Position numbers and translations under genes: made by a program
Assembly (NCBI GenBank): GCA_002269645.1
Contig: NIVC01000741.1
Coordinates: forward strand, 186,001 to 250,000
DNA: 64,000 nucleotides
Reading direction: 5' to 3'
DNA from: Macrostomum lignano
Taxonomy: Eukaryota
Shown: positions 1-64,000 of the stretch, piece after piece
Layout of the letters: each line of letters opens with the position of its first letter
Position numbering within the stretch: position 1 is the stretch's first letter
The notes under the pieces: model-generated
What the model was told of the DNA's origin: nothing
What the model saw: the letters and a program-made list of their open reading frames with translations, nothing else
Database searches by the model: none

Positions 1-50
1 CGTGTTTTTGTTATCGTCCGCCAAAAATTGCAATAGTTGACTCTGTTAAA
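1..50 (+). mobile_element. 3' end of an LTR of the same Gypsy family as 38213-42598, inserted just downstream of the Polinton polB
   Basis: Bases 1-50 (cgtgtttttgttatcgtccgccaaaaa...gttgactctgttaaa) align with the reverse complement of the LTR start at 38213 (cgtgattttgtttcgcccgctaaaaagttgactctgttaaa). No PBS follows, so this is a 3' or solo LTR. Confidence 0.75.
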
Positions 51-89
51 TAAACCTAACCTCCACCTCCTAAACCCAACCTCAACCTC

Positions 90-3000
90 CTAAACCCAAT
101 CTCCTAAACCTAATCTCCAGTGCCCGAACGGTAGACTGTTAATGTTGTCATCAAAAATGAATCTCTTGTTATCTGCACCTGACAGTCCAATCTTATTTTT
201 CTGAATTGTGTGAATAATGTGGTTTTTAGATTGTAGCTTTGAGAACTCATGTGATGTCTTTTTGTTACAATTCAAGGCGTCTCTGTATTCAGCTTCATTA
301 ATTTCCTTCCTAACCACACGTTTCGGAATTCCCTTTGATTTTTTAATTGGGTCTGACGACTCACATTTTACAAAATAGGACTTTGCTCTCAACCCAATGA
401 ATTCAGTGATTATGTCACCAGCAATCTCGTCCTTCATTTTCCCAATCACTTTCTTGTTAGTAGCGTCAAACACTTGATCGCCATTCTGTGTCCTGAAAGA
501 TTCATCATACTCAGACAAGTCAAACAAATCTTTTTGCTGCAGCATGTCCTGATAAATGTTTGAATGTCCATAATAAAACTGTCTGTGTCAGTGTACAAGA
601 GTTTCATTTTATCCTTGTACTGCTGCTTCATGCCATAGAAGAACTGGTACATCAGACGTTTTGATTCGTCGAGAACAGTGACACCTGTATAGATCGGCTT
701 GCGCAGCGTCACCTTGGTTTTGTAAAATATGATCACACCTAAGTAGCTATTAAAGATATGGAGTTCTTTGAATGTTGGCTTTGACATATTTGCCTGAATA
801 ACAGCAGGCTCTGATGAGGTAACAAGTTTCAGGTTTGTTCTTTTCCGCTCATTCTCAAGAGTCTTGCCATAGACAGAGTTGTTGGCTAACTTAAAGAGGT
901 TCTTGTCAAAGTCGTTGGTTGCTTTGGTCCTAAACTGGGTGTTCTTATCAATGTAGGGTTTCATCCACGCGTCCTCTGTAAATGTAAGAGCCCTGTGAAC
1001 TATGGTGACCCTACAACCAAGTGAGATAAAATACTGAAGCAGTTTGTAATGGATTTTGTAACGTGTTTTGTTGTTTAGATTCTGTGTTAGTTTCTCTGTA
1101 TGTTCTTTTTCTGTTCCTGACAGGTGCCAAGTTCCATTATTATCATTGGGAGTTTCGATTATTTTCGGGCACTTAATATTCTCTGGGAAGGGTGGAAAAT
1201 CAGAGAAAAAGTCGTGAAGCTCTGGTGGAATGTAAACATCAACTTCATAAATGGCAGCCAATGAAAAGTCCTGTTTGAATTCTGATGAGGGTAGCCATCG
1301 AAAATCTCTAACTGGAAGATCTTGACTCATCGCCCACCCGTAGAGATTATTAGCGTCCAAGTAAGTAATGTAGTTTGAGGGCTGCTCCTTATTGTAAGAT
1401 CCAATGTAGGGGTTGTTTGCTTTTGCATATCTATGGGTGCAAATTGAGATTCCCCCTCGCTTTGACGATTCGACAAAATTGTACATGTCAATGTCTGTAA
1501 GAAGTTCAATGTACCAATCTGGATCTTGATCCCATTTCATTTTAAGCAAAGATTCCCAGCTAGTGGCAGGCAGAGACACATAATGTGCTGGATCGAGGCC
1601 ATATGCTGTGTACCAGGTGTATCTGAAGGTTTCAAACACATCGGCCAGCAGAAACACATCTGTGAAGAGGTAAAGCAGGTGATACTGGAAGAAGTTTTGA
1701 CAATTAAAGTAATTATAGACATGCTTCGCGTGCTCATAGTCTTTGTCAGAGATTCCAGAGTCTGTTAGCTTTGAAAAGAACTTCTCCTGTGGTGGTAAAC
1801 CTTCTTCAAATACGTGATACCCAGTAATATTTTCATAGGGGTAGAAGCCTTTGGTTCTCAGGAGTTTAAATGATTCATCACTGTTGTTAATTTTACTTGC
1901 AAACATCTTTGTATATGTACATTGTTCATCTTTTAGATTCTTGCTTAGTTCGTCTAGACTGGCAGCTAGAAATTGATATGAATCCTTCAGTCTTATTTTA
2001 CCTGTACCCGAATTATCCTGTTTAATATCAACACACTTAAACTTCTCCTTGTTCTCTGCGATGCAATCAAGGTGTATGTCTGGAATCATGCCAATTTTTT
2101 CAACTATTAAATGCATGTCATAGTTCTTTGCGTTGTGACAAAATATCGTTAGATCATGAATGTTCGATTATAGCTTTAGATTACAGGTGTTATGCGCTGC
2201 ACCTCTAAATTTCCCAGTAAAGTGGCAGTGGTCCCTAACGGTGGGGTTTTTAACATCAGTGCAAGTTAAATGTTTCCTGCAGATGTGGCAATGAGTTGCT
2301 GATAGGAAATTACGTTCATCCTCCTCAGTCATCATTATTGGAACAGGTTGAAGGGTGCTAATCACTTTTTGCAACTCTAACATTCTGGCAATAAACTGCT
2401 CCACACACTGCTCTCCAAAGAAATAATTATACTCAACAAGTCCTTTTGTATTAATAAAGGCATATGCTACTGAATTGGGGACATGTTTTTGAGTTTGAGT
2501 TTGTTTTTGAGTTTGAGTTTGTTTTTGAGTTTGTTTTTGTGTTTCCGGCATGATTGAGCATTCGAAATCAGCATATACAACAAATGGGAGCTTCTCCATC
2601 TTGTGATAGTTCTTAAACCGGAGATATTTCTCTTCAGCTGAAGGAAGAGAGCAGTTAGTGGGGTGATCCTCGCATGATAATTCATGCTCTGTTAGTTTTT
2701 CAAAGCGTTCAGGTCCACTGTAATGCTTAAGGCACAAGCGGCAGATGGCAACAGCCTCGTGATGATTATTCAACTGCTTGTGAATGAGTCTTGAAAGATC
2801 TTTAATCCAAACATAGTGAGCCTCCTCTAGTAAATTACCAATCACTAGAAGATCCACCTCAATCCGCCTTTTCCCCTCAGGATCTAAAACGTCTTTGCTA
2901 CATCTGACCAGTTGAACTATCTCAGTTTTTTCACTCCACTCAAAGACTGTGATTCTAATTTTGTTATTAAACACTTCTTCTAGCTTTGGGATCTGAGAAA

Positions 3001-3943
3001 TCGCCAAGCCTCCTTTGTCAAACCTGATTCCCTTCTTTTCGCATTCGATGAGATAGTAGTTGAAATAATTTTGATAATTTGAGGTTCTTTCAGGGTGGTG
3101 AGGTACACTAATAAGTGCAGAAAGAACTGCCCATAGAGCACAGCAATTGTCTTTATTTTTAACATTTATGCAAGCTTTTTTGCCGGCTAGCTTATGCGGG
3201 AGCTCTATATAAGAGGAGGCTTTAAGTGGGTCATATTTCATGACCATGACAGTCGCTCTTTGAATCCCTCCCACGACCCATCCGGAACCTCTGGATGTAA
3301 ACGCTTCAATTTTCTTAGTGACATCTTGAAGGAAAGGATCCAGTGTGTCAGTAGGGGTGAATGGCTTCGATTTTGTTGTCATGTAATACTCGAGATGCTC
3401 AGTGGGTTTCGCAGGCATGTAAAACGCAATCTTGAATGATATCTGTAGTTTAAAGGTTTTGCGTGTTTTGAGTGTGTGATCAACAACTGATTGGATGCTG
3501 TCTTTATAGTCGTAGATGTTTGCGGTGGTATCCTTAATTGGGATTGTGTACTCTATGTAATGTTCTGTAAACTTCCTCTGTGCAAAATTAATCTCTTCAA
3601 TGGCAAGCTCCGACTCTTTTAAATGGATTAATTGCTCTAATTTCTCTTGTTCCTGCTTATTTTGTGGGTACTTTGCTTTTTCACCAGTGAGAGTTTCGTA
3701 TTTGTTAACTAAGTTGCGACTCCTCTCTTGGTGTTCCTTTGCAGAATTTTTTATAGGCGCATACTGGTTGGATTCTAATTGATTGATGATTTCCAACTGT
3801 TTTTCATAGCTTCCCAGGTGACCAGGGTCTGTGTTAAACGTTTGTTTACATGCTTCTCTTAGTAAATTACTTTTGTCTTGAAATAAGACGCCTTTTGAAA
3901 AATATTTGTTGACTAAATCTCTTGCTGGATTGGCTTTTGGCAT
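90..3943 (-). pseudogene. polB: Protein-primed family B DNA polymerase (about 1280 codons), disrupted by an in-frame TAA at 2168-2170 and a frameshift near 556-562
   Basis: Read through, the ORFs 2168..3943, 446..2116 and 90..545 give: a papain/vOTU-like segment (KDNCCALWAV...HYVWIKDL), ExoI VYADFEC, an endonuclease VII-like zinc module (CHIC...RDHCH...HNTCN), ExoII HNAKNYD right after the stop, and polymerase motifs DANNLYG, KLANNSVYGK, YTDTDS and LRAKSY. Confidence 0.93.
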
Positions 3944-4067
3944 TTTTTTCTCTAAAATAAAAAAAAATTTTGAGGGTGACCACCCTGATAGAAAAGTTGA
4001 ACTGTTTCTACATCCTATCAGTAGTATTAGGTTTATGAAGCTGGATAAAGTGGGGTTTTAAACCTCA

Positions 4068-4526
4068 TCACATGCGCATTATTGTAAACCCAGCATTGTG
4101 CAGTGTCATGATGGCTTTGACAATGTCAGACTTGCTTACAGAATTTTCATGCTCAAAATCATCACGATCGGGGCAGCCCTCAGGGCAACCATCTCCTGCC
4201 TTAATTGTTATACCTTTATCTCTTGCAATCTTTTGCAATTCTAGCTGGTGGGCTCTATCACTCCCAGCTTTAACAGCAGTTGCTACACCTCCAGCTACAC
4301 CACCTGCGGCACTTACAGCGCCTGCAATGATCGGAATAAGAGCTGCTAATGGTAGGATTCCTCCTGACTTTTCATCTGTGATACTGTGTCTTTGCTCATT
4401 ACACTCAACTATTTGCTGTGTGGGATCAACCTTAACTTTGATACCTTTAATTGAAATAAGACCTGGTTTCTTTGATTCAATGATTTTATTGAGTTTATTG
4501 ATGGTTCTGGTTTCAATCTTTGTCAT
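4068..4526 (-). CDS. Small Polinton protein with an adenovirus pX(mu)-like hydrophobic segment
   Basis: SGG-ILPLAALIPIIAGAVSAAGGVAGGVATAV resembles the adenoviral pX precursor motif GG-(F/I)LP-LIP-IAAAIGA; flanked by integrase and polB. Confidence 0.6.
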   Translation of the reverse strand: MTKIETRTINKLNKIIESKKPGLISIKGIKVKVDPTQQIVECNEQRHSITDEKSGGILPLAALIPIIAGAVSAAGGVAGGVATAVKAGSDRAHQLELQKIARDKGITIKAGDGCPEGCPDRDDFEHENSVSKSDIVKAIMTLHNAGFTIMRM

Positions 4527-4543
4527 TTTTTTATTTTAATATT

Positions 4544-5581
4544 TTAATTAATTTCCGTGTCAGCTGGTATCACTAGGAGTTCAGCTCTAGTGAATGACCG
4601 TGTGGGGGATTTAGGGTTAAAGGCCTGAGATAAAAAGTAATAGTCACTGGAGTCGGAGGTAAAATGTCTGTCTATTTTATGTACATCAAGGCTGAAGTAT
4701 GGATCTGTAGCTCTTCTTTTGGTGTCTTTCTCTAGCTCTCCAGGTAGATATAAAAAGCGTAGAAACTCAGAGTTTGTCAGTATGTATGGTGATTCAACTC
4801 CTGGAAGCTTAGGGTAGTTCGAGGTGTGTTTTGTGTTGTGTGTGTTGTGTGGGGTTGTCGTGTTGTTGTCTGTTTTATGAGATGCCTTAAGTTCGACAGT
4901 GTCTTGTTTAATTGCATGGGACGGTTTCAATCCAGTCATACGTGTGACTTCATTGTTCAGTTGCTCTATAACAGTGGGGAGCCGGTCTGTCCATTTTGAA
5001 TAGTACTGACCACTTTTTAGTTTCAGCTCCTCAGCTGTCTGCTTAGTGAATAGCCTCTTGGCTAGAGTTAGATTGAATCTCTCAACGTACGCTTGGTCTC
5101 TGTGCAAGTTTGTTCTGCCATAGCGAATCTCTGTATTGTGCTTTTCCATAAGGGATTTCACTGCACCCATGAATTCCTTACCCGGGTCGGTCATGAACAT
5201 TTCAGGGTAACTAAGGGGTGAGTTTTTATAAATATCTTGCAGTGCGCTGGCAACAACCTCTGACTTCTTCGTCTTGAGTGGGCGAGCTTCCTTATATCTG
5301 GAAGCAACGTCTGTAATTGTAAGAGCATACTTGTAGCCCGAGTCATTGGGGAGAAACAGAAGATCTGCTTGGTGCGCCTCATTAGGTTTATAAATACTGA
5401 AATGGGGCCTTTCAAATTTTACTGGTGGGAAATAGACTTGAAAGACAGCCTGCTTAGAGAGCCATTTTTCTACTGTAGCTTTTGGTTCCTTACTCAGCTC
5501 CATGAGTTTACTAACGGCATTTTTGCCTACAAAGAATCCTTTGTCGCTGTAGTAGAGTTTTTTAAGTTTCTGATCTGTCAT
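4544..5581 (-). CDS. Retroviral-type (rve) DDE integrase of the Polinton, 345 aa, intact
   Basis: HQADLL, TITDVASRY, MTDPGKEF and QAYVERFNLTL give the D,D,E triad typical of Polinton integrases. Confidence 0.93.
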   Translation of the reverse strand: MTDQKLKKLYYSDKGFFVGKNAVSKLMELSKEPKATVEKWLSKQAVFQVYFPPVKFERPHFSIYKPNEAHQADLLFLPNDSGYKYALTITDVASRYKEARPLKTKKSEVVASALQDIYKNSPLSYPEMFMTDPGKEFMGAVKSLMEKHNTEIRYGRTNLHRDQAYVERFNLTLAKRLFTKQTAEELKLKSGQYYSKWTDRLPTVIEQLNNEVTRMTGLKPSHAIKQDTVELKASHKTDNNTTTPHNTHNTKHTSNYPKLPGVESPYILTNSEFLRFLYLPGELEKDTKRRATDPYFSLDVHKIDRHFTSDSSDYYFLSQAFNPKSPTRSFTRAELLVIPADTEIN

Positions 5582-5611
5582 TTATTTAAAAAGAAAATTT
5601 TAAATAAAATA

Positions 5612-6112
5612 ATGCAGCGCTCTGGTGGTAAAATAGATTCACATGGACTGATAGAAAAGCTTCCTCATCCAAACAAAGGCTGGACACTTCCCGGCTATAA
5701 ATATTGCGGGCCTTTGAATCCACTTGAAATACAGTTAGATACAAACGATAATCCAAATCCTGGGCATGAGCCTGTGAACGAGCTAGACTCTGTGTGCATG
5801 TGGCACGACGTTAAATATAGAGATTTTCCTGAGGAGAAGAATCGCTGGGACAAAGAAATGCTTAAGAGACTAGACAATATAGGGGCTTCAAGCGGATTTC
5901 GTGAGTCGATCGCTCGGAAGCTAGTTAAAGCTGTTATTTTTAGTAAGGCAAAACTGGGATTAGGAATGGGCGCCGAGGGTGGGTGCTTGGGGAGAGAGGG
6001 CTGGTGCACGAGGAGAGAGGGCGGAGGCTCAGGAGCGGGGTTTGTTTTGTGCGCACCTCACAAGGTACTAGGAAGACTGCTGAAAGAGCTGGGGGTAGAG
6101 AGAGCAGAATGA
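5612..6112 (+). CDS. Parvovirus VP1u-type phospholipase A2 domain protein (PLA2X-like), 166 aa
   Basis: LPGYKYCGPLN Ca-binding-loop-like motif and NELDSVCMWHDVKY catalytic HD. The first plausible ATG is at 5612; the track's 5369 start overlaps the integrase antisense. Confidence 0.85.
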   Translation: MQRSGGKIDSHGLIEKLPHPNKGWTLPGYKYCGPLNPLEIQLDTNDNPNPGHEPVNELDSVCMWHDVKYRDFPEEKNRWDKEMLKRLDNIGASSGFRESIARKLVKAVIFSKAKLGLGMGAEGGCLGREGWCTRREGGGSGAGFVLCAPHKVLGRLLKELGVERAE

Positions 6113-6214
6113 TTCAAGTGCCTCAAGTGGTTGGAAAGAAAACCTTGCGCGAAAGCTTGTAAAGGGGATTATATGGGAGTGGGAGAGACGGGATAGGGTG
6201 GTCTAATTCCGGCG

Positions 6215-6310
6215 TATTTATAGCAACGAAAAGGGTTTTCCTTCTAGAATTCTGCTTCTAGAATATTCTAGAATAAAAAGAGAATCCCACGCCTTCCAAA
6301 GCTATAAAAG
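6215..6310. promoter_or_regulatory. Heat-shock-element cluster flanked by divergent TATA boxes
   Basis: cTTCtaGAAtaTTCtaGAAt at 6255-6274 (four alternating nGAAn pentamers); cTTCtaGAAt at 6241-6250; TATAAAAG on + at 6303-6310; TATAAATA on - at 6222-6215. Confidence 0.7.
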
Positions 6311-6392
6311 CGAATCATAATCCTCGTCTGGGGGTTATGCGCTAAATTCACTATCAAGTCTATCGACAACGATTGCCACAATTTTCACAACA

Positions 6393-7172
6393 ATGAGCAA
6401 CATTGAGAAAACAATCGAGAAATTGAAGGAGCTGCATGCGAAAAGTGATATTTCGCTTGCGGAGGCGTTAGCGTCTTGGTCGCCGGAGGAGCTGAAGAAG
6501 TTTAAGGAGAAACTTGACAAGCTAGAAGAAGATGGAAAAAACAAGAGTAAAAAACATAAAAGGAGACCAATGAATCGCAATGCCGACAACGAGCAGGAGA
6601 CATTCCTACGAAATCTCAAACGGAGGCTCACTGATCTGGCCGCAAAAGGTCTTCGCATTGACGGTGGCCTTCTTAAGACGCTGCTGTCCAGCCTAGGACA
6701 AGATCTACGGAATAAATCTAGCGAAGAGGTCCGCAGTATATTTGTGACCATTTCGGACTGTCTGCGGCCGCTAGACAACTTAAAAAGCCTAGGAATGTTC
6801 GAGCAGGCTCGGGCAATCGTCTTCAGTACGAAAACTAGGCCTATCGAGAAGATTGCGGAGGAATTCGGATTGACCGTCCGAAAGGCGAAAGAGTATGTAG
6901 CGTACTACGAGCTAGCGATGCGTTACATAGCTCTGCCATTTACTGGATATTGCCTTACAACGATTTTGAAATACAAGAAGGCAATCGTCGATTTTGCCAA
7001 GGACGACGAAGAACTTCGTCTGGCCTTGGAAGTTGAGCATGAGACGTTCGAATACGTAAACGAAGAAGGCGTCACAGCCGAGATTGCCCTGACCAATTGG
7101 GCCGTGGACGTTCGAGACGACCCAGGTGACGAAGTAGATGACCCAGGTGACGGAGTAGATGTCATGGAGTGA
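6393..7172 (+). CDS. Orphan 259-aa protein with a basic NLS-like patch, an HTH-like segment and an acidic tail
   Basis: Uninterrupted ORF with TATA upstream and AATAAA at 7241-7246; KNKSKKHKRRP, TRPIEKIAEEFGLTVRKAKEYVAYY, DDPGDEVDDPGDGVDVME. No family recognised. Confidence 0.7.
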   Translation: MSNIEKTIEKLKELHAKSDISLAEALASWSPEELKKFKEKLDKLEEDGKNKSKKHKRRPMNRNADNEQETFLRNLKRRLTDLAAKGLRIDGGLLKTLLSSLGQDLRNKSSEEVRSIFVTISDCLRPLDNLKSLGMFEQARAIVFSTKTRPIEKIAEEFGLTVRKAKEYVAYYELAMRYIALPFTGYCLTTILKYKKAIVDFAKDDEELRLALEVEHETFEYVNEEGVTAEIALTNWAVDVRDDPGDEVDDPGDGVDVME

Positions 7173-7332
7173 AGAAGTGACTACTACATGGCCGTCTGTT
7201 GTGTTTGAAATGGTGATTTATATAAATTGATTAGTCGTTAAATAAAAGCCTGCTTATAATTATTAAAATAAATAATAACTGAATCAACAAAATTCGGTTT
7301 TTTTTGTTAATTGGAATCTGACTCGACACGTT

Positions 7333-7890
7333 TTTTTTACCTACTACTAGTAGAAGTAATAGTTCAGAGTGAATATCTTTAGCGACAGAAAATTTCAATT
7401 TACGAAGCTTCGTAAACTCTTTAATGAAAAAACAGAAAATACTAAAATATGTTTTTAACCTACTGCTAGTAGAAGTAGTAGTTTAGAGTGAATATCTTTA
7501 GCGACAGAAAATTTCAATTTACGAAGCTTCGTAAACTCTTTAATGAAAAAACAGAAAATACTAAAATATGTTTTTAACCTACTGCTAGTAGAAGTAGTAG
7601 TTTAGAGTGAATATCTTTAGCGATAGAAAATTTCAATTTACGAAGCTTCGTAAACTCTTTAATGAAAAAACAGAAAATACTAAAATATGTTTTTAACCTA
7701 CTGCTAGTAGAAGTAGTAGTTTAGAGTGAATATCTTTAGCGATAGAAAATTTCAATTTACGAAGCTTCGTAAACTCTTTAATGAAAAAACAGAAAATACT
7801 AAAATATGTTTTTAACCTACTGCTAGTAGAAGTAGTAGTTTAGAGTGAATATCTTTAGCGATAGAAAATTTCAATTTACGAAGCTTCGTA
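7333..7890. repeat. Tandem array of about 4.7 x 119-bp units, each with the palindrome TTTACGAAGCTTCGTAAA
   Basis: tacgaagcttcgta starts at 7401, 7520, 7639, 7758 and 7877 (period 119); units nearly identical; the last palindrome is truncated. Confidence 0.95.
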
Positions 7891-8074
7891 AGCATACAAA
7901 AGACAATCAAGATTCAAAGAAAATTTAGATTTTTTTCAAAGGGTAAGGACCCTGCGCTGATGATTTAAAGTTTTAGGGATCTGGTAGCACGTTGCGGATT
8001 GAATGTGGGGAGAAGAATTCAGATTATTTTCTGATTGTTTCGAAGATGTTATGGGTGGATGTTGGTGGATTATG

Positions 8075-8380
8075 TAGGACACCTGCTATGCTCTGATTCT
8101 GTCGTGGAGGAAGGAGGATAGGTTAGGAGGATTATGGATGACGTTTTGTGAGCGAGTTTTTCTGATTCTGTCAGGGATAATATGGATGGATTTAGGAGGA
8201 TTATGTTCGAAGTTTTCGGAACAAGTAGGACACCTGTTATGCTCTGATTCTGTCAGGGATAATATGGATGGATTTAATGGGATTATGGAGGACGTTTTGT
8301 GAGCGAGTGCGACCCCCCTTTTTTTCTGATTCTGTCAGGGATAATATGGATGGATTTAGGTGGATTATGGAGGACGTGAA
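8075..8380. repeat. Imperfect subterminal direct repeats
   Basis: ctgattctgtcagggataatatggatggattta occurs three times (about 8162, 8244, 8326) plus a partial copy; gacgttttgtgagcgagt twice; gtaggacacctg twice. Confidence 0.8.
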
Positions 8381-9060
8381 AAATTTTGTCCCAGAAGCCC
8401 CCTCATGCCTTCTACTATGTCTAGTCTAACCTAGTTCTAATCTAGTATAGTTTTTAATCTAGCCTAGTTCTAATCTAGTCCAGGATTGTCTATAGACTGG
8501 ACTTGAAATTCCGACTGGAAAAAACCCTGCGGGAAACTTCAACGAGAAAAACTCTCGCGGGGAAATCTCTGCGGGAAACTTCGGCGAGGGGAGGCGTAGA
8601 TGGTTGGCCATACCGGTGTGATCTAGAGAGACAATCAACTCTTAATGGCGAAAAAGGCGTACACTCTGTCAAGTTCATGCAGATGAATTATATTGTACAT
8701 GTAAAATCCAAAAATGAAACTCACCAAACTGACACAGACCAGTAGAAGAAAATTCCACCTCTTTTTCATAATATCAGACGCGGTGCTGCAGTTTGCGTTC
8801 ACTTATACCCTAAATGAGGGGTTCAAAAGTCGGTTTTTTCTTGCTTAAATGTCCAGGCCACAAGTGCGCGCAGCATTTGTAAAACAATGCAGCATTGTAC
8901 GCTTGTAATCAAGATATTTGTAGGCAAATTTCTTGTGCATGAAATGAAGGATTATTATTTAAACCACTTTAAAGCTCACTTTCAGGGAGGTTATAGACAG
9001 ATTTTATTTTGTGGGATTTTATTGATCACTTTCCCGGACATATTGCAAGGATTATATAGA

Positions 9061-9161
9061 AGATAATGCATGGCTTTTAGGGTTGTATTTGTTTAAATCC
9101 CAAAAGTCAAAGGCTCCTGGGATTTAAGATAATACAACCCATAAAAAGGCATGCTTTATCT
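9061..9161. repeat. Imperfect inverted repeat (small MITE-like hairpin)
   Basis: About 40-bp arms: agataatgcatgg...ttaaatccc and gggatttaa...catgctttatct. Confidence 0.55.
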
Positions 9162-9644
9162 CACTTAAATTCTTTCCTTTTCTGGGATTTGACCTAATAA
9201 ATCCCAGAACATGTGAAATTTGTCTATGGCACTGCATTGCGGGGTCAAGGGGGTCAAGGGGCCACACTTCCTTGTGGAAGTGTGGGAACAGAGTCCCCAC
9301 ATATCTAATTTTTTTATTTGAAAGTTGTGAAAATAATATTTGTTGTTTATGGTTTCAATCTAGATGCTAGTCTGTGTTTCCACTTTTTCTAATGGTTTTA
9401 ATTTTCTTATCTTTTTAAGAGTTTCTGTCTGAAATTATTTGGAGAGGACCTATAAATCACATAAAATGATAAATTACATCTTTAAATTTTCGTCTATGGT
9501 GAAAAAAAAGCTTGCAAATTTGACTGAAAGGGATTTAACATTACTTAAATACTTGTATGCATGAGTTTTTTATTTATTGCAGTTAGCCATAGACAATTGC
9601 AGCAGGCAGGCTGCTATGCATTTTACCCCATTTCAATACACTTA

Positions 9645-9884
9645 TACACCTTTTCACATTCAATTTTGATCCAAGTCTAGTTCTAAAAAAACTACTGGAA
9701 ATTCAATTTAGACAATTCAGACTGGGATAATGCCTACAGAAAATCAATAGAAACAAACCCCAGTTCAAAACATTCTGCCACTAAAGCAAGGTTTAGCCAT
9801 AGACAAAATTATCCCTAGTCTAAATTGAATTTCTAGTAGTTTTTTAGAACTGGACTTTAATAAAATTGAACATGAAAAGGTGTA
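9645..9884. mobile_element. MITE-like foldback element; a related sequence lies at about 28514-28640
   Basis: About 70-bp imperfect inverted arms (tacacctttt...caatttagac / gtctaaattg...aaaaggtgta); one arm recurs near 28.5 kb. Confidence 0.55.
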
Positions 9885-11007
9885 CTAACTATAACTAGAG
9901 ACATCGATAGATAAAAAATTACTTGTATATTAAGTCTTTGTTCTGTGTATGGTTAAAATTCATGTAAAATATTTTTCAAAGTGCAAGCCTAGTAAGAAAG
10001 ATGATAGCATAGTCTTGGCCAGGTTTTAAGCAAGGCTCTTTCACACTGCCATCAAATGAGACCATGCAAATTTCTTGTGATTATACAACTTGTTTATCAA
10101 TTTTGATTCTTTTGTGCATTATTTGTATGATTTGTTAGCTCATTTGATGGCAGTGTCAATGAACCTCTATACCCAAGAATAGTAATGAGACTTTGGCCTT
10201 GGTCCTTGGTTTAAACCCTAGATATTATGGACTAATACATGCATTAGATAGGGCAAAACCTAGGATACCTGGGAAACTACTAACCAATCAACCAACCAAA
10301 AATAATTATCTCTAGTCAAAAAGTATAATAATAGTCAATATATAGTAACATATTTAGTATAGTTGAATTTTAGCATATTGATTATAATAATATGAATACT
10401 ATTGTATTCTTCTGTTTCTTACTCCTAGTGTAACTATCATCAGTTCTAAAGGTTCCTAATCATTTTGAAATTTTATATTTTATCAGTCATTAACTATAAG
10501 TAAATTAATATATACTATGAAAGAGTTTTATATAAAGAAAATATAAAGAATGACTATTTTATATTAATTATAAAAATAAAAGAACTAAGCATTTTTTGAA
10601 ACAAGAATAAGAAATGGTCCTATGCCAATGATATATTCTTAACATTGACATAGGACCATTTATATTAAATATATATTTTTGTAGCTTCCCAAATTAACAT
10701 GGCCATAAGGTTTAATAAAAATGTAGTTTAATAACTTTTATAAAGCCAAAAGGTTATTTTTATCTTAAAATCTATTTAACTGTAATTCTTTTTTAATAAT
10801 TTTTATTGCCTTTATATTTATTTACTTTTTTTCTAACTTCTTTTTTTTCTTTTTTCCTTGTTTGCTTCCTTTCTATATGTATTGTGACTTGTCATATTGT
10901 TTTTATAGGCCTACTTCTGGAAAGGTTAGGCCATTTTTTAAATCAATCATATACACATACATACCAACAAATTTGTACAAACCATGTTAGTATATATAGA
11001 ATTTGAT

Positions 11008-12828
11008 TGATAGCCATGTTTTTTGGTGCCTGTGCTTTTTGATGCCTAGATTATAAAATAGAATTTGGATACAAAAAGATAGATAGTGAGCTCTAATTTA
11101 GCAATAATTGCTTTGTAGTATTTCATTTTTTGAAAAAGTAAGGTATTTTTGTTATTAATTTTGTTAAGCTGACCAGCTGTTGTAATTTTCTAAAAATGTC
11201 TTTTATTTCATATAAATTTTTGTCTTGACTCAACTTCTTAAGAAAAAATATGATTGTATAACTTTAGAAATCTATATACTAGCCCTAAAAATGTCAATAC
11301 TAAAATGGATTTGTCACATTTCATAATTTCAATAAAAACTATATATGGAGGCATTGTAGCATAGTTGATGGATTTCATCTTTGTCTAAAACTTAGTCTTC
11401 TTAATCTTAGCACACATGCTAAGCAGCCATTGTATATATATAAGATATAGGCATATAGCAAATGCTTGCAAATAAATCAAAGAGATTTTTTTTAATTTAA
11501 GAAATATGCCAGTTTAACAAAATGGATACTGCTTTATTGGGATGGATTACTTTTTTTATTTAGGCATCATAAACTGAGGCACCAAAAAGTAAACTGGCTA
11601 TAAAGATGGTCTCTAACTGTTTTTACCTTGGCTGCCTCTCTAGTAGATTGTCTAAGGGTTGTGCGCAATCTGATTGGCCTAGCTCTGACTAGCCCAATTT
11701 TCTAAGGGTCCACCCTAGAGGGGCTGTGCCCATTCTAAAAATAACTTTTTTATTCTAATTAGCTTTTTGGCCCTCGGCCTTGGTTTAGGGGGTTGTACAT
11801 GGCATAAGTGTGTAATCTAGACTGCAATGTGGCTAGAATAGGACTTGAGCCCCTCGGTCGTACCTGCCCTATAGGAAAGAATGACCATTCACAAAGGTGT
11901 ATGGTTAGAGCCCAGTAGCATGCTAGCCCTGAGGCTAAGCCTGGGTTTTTAGGGTTCAAGTGCTCCTCACATTGTTTTTATTGTTTTTAATCCCATTATT
12001 AGGGGCCTATACACACTGGTAGCACCTGCCATTTCAACTAGCAATAAGCCACCTTTAACCAACCTGAAGTTTTGAGCTCTGCCTTGCCTGGTCCATCTTG
12101 CTTTGTCCTCGGTTCTATTTGCTAGGCTCCTCTAGAAGCTCCCTGCCTGTGTTTTGGCTCTTATCCTAACAGTGGACTAGCATCCCAGGGAATGAGTTTG
12201 TCCTAAATTGGGGATACTGGCTGAGTCCAAATCCTTTTATGCCTTGTGCCCTTTTCCCAACCCCTTGGCCCGGCCTCCAATCTAAAGCTAGATAGGTGAT
12301 ACCCTTGTGGCTTGCAGCCCTATAGGAGGGTTTTTTGCAAGGTTTACCTCTTGATAGGAGACTCACCCTTGGAAACAAGCCTTCCAGCCAAATACCAAAT
12401 TCCTAACTATTGCTTTTTCCATAGACCTCTGGGGTTTCCCCACTCTTAGACCACTCTAAGTAGCAAACTAAGCTTTTCGAACTCTTTTTTGCATGCACTC
12501 CCTAAGACTTGTCTGCTGGGTGGTGGCCTGGGTAGACTTGGTCCTAGCACTGTCCTTGATTCTACTTTTGGGTTGGTAATGCCTTAGTCCATAGGCTTAG
12601 GTTAGTAATCATTCATATTCACACCTATCCTTAACTAAGATATTAGGGTCTAACCAACTAGTTTAGTAGGTATCTCGGGCTTAGGCCCCTAGAAGTGCCT
12701 ATCAGCAGCAGAGCCCCTCCCAGGGCTAATCTGCGAATAGCAACTGCTCTCACCCCCATTTAACAATAAATTGGCACACCAAAATGCTAGGCACCAAAAA
12801 GCACAGGCGCCAAAAAGCATGGAAATCC
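11008..12828. mobile_element. Decayed non-autonomous TIR transposon
   Basis: 11014-11049 and 12787-12822 are 36-bp inverted repeats with 3 mismatches; a possible decayed 8-bp TSD (atttgatt/ctttgaat). Confidence 0.5.
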
Positions 12829-15036
12829 TTTGAATACAAGCTAGATTTAAAGAAAAAAAGTAACTTACAAAATTATTCTATTGTTGTCATATTATGTTAT
12901 GGCATGGTGCCATTGAGTAGGCCTATCCAAACCAAAGTTTTTATTTGCATAATTGCAAGTAGGAACAAAGTAGGGCAGTAGGCTAGTAGTCATTGAAAAA
13001 ATAACATTTGTAGTTGTTTCTTTTGCTGCAGCGACAGAATATAACACTTAGAACAAATAGATTCTATATAAGAATTGCATGTCAAAATCTCAATTGATAA
13101 TCAATAATCAAACCCTTACCTTACTGGCTTAATGCTGTCCAATAAAATAGGCCTATAAAATATAGGAATACAACAAATAAGCATTTCAGCATTTCAGACC
13201 TACGCTCCGTAGGTCTAGATTTTGGCGCTGCTCTAAGCTGAACGTCAGTGAAAGAACTGAGACTACGCACTGAGCAGTTAATTGAAAATTAAGCCTAGCC
13301 TATGTGGCTATGCCAACGCAATAATTTAAAGCTTGACGGCAGTAAATTGATTCGCAAGATTTTAAAGCGTATACATTACTACATTTATTAAATTTACAAG
13401 CTAGTTTATCCACAGAACGCTTAGATGTATAGTATAGAATAGAACTGGTATTTTATCAAACTGATTAAGTGACGCTTCAGAGTCTGCCGTCAGTCTGACG
13501 ACGAGCTCAGCCACGTGTCTTCACAGTTTCACAGAAAAAAAGCCGTAAAATATCTGCAAGTCAACCAAAGCTATAAGTTCTATAAAACTAACCCTCAAAG
13601 CCGTAGAGAGTTTAATTATAAAGAAATAACGAAATATGTTTTTTATGTCCATTTTTCAAATTATTGGAACGATAAAATTAAATTTTTATTATAATGCGGT
13701 TTAGAAACGATCAAATGTGAGCATGTAAAATTACGAGAGTATAAAGTTAACATGCATTTACATGTTTACATGTAACAGGAAGCGCAGTAGGCACAGAATG
13801 ACAATTTCTTAGTCAGGAAGGACTCAAATATGTGTAGCGCAAACTGATCGATGCAGATCCTCAAAGCAAAATCATGAATTGCCAAACACAGCAGCAATGC
13901 AAAGACGCAAATTAGTTAATTGTGTCATTAAGAAAGAAAACACGAGGACGAGAAGATCGAATAATATTAAACTTCCAAAAAAGAATATCAGCATAGTTTA
14001 TACTCTGACTATGTTCAGTTGTTTTAGAATTCATAAGCAGCTAGTGTGAAAAATATAGAACTAGAAGTTTGACACATTGCTTTGCAGCTTTTGTTCCATC
14101 TATTATATATGGTGGCCTTGAATTACCCCTTGAGGTCCATACCCAGGTCCATACTTTTGTCCATGCTTCTGTGATGCTCTTGGATATCTAAAACTGAGAT
14201 GTCCAGGTCAGCCACCAACCAGGTCAGCTCTTGTAGCTTCCACCTAGGTTGACTGAGGTGACAGACCAGCTAATTCTAATGCTTCCTAAACTTTACGTTT
14301 AGAATGGCAGCTAGGGTTGTCCGCATACACATGCACCATTGGTACATGATCCCAAACACTGGAACCACTCTTTTACTTTGCTAAATTTGTTAAAAGAATT
14401 TTTGTGCATTTATACAAGCATTTATGCTTGTTTTCGCTATTTACTTTTCCATTTAATTTTCCTTGTTCTTTATACTGTTTCATCACTTTTGCAATGCTGT
14501 TCGACACAATAAAATTTGCTCAATTTAGTTTATCATACCTTCTAGCCTCAATTTTGTGGCGGACAGACTGCTGTTTTATACATTTAAGTTCAGCTATAAG
14601 CAAATAAACTCGACACAAGTCTGCTTGCTTGCTAAATTCTACTGCCACGGCCCACTACTGACTTACTTGGTAGGGGAGGGGGGGGGCAAAAACCAATTCA
14701 AAGACTTGAGCAGTTCATGTTCTAATGCAAGCTCATCAATATCGAGAAATGATCGCAACACCCAGACAGACATTGAGATTAATTTCAACACTAACAATAC
14801 ATTATAGCTAAGATGTGGCACTCGCAGATTTGCAGATTTATTATTTATGTAACAACACAAATGCCTTGACTCACAGAAGTCGCAAGGTTTTTTAACTGCA
14901 AACAATAACCAACAATAACGAAAAAATGCCATGATTAAACTATCAAAGGGGCTGCTACTTGGCATAGTGATTGTTGGGGCCCCAACTGGCTTCTGCTGTA
15001 TCAAAATTACTGAAATCAGCAGTCAGCTGGGAGACA

Positions 15037-15488
15037 GACACGGTACCGCTTGTACAAGATACGGTACCGCCTGTACAAGACATGGTACTGCCTGTACAAG
15101 ACACGGTACCGCCTGTACAAGACACGGTACCGCTTGTACAAGACACGGTACCGCTTGTACAAGACACGGTGCCGCCTGTACAAGACACGATACCGCCTGT
15201 ACAAGACACGGTACCGCTTGTACAAGACACGGTACCGCTTGTACAAGACACGGTGCCGCCTGTACAAGACACGATACCGCCTGTACAAGACACGATACCG
15301 CCTGTACAAGACACGGTACCGCTTGTACAAGACACGGTGCCGCCTGTACAAGACACGATACCGCCTGTACAAGACACGATACCGCCTGTACAAGACACGG
15401 TACCGCTTGTACAAGACACGATACCGCCTGTACAAGACACGATACCGCCTGTACAAGACACGGTACCGCTTGTACAAGACACGATACC
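15037..15488. repeat. 21-bp minisatellite, about 21.5 copies (gacacggtaccgcctgtacaa)
   Basis: Direct inspection; it generates the 7-aa periodic ORFs in the track. Confidence 0.95.
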
Positions 15489-15563
15489 TTTAGTGGTCAA
15501 GTATTCAGAGCGTGCCAGGCATTGCTAAGCAGAGTCAGTCAAACGCGCATAGGAATCGGCCAG

Positions 15564-16121
15564 TCACCGAGCCAGCGGCCCTGCCAAGCAGGCCGCGTGC
15601 CTCTCAACGGCTTCCCGACAGCAGCGGCCGACCAACTCGCTGGCCGCTTCGCCCACCATCTGGACGCTGACAACGCAAACCGGCAAGTCGCCACCGCCGG
15701 CAGTGAAAACTCGGACAATGGCGGCGCCAGGCAGCGCCTCCTCCCGGCCGTCCGGCACCGACAACAGCTGATCGTTGTCAATGGCAACAAAGCTGGTACA
15801 AATGACGGCGCTTCCAGGGCGCAGCACGGCCGGGCGGAATTTCTCGCCGCTGGGGCAGCGCCTCACACCGACGTCAGCTGCTGCTGTTGAACGAACCGAA
15901 GGTCCGGAGTTCGAGTCATCGTGACCGGCATCGGCGGGGACTACGAGGCGCGGCAGGCAAAGGTTGGCCAGGGCGGCGCTGACGGCCAGGAGGCAGGCGT
16001 CTGGCAGGGAGCCGTCGGCGCTGAGGCAGACGGCGTCAACGTGCAGCTGCAGGCGGTGCCGCGGTCCCACGGTCAGCTGGGCGGCGTCCAGACAACCGGA
16101 CTGGGCAAGAGCGTCTGACAC
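15564..16121 (-). CDS. EXOSC8: Exosome complex component RRP43, exon 2 (last)
   Basis: RNase PH fold motifs DAVCLSADGSLPDACLLAVSAALANLCLP and CTSFVAIDNDQLLSVPDGREE match RRP43; acceptor ttcctgcag at 16122; phase 0. Confidence 0.85.
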   Translation of the reverse strand: MSDALAQSGCLDAAQLTVGPRHRLQLHVDAVCLSADGSLPDACLLAVSAALANLCLPRLVVPADAGHDDSNSGPSVRSTAAADVGVRRCPSGEKFRPAVLRPGSAVICTSFVAIDNDQLLSVPDGREEALPGAAIVRVFTAGGGDLPVCVVSVQMVGEAASELVGRCCREAVERHAACLAGPLAR

Positions 16122-16459
16122 CTGCAGGAAAGGAATTACAAATAATATAACTGCACTGTATTGTACGTATAACTGGGAATCATAAGTGCAATTTTGATCG
16201 ATTTGTTTGTTTGATTTTCAATTACAGGGTACGGTGCGCTGCCGCAAAGCAGTCAGTCATGCCATTGCGCTGCCCCATAAGCACTTGAGGTACTTTGGCG
16301 CCAGAATCGATCGCGTTACCGCTGAACTGCTCAGCCTTAGCATGAATCGCGGATGTCTAATCTGCTATTCGGAAGTCAAAACGGAGCACGATGGGTTGTT
16401 TTCCCAAGTTCAAAACTTCACACTGTCTAAGGCAACAGCACACTTCACCAGCTTAGACA

Positions 16460-17965
16460 ACAACAAAATACGCGACCCTGCAAGCAGAGGTCACAGTTAA
16501 AGCAGGGGGCGTCAGATGGCGCGCCGCAGAGCCTGGGAGCGAACAAAGTCCGCTCCGTTGGCAGTGTCGAGCGCCCCAGCGCCGCACAGCAGGCAGTCCA
16601 CGTATCGACGGGTCGGGCCTGACCCCGCCTGAACGGACCCTGCAAGGTGAGCAGCAGGACGTCCTGAACAGGTTGGGGGCAGTAGCCCTCGGCCCGGATC
16701 ACGTGGCTCGCCAGTTGAAGTCGCCGCCGGCGCAGGATGGTGGACGGGCGCTGCAGCTTGGCCCGATCGTACAGGGCCTCGGTCCCGACGCTCTCGTCAG
16801 CTCGAAAGGCCGCACGGAGCAGCGCTGAGTGCGCCGAGTCCAGCTGCCGCTCTAGCGTAGCCGTCAGCGTCCACGTCTCGTCCACGGACGCTTTCGACCA
16901 CAGCCGAGCCCTTTGGCGGTCGGGCAGCGCTTCGGACTGGAGGACGACTCGGATCGAACAAAAGGCCGCCCAGGCAAGTCCTCTGCGCCGCCGGAGGTCC
17001 TCTTCCACGTGGGGCACCAGACCGCCGAGGTAGGTGAACCGCTGGCAGCGTGCGAGCCTGGTCGTCTGCCCGTCTGCGCCGCGGCACGTCAGGTCCGATG
17101 GGATGTCGGCCGGCAAGGTCAGCACCTCGGTCTTCAGCGTGTTGACAATCACACCAACGCTGCGATGCCACCTCGACCAGCCTGTCAATCTGGTACTGGG
17201 CGCCTTAAACGGACGAGGACAGGAGGGCGAGGTCGTCGGCGTAGCCAAGCACGCTTAGGCGCTTTTCGCCGTGGCGGCGACCGATGCGTCTGCGCAGCAG
17301 GAAGCGGTCATTAGCAGAGGGGAGTGCGGTCCGAAGCACCCAGTCCAGCAGCAGCACTAAGAGGAACGGCGCTAGCGTATCGCCCTGCAGAACTCCTGAT
17401 GAAGTATCGAACAGGTCAGACAGGCCGTCCGCCGTCACCACAGCAGCTCGAGTATCGCGATACAGTGACATGATACTCGTAGCGTCGATTAGCTGCTGCG
17501 GGACTCGGTAGGCTCAAAGGACGAAGGGGAGCGCGGCTTTCAGCACCGAGTCAAACGCCTTTCAAAAGTCAACGAAGACAATGATCAGCGTAGACTGGCG
17601 GATGCGCGCCTCCTCGATGACCCGGCAGAGTGCGAGGATCTGTCACTGTACCGCGTTGCGGCCGGAATCCATTCTGCTCGTACCGCAGGTACGGGTCTAG
17701 CAACGACTGCAGACGATCGAGCAGCAGCCGGTTGAAGAGCTTCGCGGTGCAGGACATCAGCGAGATCCCGCGGTGGTCTTCTTTCCGCGTTGTCCCTGCC
17801 TTCTTCGGTATCGGCACGATGTGCGTGACGGTAAACTCGGTGGGCGCAGGAGCGCCATCGAGCACGCGGTTCATGACGCCTGTGACCTGGGAGGCCACAC
17901 AGCAGAGCCGCAACGCTTCGACCGGGACTTCGTCGGGGCTGAGCGCCTTGCCACCTGATGATTGC
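16460..17965 (-). mobile_element. 5'-truncated, frameshifted non-LTR retrotransposon (RTE-like reverse transcriptase) in the EXOSC8 intron
   Basis: HRGISLMSCTAKLFNR, EQNGFRPQRGT, GVLQGDTLAPFL, YADDLALL and FTYLG spread over three frames; no endonuclease domain. Confidence 0.85.
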
Positions 17966-18146
17966 CGAGCAAACAGCACAACAGAACTTCACCAGCTCAG
18001 AACCTTACATCACAAGCTCTTAATGCCCCATCTGAAAAATATTGGCGCTCTTATATGTTTCGAGCCTGTAAAATATTCGCTCCGGCCCATCCGCAGCCAG
18101 AATGCCTTCAGAACACAGAAAACAGCTCAAAGCTAGAAATTCGCAC

Positions 18147-18527
18147 CTGAACGGTGAGCGCCTGCGCCGTGTCGCTGGGCGGCCCGGGCCGGAACGCTCT
18201 CGAACAGACGGGCGGCAGGTCGGCATTTAACACGACGCCCGCCGCCAGCAGCGGATGGCAGCCCGCGGCGGCGGCGGCGGTTCCGGCAGCCGAGAGCTCC
18301 ACAACGCTGGCCGACACTCCGCAGGCGAATTTCGTGTTGCCGAGCACCGAAATCGCGCTGCCAGCCGCGCCGCCTAGGCAACCGGGGGTCACGTGACCGA
18401 CACGGCTGGACGGAGAGGCTGCGGTGGCGGCCAGCCGCAGCCTGTTGGCCAGCAGCGCCTTGGCAAACTCGGCGGGGACGGCCAGATTCCAGTCTGCCGC
18501 ATCGTCAGTCAGCATCGGCTGCGACAT
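18147..18527 (-). CDS. EXOSC8: Exosome complex component RRP43, exon 1
   Basis: GSAISVLGNTKFACGV and NADLPPVCSRAFRPGPPSDTAQ match RRP43 (GSALVKLGNT, NVDLPPLCSSRFRSGPP); donor CAG|gtgcga at 18146; joins exon 2 in frame to give 312 aa. Confidence 0.88.
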
Positions 18528-18637
18528 GCCGGGTTTGGAAGCTGGAATGCATCCAGATGGAGCTTTGAGCCGCTAAGGTTGTCTGAGAACTTTCGAACCT
18601 CGCACTGTCGTTAAAATAATTTGACACAAAACTCAAT

Positions 18638-18961
18638 CGATTAGAAAATCGCCCCATACCGATTAGAAAACCGCCCCTACCGATTAGAAAATCGCCCCTA
18701 CCGATTAGAAAATTGCCTCATACCGATTAGGAAATCGCCCCATGCCGATTAGAAAATAGCCTTATAGCGATTAGAAAATCGCCCCATACCGATTAGAAAA
18801 TCGCCCTAGACTGATTTGAAAATCGCCCTCTACCGATTAGAAAATCGCCTTATACCGATTAGAAAATCGCCCAATACCGATTAGAAAATCGCCCCATACC
18901 GATTAGAAAATCGCCCCATACCGATTAGAAAATCGCCCCATACCGATTAGAAAATCGCCCC
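18638..18961. repeat. 20-22-bp minisatellite, about 15 copies (cgattagaaaatcgccccatac), about 110 bp upstream of the EXOSC8 ATG
   Basis: Direct inspection. Confidence 0.93.
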
Positions 18962-19445
18962 GTAGCGACAAAGAAGTTACTAGAGTAATTTAAAATGCAA
19001 AGACTTAGCGAAATGGAATGAAACTCAGTGGATGAAAAAATTGGTGAATATATAGGTAAATATAATATATTTATAAAATGAGCATATAATTAAATAAAAA
19101 TATAGTGAGACACTGCAAAACCGCAGACACACAGGGCTCTCACAGCACGCATATACAGTATGTATGCAGCAGATTGGAATGATTTCACAATGCAAAATTA
19201 TCAATAGCAAAACAGGTCAAGAAGCCGCAGGAAAAACCAGATTTAAATACAGTAGCACAATTTCAAAAAAGATTTTGTTAAAACTGGCATGAAAAATGGT
19301 CATGCTTGAGACTCCTCTCAGCCAAATAAAAATTATTGGAAGGATTTGAAGGTAAATTCTTGATAAAATAACTAATACGCAGAGTATGCAATAAAACATT
19401 AGCAGCGCACTGGAAGCCCGAAACCAGATGAAATTTTGCCATCCC

Positions 19446-19781
19446 GTGCAGAAAAGTCAGCAGTCGGTCACTCAGACAGCAGCAGACGGTCACTCAGACA
19501 GTCAGCAGTCGGTCACTCAGACAGCAGCAGACGGTCACTCAGACAGTCAGCAGTTGGTCACTCAGACAGTCAGCAGTCGGTCACTCAGTCAGCAGTCGGT
19601 CACTCGGGCAGCAGCAGTCGGTCACTCAGACAGTCAGCAGTCGGTCACTCAGACAGTCAGCAGTCGGTCACTCAGACAGTCAGCAGTCGGTCACTCAGAC
19701 AGTCAGCAGTCGGTCACTCAGACAGTCAGCAGTCGGTCACTCAGACAGTCAGCAGTCGGTCACTCGGGCAGCAGCAGTCGG
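19446..19781. repeat. Degenerate 20-23-bp minisatellite (cagcagtcggtcactcagacagt) overlapping the Clock stop codon
   Basis: Direct inspection; the unit nearest the gene supplies the TGA at 19760-19762. Confidence 0.9.
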
Positions 19782-20518
19782 TCAGCACCGTCGTTAGTTA
19801 CAGAATGAGCGGCAGCCGCGGTGGCCTCAGCCGTCGCAGGTGTCGTGGCAGCGGCCGACAGCATTGCAAGCTTTCTGCTGACATCCTCCAGTTCTTCCTG
19901 GTTGCGCCTAACAGCGGCTGACAGCTGGCTGTAGCGGGCGCACAGCTGGGCGTAGAGCTCCGCCTGCTGCGGGCTGAGCGACTCGGCGGCGGACAGACCG
20001 ACATGCGCGGCTGCAGCTGCAGCGGCGGCGGCCGCGGCGGCAGCATTGTCGGCATCGTTGCTGGTGTCGTCGTCGTCCCAGATGCTGCCACCTTCCGCGG
20101 CGGAGTCTGTTGGCACCGCCGAAGACGAGGAGGCCGTCCGTGAGGCCTCAGGCGCAGCGGAAACCGCGGCAGCAACGGCAGAGCCAGTAGCGGCAGCGTC
20201 GGCGGCAGCGGCGCGGTGGTCGGCAGAGCCGTAGACGCAGGTGTAGGACTCAGGCCGGCCGCTCCACTGGGCATAGTTGGCGTGGGCGGACATGGACAGC
20301 CACAGCCAGTCGCCGCTGGGCAGGACGTGACGGCAGGCGTGGCAGACGGCGAGGCCGTCGCGCTTCAGACGCTCGAGAAAGCCGGCAACCGTTTCCAGGT
20401 CGGCCGGGTGGCACAGGTCGAATCCGGAGCGGCCAATCAGGGCGCTGGAGCGCTGGCCAATCACAAGCGAGCAGCGCGGATCCACTTCCGTGAAGCGCCA
20501 GGCTAGGCTAAGGCGGGC
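19760..20518 (-). CDS. Clock: Clock/NPAS2-like bHLH-PAS factor, exon 4 (PAS-B and exon-19-like coiled coil)
   Basis: RLSLAWRF...SGFDLCHPADL...WLWL...YAQWSGRPE matches CLOCK PAS-B (RHSLEWKF, SGYDYYHVDDL, YHQWNSRPE); QLSAAVRRNQEELEDVSRKL resembles the CLOCK exon-19 helix; acceptor tttcaacag, phase 0. Confidence 0.82.
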   Translation of the reverse strand, partial: ARLSLAWRFTEVDPRCSLVIGQRSSALIGRSGFDLCHPADLETVAGFLERLKRDGLAVCHACRHVLPSGDWLWLSMSAHANYAQWSGRPESYTCVYGSADHRAAAADAAATGSAVAAAVSAAPEASRTASSSSAVPTDSAAEGGSIWDDDDTSNDADNAAAAAAAAAAAAAHVGLSAAESLSPQQAELYAQLCARYSQLSAAVRRNQEELEDVSRKLAMLSAAATTPATAEATAAAAHSVTNDGADRLLLPE

Positions 20519-20658
20519 CTGTTGAAATGGAGAGCACAGCATCATCTTGGTTGACATTAAAGTGGAAGCCGGTACCAGACAAATTGAATGAAGGCGGCTA
20601 TCAGGCTGAGCTAAAAGGGAGGGGGGTCAGCGGAGGCGGGGTCAAGCTGAGCTCAAAC

Positions 20659-21078
20659 CTGAAAAGTGGGTCCGGCGGGCAGCGACAGCTCGGCAGGCGG
20701 CTGGCAGTTGCCGGCGTAGCGGCGCACCACAGCGCCGATCGCGGGCCCCGTGGCCGGCTGGCAGCGCAGGAAGCCGACCAGCTCCACGGCGCAGTACTCC
20801 GGCCGGCGCTGCAGCTGTCCGAGAGACTCACCGGCCGCGGCCGGGTCGGGGGCCCGCTCCAGGGCGCAGCGGATCACGATCTGCGACTGGTCGGGGCTCT
20901 GGCTGCGCTTCAGGCACCAGGTGGCCACCTGGTCCCGCTCGGACGGGTGCACCAAAGAGTAGAACGACTCGCCTACGAGAGCCTGCGGCTCGTGGCCGAG
21001 GCAAGCGGAGACCTCCTCGCTGACGGACCGAATGGAGCCGGTGTCCACTGAGAACTGCACCAGGAAGCCGGAGTGGGA
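20659..21078 (-). CDS. Clock: Clock-like, exon 3 (PAS-A)
   Basis: GFLVQFSVDTGSIRSVSEEVSACLGHEPQALVGESFYSLVHPSE; acceptor ccccgcag and donor CAG|gtttga, both phase 0. Confidence 0.82.
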
Positions 21079-21184
21079 CTGCGGGGATGGGCGATTCGCG
21101 GTGCTCTCAGGGGTTGAGGGTGTCTCAGTGTCTGTTCAAACAAAAGACGAGATCAACAGTCCAGGGCTGGCCTGCCATGCTTAC

Positions 21185-21270
21185 CTGCAAATATAGGCCC
21201 AACAGTTCCGAATTGGTGAGAAACGGCGGCTTCACAGTTTCATCCAGGTCTCCAGTAGAGAAGCTGGTCT
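21185..21270 (-). CDS. Clock: Clock-like, exon 2 (bHLH-PAS linker); not in the ORF track
   Basis: VKPPFLTNSELLGLYLQ matches CLOCK WKPTFLSNEEFTQLMLE; ttgcag acceptor, gtaagc donor, phases 1 then 0, consistent with the neighbouring exons. Confidence 0.8.
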
Positions 21271-21534
21271 CTGCAATAGAAAACCATAACTGATCATTCA
21301 TAACTGATTTAATTCAAAATTTATGTGAGCGCACCTGGAATCAAGCCTGGGCCGCTAACACATCAGAGATCACCCCACTAGACACTCATCAGATAAAATG
21401 CAAATTTCTGACTGAGAAACAATTAAACAAAAAATTGGACATCAAACCTGTTCTCACTTTTGACGAGCTAAATGGGAATTTGGACAATCAAAACGGAACC
21501 CCATAGACATTCAAGTCAGGCCACAGATCACACC

Positions 21535-22528
21535 CTAGTCATGGACTCAAGCAGTTTAGCAATGTCTACTGAGGGAGGCTTGGAGATAGACTATAACTAG
21601 TCATGGACTCAAGCAGTTTAGCAATGTCTACTGAGGGAGGCTTGGCGATAGACTATAACTAGTCATGGACTCAAGCAGTTTAGCAATGTCTACTGAGGGA
21701 GGCTTGGCGATAGACTATAACTAGTCATGGACTCAAGCAGTTTAGCAATGTCTACTGAGGGAGGCTTGGCGATAGACTATAACTAGTCATGGACTCAAGC
21801 AGTTTAGCAATGTCTACTGAGGGAGGCTTGGCGATAGACTATAACTAGTCATGGACTCAAGCAGTTTAGCAATGTCTACTGAGGGAGGCTTGGCGATAGA
21901 CTATAACTAGTCATGGACTCAAGCAGTTTAGCAATGTCTACTGAGGGAGGCTTGGCGATAGACTATAACTAGTCATGGACTCAAGCAGTTTAGCAATGTC
22001 TACTGAGGGAGGCTTGGCGATAGACTATAACTAGTCATGGACTCAAGCAGTTTAGCAATGTCTACTGAGGGAGGCTTGGCGATAGACTATAACTAGTCAT
22101 GGACTCAAGCAGTTTAGCAATGTCTACTGAGGGAGGCTTGGCGATAGACTATAACTAGTCATGGACTCAAGCAGTTTAGCAATGTCTACTGAGGGAGGTT
22201 TGGCGATAGACTATAACTAGTCATGGACTCAAGCAGTTTAGCAATGTCTACTGAGGGAGGCTTGGCGATAGACTATAACTAGTCATGGACTCAAGCAGTT
22301 TAGCAATGTCTACTGAGGGAGGCTTGGCGATAGACTATAACTAGTCATGGACTCAAGCAGTTTAGCAATGTCTACTGAGGGAGGCTTGGCGATAGACTAT
22401 AACTAGTCATGGACTCAAGCAGTTTAGCAATGTCTACTGAGGGAGGCTTGGCGATAGACTATAACTAGTCATGGACTCAAGCAGTTTAGCAATGTCTACT
22501 GAGGGAGGCTTGGCGATAGACTATAACT
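21535..22528. repeat. Near-perfect 62-bp tandem array, 16 copies, in Clock intron 1
   Basis: Unit ctagtcatggactcaagcagtttagcaatgtctactgagggaggcttggcgatagactataa; only two substitutions noticed. Confidence 0.97.
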
Positions 22529-22621
22529 TAGAGTAGACATTCAATATGAGAAAGGCCGTTCAAAACGGGAATTTGCAAGGGAACAAACGCATTTCGAATC
22601 GCTGTTAACTTTCGACTCGAT

Positions 22622-23050
22622 GGCAAAGTGGAATCCCTTTGTCGCGGTGGTCGGAAAGAAAGGACTGTGCAAAGCCGATCAGGAAATGAGAGAATTCTTA
22701 GTTGAGAAACTCGATGAAAATCTTTTCCTGACGCTCAAGGAAATGTCTGAACTGCTGACCGCCAACTGGTAACGAACACTTTGTTCACTTTAAATATTTC
22801 AGTGGCCCTGAGATAAAAACGATACTACAGTCAACTGATTGAAGGTTTACTTTTATCTGTGTCAAGGAAGCCTCCGTGTTTGCTTCGCGTGTACAAGTTT
22901 AAGCTAAAAAATCTATGGAAATTCTTTTGAGTGTCGCTTCATGGGGAGCTAAGCGAATATAGAGGCTTCCTTGATCTGTGCAAAGTCGCTATCAGTCAAG
23001 GCTTTATAGCCATACATAGCAATTTGAAACGACCAATTCTAAGCTCGCTT
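22622..23050 (+). pseudogene. Tc1/IS630-like transposase remnant
   Basis: GKVESLCRGGRK then (frameshifted) DQEMREFLVEKLDENLFLTLKEM resembles the HTH region of the remnants at 30 kb and 37.5 kb. Confidence 0.35.
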
Positions 23051-23318
23051 GCCTCTCAGTCAGAATTCGGGTGTCGTCTATGGCCCAACCTTTTTATTAT
23101 AGTGTTTGTTACAGGCAAAAAACAATTGCCTGGTGATTTTAGTTTTTTATCTGAATATGAATACGACCTCTTTGCAACGCACCAAATTGGACGCAGTAAA
23201 AACCAATTAGGAAGAAAGAAGGCATAGTAAATCTCTGTCAAGCATTCCACAAATTAGACAAACGCAAAATCCAAGCAGACTAACTAAACCTCCGTATCTA
23301 CAAAGCAGCGCCACCCAC

Positions 23319-23607
23319 CGTCCGCATGCAGTCGCAGGAACTGCAGCGCGTCCTTGAGAATCTTGGCCTTGTCGTTGCGCTTATTCCTGCTGCCAATGAG
23401 GACGGCCAGCTCATTCACCAGGCCGTTGAACAGGTCCCTTCGTTTTTTCTCGTTTAGATTTCGACTGCGCCGCTTTGAGTCGCCGCCACCGCCGCTGAGC
23501 ATCGCGTCGCTAAGGTCGCTCTCGCCAGCCAGGGAGGCGGAGGCGGCAGAGCCGGATGCGCTGACTGAGTGGCCGCTGCCGCCAAGGCGCAACGCGTAGT
23601 CAGACAT
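23319..23607 (-). CDS. Clock: Clock-like, exon 1 (bHLH); spliced product 517 aa
   Basis: KRRSRNLNEKKRRDLFNGLVNELAVLI...NDKAKILKDALQFLRLH matches the CLOCK bHLH; donor G|gtgggt, phase 1. Confidence 0.88.
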
Positions 23608-24167
23608 GCCAGCTGCGAGTTGGAGCGGAATTCGCCAATAGATTCACAGTTTCAGCTACACGCCACTTGCTACTTAGAGTAGGTACTTTAACTGATGCAC
23701 TATCATCAATAATATAGCAAAGGGTTTTCTGATTTGCTATTCTGCAAGTACTTAGTTAGGCACTTGAGTTGTGACATTTTTAGATAGTAATATAACAATC
23801 AAATGTATACATGCATTTAATTTTTAGTATATTGGATGGATATTGTATGCTATTTTCACTATGATTAGAGTATAATAGTTTTTTTTATTAGAGGCAGGGG
23901 GGTTGTGTGCACACTGGCGCACTTTAAGCGACATAGGCACACAACTGGCAAGAGGCATTACTGTCCATTCCGCCAACTCCCCCTGAGCAGGCATACAAGT
24001 GCGCAGATACGTATGCAGGCACACACTCACACAGGAGTGTACAGCAGCCCTAACTTTATATTATAGTTAGGCATGTACACTTCATTGCGTCTTGGGGGGT
24101 TGGCTCTCAAGGCTGTTAATTGCATGAGCAGAGCCAAGCCAAGATTCCAATTCAGCCCCAAATTAAT

Positions 24168-24240
24168 GTGACTGCACTTGGAATCGAGCCTGGGTTGCTG
24201 GCAAACCAGAGCAGCTGCACTACTGCTGGGCTATGGCCCC
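24168..24240 (-). mobile_element. Decayed tRNA-derived SINE head
   Basis: A-box-like TAGCCCAGCAG and B-box-like GGCTCGATTCC on the minus strand. Confidence 0.35.
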
Positions 24241-24535
24241 TTTGAATATAATAGTTACTAAGGATTACAAACCCTTTAACATTAAATTATAGTCAGATTA
24301 GTATTGACAATACTTGCTTTCTATATTTATTAAAAATAAAAAACGTGAAAATGTTGAAAAAGAGCATAGAAATTTACCAAAAACAGGATTTTAAAAAAAT
24401 GTATCGATAGTGGCACTAATTGAACTTTAAAGTGCAGATAGCAAACAATGCATTAACCAAGAGTGCTTAGCCAAATTACCCAGCTTCAAATTTGGGCTAT
24501 GATTTGAAATGCTATGTGTGATCACCCTCATACAT

Positions 24536-24665
24536 GCACAACCTTGGAAATCACCCAGCCATTTCTATTGGCAACATACACATGTAAGTTGCTATTGGCT
24601 GAGAGCAGTCATGTCAATTTCTATTTTTTCCAATAGAAATGGCTGGGTGAATCCCTAGGTTGTGC
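24536..24665. mobile_element. Hairpin MITE-like element
   Basis: 36-bp inverted arms 24536-24571 and 24630-24665 with 3 mismatches; gtgatcaccct occurs on both flanks. Confidence 0.65.
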
Positions 24666-26494
24666 TCAAGCGTGATCACCCTTGTACATATATATTAATA
24701 TGAATAAAATTGGTCTATTCACTGTAACTTTTATAATGATCTAATTTGCTAGTGATCTAGGCCTAAAAAAGTAAAAAAAAAAATTTTTAATACTTACTTA
24801 AAGTACTTCACCTGAGTCAAAGTGAGCTTGTCAAAAGTCAAAAGTTTTAGGTTTTCTTATGCTTCTGTCTCCTTCTCTTTGACAATGTCATCAATTGTCT
24901 ATGCTTCTAATCACTTAATGAAGCAAAAGCTAAAGATTAGTTTTTTATCTTTAACCTTCAAAGCAGATGTTTATTTCTAATTTACTGATATTTTCAGTTT
25001 TCAAAAAGATAATAAACACTTGATCGTTTTAGGCATTTCACAAAAATGAAAAAGGGCTACTTATCTTTACTAATATAATTTGATCTTGATATCTTTAGAT
25101 GGTCTTTTTATTAGATTAGAATATTAGAGTCTAGGCTTGATTCATGTATGATAATCAACAAAGCTTTGATTCTATACTAATATAGGCCCCTTATATATAT
25201 TTATATACCTAATAGGCCTTTACCCTATTCTTAGGCCTATAATTCCTCAAAATAAATAAGGCTTGATATACATCATTAAACAACAAATAAATAGGCCTAC
25301 ATATAGAATTGCTCAGCCCTAGCTAGGCTAGAACTTTTGGACTGCTGCCAATTCATAAGCTGAACTAATTAAAACTTGAAACGTATAATTGTTTTTATTT
25401 TTTCAGCAGGTTTTTAGTCTATTTCACTTTACTTCTTTTTTCAACAATAGGCTACATAAAGCAATAGAAATTAACTAGGCTAGGCCTATACTGAGTCGCC
25501 TTTCTGATTGTCACATTTTTGATCTGTCACTCTCCCCTTGCCCTTTACATATAGGCTACCCTTCCTTGGCTTTATATCATATGGCTGTAAGATAAAAGAT
25601 AGGCCCTTTTGCTATTATGCCTAGTATTAGGCCTTAGTTTAGCACAAATTAGGCCTATCACACAACCTAATTGCAAAATTTTGTATTTTCTCATTTTACC
25701 CAATAAATAGTAACACCCCTATCTATAGTGGAGATGCAGACTTAGGCCTTTCTAATCTAGTAAAAAAAGCATTGTGTATTTCATCGTTATTGTAGAAATG
25801 TTTAGAATAATCATTCTAAAGACAAAGTATCACATAATGTTTTTCAAAGCCTAAAAATATCAGGGCTAAAAATGTTAGGCCTATATAGTATATTTGACAT
25901 GCATAGTAAAAAGGGTCATTAAAATTTTGCCATGCTTGGCGTGCATTACAACAGTTGAGTAAATGTTGGCGTGCTTGTCGTGAATTAGTAGCTTTGCTCA
26001 TCTTCGATTCCGGCATCTGCCTAGAGCTGCCTCTAGCCTCTGCCACCATCCTGAGCATGGGGCCTTTGGTATTTAGGAAAATTTAGGCTAGCTATGTAGC
26101 TATACCTTATCTTTTCTTCTCAAAAAGTCTTTTGTCTGCCCGCAGACAAAAGGGCGGCAGACGAAATGTACGCGCATCGATGGAAAAACCGTTAAAAATA
26201 AAAAGTAGGCCTAATCGTGATTGAATTTAAAGTAACTTAAAAAATAAACTAAACTTCCCGCGTTTTGAGTAAGATGCTAATTATAAGTAGTTATGATTAA
26301 TAATAAAAAGTCTACATTTTTATTAGGTTAATGCAGTGTAGTTTTTTAAAAATAATAAATTATCATATTAATCATGCCTTCGCGTCACCGCGTCACTGAC
26401 TTGACTGTCAAGCCACACTTAAAGTCGTCCTTGACTTTTAGATAATGCTACTACAGTTAATGTAACTAGTAATAAGCTGAACCATTAAACGAAG

Positions 26495-26528
26495 ATGGCA
26501 CCTAAGGCTAAGGCCGATAGCACGACAG
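26495..26528 (+). CDS. Candidate first coding micro-exon MAPKAKADSTT, RPL23A-like
   Basis: aagATGG start context, G|gtaagc donor; resembles the RPL23A N-terminus MAPKAK. Only 11 codons. Confidence 0.35.
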
Positions 26529-27532
26529 GTAAGCTATCATTTATTTTGAGTACACTAGTCATAGACTAAACATTCTAGTCCTAGAGGTAGAGCAGAGCAT
26601 CCTAGACTAGATAAATTAAAGTAGCCGTAGGCCTAACTAAATGTTAATGAAACTATTTTATAAAGCGCCAGTTAAAGATCGACACAAATAGTCGGCCATA
26701 AAGATTTGTATGACTTCGAGTACAGCAACCAAACTTGTCGAATATTCGTTGCAACGGAAGGTTTTTACTTCATTATAATACACCATACACGTTGTGACGT
26801 CGACAATGTTACGGTAGGGCCTATATTCGGCGTGCATTACGGTATATTTGGCATACATATGGTTACATTTGGCGTACATAGGTAGCCCTGCCCAAATTTC
26901 ATTCCGGCGTACATATGCCACCTTCCTGACTATGCCCTATGGTAGTCACCTATAGTCCAGAGGGTGTCCTGTATGCCAGAATTTTCTGGCATATATTAGC
27001 CCTTTAAAGTTGATTGCCATAGTTCAGAAGGCAACATATAGGCCTGCACCAGGATTTCCCAGCATACAACAAGGGTCTTATCATTTTTAGTGTACACCAG
27101 GGTATATCCGGATATAGGCCAGCGGATAGGCCTACATTGTGTCAAATGACAATTTTTTTAGTGGCAGACAAACCCAATATACAAACAAGGTCTTGGCATA
27201 TTTGGCATTAAACTAGGCATATTATTACCATAGTCTGGATCATGGCAGGCATATACCTGAATGAACATTTATGTTTTTTCAATTTAATACCAACTTAAAA
27301 ACATTTTATGCTAAGACTAAAATTGTTTGTATTGTATGCCATTTTTTAACAAATATATATTTTTAGGAATTTTAAATTTTTACTAAACTTTGAAACAGCT
27401 GTTTTTTGCTAAAAACTGAAATTCTTTATTTTAATTTTGATTTTCTCATGATTGTGTTAATATTTTCTAGTTTAGTTTCCAATTATTTTTAAAGAGCTTT
27501 TGATATTGGTTGATATTTAACTATATAATTAC

Positions 27533-28194
27533 GGGTACCAGTCGTTTCGGTGACAAGACGTTTCGGTGACAGACGTTTCGGTGACAAATAGTCGTTTCGG
27601 TGACAAGTTGCAAATGTGATAGACACACTTCATTTTCAATGAAAAATCAAAGATTTATCATGAGTAGGCCTATTGTTATTTTAGTGATAAGAGTTGTTTC
27701 ATAATATTCGGTTGTAGTTATTTTGTTAAGATTTATGTTTCGTAATATATTTAAAAAGTTTCGTCGAAAGAATATATTTAAGAAAAGAAAGCAAACTAAT
27801 TATATTGTTTTCTTCCTGTGCAGATCGTTTTGAATTGTCCCAGAGTGTTCAGACACATAAACCATAAACCTAGAGAGAATCCTCATGAAATGCAGACCAC
27901 GAGAAAGGCGGAGATATTCACTCGTCGACGCTTTTGTATGTTTAAATTGGAAAACATAATTCAAAAGACCGCAACTCTATAATTGTAAATAAACAAAATT
28001 AAATATAGAAATACTTAACTGTTTAAAAAATATAAAATTTTAGGCTCAATATCCCTTAAGATTTTCTAAGTAATTTTTTGTTTAAAAACAGAATGGCTAT
28101 AACTAAAATTGTATTTTTCTTGTCACCGAAATGACTTGCTTGTCACTGAAAGGACTGTCACCGAAATGTCTTGTCACCGAAACAACTGTAATCC
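27533..28194. mobile_element. 662-bp MITE with TIRs built of gtttcggtgaca subrepeats and an 8-bp TSD
   Basis: ATAATTAC at 27525-27532 and 28195-28202; termini gggtaccagtcgtttcggtgacaagac and gtcttgtcaccgaaacaactgtaatcc. Confidence 0.88.
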
Positions 28195-29899
28195 ATAATT
28201 ACATTAGGCCTAGCCTTGAACTTGGCTTTTTTGTATGCTGACTATATATACTTCATGTTGAACCTGGAAATTCTAGATACCAAGTGTATGCCAAGATTGT
28301 TAGTAAGACCAAAAATACTCCAGAAAATTCTGGCATAAAGGCCACTTTCCAGACTATGGCATTGATATACAATCTAAACTATGGGTTTATTATTATGCAT
28401 ATTTGGCATGACATGCTTGAAGAATAAAGTTAAATCTTAACAAGTTGTATTTGGTATACAAAAAGTGGTAGGGGCCTATATAAAGCTATTTGAAAATAGG
28501 TGCAAGTGTCTTCTATACCTTTTTACATTCAATTTGATCAAATTCCAGTTTTAAAAAAACTAGCAGAAAGTTGATTCAGACATTTCAGACTGGGGCAACA
28601 CTTATAGAAAATCAATAAAAACAAACCTTAGTTTAAAACAGACAGCCATTTCAAATTGAAATTCAATTCAAACATTGTCTTTTTGTCTAATGGTTAAATC
28701 TTGCTTTAGTGACAGAATGAAGGGCATCAATACAACCAGATATCAATTAAAAGAAACACAGACTAATAACAGTAGAGTATATTTTAAACTTAAACATGCA
28801 ATATATATAATTGCAATTCACATTGAATGCATAGCAAAGCAAAGTTATCTTTGTAAAAAAAACCTGAAGAAATAATTGGCAAATGCTGCCTGGATAAAAA
28901 TAGCATGCTATTACAAAGTGAAAGAATGCAAAAAATAATTTTAAGCCAGTTTGTTTGAATTGGATATAATAAAGTTACCCATCAATGTGTTGGCAAGTGA
29001 GGTACTAAGGAATATATGTGAACATATGATTTTACTAGGCAGTGCACTTTTTGATGGTGATGCAGTCAAATGTTTGATTAATTTTGCCTACAAAGGTATC
29101 TTGCCTATGGGCAATTAGCGTCTGACCTCTGAGTTGTTCAATAGTTGGCACAATGAATAGTTGCTGCAATGGCTACAACTTGCACTTTAAGCATGATATG
29201 GCATTTTCTACAAGCATGAAAAAAGGGCTATATGGCAATAGGCACTTGATTTTGATATTGCCTAGCATCTTGTGTCCCAGGGCTCTTAATTATTCTTTTA
29301 CTAGCCGTACTAGCTGCCACCACAGTTGTTACAAGGCTATTTCTCCTTAATAATTCTACTGGTTATTAATTGTCTTTCTATTGGTAGCGCATGTACTTCT
29401 ATTGTACTTTCGGGCCTGAGCGGTCTATTGGCACTGTCTATTCTATTCCTATACTTCCCCTAAGAATATTATTCTCTCAGTCCTGGGCATTCCCTGGATC
29501 AGAGGGTCACAGCTTATGCTCTTTCTCTGCCCTGAGGCGATCTTTCCCTCGCTCTGAGGCGGTTCTCCTGCCCTGAGGCGAATTTACTGTTACTGCCCTG
29601 AGGCGATCTCTCGCTTTGTAGCAGATTTCAATACTCCTCCCGATTTGGGGTTTTTACTCTAAGAAATGAAGAAGTCTTTAAGTCTTACAAATAGGATTTA
29701 GTAGAACTCGCAATTTTGCAGTAAAAGACAGGTTGCTCCCGGGTTGCTCCCAGGTCCATTCTGGACTCCTATTTATACTATTTAAAACAAAAATTATTTC
29801 GTGAAATATTCTTTGAATTCACAACAGTAAAACAAAAATAATAATGATTTCTTTTTGCGCAGATTTGAACTATGATATTTCCTAGAAATGCTTCGTAAC

Positions 29900-30600
29900 G
29901 TATTTAATACTTATATTGGAAAGGTCTTTTTTCTTTAAAACGAATACACTACATCACTTGTAATCTTCATTTCAGCATTGTTATAAGATGAAACATTATT
30001 GATGACAAATTTTCAATTTAGTCCAGGGAATGTTGCTTGAAAGTTACCAATGGTGATATGCAAGAATTCTCCAAACCTTTCTTTGGTCATTCCCCATTGT
30101 AAGTCTGGAAACTCTGATTGCAGGGCTAATAGCTAAGCAAATGGTGATGCATAATCTTTTCTGCAAACCAATGTGTCTGTAGACACTCTCTGTACCATGC
30201 TCTTCCTTGTGCTTGTTGCAGCCAAGATCTTATGAGTTGCAACAACTTCTACTGAACAAAGCCAATCACAGAACTCCACGCGCGTGTCAACCACCTGTGG
30301 TTGATTTTGTCCAGCTGGAAGCTCCTAGGCTAACTTGGTAGTGAATGAAGCTCCATTTAACTTCTTGCTAATAGTTTTATCTGTTACTTGTGGTTTGATT
30401 GGAAAGTTTTGACAAAGATTAGTATTTAACTACTTTACTATAATTAGGAGATTCACTTCCACTTGAACTTTGATAAATGTTTTCATTTCTTGATTCAACT
30501 TTTTTTGTTTTGCACCTCTTTTTGGTTGCTTCTCTAGCCTTCCAGATTGTATAATTGTAAATGCCATGGTTCTTTTTATGCCAAGTCTGCAAAGCCACTC
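29900..30600 (-). pseudogene. Tc1/IS630-like transposase remnant, heavily decayed
   Basis: SGRLEKQPKRGAKQKKLNQEMK, TRVEFCDW, FVINNVSSY (degenerate xxDNxxxH); homologous to 37330-38100. Confidence 0.55.
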
Positions 30601-31940
30601 ATAGTATATATCCTAAATTTTGGGGGTATGTATTTGTAACTATTCAATTTTTGTTCAGGCATACACCCAGCATGATCTGGACTATATGAAAAAGGTAGCA
30701 GTTAAGAGGTGGTGGGAGTGTGAATAAAAAACCAATATATTAAATGAAAATAATTGAATTTTGTGTGATTGCAATTTGTAAAGAAGTAATAGACAGCATT
30801 TATTTTATAATATACATGTAAATGTCAAATTTAATAATAGAAAAGGTCTTGATTGTTAGAATATAAAAAGGTATTTTATTAATATTGTTGTAACACAAAA
30901 GTAAGATTGTATGATTTTGAAATTTTAGCATGATATGACAAAGTTGTATTTCCAATTTTTGCATACTTGGTGTATACCAAAATTTTGCCCAAAAAACTGG
31001 CATACACCAGACACCTTGACTAAGGCTAGTCACTTAGGTCATGTCTCATTAATTTATTAACTATTTTAGTCTCAAAATAGTTCATCCTAAGATCATTTTT
31101 GCTATAAAATGCAAGCAATTAAAAAGTCTTTATTCAAGTTTTAGTAATTTTGTAATTGGAATTTTTTTATATTATGAGGTTTTGTAAAATACCTTTTGTT
31201 GACCATAAATGTCAATTAGATAAGCCAGATAGGCTAATAGTTATATTATATATAGTCCTATATAAATCCAATCATACTCTTATAGCTAAGCTAGCATGGC
31301 TCATAGCTGAAATTGCTAAAAATCTTTTAGCTTAGATGAAGGTGTTAAGATGCCTAGATTCATATACAATTGTTAATATGACAAGAATTGTATAAAGGGA
31401 TTTCTGGGTCTGGGATGTTAAAGCTTATAAAAAGGCTGTTTAAATGATATTGCTTAAAAAGTTTGAGCCAAAGCTTATACAGGATTATATAGAATGTATG
31501 TAAAAAGACTACTAATCCTGCTGGGATGCAACTCCAACATTTTGCAAGCTGTTGGTTCAATTTTGGACCAAAATTAACATGAAATTTATTTTTGGTCCAA
31601 CTTTAAACCATTTAGGACATGATTTTTGTTGTCCAGAAAGTTGTCTGGCTGTCTGAGATTTTTTGTACCAATTTGCATGACTGAAACCCGATTTTTACCC
31701 TTACTATATCAGACGAAAGTCGGCTTGCTGTCTGAGATTTTTGTACAAATTTTTGCACAACTGAAACCCGATTTTTCAAACATTTATCAGACTTAAAAGA
31801 TTTATTAAACATAGGTGTAATTGTAGGAATATTAAAACTTATGGTATTAGATTATATTAGAGGATTACATATATTTAGACTACAGATTAGAGACAAAAGA
31901 TAGAATTGGATATATAGGACCAATGAATTCAGAATGGTAA

Positions 31941-34900
31941 CCCTATGAAAAATTGGCCCGAATTTTCACCCTACTCTTCACCCAAAATCGTCAGCACTTT
32001 GCGGGTGTAAAAATTGCCGGGCTACTGGCCCGGAATCATTACGAAAAGTTCGTTTTTCGGGCGATGCACCCGTGCATGCACTTGCATTTATACCCGAATA
32101 TTTACGGGCGATTCACCTATAATTATTTTGCGCCGAAAAATCCAGGCCAGTTAACCAATATTTTGCTTGTAAATCCAGCCCGAAAAGCTGGTCATATTTC
32201 TTGCTTTTGGTCTTAGTGATAGTGCACAATATTAGAGTACATTTTTAGAAGGCATAACTTTACGGTGACTGCCACTTTTCATACTGCAATAAAACTTGTA
32301 TCTAGTTGAATAGGAAGATTTTGCATGTACGAGCTAAATGACCTCCTCCAAGAGAGCTACATGTATCGAGAAGAAAAATAAGGCAATTCTGGAGGGATTC
32401 AATAAGAAATCTAGATCTAGATAGAAATGTTTAAGCTTGGCCACATAATAAGAAAAAGTGTGCGTGATAGTTTATTTAAATATTTAATGTATGCATTCAA
32501 TACATTCAGTAAGCAAAAGCATTAAAGCATAAAAGTAATAGAAGCAAAGGAGGGTTAAGAAAAGAATTGAAACAGAAACAAACAAAGTTGTAAAGAAGAT
32601 AACATGAAGGGGCTTGACGTAGAGAAATTCTGAAGAAAACCATAAAAAGGAGAAATAACTAACTGTATTTATAGGGCATTTGCAGCTAAGAAATAACCAA
32701 ATATACTAGTACATTTGCGACTGAAAAGAGGTAGATCTAAGGCACAGAGTGCAAGGAGAGGGGTGCACACAGAATGCACATGTGAAATAGCTAAGATAGG
32801 GAAAGTATTAGCTCGACCACGGAGAAAGGAGAGAAACGATGTGAGGGGGAAATAGCAACATATAGGAAGAACCGAGATCAGTAATGGGGTCTGGTGCAAA
32901 TTAAGGTGACTTCGAGATCCCTTCCTCCCAGTCGCAGCCACATTACGAAGCAATGAAAAAAACAAATCAGTGTAGAACAAAAGCAAATGCAATAAAAATT
33001 CATAAGTTCAAAGTTTAAGTATAGATTTATAATTCAGCGAGTGACAGGATGCGATACTGCGCTTGATTGAACATGTCAGCAGTGTCACTGGTCGTGAGCC
33101 TGGTACTGGGTGGCATAACAGCAGATTCTGGAAGCTGAGATGCTGCAGCACCAGTTAGGCTGGCTTGCTGGCCAGCTACTCAAAGCAGCGCACCTGGAGT
33201 AGAAGGGGGCGCAGTTGCAGAAAAGCATCAATAACATTTTAAACAACACTACAATACAAAAAATGAAAACATCACCTGGTTTGGTCTTCGTCGCCTTTCT
33301 AGCGACGCTGGTCTTTCTTGGTAGTTGGCCCTCTCGGCATCAGGAGTAGGCACACTGCAGTTCGGATTTTGTGATTTTACATGACTTTAAAATAGACTGT
33401 TTGGGCTGGAGAATGTTGCCCAACACTAGTCCTGTAGCGCACGGCATAGTCTCAGCAATGACGCTTAGCAGTCCAATGTCATCAGACATTAATGGCCAGA
33501 GGAAAACTTGGCTGAGGGGCATGTATACATAGCATAAATGACTTAGGAGCATGGTATGATGATGCTAAAATTGTGTTTATTGAGCAATAAAATCTAAACC
33601 TAAATTAAAAGGCAACAAAATTGATTATTAATAATTTTTCTTTAATTATAATGGTATAAGTACAGTGCTTGGAATGTTAAATCTGATGGTAAATGTTTAT
33701 TCTACAAAACATTCAGATTATTAGATCTAAAACATTCATATAAGAGCAAAAAGAAGGCTTATTTATAAGATATAAAGGGCCTTTATCTCTGGGAATAAGT
33801 TAAATTGCAAAACTTTTTCAAGTTATTAGCTTCCTTGAAAAATGCTCAGTTCTAGGCTTTAGGTTCCCTTAGAATATAATAAGTTATCAAAATTATATTA
33901 AATAAAATACAAAAAGCATACAGATTAAAAAATAATGTGAATACATAGCTTTCTAAAAAGTACTATATAGACTATTCAAACTTGAAAAAGCAAAAATTAT
34001 ATTAATGCTACTCAGAGTTTTACGAGCTATATTTGGACTTTATAAATGACTTTTTAAATTGATTTGTTACTTATGTTCTAAAACTTTTTACCATTCAGCA
34101 AGCTCTCTGTGCTCATATATAATACTATCTTTATTATAGGTGAAATATTATTCAGGATAAGTTTTCTAAATTATTTTCTTTTTTTACTAACTTTGAGAAA
34201 TAAATAAATAGGCTAATTACTGGACTTAATTAAATTATAATTTACTATGTGACTGCCAATTCCTGAACCAGGGCAGGGGCAGGGGGTCAGTCCTTGCTAT
34301 TGACTCATTTAGTGAAATACTTCACATTGACTATTTTTGAAATTAAATAAACTTTGTCTGTTAGATTATGATAAATTAATACAAAAGTAACAAAACACGC
34401 TTCACTAGCTAGCACATAAAATATCGAAGTTCTGAAAACATGGCGTCTGAAATTTAAATATTTTTCGAGTAACAAAAAACAAACAAAATAGTTTCCTAGC
34501 TTTTTTTCACATTGGTCAGCGCAATAAAAGAGTGAAAAGCACAGCAAATACTTAATAAAAATAGATTTTAGCCTATGAATAGCTTATTCAGAAACAGGTA
34601 TTTATAGTAAGCGATTGTAAATGATTTCAACACATTATTTCCCACCATTTGTGATTGATATATAAACTCCTATAATAGTACTTTTTAAAATAATAAACAT
34701 ACATGTACGGTTGAATCTTGGAACCTGGGCACCTAGCTTCCTACTTAGTTAGCTATATTGATTTAAACCCATTTTTAATCTGCATCGTCACATCAAAGTC
34801 CCTCAGGACACGCTTTTAGAAAAAAATGGGCTAGAGACCCGCACGTCTGGGTTTCTGTTTTCCCTGCTTTCCGGGCAAAAGTCCCGCTTTTTCGCCCAAT

Positions 34901-35032
34901 TTAGTTTCAACCATTTTGTCGGCATGCTTTCCGGGTGAATCGACCACTTTTTAGTTTTCACCTGCAAATTTAAAGTTCCAGGCCCAATTTCATATGTTTT
35001 TGGGCGAAAATTTGGGCCAATTTTTCATAGGG
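31941..35032. mobile_element. 3.1-kb element bounded by about 30-bp TIRs (ccctatgaaaaattggccc...)
   Basis: 31941-31971 matches the reverse complement of 35002-35032; related GC-rich subterminal motifs; no TSD seen. Confidence 0.55.
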
Positions 35033-35189
35033 AAGGTGAGATCAAGGAGTATAGACTAGCGATAAGATTAGATACTAAGACCAGAGACATGATTTAACTC
35101 TCATGATTAGCACTTATGTGCCACATTAGCAGTTGCCAATTGTATTGTAATGTAGTTCATATAAATAAACATATAAAATAATATACTCT

Positions 35190-35395
35190 ACCATTTGCTA
35201 TTTAGTCCAAGGACTAGGGAAGGGGTTGACATGCTCAATTACCCCAGCTAAATGCTGGTACCCATTTTATAGCTAATTGAACTGAAGCAATATAGAGTTA
35301 AGTGTGTTGCTTTAGGACACAAATTGTTCCAAGTTGGTTGAGAATCGAACTTCCAACCTCACAACATCAGTTGTGAATCTGACACTCTAACAAAC
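35190..35395. mobile_element. Decayed SINE-like dispersed repeat
   Basis: gctggtacccatttt...agttaagtgtgttgctttaggacacaa followed by gaatcgaac resembles a common invertebrate tRNA-SINE read on the opposite strand. Confidence 0.35.
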
Positions 35396-35564
35396 CCTGT
35401 ATCCATTACAAATGGCATATAAATGAATATTTACCTGCATAGCATAGTATGGCATTCTCATATGCTGCACATTCTTTAGGGTATTGTCTACCAATCTGAC
35501 TACTTTCGAGTACTATAAATCAAGTTTTCTTAAATTCAGTTATAAACCTTTTCTATACCCGCAG

Positions 35565-35603
35565 TGACAAAGGCGCTCAAGGCCAAAGGCCAGCAGTTAA
35601 AAG
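35565..35603 (+). CDS. Candidate second micro-exon (V)TKALKAKGQQLK(G), RPL23A-like
   Basis: Pyrimidine-rich acceptor ending cgcag and gtaag donor; phase 1 matches the 26495-26528 exon; resembles AKALKAKKAVLKG. Confidence 0.35.
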
Positions 35604-35654
35604 GTAAGAGAAGTGAATGGGACCGCGCACAGCTGCAGCTCGCTCGTTTGTATG

Positions 35655-36050
35655 CGAGCTGGAATCAACCGGTACTTCATAGAAGACCTTCGAGAAGACT
35701 TTCAAGGCAGCCATTAAAGCTCTGAAGAATTAATCTACGCCTATGATGCATGGCGACGATGAGTAGCCATCGCTTGAACCCGAGGACATGGCGAATTTGC
35801 GCGCGTATTTGGACCGCAGATCGCCGCAGAAACTGCAGCAGGAAGTGTTTTCCTCCTGAACTTACACTTCGGCTTCCGTGGACGCGAATAGGGCCTTAAA
35901 AGGATGTTATTCCGCGGGACACGACTGCATGGACTGGAGGTGTAACGTGCATCGATGTGGGTGAACTCTGAATTCGCTGATGCCGGGAAATCGGGAATAT
36001 TCCCTTTGCACGACAAGTCGGTGTGTCCAGTTAAAGCGATAAAACTGTGT
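35655..36050 (+). pseudogene. Crypton-like (DUF3504) tyrosine-recombinase remnant
   Basis: RAGINRYF, SPQKLQQEVF, LHFGFRGRE and CPVKAIK across shifted frames. Confidence 0.5.
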
Positions 36051-37329
36051 CAATTACATGTAGCTTCCAACTGAGATCCCTCTGATCATCTCTGCAGTTT
36101 CAGGTTGCAACAGTTACAGGGTATACCTGCTGCTGTTAATACGCATTAGTTTTCAGCCGTTGGTTATAGGCTCAAAAGTTTATAATACTTAGGGTGCACT
36201 TAGGGATCCTCAAGCGCAAACGGGTTGCACTCATCATCGAAGTCCGAGGAAACACCCTTTACTGATTTCCCGGTAAAGGGGCGGGCTGCTCTGGCGAGAC
36301 CCCTCTTTTGAAATTAAGTACAGAAAAGTTTCTTAGATGAAATTCCTTAGATCATCAATACCAAGGACTTGAGTTGGGATCAATTCAGCCCCTATATCTA
36401 CATCGTAGCCGCTTCGTCGCAAATTAGGAGACTTTGATGTAGGTTCAACATGTTGCCTTCCAGCTTGGGAGGCCTACATGTACGTGGTCAGCTAGTTTAA
36501 TTTTCTCAGACAGTGGCAGTGCAAGTATAAATTAAGTATCATGCCAGTGTTCTGTGCGGAGCAGCTTCTTCGGTAGAACCGAAGCGCACTGCCGGTTCCG
36601 AAGGGCACCAGACCTCCAGTAGAGTTGGTAGGGCTGGTAGCGAGTATTGATAAACTTTCATGATTCCGTGGCCACTAAAAAGCACTGGGCAGAGGACCAG
36701 GTTCAGCCAGTCACTGCTGATAATGAGTGGAGCCAGTTGCTCAAGGATGCTGTTTGGGCCATCCAGATGCGGGCCTGTAACGTTCCGGGCTACCAGTGGT
36801 GTCCTCCAAGTCCGGGGATGGTAAGGCGACGATTAGCGGGTAAATCCGACATACAGTATTGTGTGTATATAGAATCTGCGCTGCTAAGTCCGATTCTATT
36901 TTGATAGAGTTGCTTCAAAACCGATACTCTATAGTTGGTGTGTCCAAGAAGGCCGCTTCATTTTTGACAACTTCTAATCAATACTGAACAGTTTGCAATC
37001 AACTTTGACTGCTACCATGTTACGTCTGTTCTTGGTTGTGTATATGTTTCAGAAAAAAGACTGTAAACATAGCTATAGCATTGTTAACGATTCAAAAGAA
37101 GTGCTCTTGTTCTCTTTGTCTCAGACTAAAAGTTGTACAACAGTAACTGAGTGAACGAGTGAGTGAATAAAGGAAAGCAACAAGATAGCAGAATGAAAAG
37201 TAGCTAAAAGTAGTAATTCAGGCAGTCGTTTGATTATAATTTTGCTCACTAGTATGTCTCGCCGGTGGGCAGTAAACGTCCGACCTGTTCGACAGTGCGC
37301 GATAAAAAGCTGCTGCAGTTTTGGGCCAA

Positions 37330-38100
37330 CTCGCGCTTCAAAGCAGCCTTAAATTCCAGCACGCGATCGAGTACTCAGGAACGGGCTGTACGTATGGCGG
37401 CATTTAGGCGTTTGATTTCAACATTGCCTGGGATCTCGTAGTCTTCGGCATGGTAAAATACGGGCTAAATAATGATACTGCATTGTCGAAGAGCTATTTT
37501 TCAATCTAATCCCGGGAATGCAGTTTGAAAGTTGCCGCTAATGGTGTGAAATAATCACCCAACCTCCCTTTCATAAGTGTGGAAGTGGACTAATCTAATC
37601 GCAGGGCTGATAGCCGAGCAAACAGTGATGCGCAATCCTTCAGCGAACGAATCTGTCTAAACACGCTCAACACTCCAAACCAAACCTAGCTATAGCGATC
37701 ATCGAAGACACGTGTCGAAGCCCAACTCGTCACTGTAGATTTTGTGAGGAGCAACAACCTTTTCAAACAAATCCAGATCACAGAACTCACACGCGCGCGT
37801 CAATTACCCGTGAGGGCGTTTCATACAGCAGAAAGATCCCTTGCTAACTTGGTTGTGAAAAGGCTGCGTTGAGTTTCTCACCGACTATTCTATCCTTTAC
37901 TTGTGGTTCGGTTTGAAAATTTAGACGAAGGTTGATGTTCAATTGCTTCAATACAATGAGTGTGCATTCATCTCGACCTGAGCTTCAATACATGAGCGTT
38001 CGAATTTCTGGATCCCATTTACGAGAATTTACTTAGCGCCTCCCCTTAGTAGCTTTTCCGGCCTTCCAGATCGCACAATCGTGTACGCAGTTTTCTACTT
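37330..38100 (-). pseudogene. Tc1/IS630-like transposase remnant
   Basis: YTIVRSGRPEKLLRGG, EFCD and a YSPFL motif; multiple stops and frameshifts. Confidence 0.6.
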
Positions 38101-38212
38101 TACATCTAACTACCGAACCAATTCAGCAAAATATTCTCCTCACTTGAAAGCTACGAAAATCCGAGCTCTATCAGCAGTTCGATCATAGCTGTATCCGAGC
38201 GCTGATCCAGTT

Positions 38213-41200
38213 TTTAACAGAGTCAACTTTTTAGCGGGCGAAACAAAATCACGAGGGCTAAAAGCCAAAATTAGTCAAAATATTTTGATATTAGTCATGC
38301 ACAAAGTCGCGTGCATTTCAATCGATAAAGACATAGGCAACTATGAGCGTGCCCCAACCCCCCAGCGAAGGCCAACCTCAAAACCGCCAACACAAACTCA
38401 CAATATCAAGTCATCACATCCCTTCGCTTTAAAATATGAAAATAAGATTAAGAAAAAATAACAATACTAATAATAATAAAAAATATTGAAGCGGGCAACA
38501 CAACGCAACAAAGGTACTAAAACCGAGTTCATCAACAACAGTTACTTCAGCTGTAAGTCAGTCGCTCAGGTGCAGCGCACTTCCTCATCGAACGGAGAAG
38601 CTGCTGCTTGGCGTCAGGCTCTGCTGCAGTCTCAGCAGCAGCGCCGTCAGCAAAAACTTCGGGTGCATCTTTCGGCACCGCGCATCGCACTGCGGCACCG
38701 CTACCGCTGGTACCGCCAGCTGGGTCGGAAGCTGACTGACTGCGGCCGGCTTGCGCACCTGGTCCACGTCCCTGTCTGCGTCTCTGCCGTCATCGAACCG
38801 GCACGTGAAGTCTGCGCACCAGAACTGTCCGTGACTGTCGCCGGCCTCCAGCGTCCGTCACTCGCGAAGTCTCGCGCCGACATTAATGCGACGGTCGTGC
38901 GCGTGGGCGTCGTGCTGCTCCTTCTGCAGTGCCTGCTGTACGGCCACCCGGGCGGGCAGGTCCAGGCGGACTCGATCGAGCAACGATTTCAGCCTCCGCT
39001 CTATTTCAACTCGCAGGGAGCCCTCCCGGTAGTCGCCTCGGTACGTCAGGAGAAACCGGGAGACTCGCTTCTCCAGAGAGCCGCTTCACTGCTTGGCCAG
39101 CGCACGCTTCAGAGTCTGAACTGCTCGCTCTGCTTGGCCGTTGGACGCCGGGTGGTACGGAGCAGTGCGCACGTGCCGGATGCCGTTCTTGCTCAGGAAT
39201 GTCTCCATCTCTGCGCTGACTAGGTTCGGACCGTTGTCGGAGACGATCAAGTCCGGCAGACCGTGAGTTGCAAAGCTCGAACTCAGCTTCTCGATAGTCG
39301 CAGCCGACGGCGTCGAAGGCATCACATGCACGTCCATCCACTTGGAGTGGGCGTCAACGACAACTAGCAACATCCGGCCCTGGACCGGCCCGGCGTAGTC
39401 AATGTGCAGGCGCGACCAGGGCTGCAGTGAAAACGGACCTGGCGACTTCTGCATCTCCTGGCAGTCGGTGCACGCGGCGACCAGCCGCTCGATTGCCTCG
39501 TCTAGCTTGGGCCACCAGAAAACGCTTCGAGCCAGCGCCTTCTTTTTCGTGTCGCCCTGGTGTCCCTCGTGCAGGCAGTGCAGCAGCGCCTCCCAACCGG
39601 CCTCAGGAACTACGTCTTGTGTACCGCAGCAGCCCCTTGCTGGTGTTGATGGTGCAGAGTTCTTGCGAGGCCTCGTCCAGAGGCAGCTGCGAGTGCGCTT
39701 GCGGCAAGTCAAGCTTGGTAAATTTCTTTCCGCCAGCCAGTTTCGCGAAGAGCTTCTTGATCCTCGGTACTGGGTACGCGTCAGGCTCGACGTCGAGGTT
39801 CACTGTTAGTTTAAAATCGGCACATATGCGGACCGAGCCATCTGTCTTTAAACGGGTACGATCGGAGACGCGTAGTCCGAGCTGCTCACCGGCTTCAGCA
39901 CTCCCTGTTCGATCTCTTTTTAGAGTTGCGCCTCGACCTTCTCCTTCAGCGCAAGCGGGACGTTCCTGGCCTTGAAAAACCTCGGCCGCGCTGAGGCTTT
40001 TAACTGCAGCCGCACCGCGGGCCCTGTGTACCGACCAAGGCCCGGTTCGAAGACTTCGGCGTACTTTTCTAGCAGGCACTTGAGTTCCAGTTGCCTTGAC
40101 GGATGCTGTTGCACCTGCTTGATGTCTCGCCAGTCCAGCAGAAGTTCGGCCAACCAGATTCGAACCGGCACCGTCGATAGCGAGCAGCGGCAGCACCTGG
40201 CGACCTCGGTCTGCGCGCGAACTCTAAGTTGGCCGAGGACGGGCATCAGTTCTCCGGAGTACGTCCGCAGCTGCGTGTTGACTCGCTCGAGTCTGGGACG
40301 CCCACGCAGTACTTCGTTCTACGTCTTCGCAGAGATGAGTGACACAGACGCCCCAGTATCGACCTCCATGCAGACTGGCGTGCCGTCGATGTCGATGGTG
40401 GTTTTGATTGGCGGAATCTTGCCGCCTACGGCGGCGGCCATTACGTGCAGCGAAAAAGCCTCTGCCTGCAGCTCTTGGACGGTCGAGTCGACGTGACGAT
40501 TCGAAGCTTGCTGAGGCCCAGCCGATCTCTCGTCCCGTTGAGCAGGCGGCACTGCCTTGCACGCAGCAGCGATGTGTCCGGTTTTCGAGCATGCGTAATA
40601 ACACCTTCTATTGATGAACGGGCACTTGGCAGCCAGGTGGCGCTGGGACAGGCATCGATAGCTACGCTTCGCTGGTGACCCACTGGCCGTCTCCAGAATG
40701 GTGAAGAGCGTGCACCGTGTCAAAGCCGGCGCCTTTAGCCACCAGCAGGTTGCCTTAAGCGGCCGACTCGTGCGCCTGCGCCAGCGACAGCGCCGTGTCC
40801 AGCGAGAGTTCCTTCTCTGTGAAGAGCCTCCGCTGAATGGAATCATCACTGATCTCCAGGACCAGCCGGTCCCTCAGCATGCTGCTGAGGCAAACGACGA
40901 AATTGCAATCCCGAGCTAGCTTGCGCAGCTCAGCCAGGAACTCTGCCACCGACTCGCCTGCCTGATGGCTTCCAAGAATTTCTGACCTCCGGCCAGCTTC
41001 GCAAAAAGTTCCTCGATCCTCGGCAACGGGTAGGTGTCGGGCTGCACGTCCAGGTTCACCGTCTGCTTAAAGTCGGCGCAGATGCGGACGGAGCCGTCGG
41101 TCTTCAGTACGGGGACGATGGGCGACGCGTATTCGGAGCTGCTCACGGGCTTGAGCACTACCTGCTCAATCTCCTTCTCGAGCTGAGCTTCTACTTTCTC

Positions 41201-42598
41201 CTTCAGTGCAAGCGGAACGTGCCGGGCCTTGAAGAATCTCGGGCGCGCATCCGCCTTCAGATGTAGGCGAACGGCTGGACCTGCGTATTTACCGAGACCC
41301 GGCTCGAAAACTTCGGCGTACTTGTCTAGCAGGGCCTGCAGCTCTGGGTGCGCGTGCTGCCGCACCTGCTTGATGCCGCGCCAGTCTAGAGGCAGCTCGG
41401 CCCGAGCCGGCACCGTCGACTACGAGCAGCGGCAGCACTTTACTGGCGGCCTCGGTCTGCACGCGGACCCGAATCTGGCCGAGCACAGGTACCGCCTCGC
41501 CGGAGTATGTTCGCAGCAGGATGTTGGCGCACTCGAGCTCCAGCCGCTCCCTCAGCACATTGTTGAAGGTTCTCGATGAGATGAGCGACACCGATGCTCC
41601 TGTGTCGACTTCCATACGCACCGGCGTGCCGTCGATCTCAACGGTGGTCTCGATCGGTGGAATCTTGCCGCTCCCACTGGACGCCATCGCGTGAAGCGAG
41701 AAGGTCTCCTCCTCCTTCAACTGCAGCTCCTGGACCGCCGAGTCGCCGCAGCGGCCCGATCCTCGCACTTCGCAGCTGACTTGAATGCCGCAGCGGTGTG
41801 GCCGACTTTCGAGCACGCGAAGCACTTCTTGCTGATGAAAGGACACCTGGCTGCTGGATGCCGGTGTGACAGGCACCGATGGCACGGCTTGTGCGGCGGC
41901 GCAGCTGAATGTTGAAAAGCGTGCACGGTGTCAGAGCCGGTGGCTTTGGTCACCAGCTGATTGCCTTCGGCCGCAGACTCGTGCGCTTGCGCCAGCGACA
42001 GGGCCTTCTCAAGCGTCAGCTCCTTCTCGGAGAACAGTCGACGCTGAAGCGCGTCATCGCCGATGCCCAGCACCAGTTAGTCTTGCAGCATGCTGTCGAG
42101 GCTTCCGCCGAAATTGCAGTCACGGGCCAATTTCCGCAACTCAGCCAGAAACTCCGCCACCGACTCGCCCTCCTTGCGGCTTCTGTTGTAAAACTTGAAG
42201 CGCAGGAAAATCTCCGGAGAATCCGGAAAATCTCCGGAGGCACCGGATCGAAGTGCTCCTTTAGTTTAACGCATATGTCAGTGTAGCTGGTGTTAGCCGG
42301 CTTGTTGGGCGAAAGCAGACTCGAGATCAGCTGGTAAGTATCCCTACCGCAGGTGCTCAACAGTACAGCTCGCTTCTTCTCATCGCCGATCTATTCAGCC
42401 TATAAGACTCATTCTTCGTCGCCACTTTAACAGAGTCAATTTTTTGGCGGGCGAAACAAACTCACGAGGGCTCAAAAGCCAAAGTCGCGTACATTTCAAT
42501 CGATAAAGACATAGGCAAATATGAGCGTGCCCCAACCCCCCAGCGCCAACCTCAACCTCAAAACCGCCAACACAAACTCACAATATCAAGTGATCACA
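38213..42598 (-). mobile_element. Internally rearranged Gypsy (Mag-like) LTR retrotransposon with a 5-bp TSD
   Basis: LTRs 38213-38418 and 42426-42598; TSD CAGTT at 38208-38212 and 42599-42603; PBS TGGCGACGA; PPT AAAGCGAAGGGA; two partial gag-PR-RT units followed by an integrase core; RT C-terminus and RNase H missing. Confidence 0.9.
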
Positions 42599-42952
42599 CA
42601 GTTCGTTCTGTGTAGTTAACCGTTTGGCTCTTCATTCTGAACGTCGTTCACATCAACTTCGCCATTCTCCTCCATCAGTTCGTCTGTTTCTTCTTCGCTG
42701 ATGTCAGCTAACATATTTCTTTTGAAAGAGAGCTTGTTTTTTGAGCTTCATACGAGACATATGCTTCTAAGCTTGTTTTTTGCCTCAAAGCTCTCTACCA
42801 CTTTAATTGTCTGAATTTAAGTCAAATCTATCACATGCCTAGATATTTAGGATTGGTTAAACTTGAATTTCAAAAATTCTATTAAATTGTCTGACAAAAG
42901 CAATACCGATCGACTCACCGCAGAATCAATCGTGCAGCAACTGAGAAAGCTG

Positions 42953-44455
42953 ATGACACCAATGATGTTCCTGGTGGCACTACTACTGCTGCTGGCGCTA
43001 GGCATGGACACGCATCAAAAGATCTTTAGCAATCGCGGCCATTCTCTTACCGGTATCTCTGCCAAGAAAAAAATTATCTCTGACACAGTGCCGGCGACTA
43101 TTGACAACCCGCTGCCGTCGGGTGCCTGCGGCGCCTACAGCGAGCTCCGCAGCGTGAACTTCCTGCACAAGTCCATCAGCGAGAGCATCTGCGAAGGTGC
43201 CGCCGCCTACACCATCGTGGACAGCGCGTTTCCGCTGTGCCGACTTAAGCAGCACCTGCCGCCGGTTCTCACTGAAGGCGTCAGAGTTGCAAGTGTCCAG
43301 ACCTTCATCAGAAGCCCCCTCACCCAGAGAAACCTCTCTAGCTTTGTCTATGTCTACTCAAGTCCCGACTTAATCTCGAACATCATCCGCACAGAACACA
43401 TCTTCGAGAAGAGAAACATCCGCATCATGCAGCAAATTATTCGAAAGCTGGCCGCCAAGTCGCCCGTCACCTTCATGGACATCGGTTCGAACATTGGTGT
43501 GTTCAGCCTGCCGATTCTCGATCTCGGAGTGCCCGTTATCGCTCTGGACGCAAACATTCGTAACCTGATTAGACTCAAGCTGTCAGCCGAGGCGGCCAAG
43601 GCGAGCGAGGTGGACAGCGCGTTTCCGCTGTGCCGACTTAAGCAGCACCTGCCGCCGGTTCTCACTGAAGGCGTCAGAGTTGCAAGTGTCCAGACCTTCA
43701 TCAGAAGCCCCCTCACCCAGAGAAACCTCTCTAGCTTTGTCTACTCAAGTCCCGACTTAATCTCGAACATCATCCGCACAGAACACATCTTCGAGAAGAG
43801 AAACATCCGCATCATGCAGCAAATTATTCGAAAGCTGGCCGCCAAGTCGCCCGTCACCTTCATGGACATCGGTTCGAACATTGGTGTGTTCAGCCTGCCG
43901 ATTCTCGATCTCGGAGTGCCCGTTATCGCTCTGGACGCAAACATTCGTAACCTGATTAGACTCAAGCTGTCAGCCGAGGCGGCCAAGCTGCCTCACAAGC
44001 TGCACCTGCTGTGGAATTTCGTCAACAGGCAGGTGTCGCTCATGTACCTGAACTTCCCGAAGGAGTGTAACATGGGTGGCGCCACCAAGTTAGGCAGGGC
44101 CGTCGTCGACACGATACCGGTGATGTCGGCGACCGCGGACTCCATCGTGCCGCTCGTCGACACCAAGCTGGTCGTCATGAAGGTCGACATTGAAGGAGGC
44201 GAAGGCGAGTTTTTCAAGAGCGCGAAGAAGCTGTTTGACAGCTTCACGATTCCCGTGGTGCACATGGAGTGGCTGAAGAGGCACATGAGCGATATGGAGC
44301 GCCAGTTCATGATCAGGTTCTTCTATGAGAGGCGCTACAGCCCGAGGAGCATGAACGATCTGACGAAGTTGATCAATATTAACCTCACAGGGTATGAAGG
44401 AGACGACCTTGTTTGGGTGCACAAGCACTTCGAGGATGCAGGCATACTGCTCTGA
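42953..44455 (+). CDS. FkbM-family SAM-dependent methyltransferase with an N-terminal membrane anchor and an internal tandem duplication
   Basis: Hydrophobic MMFLVALLLLLALG; motif I FMDIGSNIGVFSL (twice); VMKVDIEGGE. No introns; start may be the ATG at 42953 or a splice acceptor near 42923. Confidence 0.85.
   Translation: MTPMMFLVALLLLLALGMDTHQKIFSNRGHSLTGISAKKKIISDTVPATIDNPLPSGACGAYSELRSVNFLHKSISESICEGAAAYTIVDSAFPLCRLKQHLPPVLTEGVRVASVQTFIRSPLTQRNLSSFVYVYSSPDLISNIIRTEHIFEKRNIRIMQQIIRKLAAKSPVTFMDIGSNIGVFSLPILDLGVPVIALDANIRNLIRLKLSAEAAKASEVDSAFPLCRLKQHLPPVLTEGVRVASVQTFIRSPLTQRNLSSFVYSSPDLISNIIRTEHIFEKRNIRIMQQIIRKLAAKSPVTFMDIGSNIGVFSLPILDLGVPVIALDANIRNLIRLKLSAEAAKLPHKLHLLWNFVNRQVSLMYLNFPKECNMGGATKLGRAVVDTIPVMSATADSIVPLVDTKLVVMKVDIEGGEGEFFKSAKKLFDSFTIPVVHMEWLKRHMSDMERQFMIRFFYERRYSPRSMNDLTKLININLTGYEGDDLVWVHKHFEDAGILL
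43217..43987 (+). repeat. In-frame tandem duplication (384 bp + 9-bp filler + 378 bp) inside the methyltransferase
   Basis: 43217-43600 and 43610-43987 appear identical except for a 6-nt indel (tatgtc); filler gcgagcgag. Confidence 0.95.
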
Positions 44456-46072
44456 GTGTGTTTGAATGTGAGCTATCAGCTATCAGTTGGCAATGAATTT
44501 TAAATATTTTACCAAGTGGTGAGAGAGAGAATTTACCCTTAAAATTCATTTGTCGGAATCTAAAGTTGGAGCTACTTATGCGTCTTTATAAAATACTGTA
44601 GATTTCTCAGCTCTTCGATAATATGAAATACTGTTGCAAGCTAGTTTTGTCAGCTCTTCGACAAGATTTTTCTATACCCATATGACACGCCTATGGTAAC
44701 ACTTTGTGTCAGATTGATAAAAAATGCATTGCTAACTGATAGCTGATTGATTCACCCGTTACCATTCGTTTGTCTTTTGCAATTCGAAACTAACAATTAA
44801 AAAACAAAAAAATAAAGCTAAACTGCAGAGCCAAACGAACAACAAGTGATCCTACAGATAATGAATTAGTAAAATTTATTAGTTGGATTTCATTTCACTA
44901 TAAAAAAGTACGAGGTAACATTGTAACACTGCTTTCAAGACCGTACCATTTCTAATATATTCTTCACTATTCGTATCTATTCTTATTCTTATCTAATAAT
45001 ATATTACTGTCCCTGTTATAGATAAAAATATTTGACATGTATTTAAATTTAAATGTATTAAATGAGTTTTATACGTTATATAATGTTATTTTAGGCAAGC
45101 TAATAAATACAGTGAAATAATATAAATAAATCAATATATCAACACGCAAATAAAATAAATACGCTCGTACAAAAAGCTAGTGAATATTAATTTTTGATGT
45201 AGCTGCCTGAAGTTAAAATCTCGTGCGCAAATATAGTATTCAAGCTTTTTTGGTACCAATACATGTATCAAGCGAAGTCAAATTATAAAATTGACAATTC
45301 CCGGTGTCAAATTCGACGTCAATTCAAAGTCTATTTTTGTTCCAAAGTCAAATTCATGCTCTGTGCCAAAAATAGGTCGAAAATTCGACTTTGATTAGAG
45401 TTATTGCAACAGTTTAGCTCAGATTTTGAGATTTGCTCAGAGAAAGAAGCATTACTTGGCCTTCCACGGGTTGCTACTGCTGCAGCCTCCTCGTACAGTC
45501 GAAGGCCCTTTTGTGCTATAGGTAAGAGAAGATTGAGCAGAGGGTATTGTAGAAAAGTTAATGCCGCGTTATGGTGCTAGGCAGGCATGAAGAATATCTC
45601 AAAGGCCGCTTGCACTTAGCAGGGCCGGCTTATATTTGGCTTGGCTAATTGCGTAATACGAGCTAAATCAATTATTGAAGTGAGTGGTTGGCTGTACGTA
45701 CTTGTACGGGGCAGTGATAGCGCTGGACCAAGTGAGCGAGGGAGAGAGAGAGGGAGGCAGATGTACACTGCTCCACATTTCTCCCCAAACGGAAAAGAAA
45801 CGCAGTTTCTGCTTGAACGACGAAAAAGAGAAATTCGAAAAATTGCAATGCCGAAGTAAGTACGAGCGAAAAAAAAGCGGTAGATAGTAAAAATGCAGCA
45901 AACACATAGCATTAAAAAATGCGCGAATATTAGTCTTGGGACGCGTAGAGACAAAAAGAGATATTCGTAATGGGGACATTAAAACAAAAATATTGAACTG
46001 ACTACGAATTCGCAAAAAAAACGATTGGCAGCGGCGACAGTTAATGATATTAGACAGTCAGTTCTTTTTAAA

Positions 46073-49000
46073 TCACAGTTTGTAGTTAATCACTGCGTCT
46101 CGCGCTCTTCTCGGGTGTCTGCGCATTGCGATTGACTCGCCGCCGTCTGCTTCAGCGGGACCCGCGCTGGCTGGCGGCTGGCCGGCCGCTGCTTCAGGCG
46201 GATGCAGCGGCTGTGAAACCGGCCGGATGTGCACCAGGTGACGCATGCACGACTGTCCTTGCCTTTGCAGAGTGAATGTGTCGCCTTTGACGGACTCGAC
46301 CACCCAGGGTTCCAGTTCGAACGGGGTGTGCAGCTTGGACTTGTTCTGCCGTCGAAGGACTCGGTCACCCGGCCGGATGCTGTGCTGTCGAACCCGCTTG
46401 GTCTTGTCGAAGCCGGCCTTCATGTTGTCGTTGTAGCGGTTGTGCCGGTTCTTGATGTCACTGGTAGACCAGCTGGCTCGCCGTGATGGTCTGACTGATG
46501 GAATGACGTCGTTAACTCTGCGACCCATCAGAAGTTCAGCCGGCGCTTTGCCTGTGGCTCTGTGCGGAGTCACCCGGAATGCGAGGAGCCACTCATCCAG
46601 CGCCTCTTTCCAGCAGCGACCTTCAGCGATAGCGGCTCTGACAACTTTGTTCACTGAGCGATTGACGCGTTCGGTGGCACCGTTGGCTTCAGGATGCAGC
46701 GGGCAGATGAGGCGGTGTTTGACGCCGAACGAGGTCAGGAAAGCGCGGAACTCGTGCGAGCTGAAAGGCGGCCCGTTGTCTGTGATCAGCTCCAGCGGGA
46801 CCCCGTGGCGGGCGAAGAGCTGTCGTATGTGAGGAATAACTGTTGCTGCTGATGTTGAGCTGACGTAGTTGATTTCAGGATATTTAGAAAACAGGTCCGT
46901 CGTGACGAGAAGCATCTGTCCTTGGATGGGCCCATAGAAGTCCATTACTAGCAGGAGCCAGGCCCCATCCGGGATCTTTGTAGGCCTCAGCGGCGCATGG
47001 TAGGTAGCGTGGGATGTGGCCTGACATGGCAGACACGCTTGAACGAATGCCTCGCAGTCGGCTCGAACCCCTGGCCACCACACCTTGGTCTGCAGCCGCT
47101 GGAGTGTCCGCTCGGCGCTGAGATGTCCAGTGTGTGCCAGTGCTAAGACCTGCCGCCGCAGCGATGAAGGCACGACGATAAAGTCACCGCGGAGTAGAAC
47201 TCCGTCGCTTTCTGATAGCTCGTGCTCGATTCCTTTGAAGGTTCGCTGTGTACTGCTGTGCTGGTTCCAATGCTGCGTCTTGATGCCGGTGATGGCAGCC
47301 TGGATGTCCATGTCGCTTCCGGTAGCTGTTTTGAAGTCTTCTAGAGATAGACCGCGGGGGACAGCACTTTTGACCACTGCGTTGATGTAGGTGGCGTCCA
47401 GAGTTTCACCGATAGCACGAGACAGATCTGTTGGCATCGGCTGTCGGCTTAGAAGGTCCGACGGGTTCGATGCGCCGGGCCGGTATTCGAGCTTGAACTG
47501 AAGATGTTGGATGCGGAGCGCCATTCGCTCAATTCTCGGCGGCGGCCGTGAACCCGGCTTAAAAAGCGGGATCAGAGGCTTGTGATCTGTGACGATGGTA
47601 AAATTCGAATTGCCAGCCAAGTAGAAGTCGAACTTAAGGCAGCCGAATTTTACGGCCAAAGCCTCGCGCTCTATTTGTGAGTAGCGCTGCTCAACTGGAG
47701 TCAGAGTTCGACTGGCGTAGGCGACGGGCCTGACGGTGCCATTCGGTTGCTTCTGGCTGAGAATTGCGCCCAGTCCGATTGGTGAAGCATCGACGACAAG
47801 TTCTGTGGACCGATTGCAATCAAAGAAGGCCAGCGTTTCTGGCTTGCTGATAGCGCTTTTCAACGCGTTGAAGGCCTCTGCATGCTGAGTCGTCCATTCC
47901 CAGCGCTTGCACTTCTTGGTTAGCTCGCGCAGTGGGGCTGTCAGGTCGGCGAAGCTCGGGATGAACTTTGACAAATAATTCGCCAGTCCCAGGAAGGACC
48001 GAGTCTCGGATGCGTTGGTTGGTGGTCGAAAATCCTGGACTGCTTGGATTTTCTCAGCTGGCGCCGAAATGCCCTTGGCCGATAATGTAACGCCGAGGAA
48101 GCTGATGGAACTTTTGGCGAACTTGCATTTTTCCGGGTTGACCGTGAGTCCACACTCTAAGAGCCTAGTGAGGCAGTCGTCAAGGCGCTGATTGTGCTGC
48201 TGCATACTGTCCGCATATATGATGACGTCATCATGGATCCACCGGACTCCGGGGAGGCCGCTGAGCACTCCTGACATGATCCGCTGCAAGATTTCAGAGG
48301 CACTTGTAAACCCCATGCTCAGTCGCTTTAGCCGCATCAATCCGATGGGGGTGCTGAATGTGAACAAGTGTCGGCTTTCTTCATCCACCGGTATTTGGTA
48401 GAATGCTTTGCAGATGTCCAGCTCGCTGAATAGGGTTGCTCCGGCCATCTCTTCTGTGACCTCGTCCAAGGTGGGTATGGCTTGCTTTTCCGGGATCACA
48501 AATTTGTTGAGGTCTCGAAGGTCTTGGCATATTCTGACGCCTCCAGACGACTTCGGTACAACGACCATGCGAGACACCCACGGTGTGGGACCGGTTACCG
48601 GCTCGATGACGTCTAAGTCCAGTAAACCCTGCAGCTCTTTTTCCACTGCTGTCTTTAGGTGGACCGGAACTCGGGCTGGTGGATGGCAGACCGGGATGGC
48701 ATCTTCTTGGAGTCGCACTGATACCTCGACGCCTTTGACGCAGCCGAGCCCTGTGAAGACATTCTTGTGCTTCTGCAAGACTGTCCTCAGTTGTGGATCA
48801 TTCGGAAGGTTTGCTTCGACAGCGCTGACGTCGGAGAGCTGCTTCGGCCGGCGAATTTCGAGCAAACCGAGTTCAAAGGCGGCCTGGCGCCCGAGTAATG
48901 TGGCACCCCGCCCTTCCATCACGTAGAACGGCGTCTTGCAGCAGTTCTTGCCCACGGTGATTACAAGATGCGACATTCCTTTGATGTTGAGCGGGGCAGA

Positions 49001-49750
49001 TGCGCCGTACGCCTTGATGACGCGGTTGGTATGGAGAAGTTGCACTCCGTGGAGCTTCTTGAATGTCTCATCGCTCATGATGTTGCAGCTGGCCCCGCTG
49101 TCTACCATCATATCTAGAGGCTCACCTCCAACCAGGACTCGCACTGTCACATCTTCTGGGTACTGCACCCGGTCAGCGGGCAGAGTGAAGACGTCCTCAG
49201 TAATGCTCTCGTCGGTGTAGAGAATTTGTGCTTCTTCAGTTGAAACAGAGTTCACTGTCGAATATCGAGCCGCGCCTCCGTTGCCAAATGGTTCGGTTTT
49301 CCGCAGTTGCTGCAAGTTTTGCCTCTAGCAGCTTCACAGTTGCTGTGGCCGGATTCGCCGCATCTGTAGCAGGTGAGGGATTGACTTGTTGATTGTGGTG
49401 GGCGGTCCAAATGACTTCTTCTGTTTGGCTGTTGTTGCCGATGCCGTTGCCGTTGCGTGGTGCCTTGCTGGCTGATAGCAGCGACGGTCGAGTCCTTCGA
49501 TTGCTCGATTGCGGTTGCTTGCGCTTCTGAAGCTTCGTGGGCTCTCGCACACTTGAGAGCGTCGCTGAGCGAAATGTCAGATTCTCGCAGTAGTCGGCGA
49601 CGAAGTGCGTCAGAGAGGCAGGTGGCGACCAACTGATCACGAATGATGGAATCTCGAAGTTCTCCGAAGTCGCAGGTGTCAGCGGATGCTTTCATCCGAG
49701 CGTACCAGTTGTCTATGGTCTCTCCCAGCTGTTGTGCTGCCTGCCAGGCC
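46073..49750 (-). mobile_element. Gypsy (Mag-like) element with 5'-truncated gag and an intact 1080-codon pol; no LTRs found
   Basis: gag GETID...DTCDFG and two zinc knuckles; protease VDSGAS; RT IHDDVII; RNase H DASPIGLG and TDHKPL; integrase HHCC plus D, D (TDNG), E (ERVNR); gag-pol frameshift near 49290. Confidence 0.9.
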
Positions 49751-50772
49751 ACCTCGAGACCTGTCGAGGAAGCAGCAGCCACTATCACTTCACGTACAAT
49801 ATGATTTTATTTCGTTTGATTGATTTCGTTTTTGAGCAATTTTTGGCCATTTTTGGGTGTAAGACTCAGCTGGCAGCTAGCTTACTTGTACATCTGAATT
49901 TTACAATCGAAAAGGTATAATTTTGATCAGCCGGCATAAATTTTTGCCTCAAAAATTAAAACTAGCGAACCATTGAGTCTTACTCGGCGAAAGAAACTAG
50001 ATGTACATGTATCCTGCTGGGACGCTTCGCGCTTTATGGTTAAGCCGAAAAGGATCACTAGCCACACTTTAGACAAGGACTACTTATACATGTACACTTG
50101 AAGGATGCAACACTTGCAAATCGTGCAAAAATACTTGAAGGCCGAGTATTAAAATGTCTGTGTCTCCGAATCGGTTGCATGTAGGCTACTTTTTTCGACA
50201 GATTGTTCAGATTTTTGTATGCAAGCACGTTTACTGCGTGCAGGAATGACTTTTGAGCACGCTAATTGAGATCATTGAGATTGAGCAATGGGCAAAAGGG
50301 TTGCTGATCACAAGCATGGTTGATTTTGATAACTATTGCGAGTTTTGCGAGATTCGAGAGATGATGAGAGAAGATAAGAAATCAATCAGGGCTCAAAGTG
50401 TTAGGTAATAAAAAAGCTATAAAATCCTTAAAGGCATAATTTTGTGCAAGTTGCGTAATCTCGGTGAGTATGCTGCATGCACATCGCATCTCTACTGCCA
50501 CTGTTAATCATATTGTACGCGTACATGGACTAATCTTAGTGTTTAGACTAGCAATCTACGCCCCCCGATGGGGAGCCAAAGAAATGCAATAGCTACACGT
50601 TTTTTTAATAAGCTACATGTATCCTTGAAATCTTAAAAAATCTCCTGTCAAACCTTGTAAGCCTTGACATGTCAGTAATTCCCCACCACAAGCTTTAACA
50701 TATCAACTCCCCCCTTGACATCTCAGCAATGCCCCCAATAAGCCTTGGAAATCTAAAAAATCTGTCAACCTT

Positions 50773-50822
50773 CTAACCCTAACCCTAGCCTAACTCTAAC
50801 CCTAACCCTAACCTAACCCTAA
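50773..50822. repeat. Interstitial telomere-like (CCCTAA)n tract inside the Helitron; second copy at 56511-56538
   Basis: Direct inspection. Confidence 0.8.
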
Positions 50823-51738
50823 AGCATTGACATTTCAGTAATTCTCTCTAAGAGTCATTATAGCACTGCTACAGCATTATAGCGATTTCCTGCAAGCCTC
50901 GACATTGTAGGGATTCCCAAATGAATCTCTTAACTTCGACATGAAGCTTCTTTTATTTTTTACATTACGCTTTTTTTATCAGCAATCCCTCCCCTGAGGA
51001 GGCATCAAATAATGTAATAAAAAGTTTTCAATAAACTTTACATGATTGTTTACATGTAGCTTCTGACTTTAGCTTTGAAATCTCATTTATACCCCCGTGA
51101 GCCTTGACATCTCAGCTATTCCCCCCGTAAGCCTTGACATGTCAGCGATGGCCTCCATAAACCTTGAAATCTGAAAAATCCCCCGTTAACCTTGAAACCC
51201 GATAAAATATAACCCTCAACCCACACCTGACCTAAACCTAACTTTAACCCAACCTAAAGCCTTGAATCTCAGCAATTCTTCTCCCCTAAGCCTTGACATT
51301 TTAGTGATTCCTTCTTTAAGAATCACAGCACTATAACGATTCCCTCCAAGCTTTGACATCATAGCAATTCCCAAATGAATCTTTTAACTTCGACATGACT
51401 TTTCTTTTATGTATACATAGTGCTACTTTTATTTTTTACATGACTCTTCTACTATCAGCGACCCCCCCGTGGCGAGCCAACAAAGAATGTAATAAAAAAA
51501 TTGAGTAAAGTACATGAACTTTGAAGTAGCTTCTGACTTTTGCTTTGACATCTCAGCAACCCCCCCCCCCGTAATCTCAGTTATTCTCTGAGAGCCTTGA
51601 CGTCTCAGTTTTTCTCCCCAGCACAGCATTATAGCTGCATTTATTTTTACATGACACCCTTCATGTCTGACATGACGCTTCTTTTATTCTACCATGATGC
51701 TTCTTCATTTTTTAAATGACACTTTCCTTAGTTTTTAA

Positions 51739-54700
51739 ATGAGGCTTCTATGATTTTTTCATGACGCTTCTATGATTTTAACATGACGCTTCTATGACTT
51801 TTTTTACATGACGCTTCTATGATTTTTTCTTGACGCTTCTATAATTTTTACATGACGCTTCTATGATTTTTTACATGACGCTTCTATGATTGTTTACATG
51901 ACGCTTCTCTGATTGTTTACATGACGCTTCTATGATTTTTTTAAATAACGCTTTCTATGATTTTTAAATGACGCTTCTACGATTTTTTACATGACGCTTC
52001 TATGATTGTTTACATGACGCTTCTATGATTTTTTACATGACGCTTCTATGATTTTTACATGACGCTTCTATGATTGTTTCATGACGCTTCTATGATTGTT
52101 TACATGACGCTTCTATGATTTTGACATGACGCTTCTATGATTTTTTACATGACGCTTCTATGATTTTTTACATGACGCTTCTATGATTGTTTACATGACG
52201 CATCTATGATTGTTTACCTGACACATCTATGATTTTTATATGACGCTTCTATGATTTTTACATGACGCTTCTATGATTTTTACATGACGCTTCTATGATT
52301 TTTTACATGACGCTTCTATGATTGTTTACATGACGCTTCTATGATTGTTTACATGACGCTTCTATGATTGTTTACATGACGCATCTATGATTGTTTACCT
52401 GACGCATCTATGATTTTTATATGACGCTTCTATGATTTTTACATGACGCTTCTATGATTGTTTACATGACGCTTCTATGATTTTTTACATGGCGCTTCTA
52501 TGATTGTTTATATGACGCTTTTATGATTGTTTACATGACGCTTCTATGATTGTTTCATGACGCTTCTATGATTGTTTACATGACGCTTCTATGATTTTTA
52601 TATGATGCTTCTATGATTGTTTAAATGACGCTTCTATGATTTTTTACATGACGCTTCTATCATTTTTACATAACGCTTCTATGATTTTTACATGACGCTT
52701 CTACGATTTCTACATGACGCTTCTATGATTTTTTACATGACGCTTCTATGATTTTTACATGATGCTTCTATGATTGTTTACATGACGCTTCTATGATTTT
52801 TTATATGACGCTTCTATCATTTTTACATAACGCTTCTATGATTTTTACATGACGCTTCTACGATTTTTACATGACGCTTCTATGATTTTTTACATGACGC
52901 TTCTATGATTTTTACATGACGCTACTATGATTTTTACATGACGCTTTTATGATTTTTTACATGACGCTTTGATGATTTTTTACATGACGCTTCTACGATT
53001 TTGGCAGGACGATTCTACGATTTTACATGACGCTTCTATGATTTTTACATGACGCTTCTACGATTTTTACATGACGCTTTTATGATTTTTTACATGACGC
53101 TTCTATGATTGTTTCATGACGCTTCTATGATTTTTACATGACGCTTCTATGATTGTTTACTTTCTTCTATGATTGTTTACATGACGCTTCTATGATTGTT
53201 TCATGACGCTTCTATGATTTTTACATGACGCTTCTATGATTTTTACATGACGCTTCTATGATTTTTTACATGACGCTTCTACGATTTTGGCAGGACGATT
53301 CTACGATTTTACATGACGCTTCTATGATTTTTACATGACGCTTCTACGATTTTTACATGACGCTTTTATGATTTTTTACATGACGCTTCTATGATTGTTT
53401 CATGACGCTTCTATGATTTTTACATGACGCTTCTATGATTGTTTACATTCTTCTATGCTTGTTTACATGACGCTTCTATGATTGTTTAAATGACGCTTTT
53501 ATGATTTTTACATGGCGCTTCTATGATTGTTTACATGACGCTTCTATGATTGTTTACATGACGCTTTTATGATTTTTACATGGCGCTTCTATGATTGTTT
53601 ACATGACGCTTCTATGATTGTTTACATGACGCTTCTATGATTGTTTCATGACGCTTCTATGATTGTTTACATGACGCTTCTATGATTTTGACATGACGCT
53701 TCTATGATTGTTTACATGAAGCTTCTATGATTTTGACATGACGCTTCTATGATTGTTTACATGACGCTTCTATGATTTTGACATGGCGCTTCTATGACTT
53801 TTTTACATGACGCTTCTATGATTTTTTCTTGACGCTTCTATAATTTTTACATGACGCTTCTATGATTTTTACATGACGCTTCTATGATTGTTTACTTTCT
53901 TCTATGATTGTTTACATGACGCTTCTATGATTGTTTCATGACGCTTCTATGATTTTTACATGACGCTTCTATGATTTTTACATGACGCTTCTATGATTTT
54001 TTACATGACGCTTCTACGATTTTGGCAGGACGATTCTACGATTTTACATGACGCTTCTATGATTTTTACATGACGCTTCTACGATTTTTACATGACGCTT
54101 TTATGATTTTTTACATGACGCTTCTATGATTGTTTCATGACGCTTCTATGATTTTTACATGACGCTTCTATGATTGTTTACATTCTTCTATGCTTGTTTA
54201 CATGACGCTTCTATGATTGTTTAAATGACGCTTTTATGATTTTTACATGGCGCTTCTATGATTGTTTACATGACGCTTCTATGATTGTTTACATGACGCT
54301 TTTATGATTTTTACATGGCGCTTCTATGATTGTTTACATGACGCTTCTATGATTGTTTACATGACGCTTCTATGATTGTTTCATGACGCTTCTATGATTG
54401 TTTACATGACGCTTCTATGATTTTGACATGACGCTTCTATGATTGTTTACATGAAGCTTCTATGATTTTGACATGACGCTTCTATGATTGTTTACATGAC
54501 GCTTCTATGATTTTGACATGGCGCTTCTATGACTTTTTTACATGACGCTTCTATGATTTTTTCTTGACGCTTCTATAATTTTTACATGACGCTTCTATGA
54601 TTTTTTACATGACGCTTCTATGATTGTTTACATGACGCTTCTCTGATTGTTTACATGACGCTTCTATGATTTTTTTAAATAACGCTTTCTATGATTTTTA

Positions 54701-55253
54701 AATGACGCTTCTACGATTTTTTACATGACGCTTCTATGATTGTTTACATGACGCTTCTATGATTTTTTACATGACGCTTCTATGATTTTTACATGACGCT
54801 TCTATGATTTTTTACATGACGCTTCTATGATTTTTTACATGACGCTTCTATGATTTTTACATGACGCTTCTATGATTTTTTACATGACGCTTCTATGATT
54901 GTTTACATGACGCTTCTATGATTGTTTACATGACGCATCTATGATTGTTTACCTGACGCATCTATGATTTTTATATGAAGCTTCTATGATTTTTACATGT
55001 CGCTTCTATGATTTTTACATGACGCTTCTATGATTTTTTACATGACGCTTCTATGATTGTTTACATGACGCTTCTATGATTGTTTACATGACGCTTCTAT
55101 GATTGTTTACATGACGCATCTATGATTGTTTACCTGACGCATCTATGATTTTTATATGACGCTTCTATGATTTTTACATGACGCTTCTATGATTGTTTAC
55201 ATGACGCTTCTATGATTGTTTACATGACGCTTCTATGATTTTTTACATGACGC
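51739..55253. repeat. Satellite A, 22-23-bp unit (catgacgcttctatgattttta / ...attgttta)
   Basis: Direct inspection, about 150 units. Confidence 0.97.
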
Positions 55254-57486
55254 CTTTAGTCCTTTATTGTTTTTTTAATAAAAGCTTTTAATAAAAAAAT
55301 TTTCACTACTAAGATTCGAACCCAGGTCGCTGCATTGGCAGTCCAGTCTGTTCACTTCTAGGCTAGATCTTATTGAATTATAAATGAAATTGTAGCACTC
55401 ATATAATTCAACACTCACTCACGAAGCAGTTATGACATAATCAATTTCCCAGGCAAGTCAGCATCAGTCTCAATTAAAGTTGAGAATATGGTTATGCAAT
55501 CTAAATCAAGTCTGGTGCTACGCTTCCACACTGCATTTTCAATACTGTGACGCAATTCAAGTTGGAGTTACAATTCAGTTATGATGCAATCTATTTCAGA
55601 ATCAGATTCAACCAGTCAATTTTTCTCTTAGCATTCTTACAATGCATTTCAAGTCGAAAAGTTTGCTTGACCTTTGCAAAAAAGCATGTTTTTCGAATAT
55701 TTAATGCCTTTAGCATCGAGCAATTTCTTAGCCACGATGCATGTACCGTCACGGGAAAATTTCTGATCGAACAGTGCAAGTTCGAACAAAATCGGTCCAG
55801 CCATTTTTTCTCTAATCGATCACATAGATAGATAGATAGATAGATAGATAGACACAGACAGACCATTTTTAGTATATAGGATGGACATTCAAGCAAGCAT
55901 ACAAACCTTAGAGATTTAGTATATTTAGACTAGCTAAAGTTTTGCCCCCCTTCGGGGAGCAGAAATAATTAATATTCGTCTAATATAATATACCTTTTAG
56001 CAGGAGTACTTTAAGTGTTTTTCTTAAGCTTAAGCTTAAAATAGGAATTTTTGGAGATCGTTAATAACGCATTTTAGGTAAAACAAAACTATCAACTTTT
56101 TACAGTTTTTAGTTTAGAGCCCTGTATATGTCAACGTGTTTGATAAAAATTATTTTTATCATTTTTGATAAAAAATGGCCTTCGGGTGGCCAATAAGCAA
56201 GGGACGAATCCTTTTAAATGAAAAAAAATTCTTAGGGAGGGGGGCTAGGAATCGAATTCTCATTTTAATTCCAGGCTTATGTACCAATAAAACATGTTTG
56301 TGCAGAATTTTATAACAGACATTGAAATTCAACCATACTTGCCTTCTTTCAGAGCTACTTCTACCAGTATGCTTCAGTACGCTACCAGTACCCTTGTAAG
56401 CCTTGACATGTCAGCAATCCCTCCCCACAAGCCTTAACATATCAACTCCCCCCTTGACATCTCAGCAATGCTCCCACAAGCCTTGAAATCTTAAAAAATC
56501 TGTCTATTTTCTAACCCTAACCCTAACCCTAACCCTAAAGCATTGAAATTTCAGTAATTCTCTCTAAGAGTCTATAGCACTACTACAGCATTATAGCGAT
56601 TCCCTGCAAGCCTCGACATCGTAGGGATTCCCAAATGAATCTCTTAACTTTGACATGAAGCTTCTTTTTTTTTTACATTACGCTTTTTCTATCAGCGATC
56701 CCTCCCGTGAGGAGCCAACAAATAATGTAATAACTTTTTTCCAATAAACTACATGTAGCTTCTGACATTAGCCTTGACATCTCATTTATTCCCCCGTGAG
56801 CCTTGACATCTCAGCTATAGATAGATAGATAGATTCCCCTCGTAAGCCTTGACATGTCAGCGATGCCCCCCATAAACCTTGAAATCTAAAAAATCCCCTG
56901 TTAACCTTGAAACGCGCTAAAATCTAACCCTCAACCCAAACCTGACGTAAACCTAACTTTCACCCAACCTAAAGCCTTGAAATCACAGCAATTCTTCTTC
57001 CCTAAGCCTTGGCATTTAAGTGATTCCTTCTTTAAGAATCACAGCACTATAACGATTCCCTCCAAGCTTTGACATCGTAGCAATTCCCAAATGAATCTTT
57101 TAACTTTGACATGACTTTTATTTTATGTATACATAGTGCTCCTTTTATTTTTACATGACTCTTCTTCTATCAGCGCCCCCCCCCCACCGTGGCAAGCCAA
57201 CAAAGAATGCAATAAAAAACTTAAGTAAAGTACATGTACTTTGAAGTAGCTTCTGACTTTTGCTTTAACATCTCAGAAACCCCCCTGTAATCTCAGTTAT
57301 TCTCTGTGAGCCTTGACGTCTCAGTAATTCTCCCCAGCACAGCACTGTACTATAGCTTCATTTAATTTTTATATGACATTTCTTTCATGTCTGACATGAC
57401 GCTTCTTTTGATTTTTACGTTACGCTTCTTTTATTCTTCCATGATGCTTCTTAATTTTTTAAATGACACACTTTCATTAGTTTTTA

Positions 57487-58652
57487 TATGAGGCTTCTAT
57501 AATTTTTTCATGACGCTTCTATGCTTGTTTACATGACGCTTGTATGATTTTTACATGACGCTTCTATGATTGTTTACATGACGCTTGTATGATTGTTTAC
57601 ATGACGCTTCTATGATTTTTTACATGACGCTTTTATGATTTTTACATGACGCTTCTATGATTTTTTACATGACGCTTCTATGATTTTTACATGACGCTTC
57701 TATGATTTTTACATGACGCTTCTATGATTTTTACATGACGCTTCTATGATTTTTACATGACGCTTCTATGATTGTTTACATGACGCTTCTATGATTGTAT
57801 ACATGACGCTTCTATGATTGTTTACATGACGCTTCTATGATTGTATACATGACGCTTCTATGATTGTTTACATGACGCTTTTATGATTGTTTACATGACG
57901 CTTGTATGATTGTTTACATGACGCTTCTATGATTTTTTACATGACGCTTTTATGATTTTTACATGACGCTTCTATGATTTTTTACATGACGCTTCTATGA
58001 TTTTTACATGACGCTTCTATGATTTTTACATGACGCTTCTATGATTTTTACATGACGCTTCTATGATTTTTACATGACGCTTCTATGATTGTTTACATGA
58101 CGCTTCTATGATTGTATACATGACGCTTCTATGATTGTTTACATGACGCTTCTATGATTGTATACATGACGCTTCTATGATTGTTTACATGACGCTTTTA
58201 TGATTGTTTACATGACGCTTCTATGATTTTTACATGACGCTTCTATGATTTTTACATGACGCTTCTATGATTGTTTACATGACGCTTGTATGATTGTTTA
58301 CATGACGCTTGTATGATTTTAACATGACGCTTCTATGATTGTTTACATTACGCTTCTATGATTGCTTGCATGACGCTTCTATGATTTTTTATGACGCTTT
58401 TATGATTTTAACATGACGCTTCTATGATTTTTTTACATGACGCTTCTATGATTGTTTACATGACGCTTGTATGATTGTTTACATGACGCTTTTATGATTT
58501 TAACATGACGCTTCTATGATTGTTTACATTACGCTTCTATGATTTTTACATGACGCTTCTATGATTTTTACATGACGCTTCTATGATTGTTTACATGACG
58601 CTTCTATGATTGTTTACATGACGCTTGTATGCTTGTTTACATGACGCTTCCA
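57487..58652. repeat. Satellite A, second array
   Basis: Same unit and same position within the element as 51739-55253. Confidence 0.95.
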
Positions 58653-58811
58653 TAATTTTTTTTGTCTTGGCGTTAAAAGGCTTTAATTAAAAAAACTCTA
58701 CTCTCTAAAAATTCGAACCATCGTCCCTGCATTTAGCAGTTTAGTCTGTTTACCTCTAGGCTAGCTCTCATGAATTTTAGTCATTACCCCTAAATAGAAA
58801 ATATTCCCAAG

Positions 58812-59015
58812 ACAGCAAGCATCCCCCAGTAGCAAGCATCCCCTAATACTCCTAGCAAGCATCCACCCAGATAGCAAGCATCTGCAGATAGCAAGCATCT
58901 TGCAGATAGCAAGCATCTTGCAGATAGCAAGCATACCCCAAATAATGTAGAAGCATCCTTCCAGATAGCAAGCATCCTGCACATAGCAAGAATCCCTAAA
59001 TAGCAAGCATCCCTG
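58812..59015. repeat. Satellite B, 17-18-bp unit (agatagcaagcatcccc), degenerate array
   Basis: Direct inspection. Confidence 0.85.
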
Positions 59016-59054
59016 GATAGAAATAATCCTATACATGTAGCCAAGCTTATCAAG

Positions 59055-61048
59055 CGCAGTAATCCTTGGCTATCGAGTGCAGTAATCCTTGGTTTATTAA
59101 TAGCAATAATCCATGGCTTATCGAGTGCAGTAATCCTTGGTTTATTAATAGCAATAATCCTTGGCTTATCGAGTGCAGTAATCCTTGGTTTATTAATAGC
59201 AATAATCCATGCCTTATCGAGTGCAGTAATCCTTGGTTTATTAATAGCAATAATCCTTGGCTTATCGAGTGCAGTAATCCTTGGTTTGCCAAGTGCATAA
59301 TCCTTGGTTTATTAATAGCAATAATCCTTGGTTTATCGAGTGCAGTAATCCTTGGTTTATTAATAGCAATAGTCCTTGGTTTATTGAGTGCAGTAATCCT
59401 TGGTTTATTAATAGCAATAGTCCTTGGTTTATTGAGTGCAGTAATCCTTGGTTTATTAATAGCAATAATCCTTGGCTTATCGAGTGCAGTAATCCTTGGT
59501 TTGCCAAGTGCATAATCCTTGGTTTATTAATAGCAGTAATCCTTGGCTTATCGAGTGCAGTAATCCTTGGTTTGCCAAGTGCATAATCCTTGGTTTATTA
59601 ATAGCAATAATCCTTGGCTTATCGAGTGCAGTAATCCTTGGTTTATTAATAGCAATAATCCTTGGTTTATCGAGTGCATTAATCCTTGGTTTGCCAAGAG
59701 CAATAATCCTTGGCTTATCGAGTGCAGTATTCCTTGGTTTGCCAAGTGCATAATCCTTGGTTTATTAATAGCAATAATCCTTGGTTTATCGAGTGCAGTA
59801 ATCCTTAGTTTATTAATAGCAATAATCCTTGGCTTATCGAGTGCAGTAATCCTTGGTTTATTAATAGCAATAATCCATGGCTTATCGAGTGCAGTAATCC
59901 TTGGTTTGCCAAGAGCAATAGTCCTTGGCTTATCGAGTGCAGTAATCCTTGGTTTGCCAAGAGCAATAGTCCTTGGTTTATTGAGTGCAGTAATCCTTGG
60001 TTTATTAATAGCAATAGTCCTTGGTTTATTGAGTGCAGTAATCCTTGGTTTATTAATAGCAATAATCCTTGGCCTTTCGAGTGCAGTAATCCTTGGTTTG
60101 CCAAGTGCATAATCCTTGGTTTATTAATAGCAATAATCCTTGGCTTATCAAGTGCAGTAATCCTTGGTTTATTAATAGCAATAATCCTTGGTTTATCGAG
60201 TGCATTAATCCTTGGTTTATTAATAGCAATAATCCTTGGCTTATCGAGTGCAGTAATCCTTGTTTATTAATAGCAATAATCCTTGCTTATCGAGTGCAGT
60301 AATCCTTGGTTTGCCAAGAGCAATAGTCCTTGGTTTTTTGAGTGCAGTAATCCTTGGTTTATTAATAGCAATAGTCCTTGGTTTATTGAGTGCAGTAATG
60401 CTTGGTTTATTAATAGCAATAATCCTTGGCTTATCGATTGCAGTAATCCTTGGTTTGCCAAGTGCATAATCCTTGGTTTATTAATAGCAATAATCCTTGG
60501 TTTATCGAGTGCAGTAATCCTTAGTTTATTAATAGCAATAATCCTTGGCTTATCGAGTGCAGTAATCCTTGGTTTATTAATAGCAATAATCTATGGCTTA
60601 TCGAGTGCAGTAATCCTTGGTTTGCCAAGAGCAATAGTCCTTGGCTTATCGAGTGCAGTAATCCTTGGTTTGCCAAGAGCAATAGTCCTTGGTTTATTGA
60701 GTGCAGTAATCCTTGGTTTATTAATAGCAATAGTCCTTGGCTTATCGAGTGCAGTAATCCTTGGTTTATTAATAGCAATAATCCTTGGCTTATCGAGTGC
60801 AATAATCCTTGGTTTATTAATAGCAATAATCCTTGGCTTATCGAGTGCAGTAATTCATGGTTTATTAATAGCAATAATCCTTGGCTTATCGAGTGCAGTA
60901 ATCCTTGGTTTATTAATAGCAATAATCCATGGCTTATCGAGTGCAGTAATCCTTGGTTTGCCAAGAGCAATAATCCTTGGCTTATCGAGTGCAGTATTCC
61001 TTGGTTTGCCAAGAGCAATAATCCTTAGCTTATCGAGTGCAGTAATCT
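59055..61048. repeat. Satellite C, 48-bp dimer of two related 24-bp subunits
   Basis: gagtgcagtaatccttggtttatt and aatagcaataatccttggcttatc alternate. Confidence 0.95.
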
Positions 61049-61849
61049 AAGTGTTTTTATTTAGTCCTTTAAAATAAAAGCTTTTAATAAAAAATTTTAC
61101 ACTACTACTTTTAAACTACTTAGATTCGAACCCAGGTCGCTGCATTAGCAGTCTGGTCTGCTCAGCTCTAGGCTAGCTCTCATCGAAGTTATCAGTGAAT
61201 TTGTACCACTTATATAATTCAACACTCACACCAAGTCAGGTAGAGTAAAAAGTCACGCGAAGCAGTTATGACATAATCAATTTCTTAGGCAAGTCAGTAC
61301 CAGTGTCTATGAAAGTTAACAATATGGTTACGTAATATAAATTCAGTACTGCACTATACTTTCACCCTCAAAGCTGTGACGCAATTCAATTGAGTGTCAA
61401 ATTCAGCCAGTACACAGACGATAAATAAAGTGTATTGTGATGCAATCTATTTCAGAATCAGAATTCAACCTTTCTCTAGCATTCTTACAATGCATTTCAG
61501 GTCGAAAGAGCTGCTTGACCTTTGCAAAAAATCATGTTTTTCGAATATTTAATCCCTTTAACATTGAGCAATTTCTTAGCCAATATGCATGTACCGTCCC
61601 GGGAAAATTTCTGATCGAATGGTGCAAGTTTGAAGAAAATCGGTTGAGCCGTTCGGGAGAAAATCAATTACAAGCAAGCAACCAAGCATTTCATTTTTAG
61701 TATATTAGACTAGCAATCTTCGCCCCCCGATGGGGGACATCTGGATAGAATCTCTGTTTTCTACAAGTAACAAAAAGACAGCCAAAAATCCTTCAAAAAG
61801 ACAACAGACAAACTGCTCAAATGAAGTGCATTGCAAAAAGAAATCATCC

Positions 61850-62285
61850 CAAGACTGCAAGCATCCACCAGATAGCAAGCATCCCCAAGATGGCAAGCAT
61901 CCCCCAGATAGCAAGCATCCCCCAGATAGCAAGCATCCCCCAGATAGCAAGCATCCCCCAGATAGCAAGCATCCCCAAGATAGCAAGCATCCCCAGATAG
62001 CAAGCATCCCCAGATAGCAAGCATCCCCCAGATAGCAAGCATCACCCCAGATTGCAAGCATCCCCAAGATAGCAAGCATCCCCCAGATTGCAAGCATCCC
62101 CCAGATAGCAAGCATCCCCAAGATAGCAAGCATCCCCCAGATAGCAAGCATCCCCCAGATAGCAAGCATCCCCCAGATAGCAAGCATCCCCCAGATTGCA
62201 AGCATCCCCAAGATAGCAAGCATCCCCCAGATAGCAAGCATCCCCGAGATAGATAGCATCCCCAAATAGCAAGCATCCACCAGAC
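61850..62285. repeat. Satellite B, homogeneous array
   Basis: Direct inspection. Confidence 0.93.
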
Positions 62286-62394
62286 AATAAGTAGCTAGTG
62301 CGACAATTTCCTTAGCATTATAGCGGCTCCTTTAAAATTCGCTTACTTTTACGTTTGAAATTGTGTATCTTTTATGTTTGATACGGTGGCTTTT

Positions 62395-64000
62395 CAATGT
62401 CTGACATAGTGGCTCTTCTATGTTTGACATGGGGGCTCTTCTATGTTTGACATGGGGGCTCTTCTATGTTTGACATGGGGGCTCTTCTATGTTTGACATG
62501 GGGGCTCTTCTATGTTTGACATGGGGGCTCTATTATGTTTGACATGGTGGCTCTTTAATGTTCGAAATGGTGGCTCTTTAATGTTCAAAAAGGTGGCTCT
62601 TTTATGTTTGACATGGTGGCTCTTTAATGTTTGACATGGTGGCTCTTTTATGTTCGACATGGTGTCTCTTCAATGTTTGACATGGAGTCATGTATATGTT
62701 TGACATGGTGGCTCTTGTATTTTTAACATGTTGGCTCTTTAATGTTCGACATGGTGGCTCTTTAATGTCTAACATGGAGTCACGTATATGTTTGACATGG
62801 AGTCATGTATATGTCTGATATGGTAGCTCTTTAATGTTTTACATGGAGTCACGTATATGTTTGACATGGTGGTTCTTAAATGTTCGACATGGTGGCTCTT
62901 TAATGTGTTACATGGTGGCACTTTCATGTTTGACCTGGTGGCTCTTTAATGTTTGACATAGTGTCTCTTTAATGTTTGACATGGAGTCATGTATATGTTT
63001 GACATGGTAGCTCTTGAATGTTAGACATGGTGGCACTTTCATGTTTGACCTGGTGGCTCTTTAATGTTTGACATGGTGGCTCCTTAATATTTGACATGGT
63101 GACCCTTTAATATTTGACATGGTGGCCCTTTAATGTTCGACATGGTGGCTCTTCAATGTTCGACATGGTGGCTCTTTTAGGTTTGAAATGGTGGCTCTTT
63201 AATGTTTGACATGGTGGCTTTTTAATGTTCGACATGGTGGCTCTTTTATGTTCGACATGGCGTCATGTATATGTTTGATATGGTAGCTCTTGAATGTTCA
63301 ACATGGAGTCATGTATATGTTGGACATGGTGGCTCTTTAATGTTTGACATGGGGGCTCTTCTATGTTTGACATGGGGCTCTTCTATGTTTGAAATGGGGG
63401 CTCTTCTATGTTTGACATGGGGGCTCTATTATGTTTGACATGGTGGCTCTTTAATGTTCGAAATGGTGGCTCTTTAATGTTCAAAAAGGTGGCTCTTTTA
63501 TGTTTGACATGGTGGCTCTTTAATGTTTGACATGGTGGCTCTTTTATGTTCGACATGGTGTCTCTTCAATGTTTGACATGGAGTCATGTATATGTTTGAC
63601 ATGGTGGCTCTTGTATTTTTAACATGTTGGCTCTTTAATGTTCGACATGGTGGCTCTTTAATGTCTAACATGGAGTCACGTATATGTTTGACATGGAGTC
63701 ATGTATATGTCTGATATGGTAGCTCTTTAATGTTTTACATGGAGTCACGTATATGTTTGACATGGTGGTTCTTAAATGTTCGACATGGTGGCTCTTTAAT
63801 GTGTTACATGGTGGCACTTTCATGTTTGACCTGGTGGCTCTTTAATGTTTGACATAGTGTCTCTTTAATGTTTGACATGGAGTCATGTATATGTTTGACA
63901 TGGTAGCTCTTGAATGTTCGACATAGAGTCATGTATATGTTTGCCATGGTGGCTCTTTAATGTTAGACATGGTGGCACTTTCATGTTTGACCTGGTGGCT
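62395..64000. repeat. Satellite D, 23-bp unit (gacatggtggctctttaatgttt)
   Basis: Period 23 (gacat at 62403 and 62426), continuing to the window end. Confidence 0.95.

Follow-up and report, generated by a model that had tools for sequence, protein, structure and literature searches.

We found that a block of about 120 bp inside a Polinton of Macrostomum lignano is homologous to the core promoter of a host cytosolic hsp90 gene (hsp90a). Sequence comparison points to a copy of this host core promoter which was probably captured by the Polinton family and placed before an accessory gene, ORF259, which it would drive rightwards via the host heat-shock factor (HSF). The stretch of DNA analysed (the window) is 64,000 nucleotides long, and the features discussed below are listed in Table 1. 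The initial annotation had described a heat-shock element (HSE) and TATA layout in this region; this layout is real, but its origin had been missed, the whole block being a homologue of the host hsp90 promoter.

Table 1 Features of the Polinton and its promoter cassette, with positions in the window
Feature	Position	Strand	Basis or remark
Protein-primed polB	90-3943	-	PF03175, E 2e-15; three separate ORFs in this copy
pX-like core protein	4068-4526	-	PF05829, Pfam scan
Integrase (rve)	4544-5581	-	PF00665, E 3e-9; start codon 30 nt from divergent PLA2 start
PLA2-domain gene	5612-6112	+	PF08398; other copies diverge at ~6105, the cassette boundary
E2F-type octamer GCGCGAAA	6147-6154	-	Outside the hsp90-derived block; subfamily A only
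Promoter block homologous to promoter of host cytosolic hsp90 gene (hsp90a)	6209-6328	+	103/117 aligned bases identical
Box GTATTTATAG, contains leftward TATA	6214-6223		Probably what remains of, or a deletion junction in, the hsp90 CTAAAAATAG (MEF2-type) box
Leftward TATA TATAAATA	6222-6215	-	18 nt before two-unit site
kappaB-like GGGTTTTCC (putative)	6233-6241	+	Offset +19 from box, as GGGTTTCCC in hsp90a
Two-unit HSE	6241-6250		Identical in hsp90a promoter
Perfect four-unit HSE, alternating pentamers	6255-6274		Motif scan; core positions kept across copies
TATA box TATAAAAG facing ORF259	6303-6310	+	28 nt past HSE; aligns with hsp90a TATA
ORF259, 259 aa, accessory gene of large unannotated family	6393-7172	+	Helical; predicted HTH at about residues 134-216
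Two AATAAA signals after ORF259	7241, 7267 (7241-7272)	+	Sequence scan
Tandem repeats, 119-bp unit	7333-7891		Between cassette and TIR
Right terminal inverted repeat (TIR)	7901-8416		517 bp, 99% to left TIR at G000:C741:174100

The element is a full-length Polinton of 20.3 kb (G000:C741:174100-194416), the right part of which lies in the window. It has the hallmarks of a Polinton/Maverick: polB with an integrase, a packaging ATPase (Pox_A32, E 3e-6) with a C5-like cysteine protease (Peptidase_C5, E 3e-4, just under its cut-off), and long TIRs with AG..CT termini and a 6-bp TSD (ATGTCT, at 8417-8422). The gene labels originally given to polB, pX, integrase and PLA2 hold on Pfam scan. The ORFs left of the ATPase are candidates for the capsid genes; a Pfam scan of one of them gave no match. 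Between the protease and polB a Ty3 element is inserted, and an uninterrupted Ty3-type gag-pol ORF of 1312 aa was observed at this place (L089:5764-9702). The integrase and PLA2 genes start divergently (5581-5612), and because these starts are only 30 nt apart the promoters of integrase and PLA2 must each overlap the other gene.

The four-unit HSE is the only run of at least three units in the 64-kb window and is still the sole site when one mismatch is allowed, in agreement with the initial remark that no other such HSE was noticed there. It is not a chance occurrence: the analytic expectation is 0.011 per window, and none of 60 order-3 Markov simulations produced a four-unit run. Genome-wide, the four-unit pattern was found 526 times vs 107 times for the reversed control, a five-fold enrichment. 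The TATA consensus and the degenerate E2F site are common when taken alone, with 63 matches (either strand) and 14 matches in the window, respectively. The layout at 6255-6310 is the canonical one, with at least three alternating nGAAn units upstream of a TATA box, and the host encodes HSF (7 PF00447 matches over the cut-off). The four-unit HSE, the two-unit site, both TATA boxes and the E2F octamer all lie where they had first been placed.

The similarity of the block to the hsp90a promoter extends beyond the common HSE motif. Aligned to this promoter, positions 6209-6328 gave a score of 142, while a null distribution in which the 34-nt HSE block was fixed and the flanks were shuffled gave 84 ± 6 with a maximum of 111 (0/2000 reached 142). 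The promoters of two hsp70 genes and of hsp90b scored 51-66 against the window. One assembled contig which matched only the HSE block prompted a search with a 29-nt pattern spanning both HSE sites; this gave 30 genomic matches vs 0 for the reversed control, comprising 22 Polinton cassettes, 4 hsp90 promoters and 4 other loci. At the four hsp90 promoters the HSP90 ATG lies 208 nt downstream, the protein being identified by PF00183 and HATPase. With the hsp90a promoter as query, at least 36 non-hsp90 loci were found (40 of 85 candidates were scored), matching at 83-89% over 113-132 nt (E 3e-36 to 4e-28). The hsp90-derived block is re-used before a number of divergent ORFs and stands in either orientation to the integrase: it precedes members of the ORF259 family, intron-bearing members, a 207-aa ORF and another ORF, and it is these that the loci found with the hsp90a query face.

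The host hsp90 (hsp83-type) promoter contains the same box, kappaB-like site, 2+4 HSE, spacer and TATA as the Polinton block. In the Polinton copy, erosion has affected the upstream box, the gap between HSE and TATA is 11 nt shorter (28 nt in the ORF259 cassette vs 39 nt in hsp90a) and the ORF which this copy would drive is not a chaperone. GGGTTTTCC, a putative kappaB-like site, was probably inherited from the hsp90 promoter.

A 501-nt query gave 40 scored places, 30 of which were fetched and compared. The whole region is present at 96-100% in 5 of these copies (subfamily A), whereas the other 25 match only to ~6105, at the end of PLA2, and continue into at least six other kinds of sequence; no HSE of at least three units was found in the 1.5 kb fetched to the right of PLA2 in these 25 copies. 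Because they diverge after ~6105, the HSE is part of a cassette together with ORF259 and the polyA signals, and not of the conserved integrase-polB core. The initial annotation had made its reading depend on the HSE repeats not being unique to this copy, and they are not: the HSE has four units in 4/5 of the near-identical copies and three in the fifth, and it also stands before distant paralogues.

The upstream DNA of the ORF259 family was scored, wherever the N-terminus was present, in 39 stretches around ORF259 genomic matches and in the left neighbour of the window. Subfamilies A, B (L051-53, L066) and C (L062-64, L085) have a 2+4 HSE with a TATA before the ORF, within ~210 nt of the ATG (2+3 in two members of B), and their proteins are mutually 26-28% identical. 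Subfamily D (L058, L067, L087) has a different four-unit HSE before TATTTAA and subfamily E has two HSE units only, while in the scored upstream DNA of subfamilies F, G and I and of the L071/L074 and L014 types no HSE was found. As so many members are without one, the HSE is not essential to a gene of this family. In subfamily C the cassette is inverted, so that the ORF lies between the HSE and PLA2/integrase and the HSE is ~2 kb from the integrase. Promoter type is scattered over the ORF259-family protein tree, and the exchange of promoters is therefore much younger than the divergence of the ORFs themselves. Recombination has a hotspot in the cassette region, where mosaics are common, and in many hsp90-type cassettes the ORF is broken.

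The initial annotation had proposed that HSE conservation be checked across copies. In 13 copies found through protein or whole cassette (5 A, 4 B, 4 C) and aligned to hsp90, 1/18 GAA/TTC core positions varied vs 32/56 non-motif positions (Fisher P = 7e-5); the comparison against hsp90a gave 1/18 core vs 39/72 other positions, and 26 loci found by blastn gave 1/18 vs 21/72 (P = 0.03). For subfamily A alone the same contrast gave P = 0.07. The HSE cores are thus preferentially conserved among copies, with the caveat that these P values are optimistic because the copies are related and non-independent. The spread of the block may reflect recombination between copies without benefit.

A second, unrelated HSE-TATTTAA promoter was present at 14/14 matches of its own search, several of them directly right of PLA2 and facing a 225-aa distant member of the ORF259 family. 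None of these 14 matches has an identified host gene, which leaves this promoter with no host donor among them. That an unrelated promoter with an HSE of its own also took this slot points to HSF input as such.

ORF259 has 79 genomic matches, with paralogues ~25% identical. A profile search of public proteins gave 77 relatives, of which the named ones are Macrostomum lignano gene models and the distant ones are proteins from metagenome and run assemblies; a single-sequence search gave 0 relatives among 1552 candidates. The AlphaFold2 model is helical (pLDDT 89), and residues 134-216 repeatedly matched the HTH domains of KorB, Spo0J, SopB, ParB and VirB at Z 3.6-5.0, below the caution level of Z 8; the best structural match was KorB (8qa8: Z 5.0, rmsd 3.1, 78 aligned). 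This likeness to KorB/ParB/Spo0J/SopB would fit an HTH with a helical bundle behind it but is below a reliable Z, and no ParB CTPase domain was seen. Foldseek with the model gave nothing at E ≤ 0.001 in the pdb and viral collections, a PDB sequence search gave nothing under E 0.16, Atlas matches were nameless or weak, and nothing convincing was found in Pfam and PHROGs for 13 and 55 family members, respectively. The viral contigs around a distant relative added no context. A candidate DUF3102 identity was rejected, with no DUF3102 match in Pfam. The 207-aa ORF is marginally related to ORF259 (hhalign E 0.38; profile E 0.0016). A DNA-binding regulator is the likeliest identity of ORF259 on the predicted structure.

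It is likely, judging from the promoter, that host heat-stress signalling would switch ORF259 on. Host HSF would bind the four-unit HSE at 6255-6274, transcription would run rightwards from ~6330 to the AATAAA at 7241 or 7267, and a basal activity would be raised by heat or proteotoxic stress; we consider this course of events fairly probable. Contigs from 4/4 run assemblies (presumed RNA) cover parts of ORF259, and one such contig begins at 6258, inside the HSE; with strand, start and level unreadable, these contigs were given no weight as evidence. What the product would do is more tentative: ORF259 could regulate the promoters or termini of the element itself, a reading to which we give somewhat less than an even chance, and the element genes may be induced indirectly through it. 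In M. lignano itself, 4/6 HSE-bearing LTR families are strongly heat-induced and 2/6 are not, with more than 250-fold induction and a reporter response which is abolished by mutation of the HSE (PMC12801592, consulted in part).

The block may instead have been captured and spread mainly as a strong, ubiquitous hsp90-type basal promoter, with any heat induction modest and incidental. In the consulted table of PMC12801592 the Hsp90 clusters stand at log2FC 13-14 and 1.2-1.4 after heat shock, and the Pfam score differences which separate hsp90a from hsp90b (+3.1, -1.0) match those separating the weakly from the strongly induced type (+3.5, -0.8). The donor hsp90a is on this basis tentatively the constitutive, mildly inducible Hsp90 gene, the score differences being taken across Pfam versions, and since such a donor is only weakly induced the benefit may lie less in heat induction than in strong basal transcription. 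The hsp90 promoter of Bombyx is strong and ubiquitous, and a 108-bp fragment of it without HSEs is inactive (PMC4455783, consulted in part). However, this reading differs from capture as an HSF-responsive promoter in degree only, and a second, unrelated promoter which also has an HSE took the same slot; we regard it as a possible but distinctly less probable account. It should be noted that 0/10 cassette proteins were present as exact sequences in the public collection, so the cassette proteins are not tied to rows of the published expression table, and that the motifs of the hsp90-derived block are absent from the consulted sequence files of PMC12801592.

For a capture from the host, we infer from context and promoter grammar that the direction of transfer was probably from host to element. 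The 10-kb hsp90a locus had nothing else in common with three Polinton copies. The motif order of the block recurs in the paralogue hsp90b and an HSE with CTAAAAATAG is found in 16/18 intronless hsp70 promoters, and the promoter grammar is therefore host-wide; a host grammar and an hsp90a locus without other Polinton DNA make host-to-element transfer likely. The promoter tree is not strong enough to tell which way the transfer went, and although the hsp90a and hsp90b promoters are similar (score 69 against 35 ± 6) this is no proof of descent, because an hsp70 promoter scores 75. The reverse, a block born in a mobile element and exapted by host hsp90a, is in our view unlikely. The block is far commoner in elements than in host genes, the four other loci hold 69-78 nt of it with no gene identified, and Helitrons supply HSEs to Caenorhabditis genes (PMC6927752, consulted in part), all of which would suit such an origin. 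Against it stand the bare surroundings of hsp90a and the grammar common to the hsp90b and hsp70 promoters. Subfamily A and hsp90a also have in common an upstream 10-mer and other diagnostic bases which are absent from B and C, as expected if hsp90a holds the fullest version of the block.

The initial annotation had proposed that the HSE, lying between divergent TATA boxes, would co-induce a regulator on one side and integrase, pX and polB on the other. As a stress switch this stands in part, since the HSE is real and present in several copies and the host has HSF genes, but the bidirectional part is mostly unsupported. A second, leftward transcript which the HSE of subfamily A would drive, passing antisense through PLA2 to reach integrase, pX and polB, is, in our estimate, improbable, and a little more so than the reversed transfer. 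TATAAATA is a perfect consensus in 5/5 subfamily A copies, the E2F-type octamer lies ~40 nt downstream of the would-be leftward start, and the two genes start so close together that the integrase promoter has to be placed inside or past PLA2. However, the leftward TATA at the box is found only in A, and hsp90a, B and C lack it: with equal spacing to the HSE, CTAAAAATAG stands in hsp90a, CTATAAATAG (a TATA in the opposite orientation) in subfamily C and further variants in others, so that the site is a homologue of the hsp90 box. In subfamily A the tail of the box is joined to the upstream hsp90 10-mer, which creates TATTTATA, and to judge from this junction the leftward TATA most likely arose as a side effect of a deletion within the CTAAAAATAG box that is specific to this subfamily.

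Other copies point the same way. Among 8 clusters of sequence right of PLA2, made from 49 partly redundant locus records with full PLA2 matches (loci such as L241-247 being excluded), an E2F site with a nearby leftward TATA occurs in A only; a reverse TATA stands at 548 nt in one of the other clusters. The inversion in subfamily C puts an ORF between the HSE and the integrase, and 25/30 copies sharing integrase-PLA2 have no HSE of at least three units in the fetched stretch. The leader of the leftward transcript would run 609 nt antisense through PLA2; it would contain four upstream ATGs, and an AATAAA precedes the integrase ATG by 5 nt. No divergent core promoter conserved to the left as well as to the right of the activator sites was found. 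In the consulted parts of PMC12801592, a polB + endonuclease VII cluster of M. lignano transcripts is up after heat shock (log2FC 2.8, baseMean 4.4, FDR 0.01), though it is not assignable to this family, another polB-type cluster is lowered, and PLA2, A32, C5 and pX clusters are missing from both the up and the down DE list; two up-regulated integrase clusters, which have neither a zinc finger nor a protease domain, are not assignable to an element. The leftward TATA may have newly gained a function in subfamily A.

Least probable of all is that host promoter DNA was acquired once and spread by recombination with no function. In its favour, the cassette region is a hotspot with mosaics and broken ORFs, and factors other than function could keep the palindromic TTCTAGAA repeats unchanged. 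Against it, the conservation is specific to the HSE cores, there is in every case an ORF at promoter distance ahead of the block, and a second, independent HSE promoter occupies the same slot.

We know of no established account of how Polintons are switched on. Transposons bearing HSEs are already known; what appears to be new here, judging from the literature searched, is the Polinton, together with a traceable host donor re-used across divergent genes. The HSE-bearing Ty3 LTR retrotransposons of M. lignano likewise have a canonical HSE upstream of a TATA, acquired several times independently, but in these the LTR drives the whole element and no donor was identified, whereas the Polinton cassette has a traceable host promoter (PMC12801592, consulted in part). 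The terms polinton, maverick and hsp90 gave 0 matches in the whole text of that paper. ONSEN/COPIA78 and other Brassicaceae COPIA elements show a similar repeated recruitment of the host heat-shock factor by a transposon, in their case through a retrotransposon LTR (PMC5059998, consulted in part); 'captur', 'acquisition' and 'host gene' had no match in the text of that paper. The Helitrons of Caenorhabditis, like the Polintons, are DNA transposons with many HSE copies genome-wide, but their HSEs flow from element to host genes, in contrast to the flow from host gene to element proposed here (PMC6927752, consulted in part). The origin of the HSEs is not traced in the consulted parts of these three papers. 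In the open-access literature searched, no report was found of an HSE in a Polinton, of a traceable host donor or of hsp90 promoter capture, and the initial remark that no such description for Polintons was known holds within the same bounds.

Host stress is the trigger of prophage induction, as for CI and SOS in lambda. The likeness to the Polinton would be an analogy of function only, in which a host stress factor acts on an element-encoded regulator; no repressor cleavage, operator or downstream induction was observed for the Polinton. A more far-reaching and doubtful possibility is that a modular stress-sensing slot beside the Polinton terminus has been repeatedly loaded with host stress promoters (hsp90, the second HSE promoter and AP-1-type promoters), before fast-evolving HTH regulators which would control the replication or integration genes. 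If true, this would be the counterpart in an animal endogenous virus of prophage induction, by way of a stolen host chaperone promoter. As the donor can be identified base by base in the host hsp90 promoter, the block gives Polintons a concrete, testable regulatory input, and a widespread unannotated HTH-like family is flagged as candidate Polinton regulators. For M. lignano transgenesis exists, as does a public heat-shock 3'-end RNA-seq set, E-MTAB-14939, which compares 20 with 37 °C and is named in PMC12801592.

Several further features of the cassettes were observed. Several family members without an HSE (L054, L083, L084, L038, L082, L090) have upstream AP-1-type TGA[CG]TCA sites and a common TGACTAAC motif; among 7 matches of the AP-1-type promoter no host donor was found. 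Many cassettes (L217-L224, L076) have a conserved ORF of 79 aa which separates the hsp90-derived promoter from the terminal repeat, and several loci with this ORF look like short non-autonomous derivatives. Some ORF259-family members (L153, L204, L206) have an apparent spliceosomal intron with a GTAAG donor after about codon 95-105, which is unusual among Polinton genes. The four loci with part of the hsp90 promoter block (L142, L143, L163, L150) are non-Polinton loci and have 69-78 nt of it without the TATA; one lies just after the ORF of a transmembrane protein and one before an inverted-repeat insertion with telomeric repeats.

On the host side, CTAAAAATAG is described as a MEF2 binding sequence (PMC4117452, consulted in part). 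It lies beside HSEs in 16/18 hsp70 promoters and in both cytosolic hsp90 types (L106-L123, L166, L186), and the remaining two of the 18 intronless hsp70 promoters have a one-base variant of it. A literature search for CTAAAAATAG with heat shock found no published report of a host-wide MEF2/HSF promoter grammar. Both hsp90 promoters have kappaB-like sites on the flanks of their HSE. The genome contains tandemly expanded Rel-homology-domain genes, with 24 matches and up to 10 per contig (G000:C109, C475 and C1505; L230-L233). Elsewhere in the window are a PAS-domain exon (19760-20557), an ORF for an FkbM-like methyltransferase of 500 aa (42953-44455), a Ty3 pol ORF (46073-49111) and a 23-bp satellite array of ~60-70 copies (62250-64000).

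What the first reader, a model, noticed from the sequence alone, without database searches (positions are those of the whole stretch)
6393..7172. Orphan NLS + HTH-like + acidic-tail protein directly downstream of the HSE: a possible immediate-early regulator
Seen: a helical N-terminus, basic patch KSKKHKRRP, HTH-like IEKIAEEFGLTVRKAKEYV, and an acidic tail made by a 21-nt duplication; the ORF has its own TATA and polyA signal and looks more CpG-rich than the core genes. Inference: a DNA-binding activator or origin-binding protein acquired as a module; its natural target would be the palindromic array 160 bp downstream.
Basis: inference. Interest (0 to 1): 0.7.

Follow-up and report, generated by a model that had tools for sequence, protein, structure and literature searches.

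The report
Polinton cargo gene with heat-shock promoter
A virus-like Polinton element carries, in a variable stretch near its end, a gene with a textbook heat-shock promoter whose product is predicted to be a two-subunit DNA-binding protein; it may be a stress switch for the element, but its expression and its DNA target are untested.

Summary
The ORF (6393-7172, 259 aa) is real but not an orphan: 7 relatives at 24-31% identity were found, and all named ones are Macrostomum lignano hypothetical proteins. It lies between PLA2X and the end of a Polinton, in a roughly 2-kb cassette (promoter, ORF, 119-bp array) that appears in only a minority of copies. Its CpG content and codon usage differ from the core genes. 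The promoter has the window's only perfect four-pentamer heat-shock element, 29 bp before a TATA box. An alignment-based model (pLDDT 78) confirms a helix-turn-helix. Its closest solved folds are ParB/KorB/SopB DNA-binding domains, but only weakly (Z 4-5), with no CTPase domain and no sequence support. A homodimer is predicted (0.85 against 0.00 for controls), leaving the recognition helices free. Best reading: a heat-inducible dimeric DNA-binding regulator carried as cargo. The acidic tail is family-wide, not made by the duplication. Binding to the array, activator function and expression of this copy are not shown. The palindrome also resembles a weak heat-shock element, and an HTH-deleting variant exists in DNA. 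My searches found no report of heat-shock elements in Polintons.

The parts
6393..7172 (+). ORF, 259 aa (P0001): predicted homodimeric HTH protein of a small, undescribed family
6255..6274 (.). Perfect four-pentamer heat-shock element (nTTCn-nGAAn-nTTCn-nGAAn)
   Evidence: only one in 64 kb; 1 of 5000 local shuffles
6241..6250 (.). Two further perfect pentamers, 4 nt upstream and out of register (14-nt direct repeat)
   Evidence: (D13)
6303..6309 (+). TATA box, 29 bp after the HSE and 90 bp before the ATG
6543..6569 (+). Basic patch aa 51-59, NLS-like, in a disordered loop; the most basic 10-mer lies at a similar place in 4 of 5 full-length relatives
   Evidence: NLS function is inference
6720..6830 (+). 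Long helix aa 110-146: predicted antiparallel dimer interface centred near residue 127; its C-terminal end is the first helix of the HTH
6843..6923 (+). Helix-turn-helix aa 151-177; recognition helix 162-177 is not among the named dimer contacts
6924..7034 (+). Helical block aa 178-214, the most conserved part of the family (Y186 and I198 invariant); completes the ParB-like helical domain
7113..7169 (+). Disordered acidic tail aa 241-259, lengthened by a 21-nt tandem duplication (7115-7161)
7241..7246 (+). AATAAA polyadenylation signal, 69 nt after the stop
7333..7891 (.). 4.7 x 119-bp tandem array, 98% identical; 18-bp palindrome at 7399, 7518, 7637 and 7756, 17 nt of it at 7875
5958..7920 (.). 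Approximate variable cassette (PLA2X tail, promoter, ORF, array); other copies diverge at both edges
   Evidence: loose ends at 5958 (X3), 7918 (X3) and 7922 (X12); low depth inside
6848..7007 (+). 160 nt skipped in a variant seen in all 4 laid runs, DNA runs included; covers aa 152-205 (HTH and most of the conserved block); not GT..AG; 5-nt microhomology
5633..6112 (+). PLA2X-type gene (parvovirus-like phospholipase A2 domain)
   Evidence: PF08398, E 8.2e-14
4544..5581 (-). rve integrase of the Polinton
   Evidence: PF00665, E 3e-09
4068..4526 (-). Adenovirus pX-like core protein
   Evidence: PF05829, E 6.7e-07
90..3943 (-). Protein-primed PolB region, in three separate ORFs in this copy (broken)
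   Evidence: PF03175, E 1.8e-15 on 446-2116
7920..8416 (.). High-depth terminal region, probably the TIR; exact end tentative
   Evidence: the other end is not in the window

Best explanation
The ORF is an accessory (cargo) gene in the variable slot between the integrase/PLA2X genes and the end of an animal Polinton. It encodes a nuclear, homodimeric helix-turn-helix DNA-binding regulator. Proposed working: (1) host heat-shock factor binds the perfect HSE next to the TATA box and switches the gene on under heat or proteotoxic stress (site shown; induction inferred from HSE biology). (2) The protein enters the nucleus through the basic loop (inferred). (3) Two copies pair through the long antiparallel helix and present two recognition helices (predicted), as needed for a palindromic site. 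(4) It then regulates transcription, most simply as an activator through its acidic tail (inferred, untested), at the adjoining palindrome array that travels in the same cassette (about 0.35) or at other sites. My odds: real gene 0.95, HTH dimer that binds DNA 0.75, heat-inducible 0.75.
For: Family of 7 relatives, 5 nearly full length, E down to 1.3e-19. AF2 on 13 sequences: pLDDT 77.7, pTM 0.63, HTH blocks 94-96. Fold matches for aa ~130-215 are led by ParB-type DNA-binding domains: KorB Z 5.0, rmsd 2.9, 77 aligned, with 8 of 50 rows ParB-family; 12 of the top 13 rows in the second look, Z 4.0-4.9; Spo0J is first in Foldseek, E 0.9. Homodimer score 0.85 against best of 3 controls 0.00, runs agree in at least 97% of contacts, pLDDT at least 79. 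That mark was reached by 21 of 30 microbial homodimers and 0 of 23 monomers; in eukaryotes by 17 of 29 homodimers (animals 7 of 16), 1 of 7 without an older solved relative, and 0 of 30 monomers. HSE beyond chance. In M. lignano, four HSE-bearing LTR families rose more than 250-fold on heating and HSE mutation abolished a reporter's response (PMC12801592, abstract and passages). Foreign codon usage: r -0.18 to 0.08 to four core ORFs, against 0.45-0.59 among them. ORF and array lie inside the same low-depth stretch with shared edges. Nematode Mavericks have a high-GC, poorly conserved cargo region between TIR and integrase (bioRxiv 10.1101/2022.07.12.499685, passages).
Against: No fold match is significant: no Foldseek E<=0.001, and the aligner warns that Z under 8 may be a common arrangement. 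Profile-profile comparison with SopB/ParB gives probability 0.8% and 0.2%. The same helical arrangement matches Raf1, a protein-binding chaperone (Z 3.8-4.0, rmsd 2.6-2.9). The HTH is not the best conserved block (mean BLOSUM 0.84 against 1.78 for aa 178-214), and the protein's net charge is -7. The ORF is far shallower than the core genes in all 4 runs, and a variant lacking the HTH is present in all 4. In PMC12801592, 2 of 6 HSE-bearing LTR families were not induced. The genomic context of every relative is unknown, so HSE and array co-occurrence is untested. A complex pass may come from likeness to solved dimers.
Confidence: 0.55

Rival explanations
1. The array is a downstream enhancer for a host factor, for example heat-shock factor. 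The ORF product binds DNA elsewhere (element promoters, termini or host genes) or acts as a repressor or anti-silencer, as KorB and VirB do in bacteria (their roles recalled; structures named).
For: Each palindrome reads as a three-pentamer HSE with one mismatch; 9 of the 16 such sites in 1-8450 come from the array. The HSE promoter and the array flank the same gene.
Against: One-mismatch sites are common (51 in the window), and the mismatch removes the G of an outer pentamer, so the site fails the canonical pattern used in PMC12801592. A predicted symmetric dimer beside a perfect palindrome fits self-binding.
Confidence: 0.2
2. Protein and array form a partition, tethering or origin module for the free form of the element, like SopB with sopC or a herpesvirus origin-binding protein with its repeat family (analogies recalled).
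For: ParB-type helical domain as the nearest fold; tandem palindromes right behind the gene and near the terminus; predicted dimer.
Against: No CTPase domain: matches to full ParB chains cover their DNA-binding part only, and the N-half is modelled as helices. No ParA-like ORF among the element ORFs scanned. Most copies seem to lack the module. Protein-primed replication starts at the termini (established knowledge), and a stress promoter suits a switch better than upkeep.
Confidence: 0.1
3. The helical domain does not bind DNA. The protein is a stress-induced dimeric protein binder, for example an antagonist of a host chaperone, silencing or death pathway.
For: Raf1 matches as well as several ParB rows. 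The most conserved residues lie after the HTH. Net charge is acidic. The start of the recognition helix differs between the two clades.
Against: HTH DNA-binding proteins dominate both fold lists. Position 163 is basic in 7 of 8 sequences, and R163-K164 is kept in all 4 of this clade. An NLS-like patch is kept in 4 of 5 full-length relatives. UniRef names one relative 'HTH psq-type domain-containing' (a source's label).
Confidence: 0.1
4. A passenger: a host or foreign heat-shock gene captured with its promoter and now decaying, with no role for the element.
For: Minority cassette, an HTH-deleting variant in all 4 runs, a broken polymerase in this copy, and host-like CpG.
Against: The ORF is intact and intronless with an intact promoter. 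No single-copy conserved host source was found. Relatives are themselves multi-copy in M. lignano (7 gene names in one 90% cluster), as mobile cargo would be.
Confidence: 0.08

Closest known systems
Maverick/Polinton accessory or cargo regions (nematode WASP/KRMA cargo, bioRxiv 10.1101/2022.07.12.499685; vertebrate accessory regions, PMC8097293; passages of both)
   Same: About 2-kb region of distinct composition and low conservation between the integrase and the terminus, carrying a non-core gene.
   Different: The cargo here is a predicted HTH dimer with its own HSE promoter and a palindrome array, not a protease or kinase.
HSE-driven transposons: M. lignano Ty3/Mdg4 LTR families, ONSEN, Helitron1_CE (PMC12801592, passages)
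   Same: Canonical HSE next to a TATA box in a mobile element, probably in the same group of hosts.
   Different: A DNA virus-like element; the HSE drives one accessory gene, not the whole element; induction is not shown here.
ParB/Spo0J/KorB/SopB/VirB helical DNA-binding domain
   Same: Nearest fold for aa ~130-215 in three fold searches; HTH aligns to HTH; palindromic repeats right behind the gene, as in sopB-sopC (recalled).
   Different: No CTPase domain, no ParA, no significant sequence similarity, weak Z (4-5); the predicted dimer forms through a helix before the HTH; eukaryotic promoter and poly(A) signal.
Baculovirus IE1 with hr enhancers (PMC2834656, PMC13513840; passages)
   Same: A viral regulator acting on AT-rich tandem units that each hold a palindrome; hrs act as enhancers and origins.
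   Different: No IE1 among the 50 listed viral fold matches; the ORF is less than half the size given for IE0 in the listing; one array beside the gene instead of dispersed hrs; function untested.

Membership tests
Polinton/Maverick (adintovirus-type) for the host element | Protein-primed PolB and rve integrase | tested here: met
   PF03175 E 1.8e-15 and PF00665 E 3e-09; PolB is in three ORFs
Polinton/Maverick (adintovirus-type) for the host element | PLA2X and pX-like virion accessory genes (PMC8502044, passages) | tested here: met
   PF08398 E 8.2e-14 and PF05829 E 6.7e-07
Polinton/Maverick (adintovirus-type) for the host element | Capsid, ATPase and protease genes; TIR pair; 6-bp TSD | not testable with these tools
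   The other arm is outside the window and no genome is held; no match of 1-9500 elsewhere in the window
Canonical heat-shock promoter | Three or more alternating nGAAn pentamers near a TATA box | tested here: met
   Four perfect pentamers at 6255-6274, TATA at 6303
Canonical heat-shock promoter | HSF binding and heat induction | not testable with these tools
   Needs heat-shock RNA or a reporter
HTH DNA-binding proteins | Three-helix HTH fold with the usual hydrophobic pattern | tested here: met
   Helices 110-146, 151-157, 162-177, pLDDT 88-96; A155 in 6 of 8, F/L158 in 8 of 8, L/I160 in 7 of 8; the turn glycine is only in this protein
HTH DNA-binding proteins | DNA binding | not testable with these tools
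   No protein-DNA prediction or assay available
ParB/Spo0J/KorB superfamily | N-terminal CTPase (ParB/Srx) domain | tested here: not met
   N-half modelled as helices; matches to full ParB chains cover chain residues ~117-212 only, bar one loose KorB fit at rmsd 7.6; no Pfam ParB hit in 8 members
ParB/Spo0J/KorB superfamily | ParB-type helical DNA-binding domain | tested here: inconclusive
   Best Z 5.0, rmsd 2.9, 77 aligned; consistent but under the level the tool calls trustworthy
ParB/Spo0J/KorB superfamily | Sequence homology | tested here: inconclusive
   hhalign probability 0.8% (3 sequences) and 0.2% (13 sequences), HTH only; both profiles are thin and SopB-biased
ParB/Spo0J/KorB superfamily | Partner ParA ATPase and binding to a parS-like site | not testable with these tools
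   None among 7 ORFs scanned, but half the element is missing; binding needs an assay
Baculovirus IE1/hr system | Tandem AT-rich units, each with a palindrome | tested here: met
   119-bp units, 28% GC, 18-bp palindrome
Baculovirus IE1/hr system | Protein homologous to IE1 | tested here: inconclusive
   Not among the listed viral fold matches, none of which is significant

The most novel reading that the evidence does not exclude
A stress switch for a Polinton: host heat-shock factor turns on a dimeric HTH protein with a ParB-like fold, which binds its own subterminal palindrome array as an enhancer or origin and wakes the element, possibly also cassette-less copies in trans. It would be a concrete candidate for the environmental trigger that Mavericks are hypothesised to need, and a further case of HSE capture by mobile DNA.
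Probability: 0.17. Interest if true: 0.82.

Novelty: new variant of a known kind. Interest (0 to 1): 0.52.

Why it matters
How integrated animal Polintons are switched on is open: the nematode study only hypothesises 'some environmental perturbation' (bioRxiv 10.1101/2022.07.12.499685, passage). This cassette offers a promoter, a protein and a candidate site that can each be tested, and heat-shock RNA-seq and reporter methods already exist for M. lignano (PMC12801592), where named relatives occur. It also defines an unannotated eukaryotic HTH family. The weight is limited because the cassette is optional, partly decayed, and shown only by sequence and prediction.

Tried and rejected
Word-seeded protein search with the single protein: 0 of 1552 candidates; with the alignment among longer proteins: 0 of 7995, weak evidence against fusions. 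No related loci in viral contigs (integrase query), metagenome contigs or phages, so the context of relatives stays unknown. Pfam, PHROGs and PDB sequence scans gave nothing above curated or usual thresholds; faint hints were HTH_60 E 0.066, HTH_9 E 0.11 and 'late transcriptional activator' phrog_836 E 0.18, all on P0002 or its near copy. ESM Atlas: unnamed clusters at 0.91 with recognition below the mark, not used. Single-sequence AF2 was poor (pLDDT 47.7). Expression: no RNA holder listed; the two guessed-RNA runs laid follow the DNA profile and cover flanks, so they say nothing on expression. The gene names Mlig000052 and Mlig020038 were in no main text and in no readable supplement of four papers; the heat-shock table uses another ID scheme, and the supplements of PMC5946080 could not be read, so expression data may exist unseen. 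Rfam: one chance-level hit, E 0.35. Sigma-70 scan at chance level. The 160-nt skip as an intron: rejected, not GT..AG and present in DNA. The cassette as an inserted transposon: no inverted or direct repeat at its edges. Earlier scan notes: nothing by sequence or place, and 8 word hits from other genomes that do not bear on this.

Full report
SETTING. The first 8.4 kb of the window are one arm of a Polinton/Maverick of the adintovirus type. Pfam gives protein-primed PolB (E 1.8e-15), a pX-like core protein (6.7e-07), rve integrase (3e-09) and a PLA2X-type phospholipase (8.2e-14); PLA2X is described as an adintovirus virion accessory gene in PMC8502044 (passages). The polymerase region is in three ORFs, so this copy looks defective. 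The other arm is outside the window and no genome is held. The host was not determined; all named relatives of the ORF are from Macrostomum lignano, so a related flatworm is my inference.

OBSERVATION. The ORF 6393-7172 encodes 259 aa. The basic patch is at aa 51-59, the HTH-like string at aa 151-169, TATAAAA at 6303 and AATAAA at 7241. The HSE at 6255-6274 has four perfect alternating pentamers, with two more just upstream. It is the only perfect site of three or more pentamers in 64 kb; a four-pentamer site appeared in 1 of 5000 shuffles of the intergenic stretch and 0.03 times per shuffled window over 60 shuffles. CpG O/E is 1.26 against 0.30-0.70 in six core ORFs. Codon usage is uncorrelated with four core ORFs (r -0.18 to 0.08), which correlate with each other at 0.45-0.59. 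The array of 4.7 x 119 bp starts 161 bp after the stop, with an 18-bp palindrome per unit. Two claims fail. The 21-nt duplication adds only about 7 residues to a region that is acidic anyway, and 6 of 8 relatives have a C-terminal acidic window. And the gene is not an orphan.

FAMILY. phmmer over 1.84 billion representatives found 7 proteins at E<=0.001, 3 of them at <=1e-10, at 24-31% identity; 5 span most of the query. A profile search added one more. Three of the 7, and the added one, are M. lignano proteins without a described function; 4 of the 7 are unnamed. One 90% cluster holds 7 gene names (Mlig000052 g1-g7) on different contigs, as mobile cargo would. The GenBank annotation of that assembly was built from assembled transcripts (PMC5730564, passages), so those relatives are probably transcribed; linking the locus tags to that annotation is my inference, and that set excluded transcripts overlapping annotated repeats, so their place in Polintons is not shown. 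A tree of 8 rows (P0006 and near duplicates left out) gives two clades at 100/99; the ORF is a long branch with P0002-P0004. No DNA around any relative could be fetched, so co-occurrence with an HSE or an array is untested.

STRUCTURE. With 13 aligned sequences AF2 gives pLDDT 77.7 and pTM 0.63: helices 61-85 and 91-100, a long helix 110-146, HTH helices 151-157 and 162-177, three short helices to 213, a hairpin 218-232, and disordered stretches at 49-59 and 241-259. No fold match is significant. The ranking is consistent, though: Spo0J leads Foldseek on PDB (E 0.9), KorB leads the wide search (Z 5.0, rmsd 2.9, 77 residues, model 134-211) with 8 of 50 rows from the ParB family, and 12 of the top 13 rows of the second look are ParB, KorB, SopB, VirB, Spo0J or Noc (Z 4.0-4.9; redundant entries, and not an independent search). 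The tool warns that such Z values may mean only a common arrangement, and Raf1, a protein-binding chaperone, matches at Z 3.8-4.0. Profile comparison with SopB/ParB pairs HTH with HTH but at probability 0.8% and 0.2%. There is no CTPase domain. So part of it is built like a ParB DNA-binding domain, but it should not be filed as a ParB. The best conserved block is aa 178-214, not the HTH.

DIMER. Two copies of aa 1-240 scored 0.85 against a best control of 0.00 (3 controls); the runs agree in at least 97% of contacts and pLDDT is at least 79 (the alignment was not used). The mark was reached by 21 of 30 microbial homodimers and 0 of 23 monomers; in eukaryotes by 17 of 29 homodimers (animals 7 of 16), by 1 of 7 without an older solved relative, and by 0 of 30 monomers, so a pass may reflect memory of like dimers. 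The interface is the antiparallel long helix centred near residue 127, and no residue of the recognition helix is named in it. A rough estimate from helix rise, not measured on coordinates, puts the two HTH domains about 40 A apart, near the 11 bp (about 37 A) between the palindrome half-site centres. This is compatible with binding and no more than that.

A MINORITY CASSETTE. Four runs were laid on 1-12000 at 90% likeness. Contig depth over the ORF is 6.2 in X12 (core 71-421, flanks 4.8-7.1), 20 in X11 (core 251-491, flanks 14-21.5), 4.6 in X17 (core 73-121) and 429 in X3 (flanks 37-189; core bins far higher). The tool warns that depth is no copy number, and more diverged versions would be missed, but the pattern is the same in all four. 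Loose ends at 5958 and at 7918-7922 mark where other copies diverge (only part of the loose-end table was shown). Promoter, ORF and array therefore travel together in a slot that most copies fill otherwise. This matches the 2-5 kb high-GC cargo region between TIR and integrase in nematode Mavericks (bioRxiv 10.1101/2022.07.12.499685, passages) and the accessory regions of vertebrate Mavericks (PMC8097293, passages). All four runs also show a variant that skips 6848-7007 (aa 152-205), so some cassette copies have lost the HTH. No RNA holder was listed, and expression of this copy is unknown.

MECHANISM. Shown: the ORF, its family, the HSE-TATA layout, the foreign composition and the cassette. 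Predicted: the HTH fold and the homodimer. Inferred: heat induction, nuclear import, DNA binding, activation by the acidic tail, and the target. Heat induction is plausible because four HSE-bearing LTR families of M. lignano rose more than 250-fold at 37 C and HSE mutation abolished a reporter's response, though 2 of 6 HSE-bearing families did not respond (PMC12801592: abstract, passages, supplement search and part 1 of 80 of table S2). I give 0.55 to a heat-inducible dimeric DNA-binding regulator carried as cargo, and about 0.35 to the array as its site. The main rival for the array is a host factor: each palindrome is a one-mismatch three-pentamer HSE, though such sites are common (51 in the window). 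A partition or origin module, a protein-binding role and a mere passenger are less likely. The closest working analogy is baculovirus IE1 on hr palindromes (PMC2834656, PMC13513840; passages), without evidence of homology.

NOVELTY. Cargo slots in Mavericks and HSE capture by transposons are both known. I found no report of an HSE or of a ParB-like HTH regulator in an animal Polinton: 'Polinton' with 'heat shock element' gave 1 paper, a plant review; 'Maverick', 'transposon', 'heat shock factor' and 'HSE' gave 0; 'Polinton', 'ParB' and 'helix-turn-helix' gave 3 papers on prokaryotic elements, seen as listings only; 'Macrostomum' with 'Polinton' gave 1 unrelated paper. The library lacks most subscription journals, and some supplements could not be read. 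A coral study found core polintovirus genes expressed in both heated and control samples and lists antirepressor-like accessory genes (PMC11131425, passages). Verdict: a new variant of a known kind, interest 0.52; the stress-switch reading has probability 0.17 and would deserve 0.82.

Noticed in passing
window 7341-7356 and the same place in each 119-bp unit; window 8409-8416: Each array unit holds ACT(A/G)CT followed by AGTAGAAG, which looks like two Maverick end motifs joined head to head; the same 8-mer is the reverse complement of the tentative element end. It occurs 12 times in the window, 5 of them in the array. May be chance.
   Followed up: partly
window 7399-7416: By eye, the 7-nt half-site of the array palindrome equals the outer right arm of the BmNPV hr palindrome printed in PMC13513840. 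Not tested against chance. The same half-site is, from recall, a posterior-Hox motif.
   Followed up: no
window 5958-6112: The cassette edge falls inside PLA2X, so this copy has its own glycine-rich PLA2X tail built on 21-nt repeats, while other copies continue differently.
   Followed up: partly
window 6272-6277: An AATAAA overlaps the last HSE pentamer and could be the poly(A) signal of PLA2X. A two-codon ATG-stop lies at 6337, near the expected start site.
   Followed up: no
window 90-3943: The polymerase region is in three ORFs, so this copy looks defective; the N-terminal 591-aa ORF ends in a weak endonuclease VII match (E 0.00044).
   Followed up: no
window 1-5600: Core Polinton genes are CpG-depleted (O/E about 0.5) while the GC-rich host stretches are near 1.0.
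   Followed up: no
window 19760-20557 and 23284-23607 (-): ORFs that read like PAS and bHLH exons of a host bHLH-PAS gene (by eye; not scanned).
   Followed up: no
window 16737-18527: Fragments that read like a non-LTR reverse transcriptase (by eye; not scanned).
   Followed up: no
window 51670-64000: Long 23-24-bp satellite arrays fill the last 12 kb.
   Followed up: no
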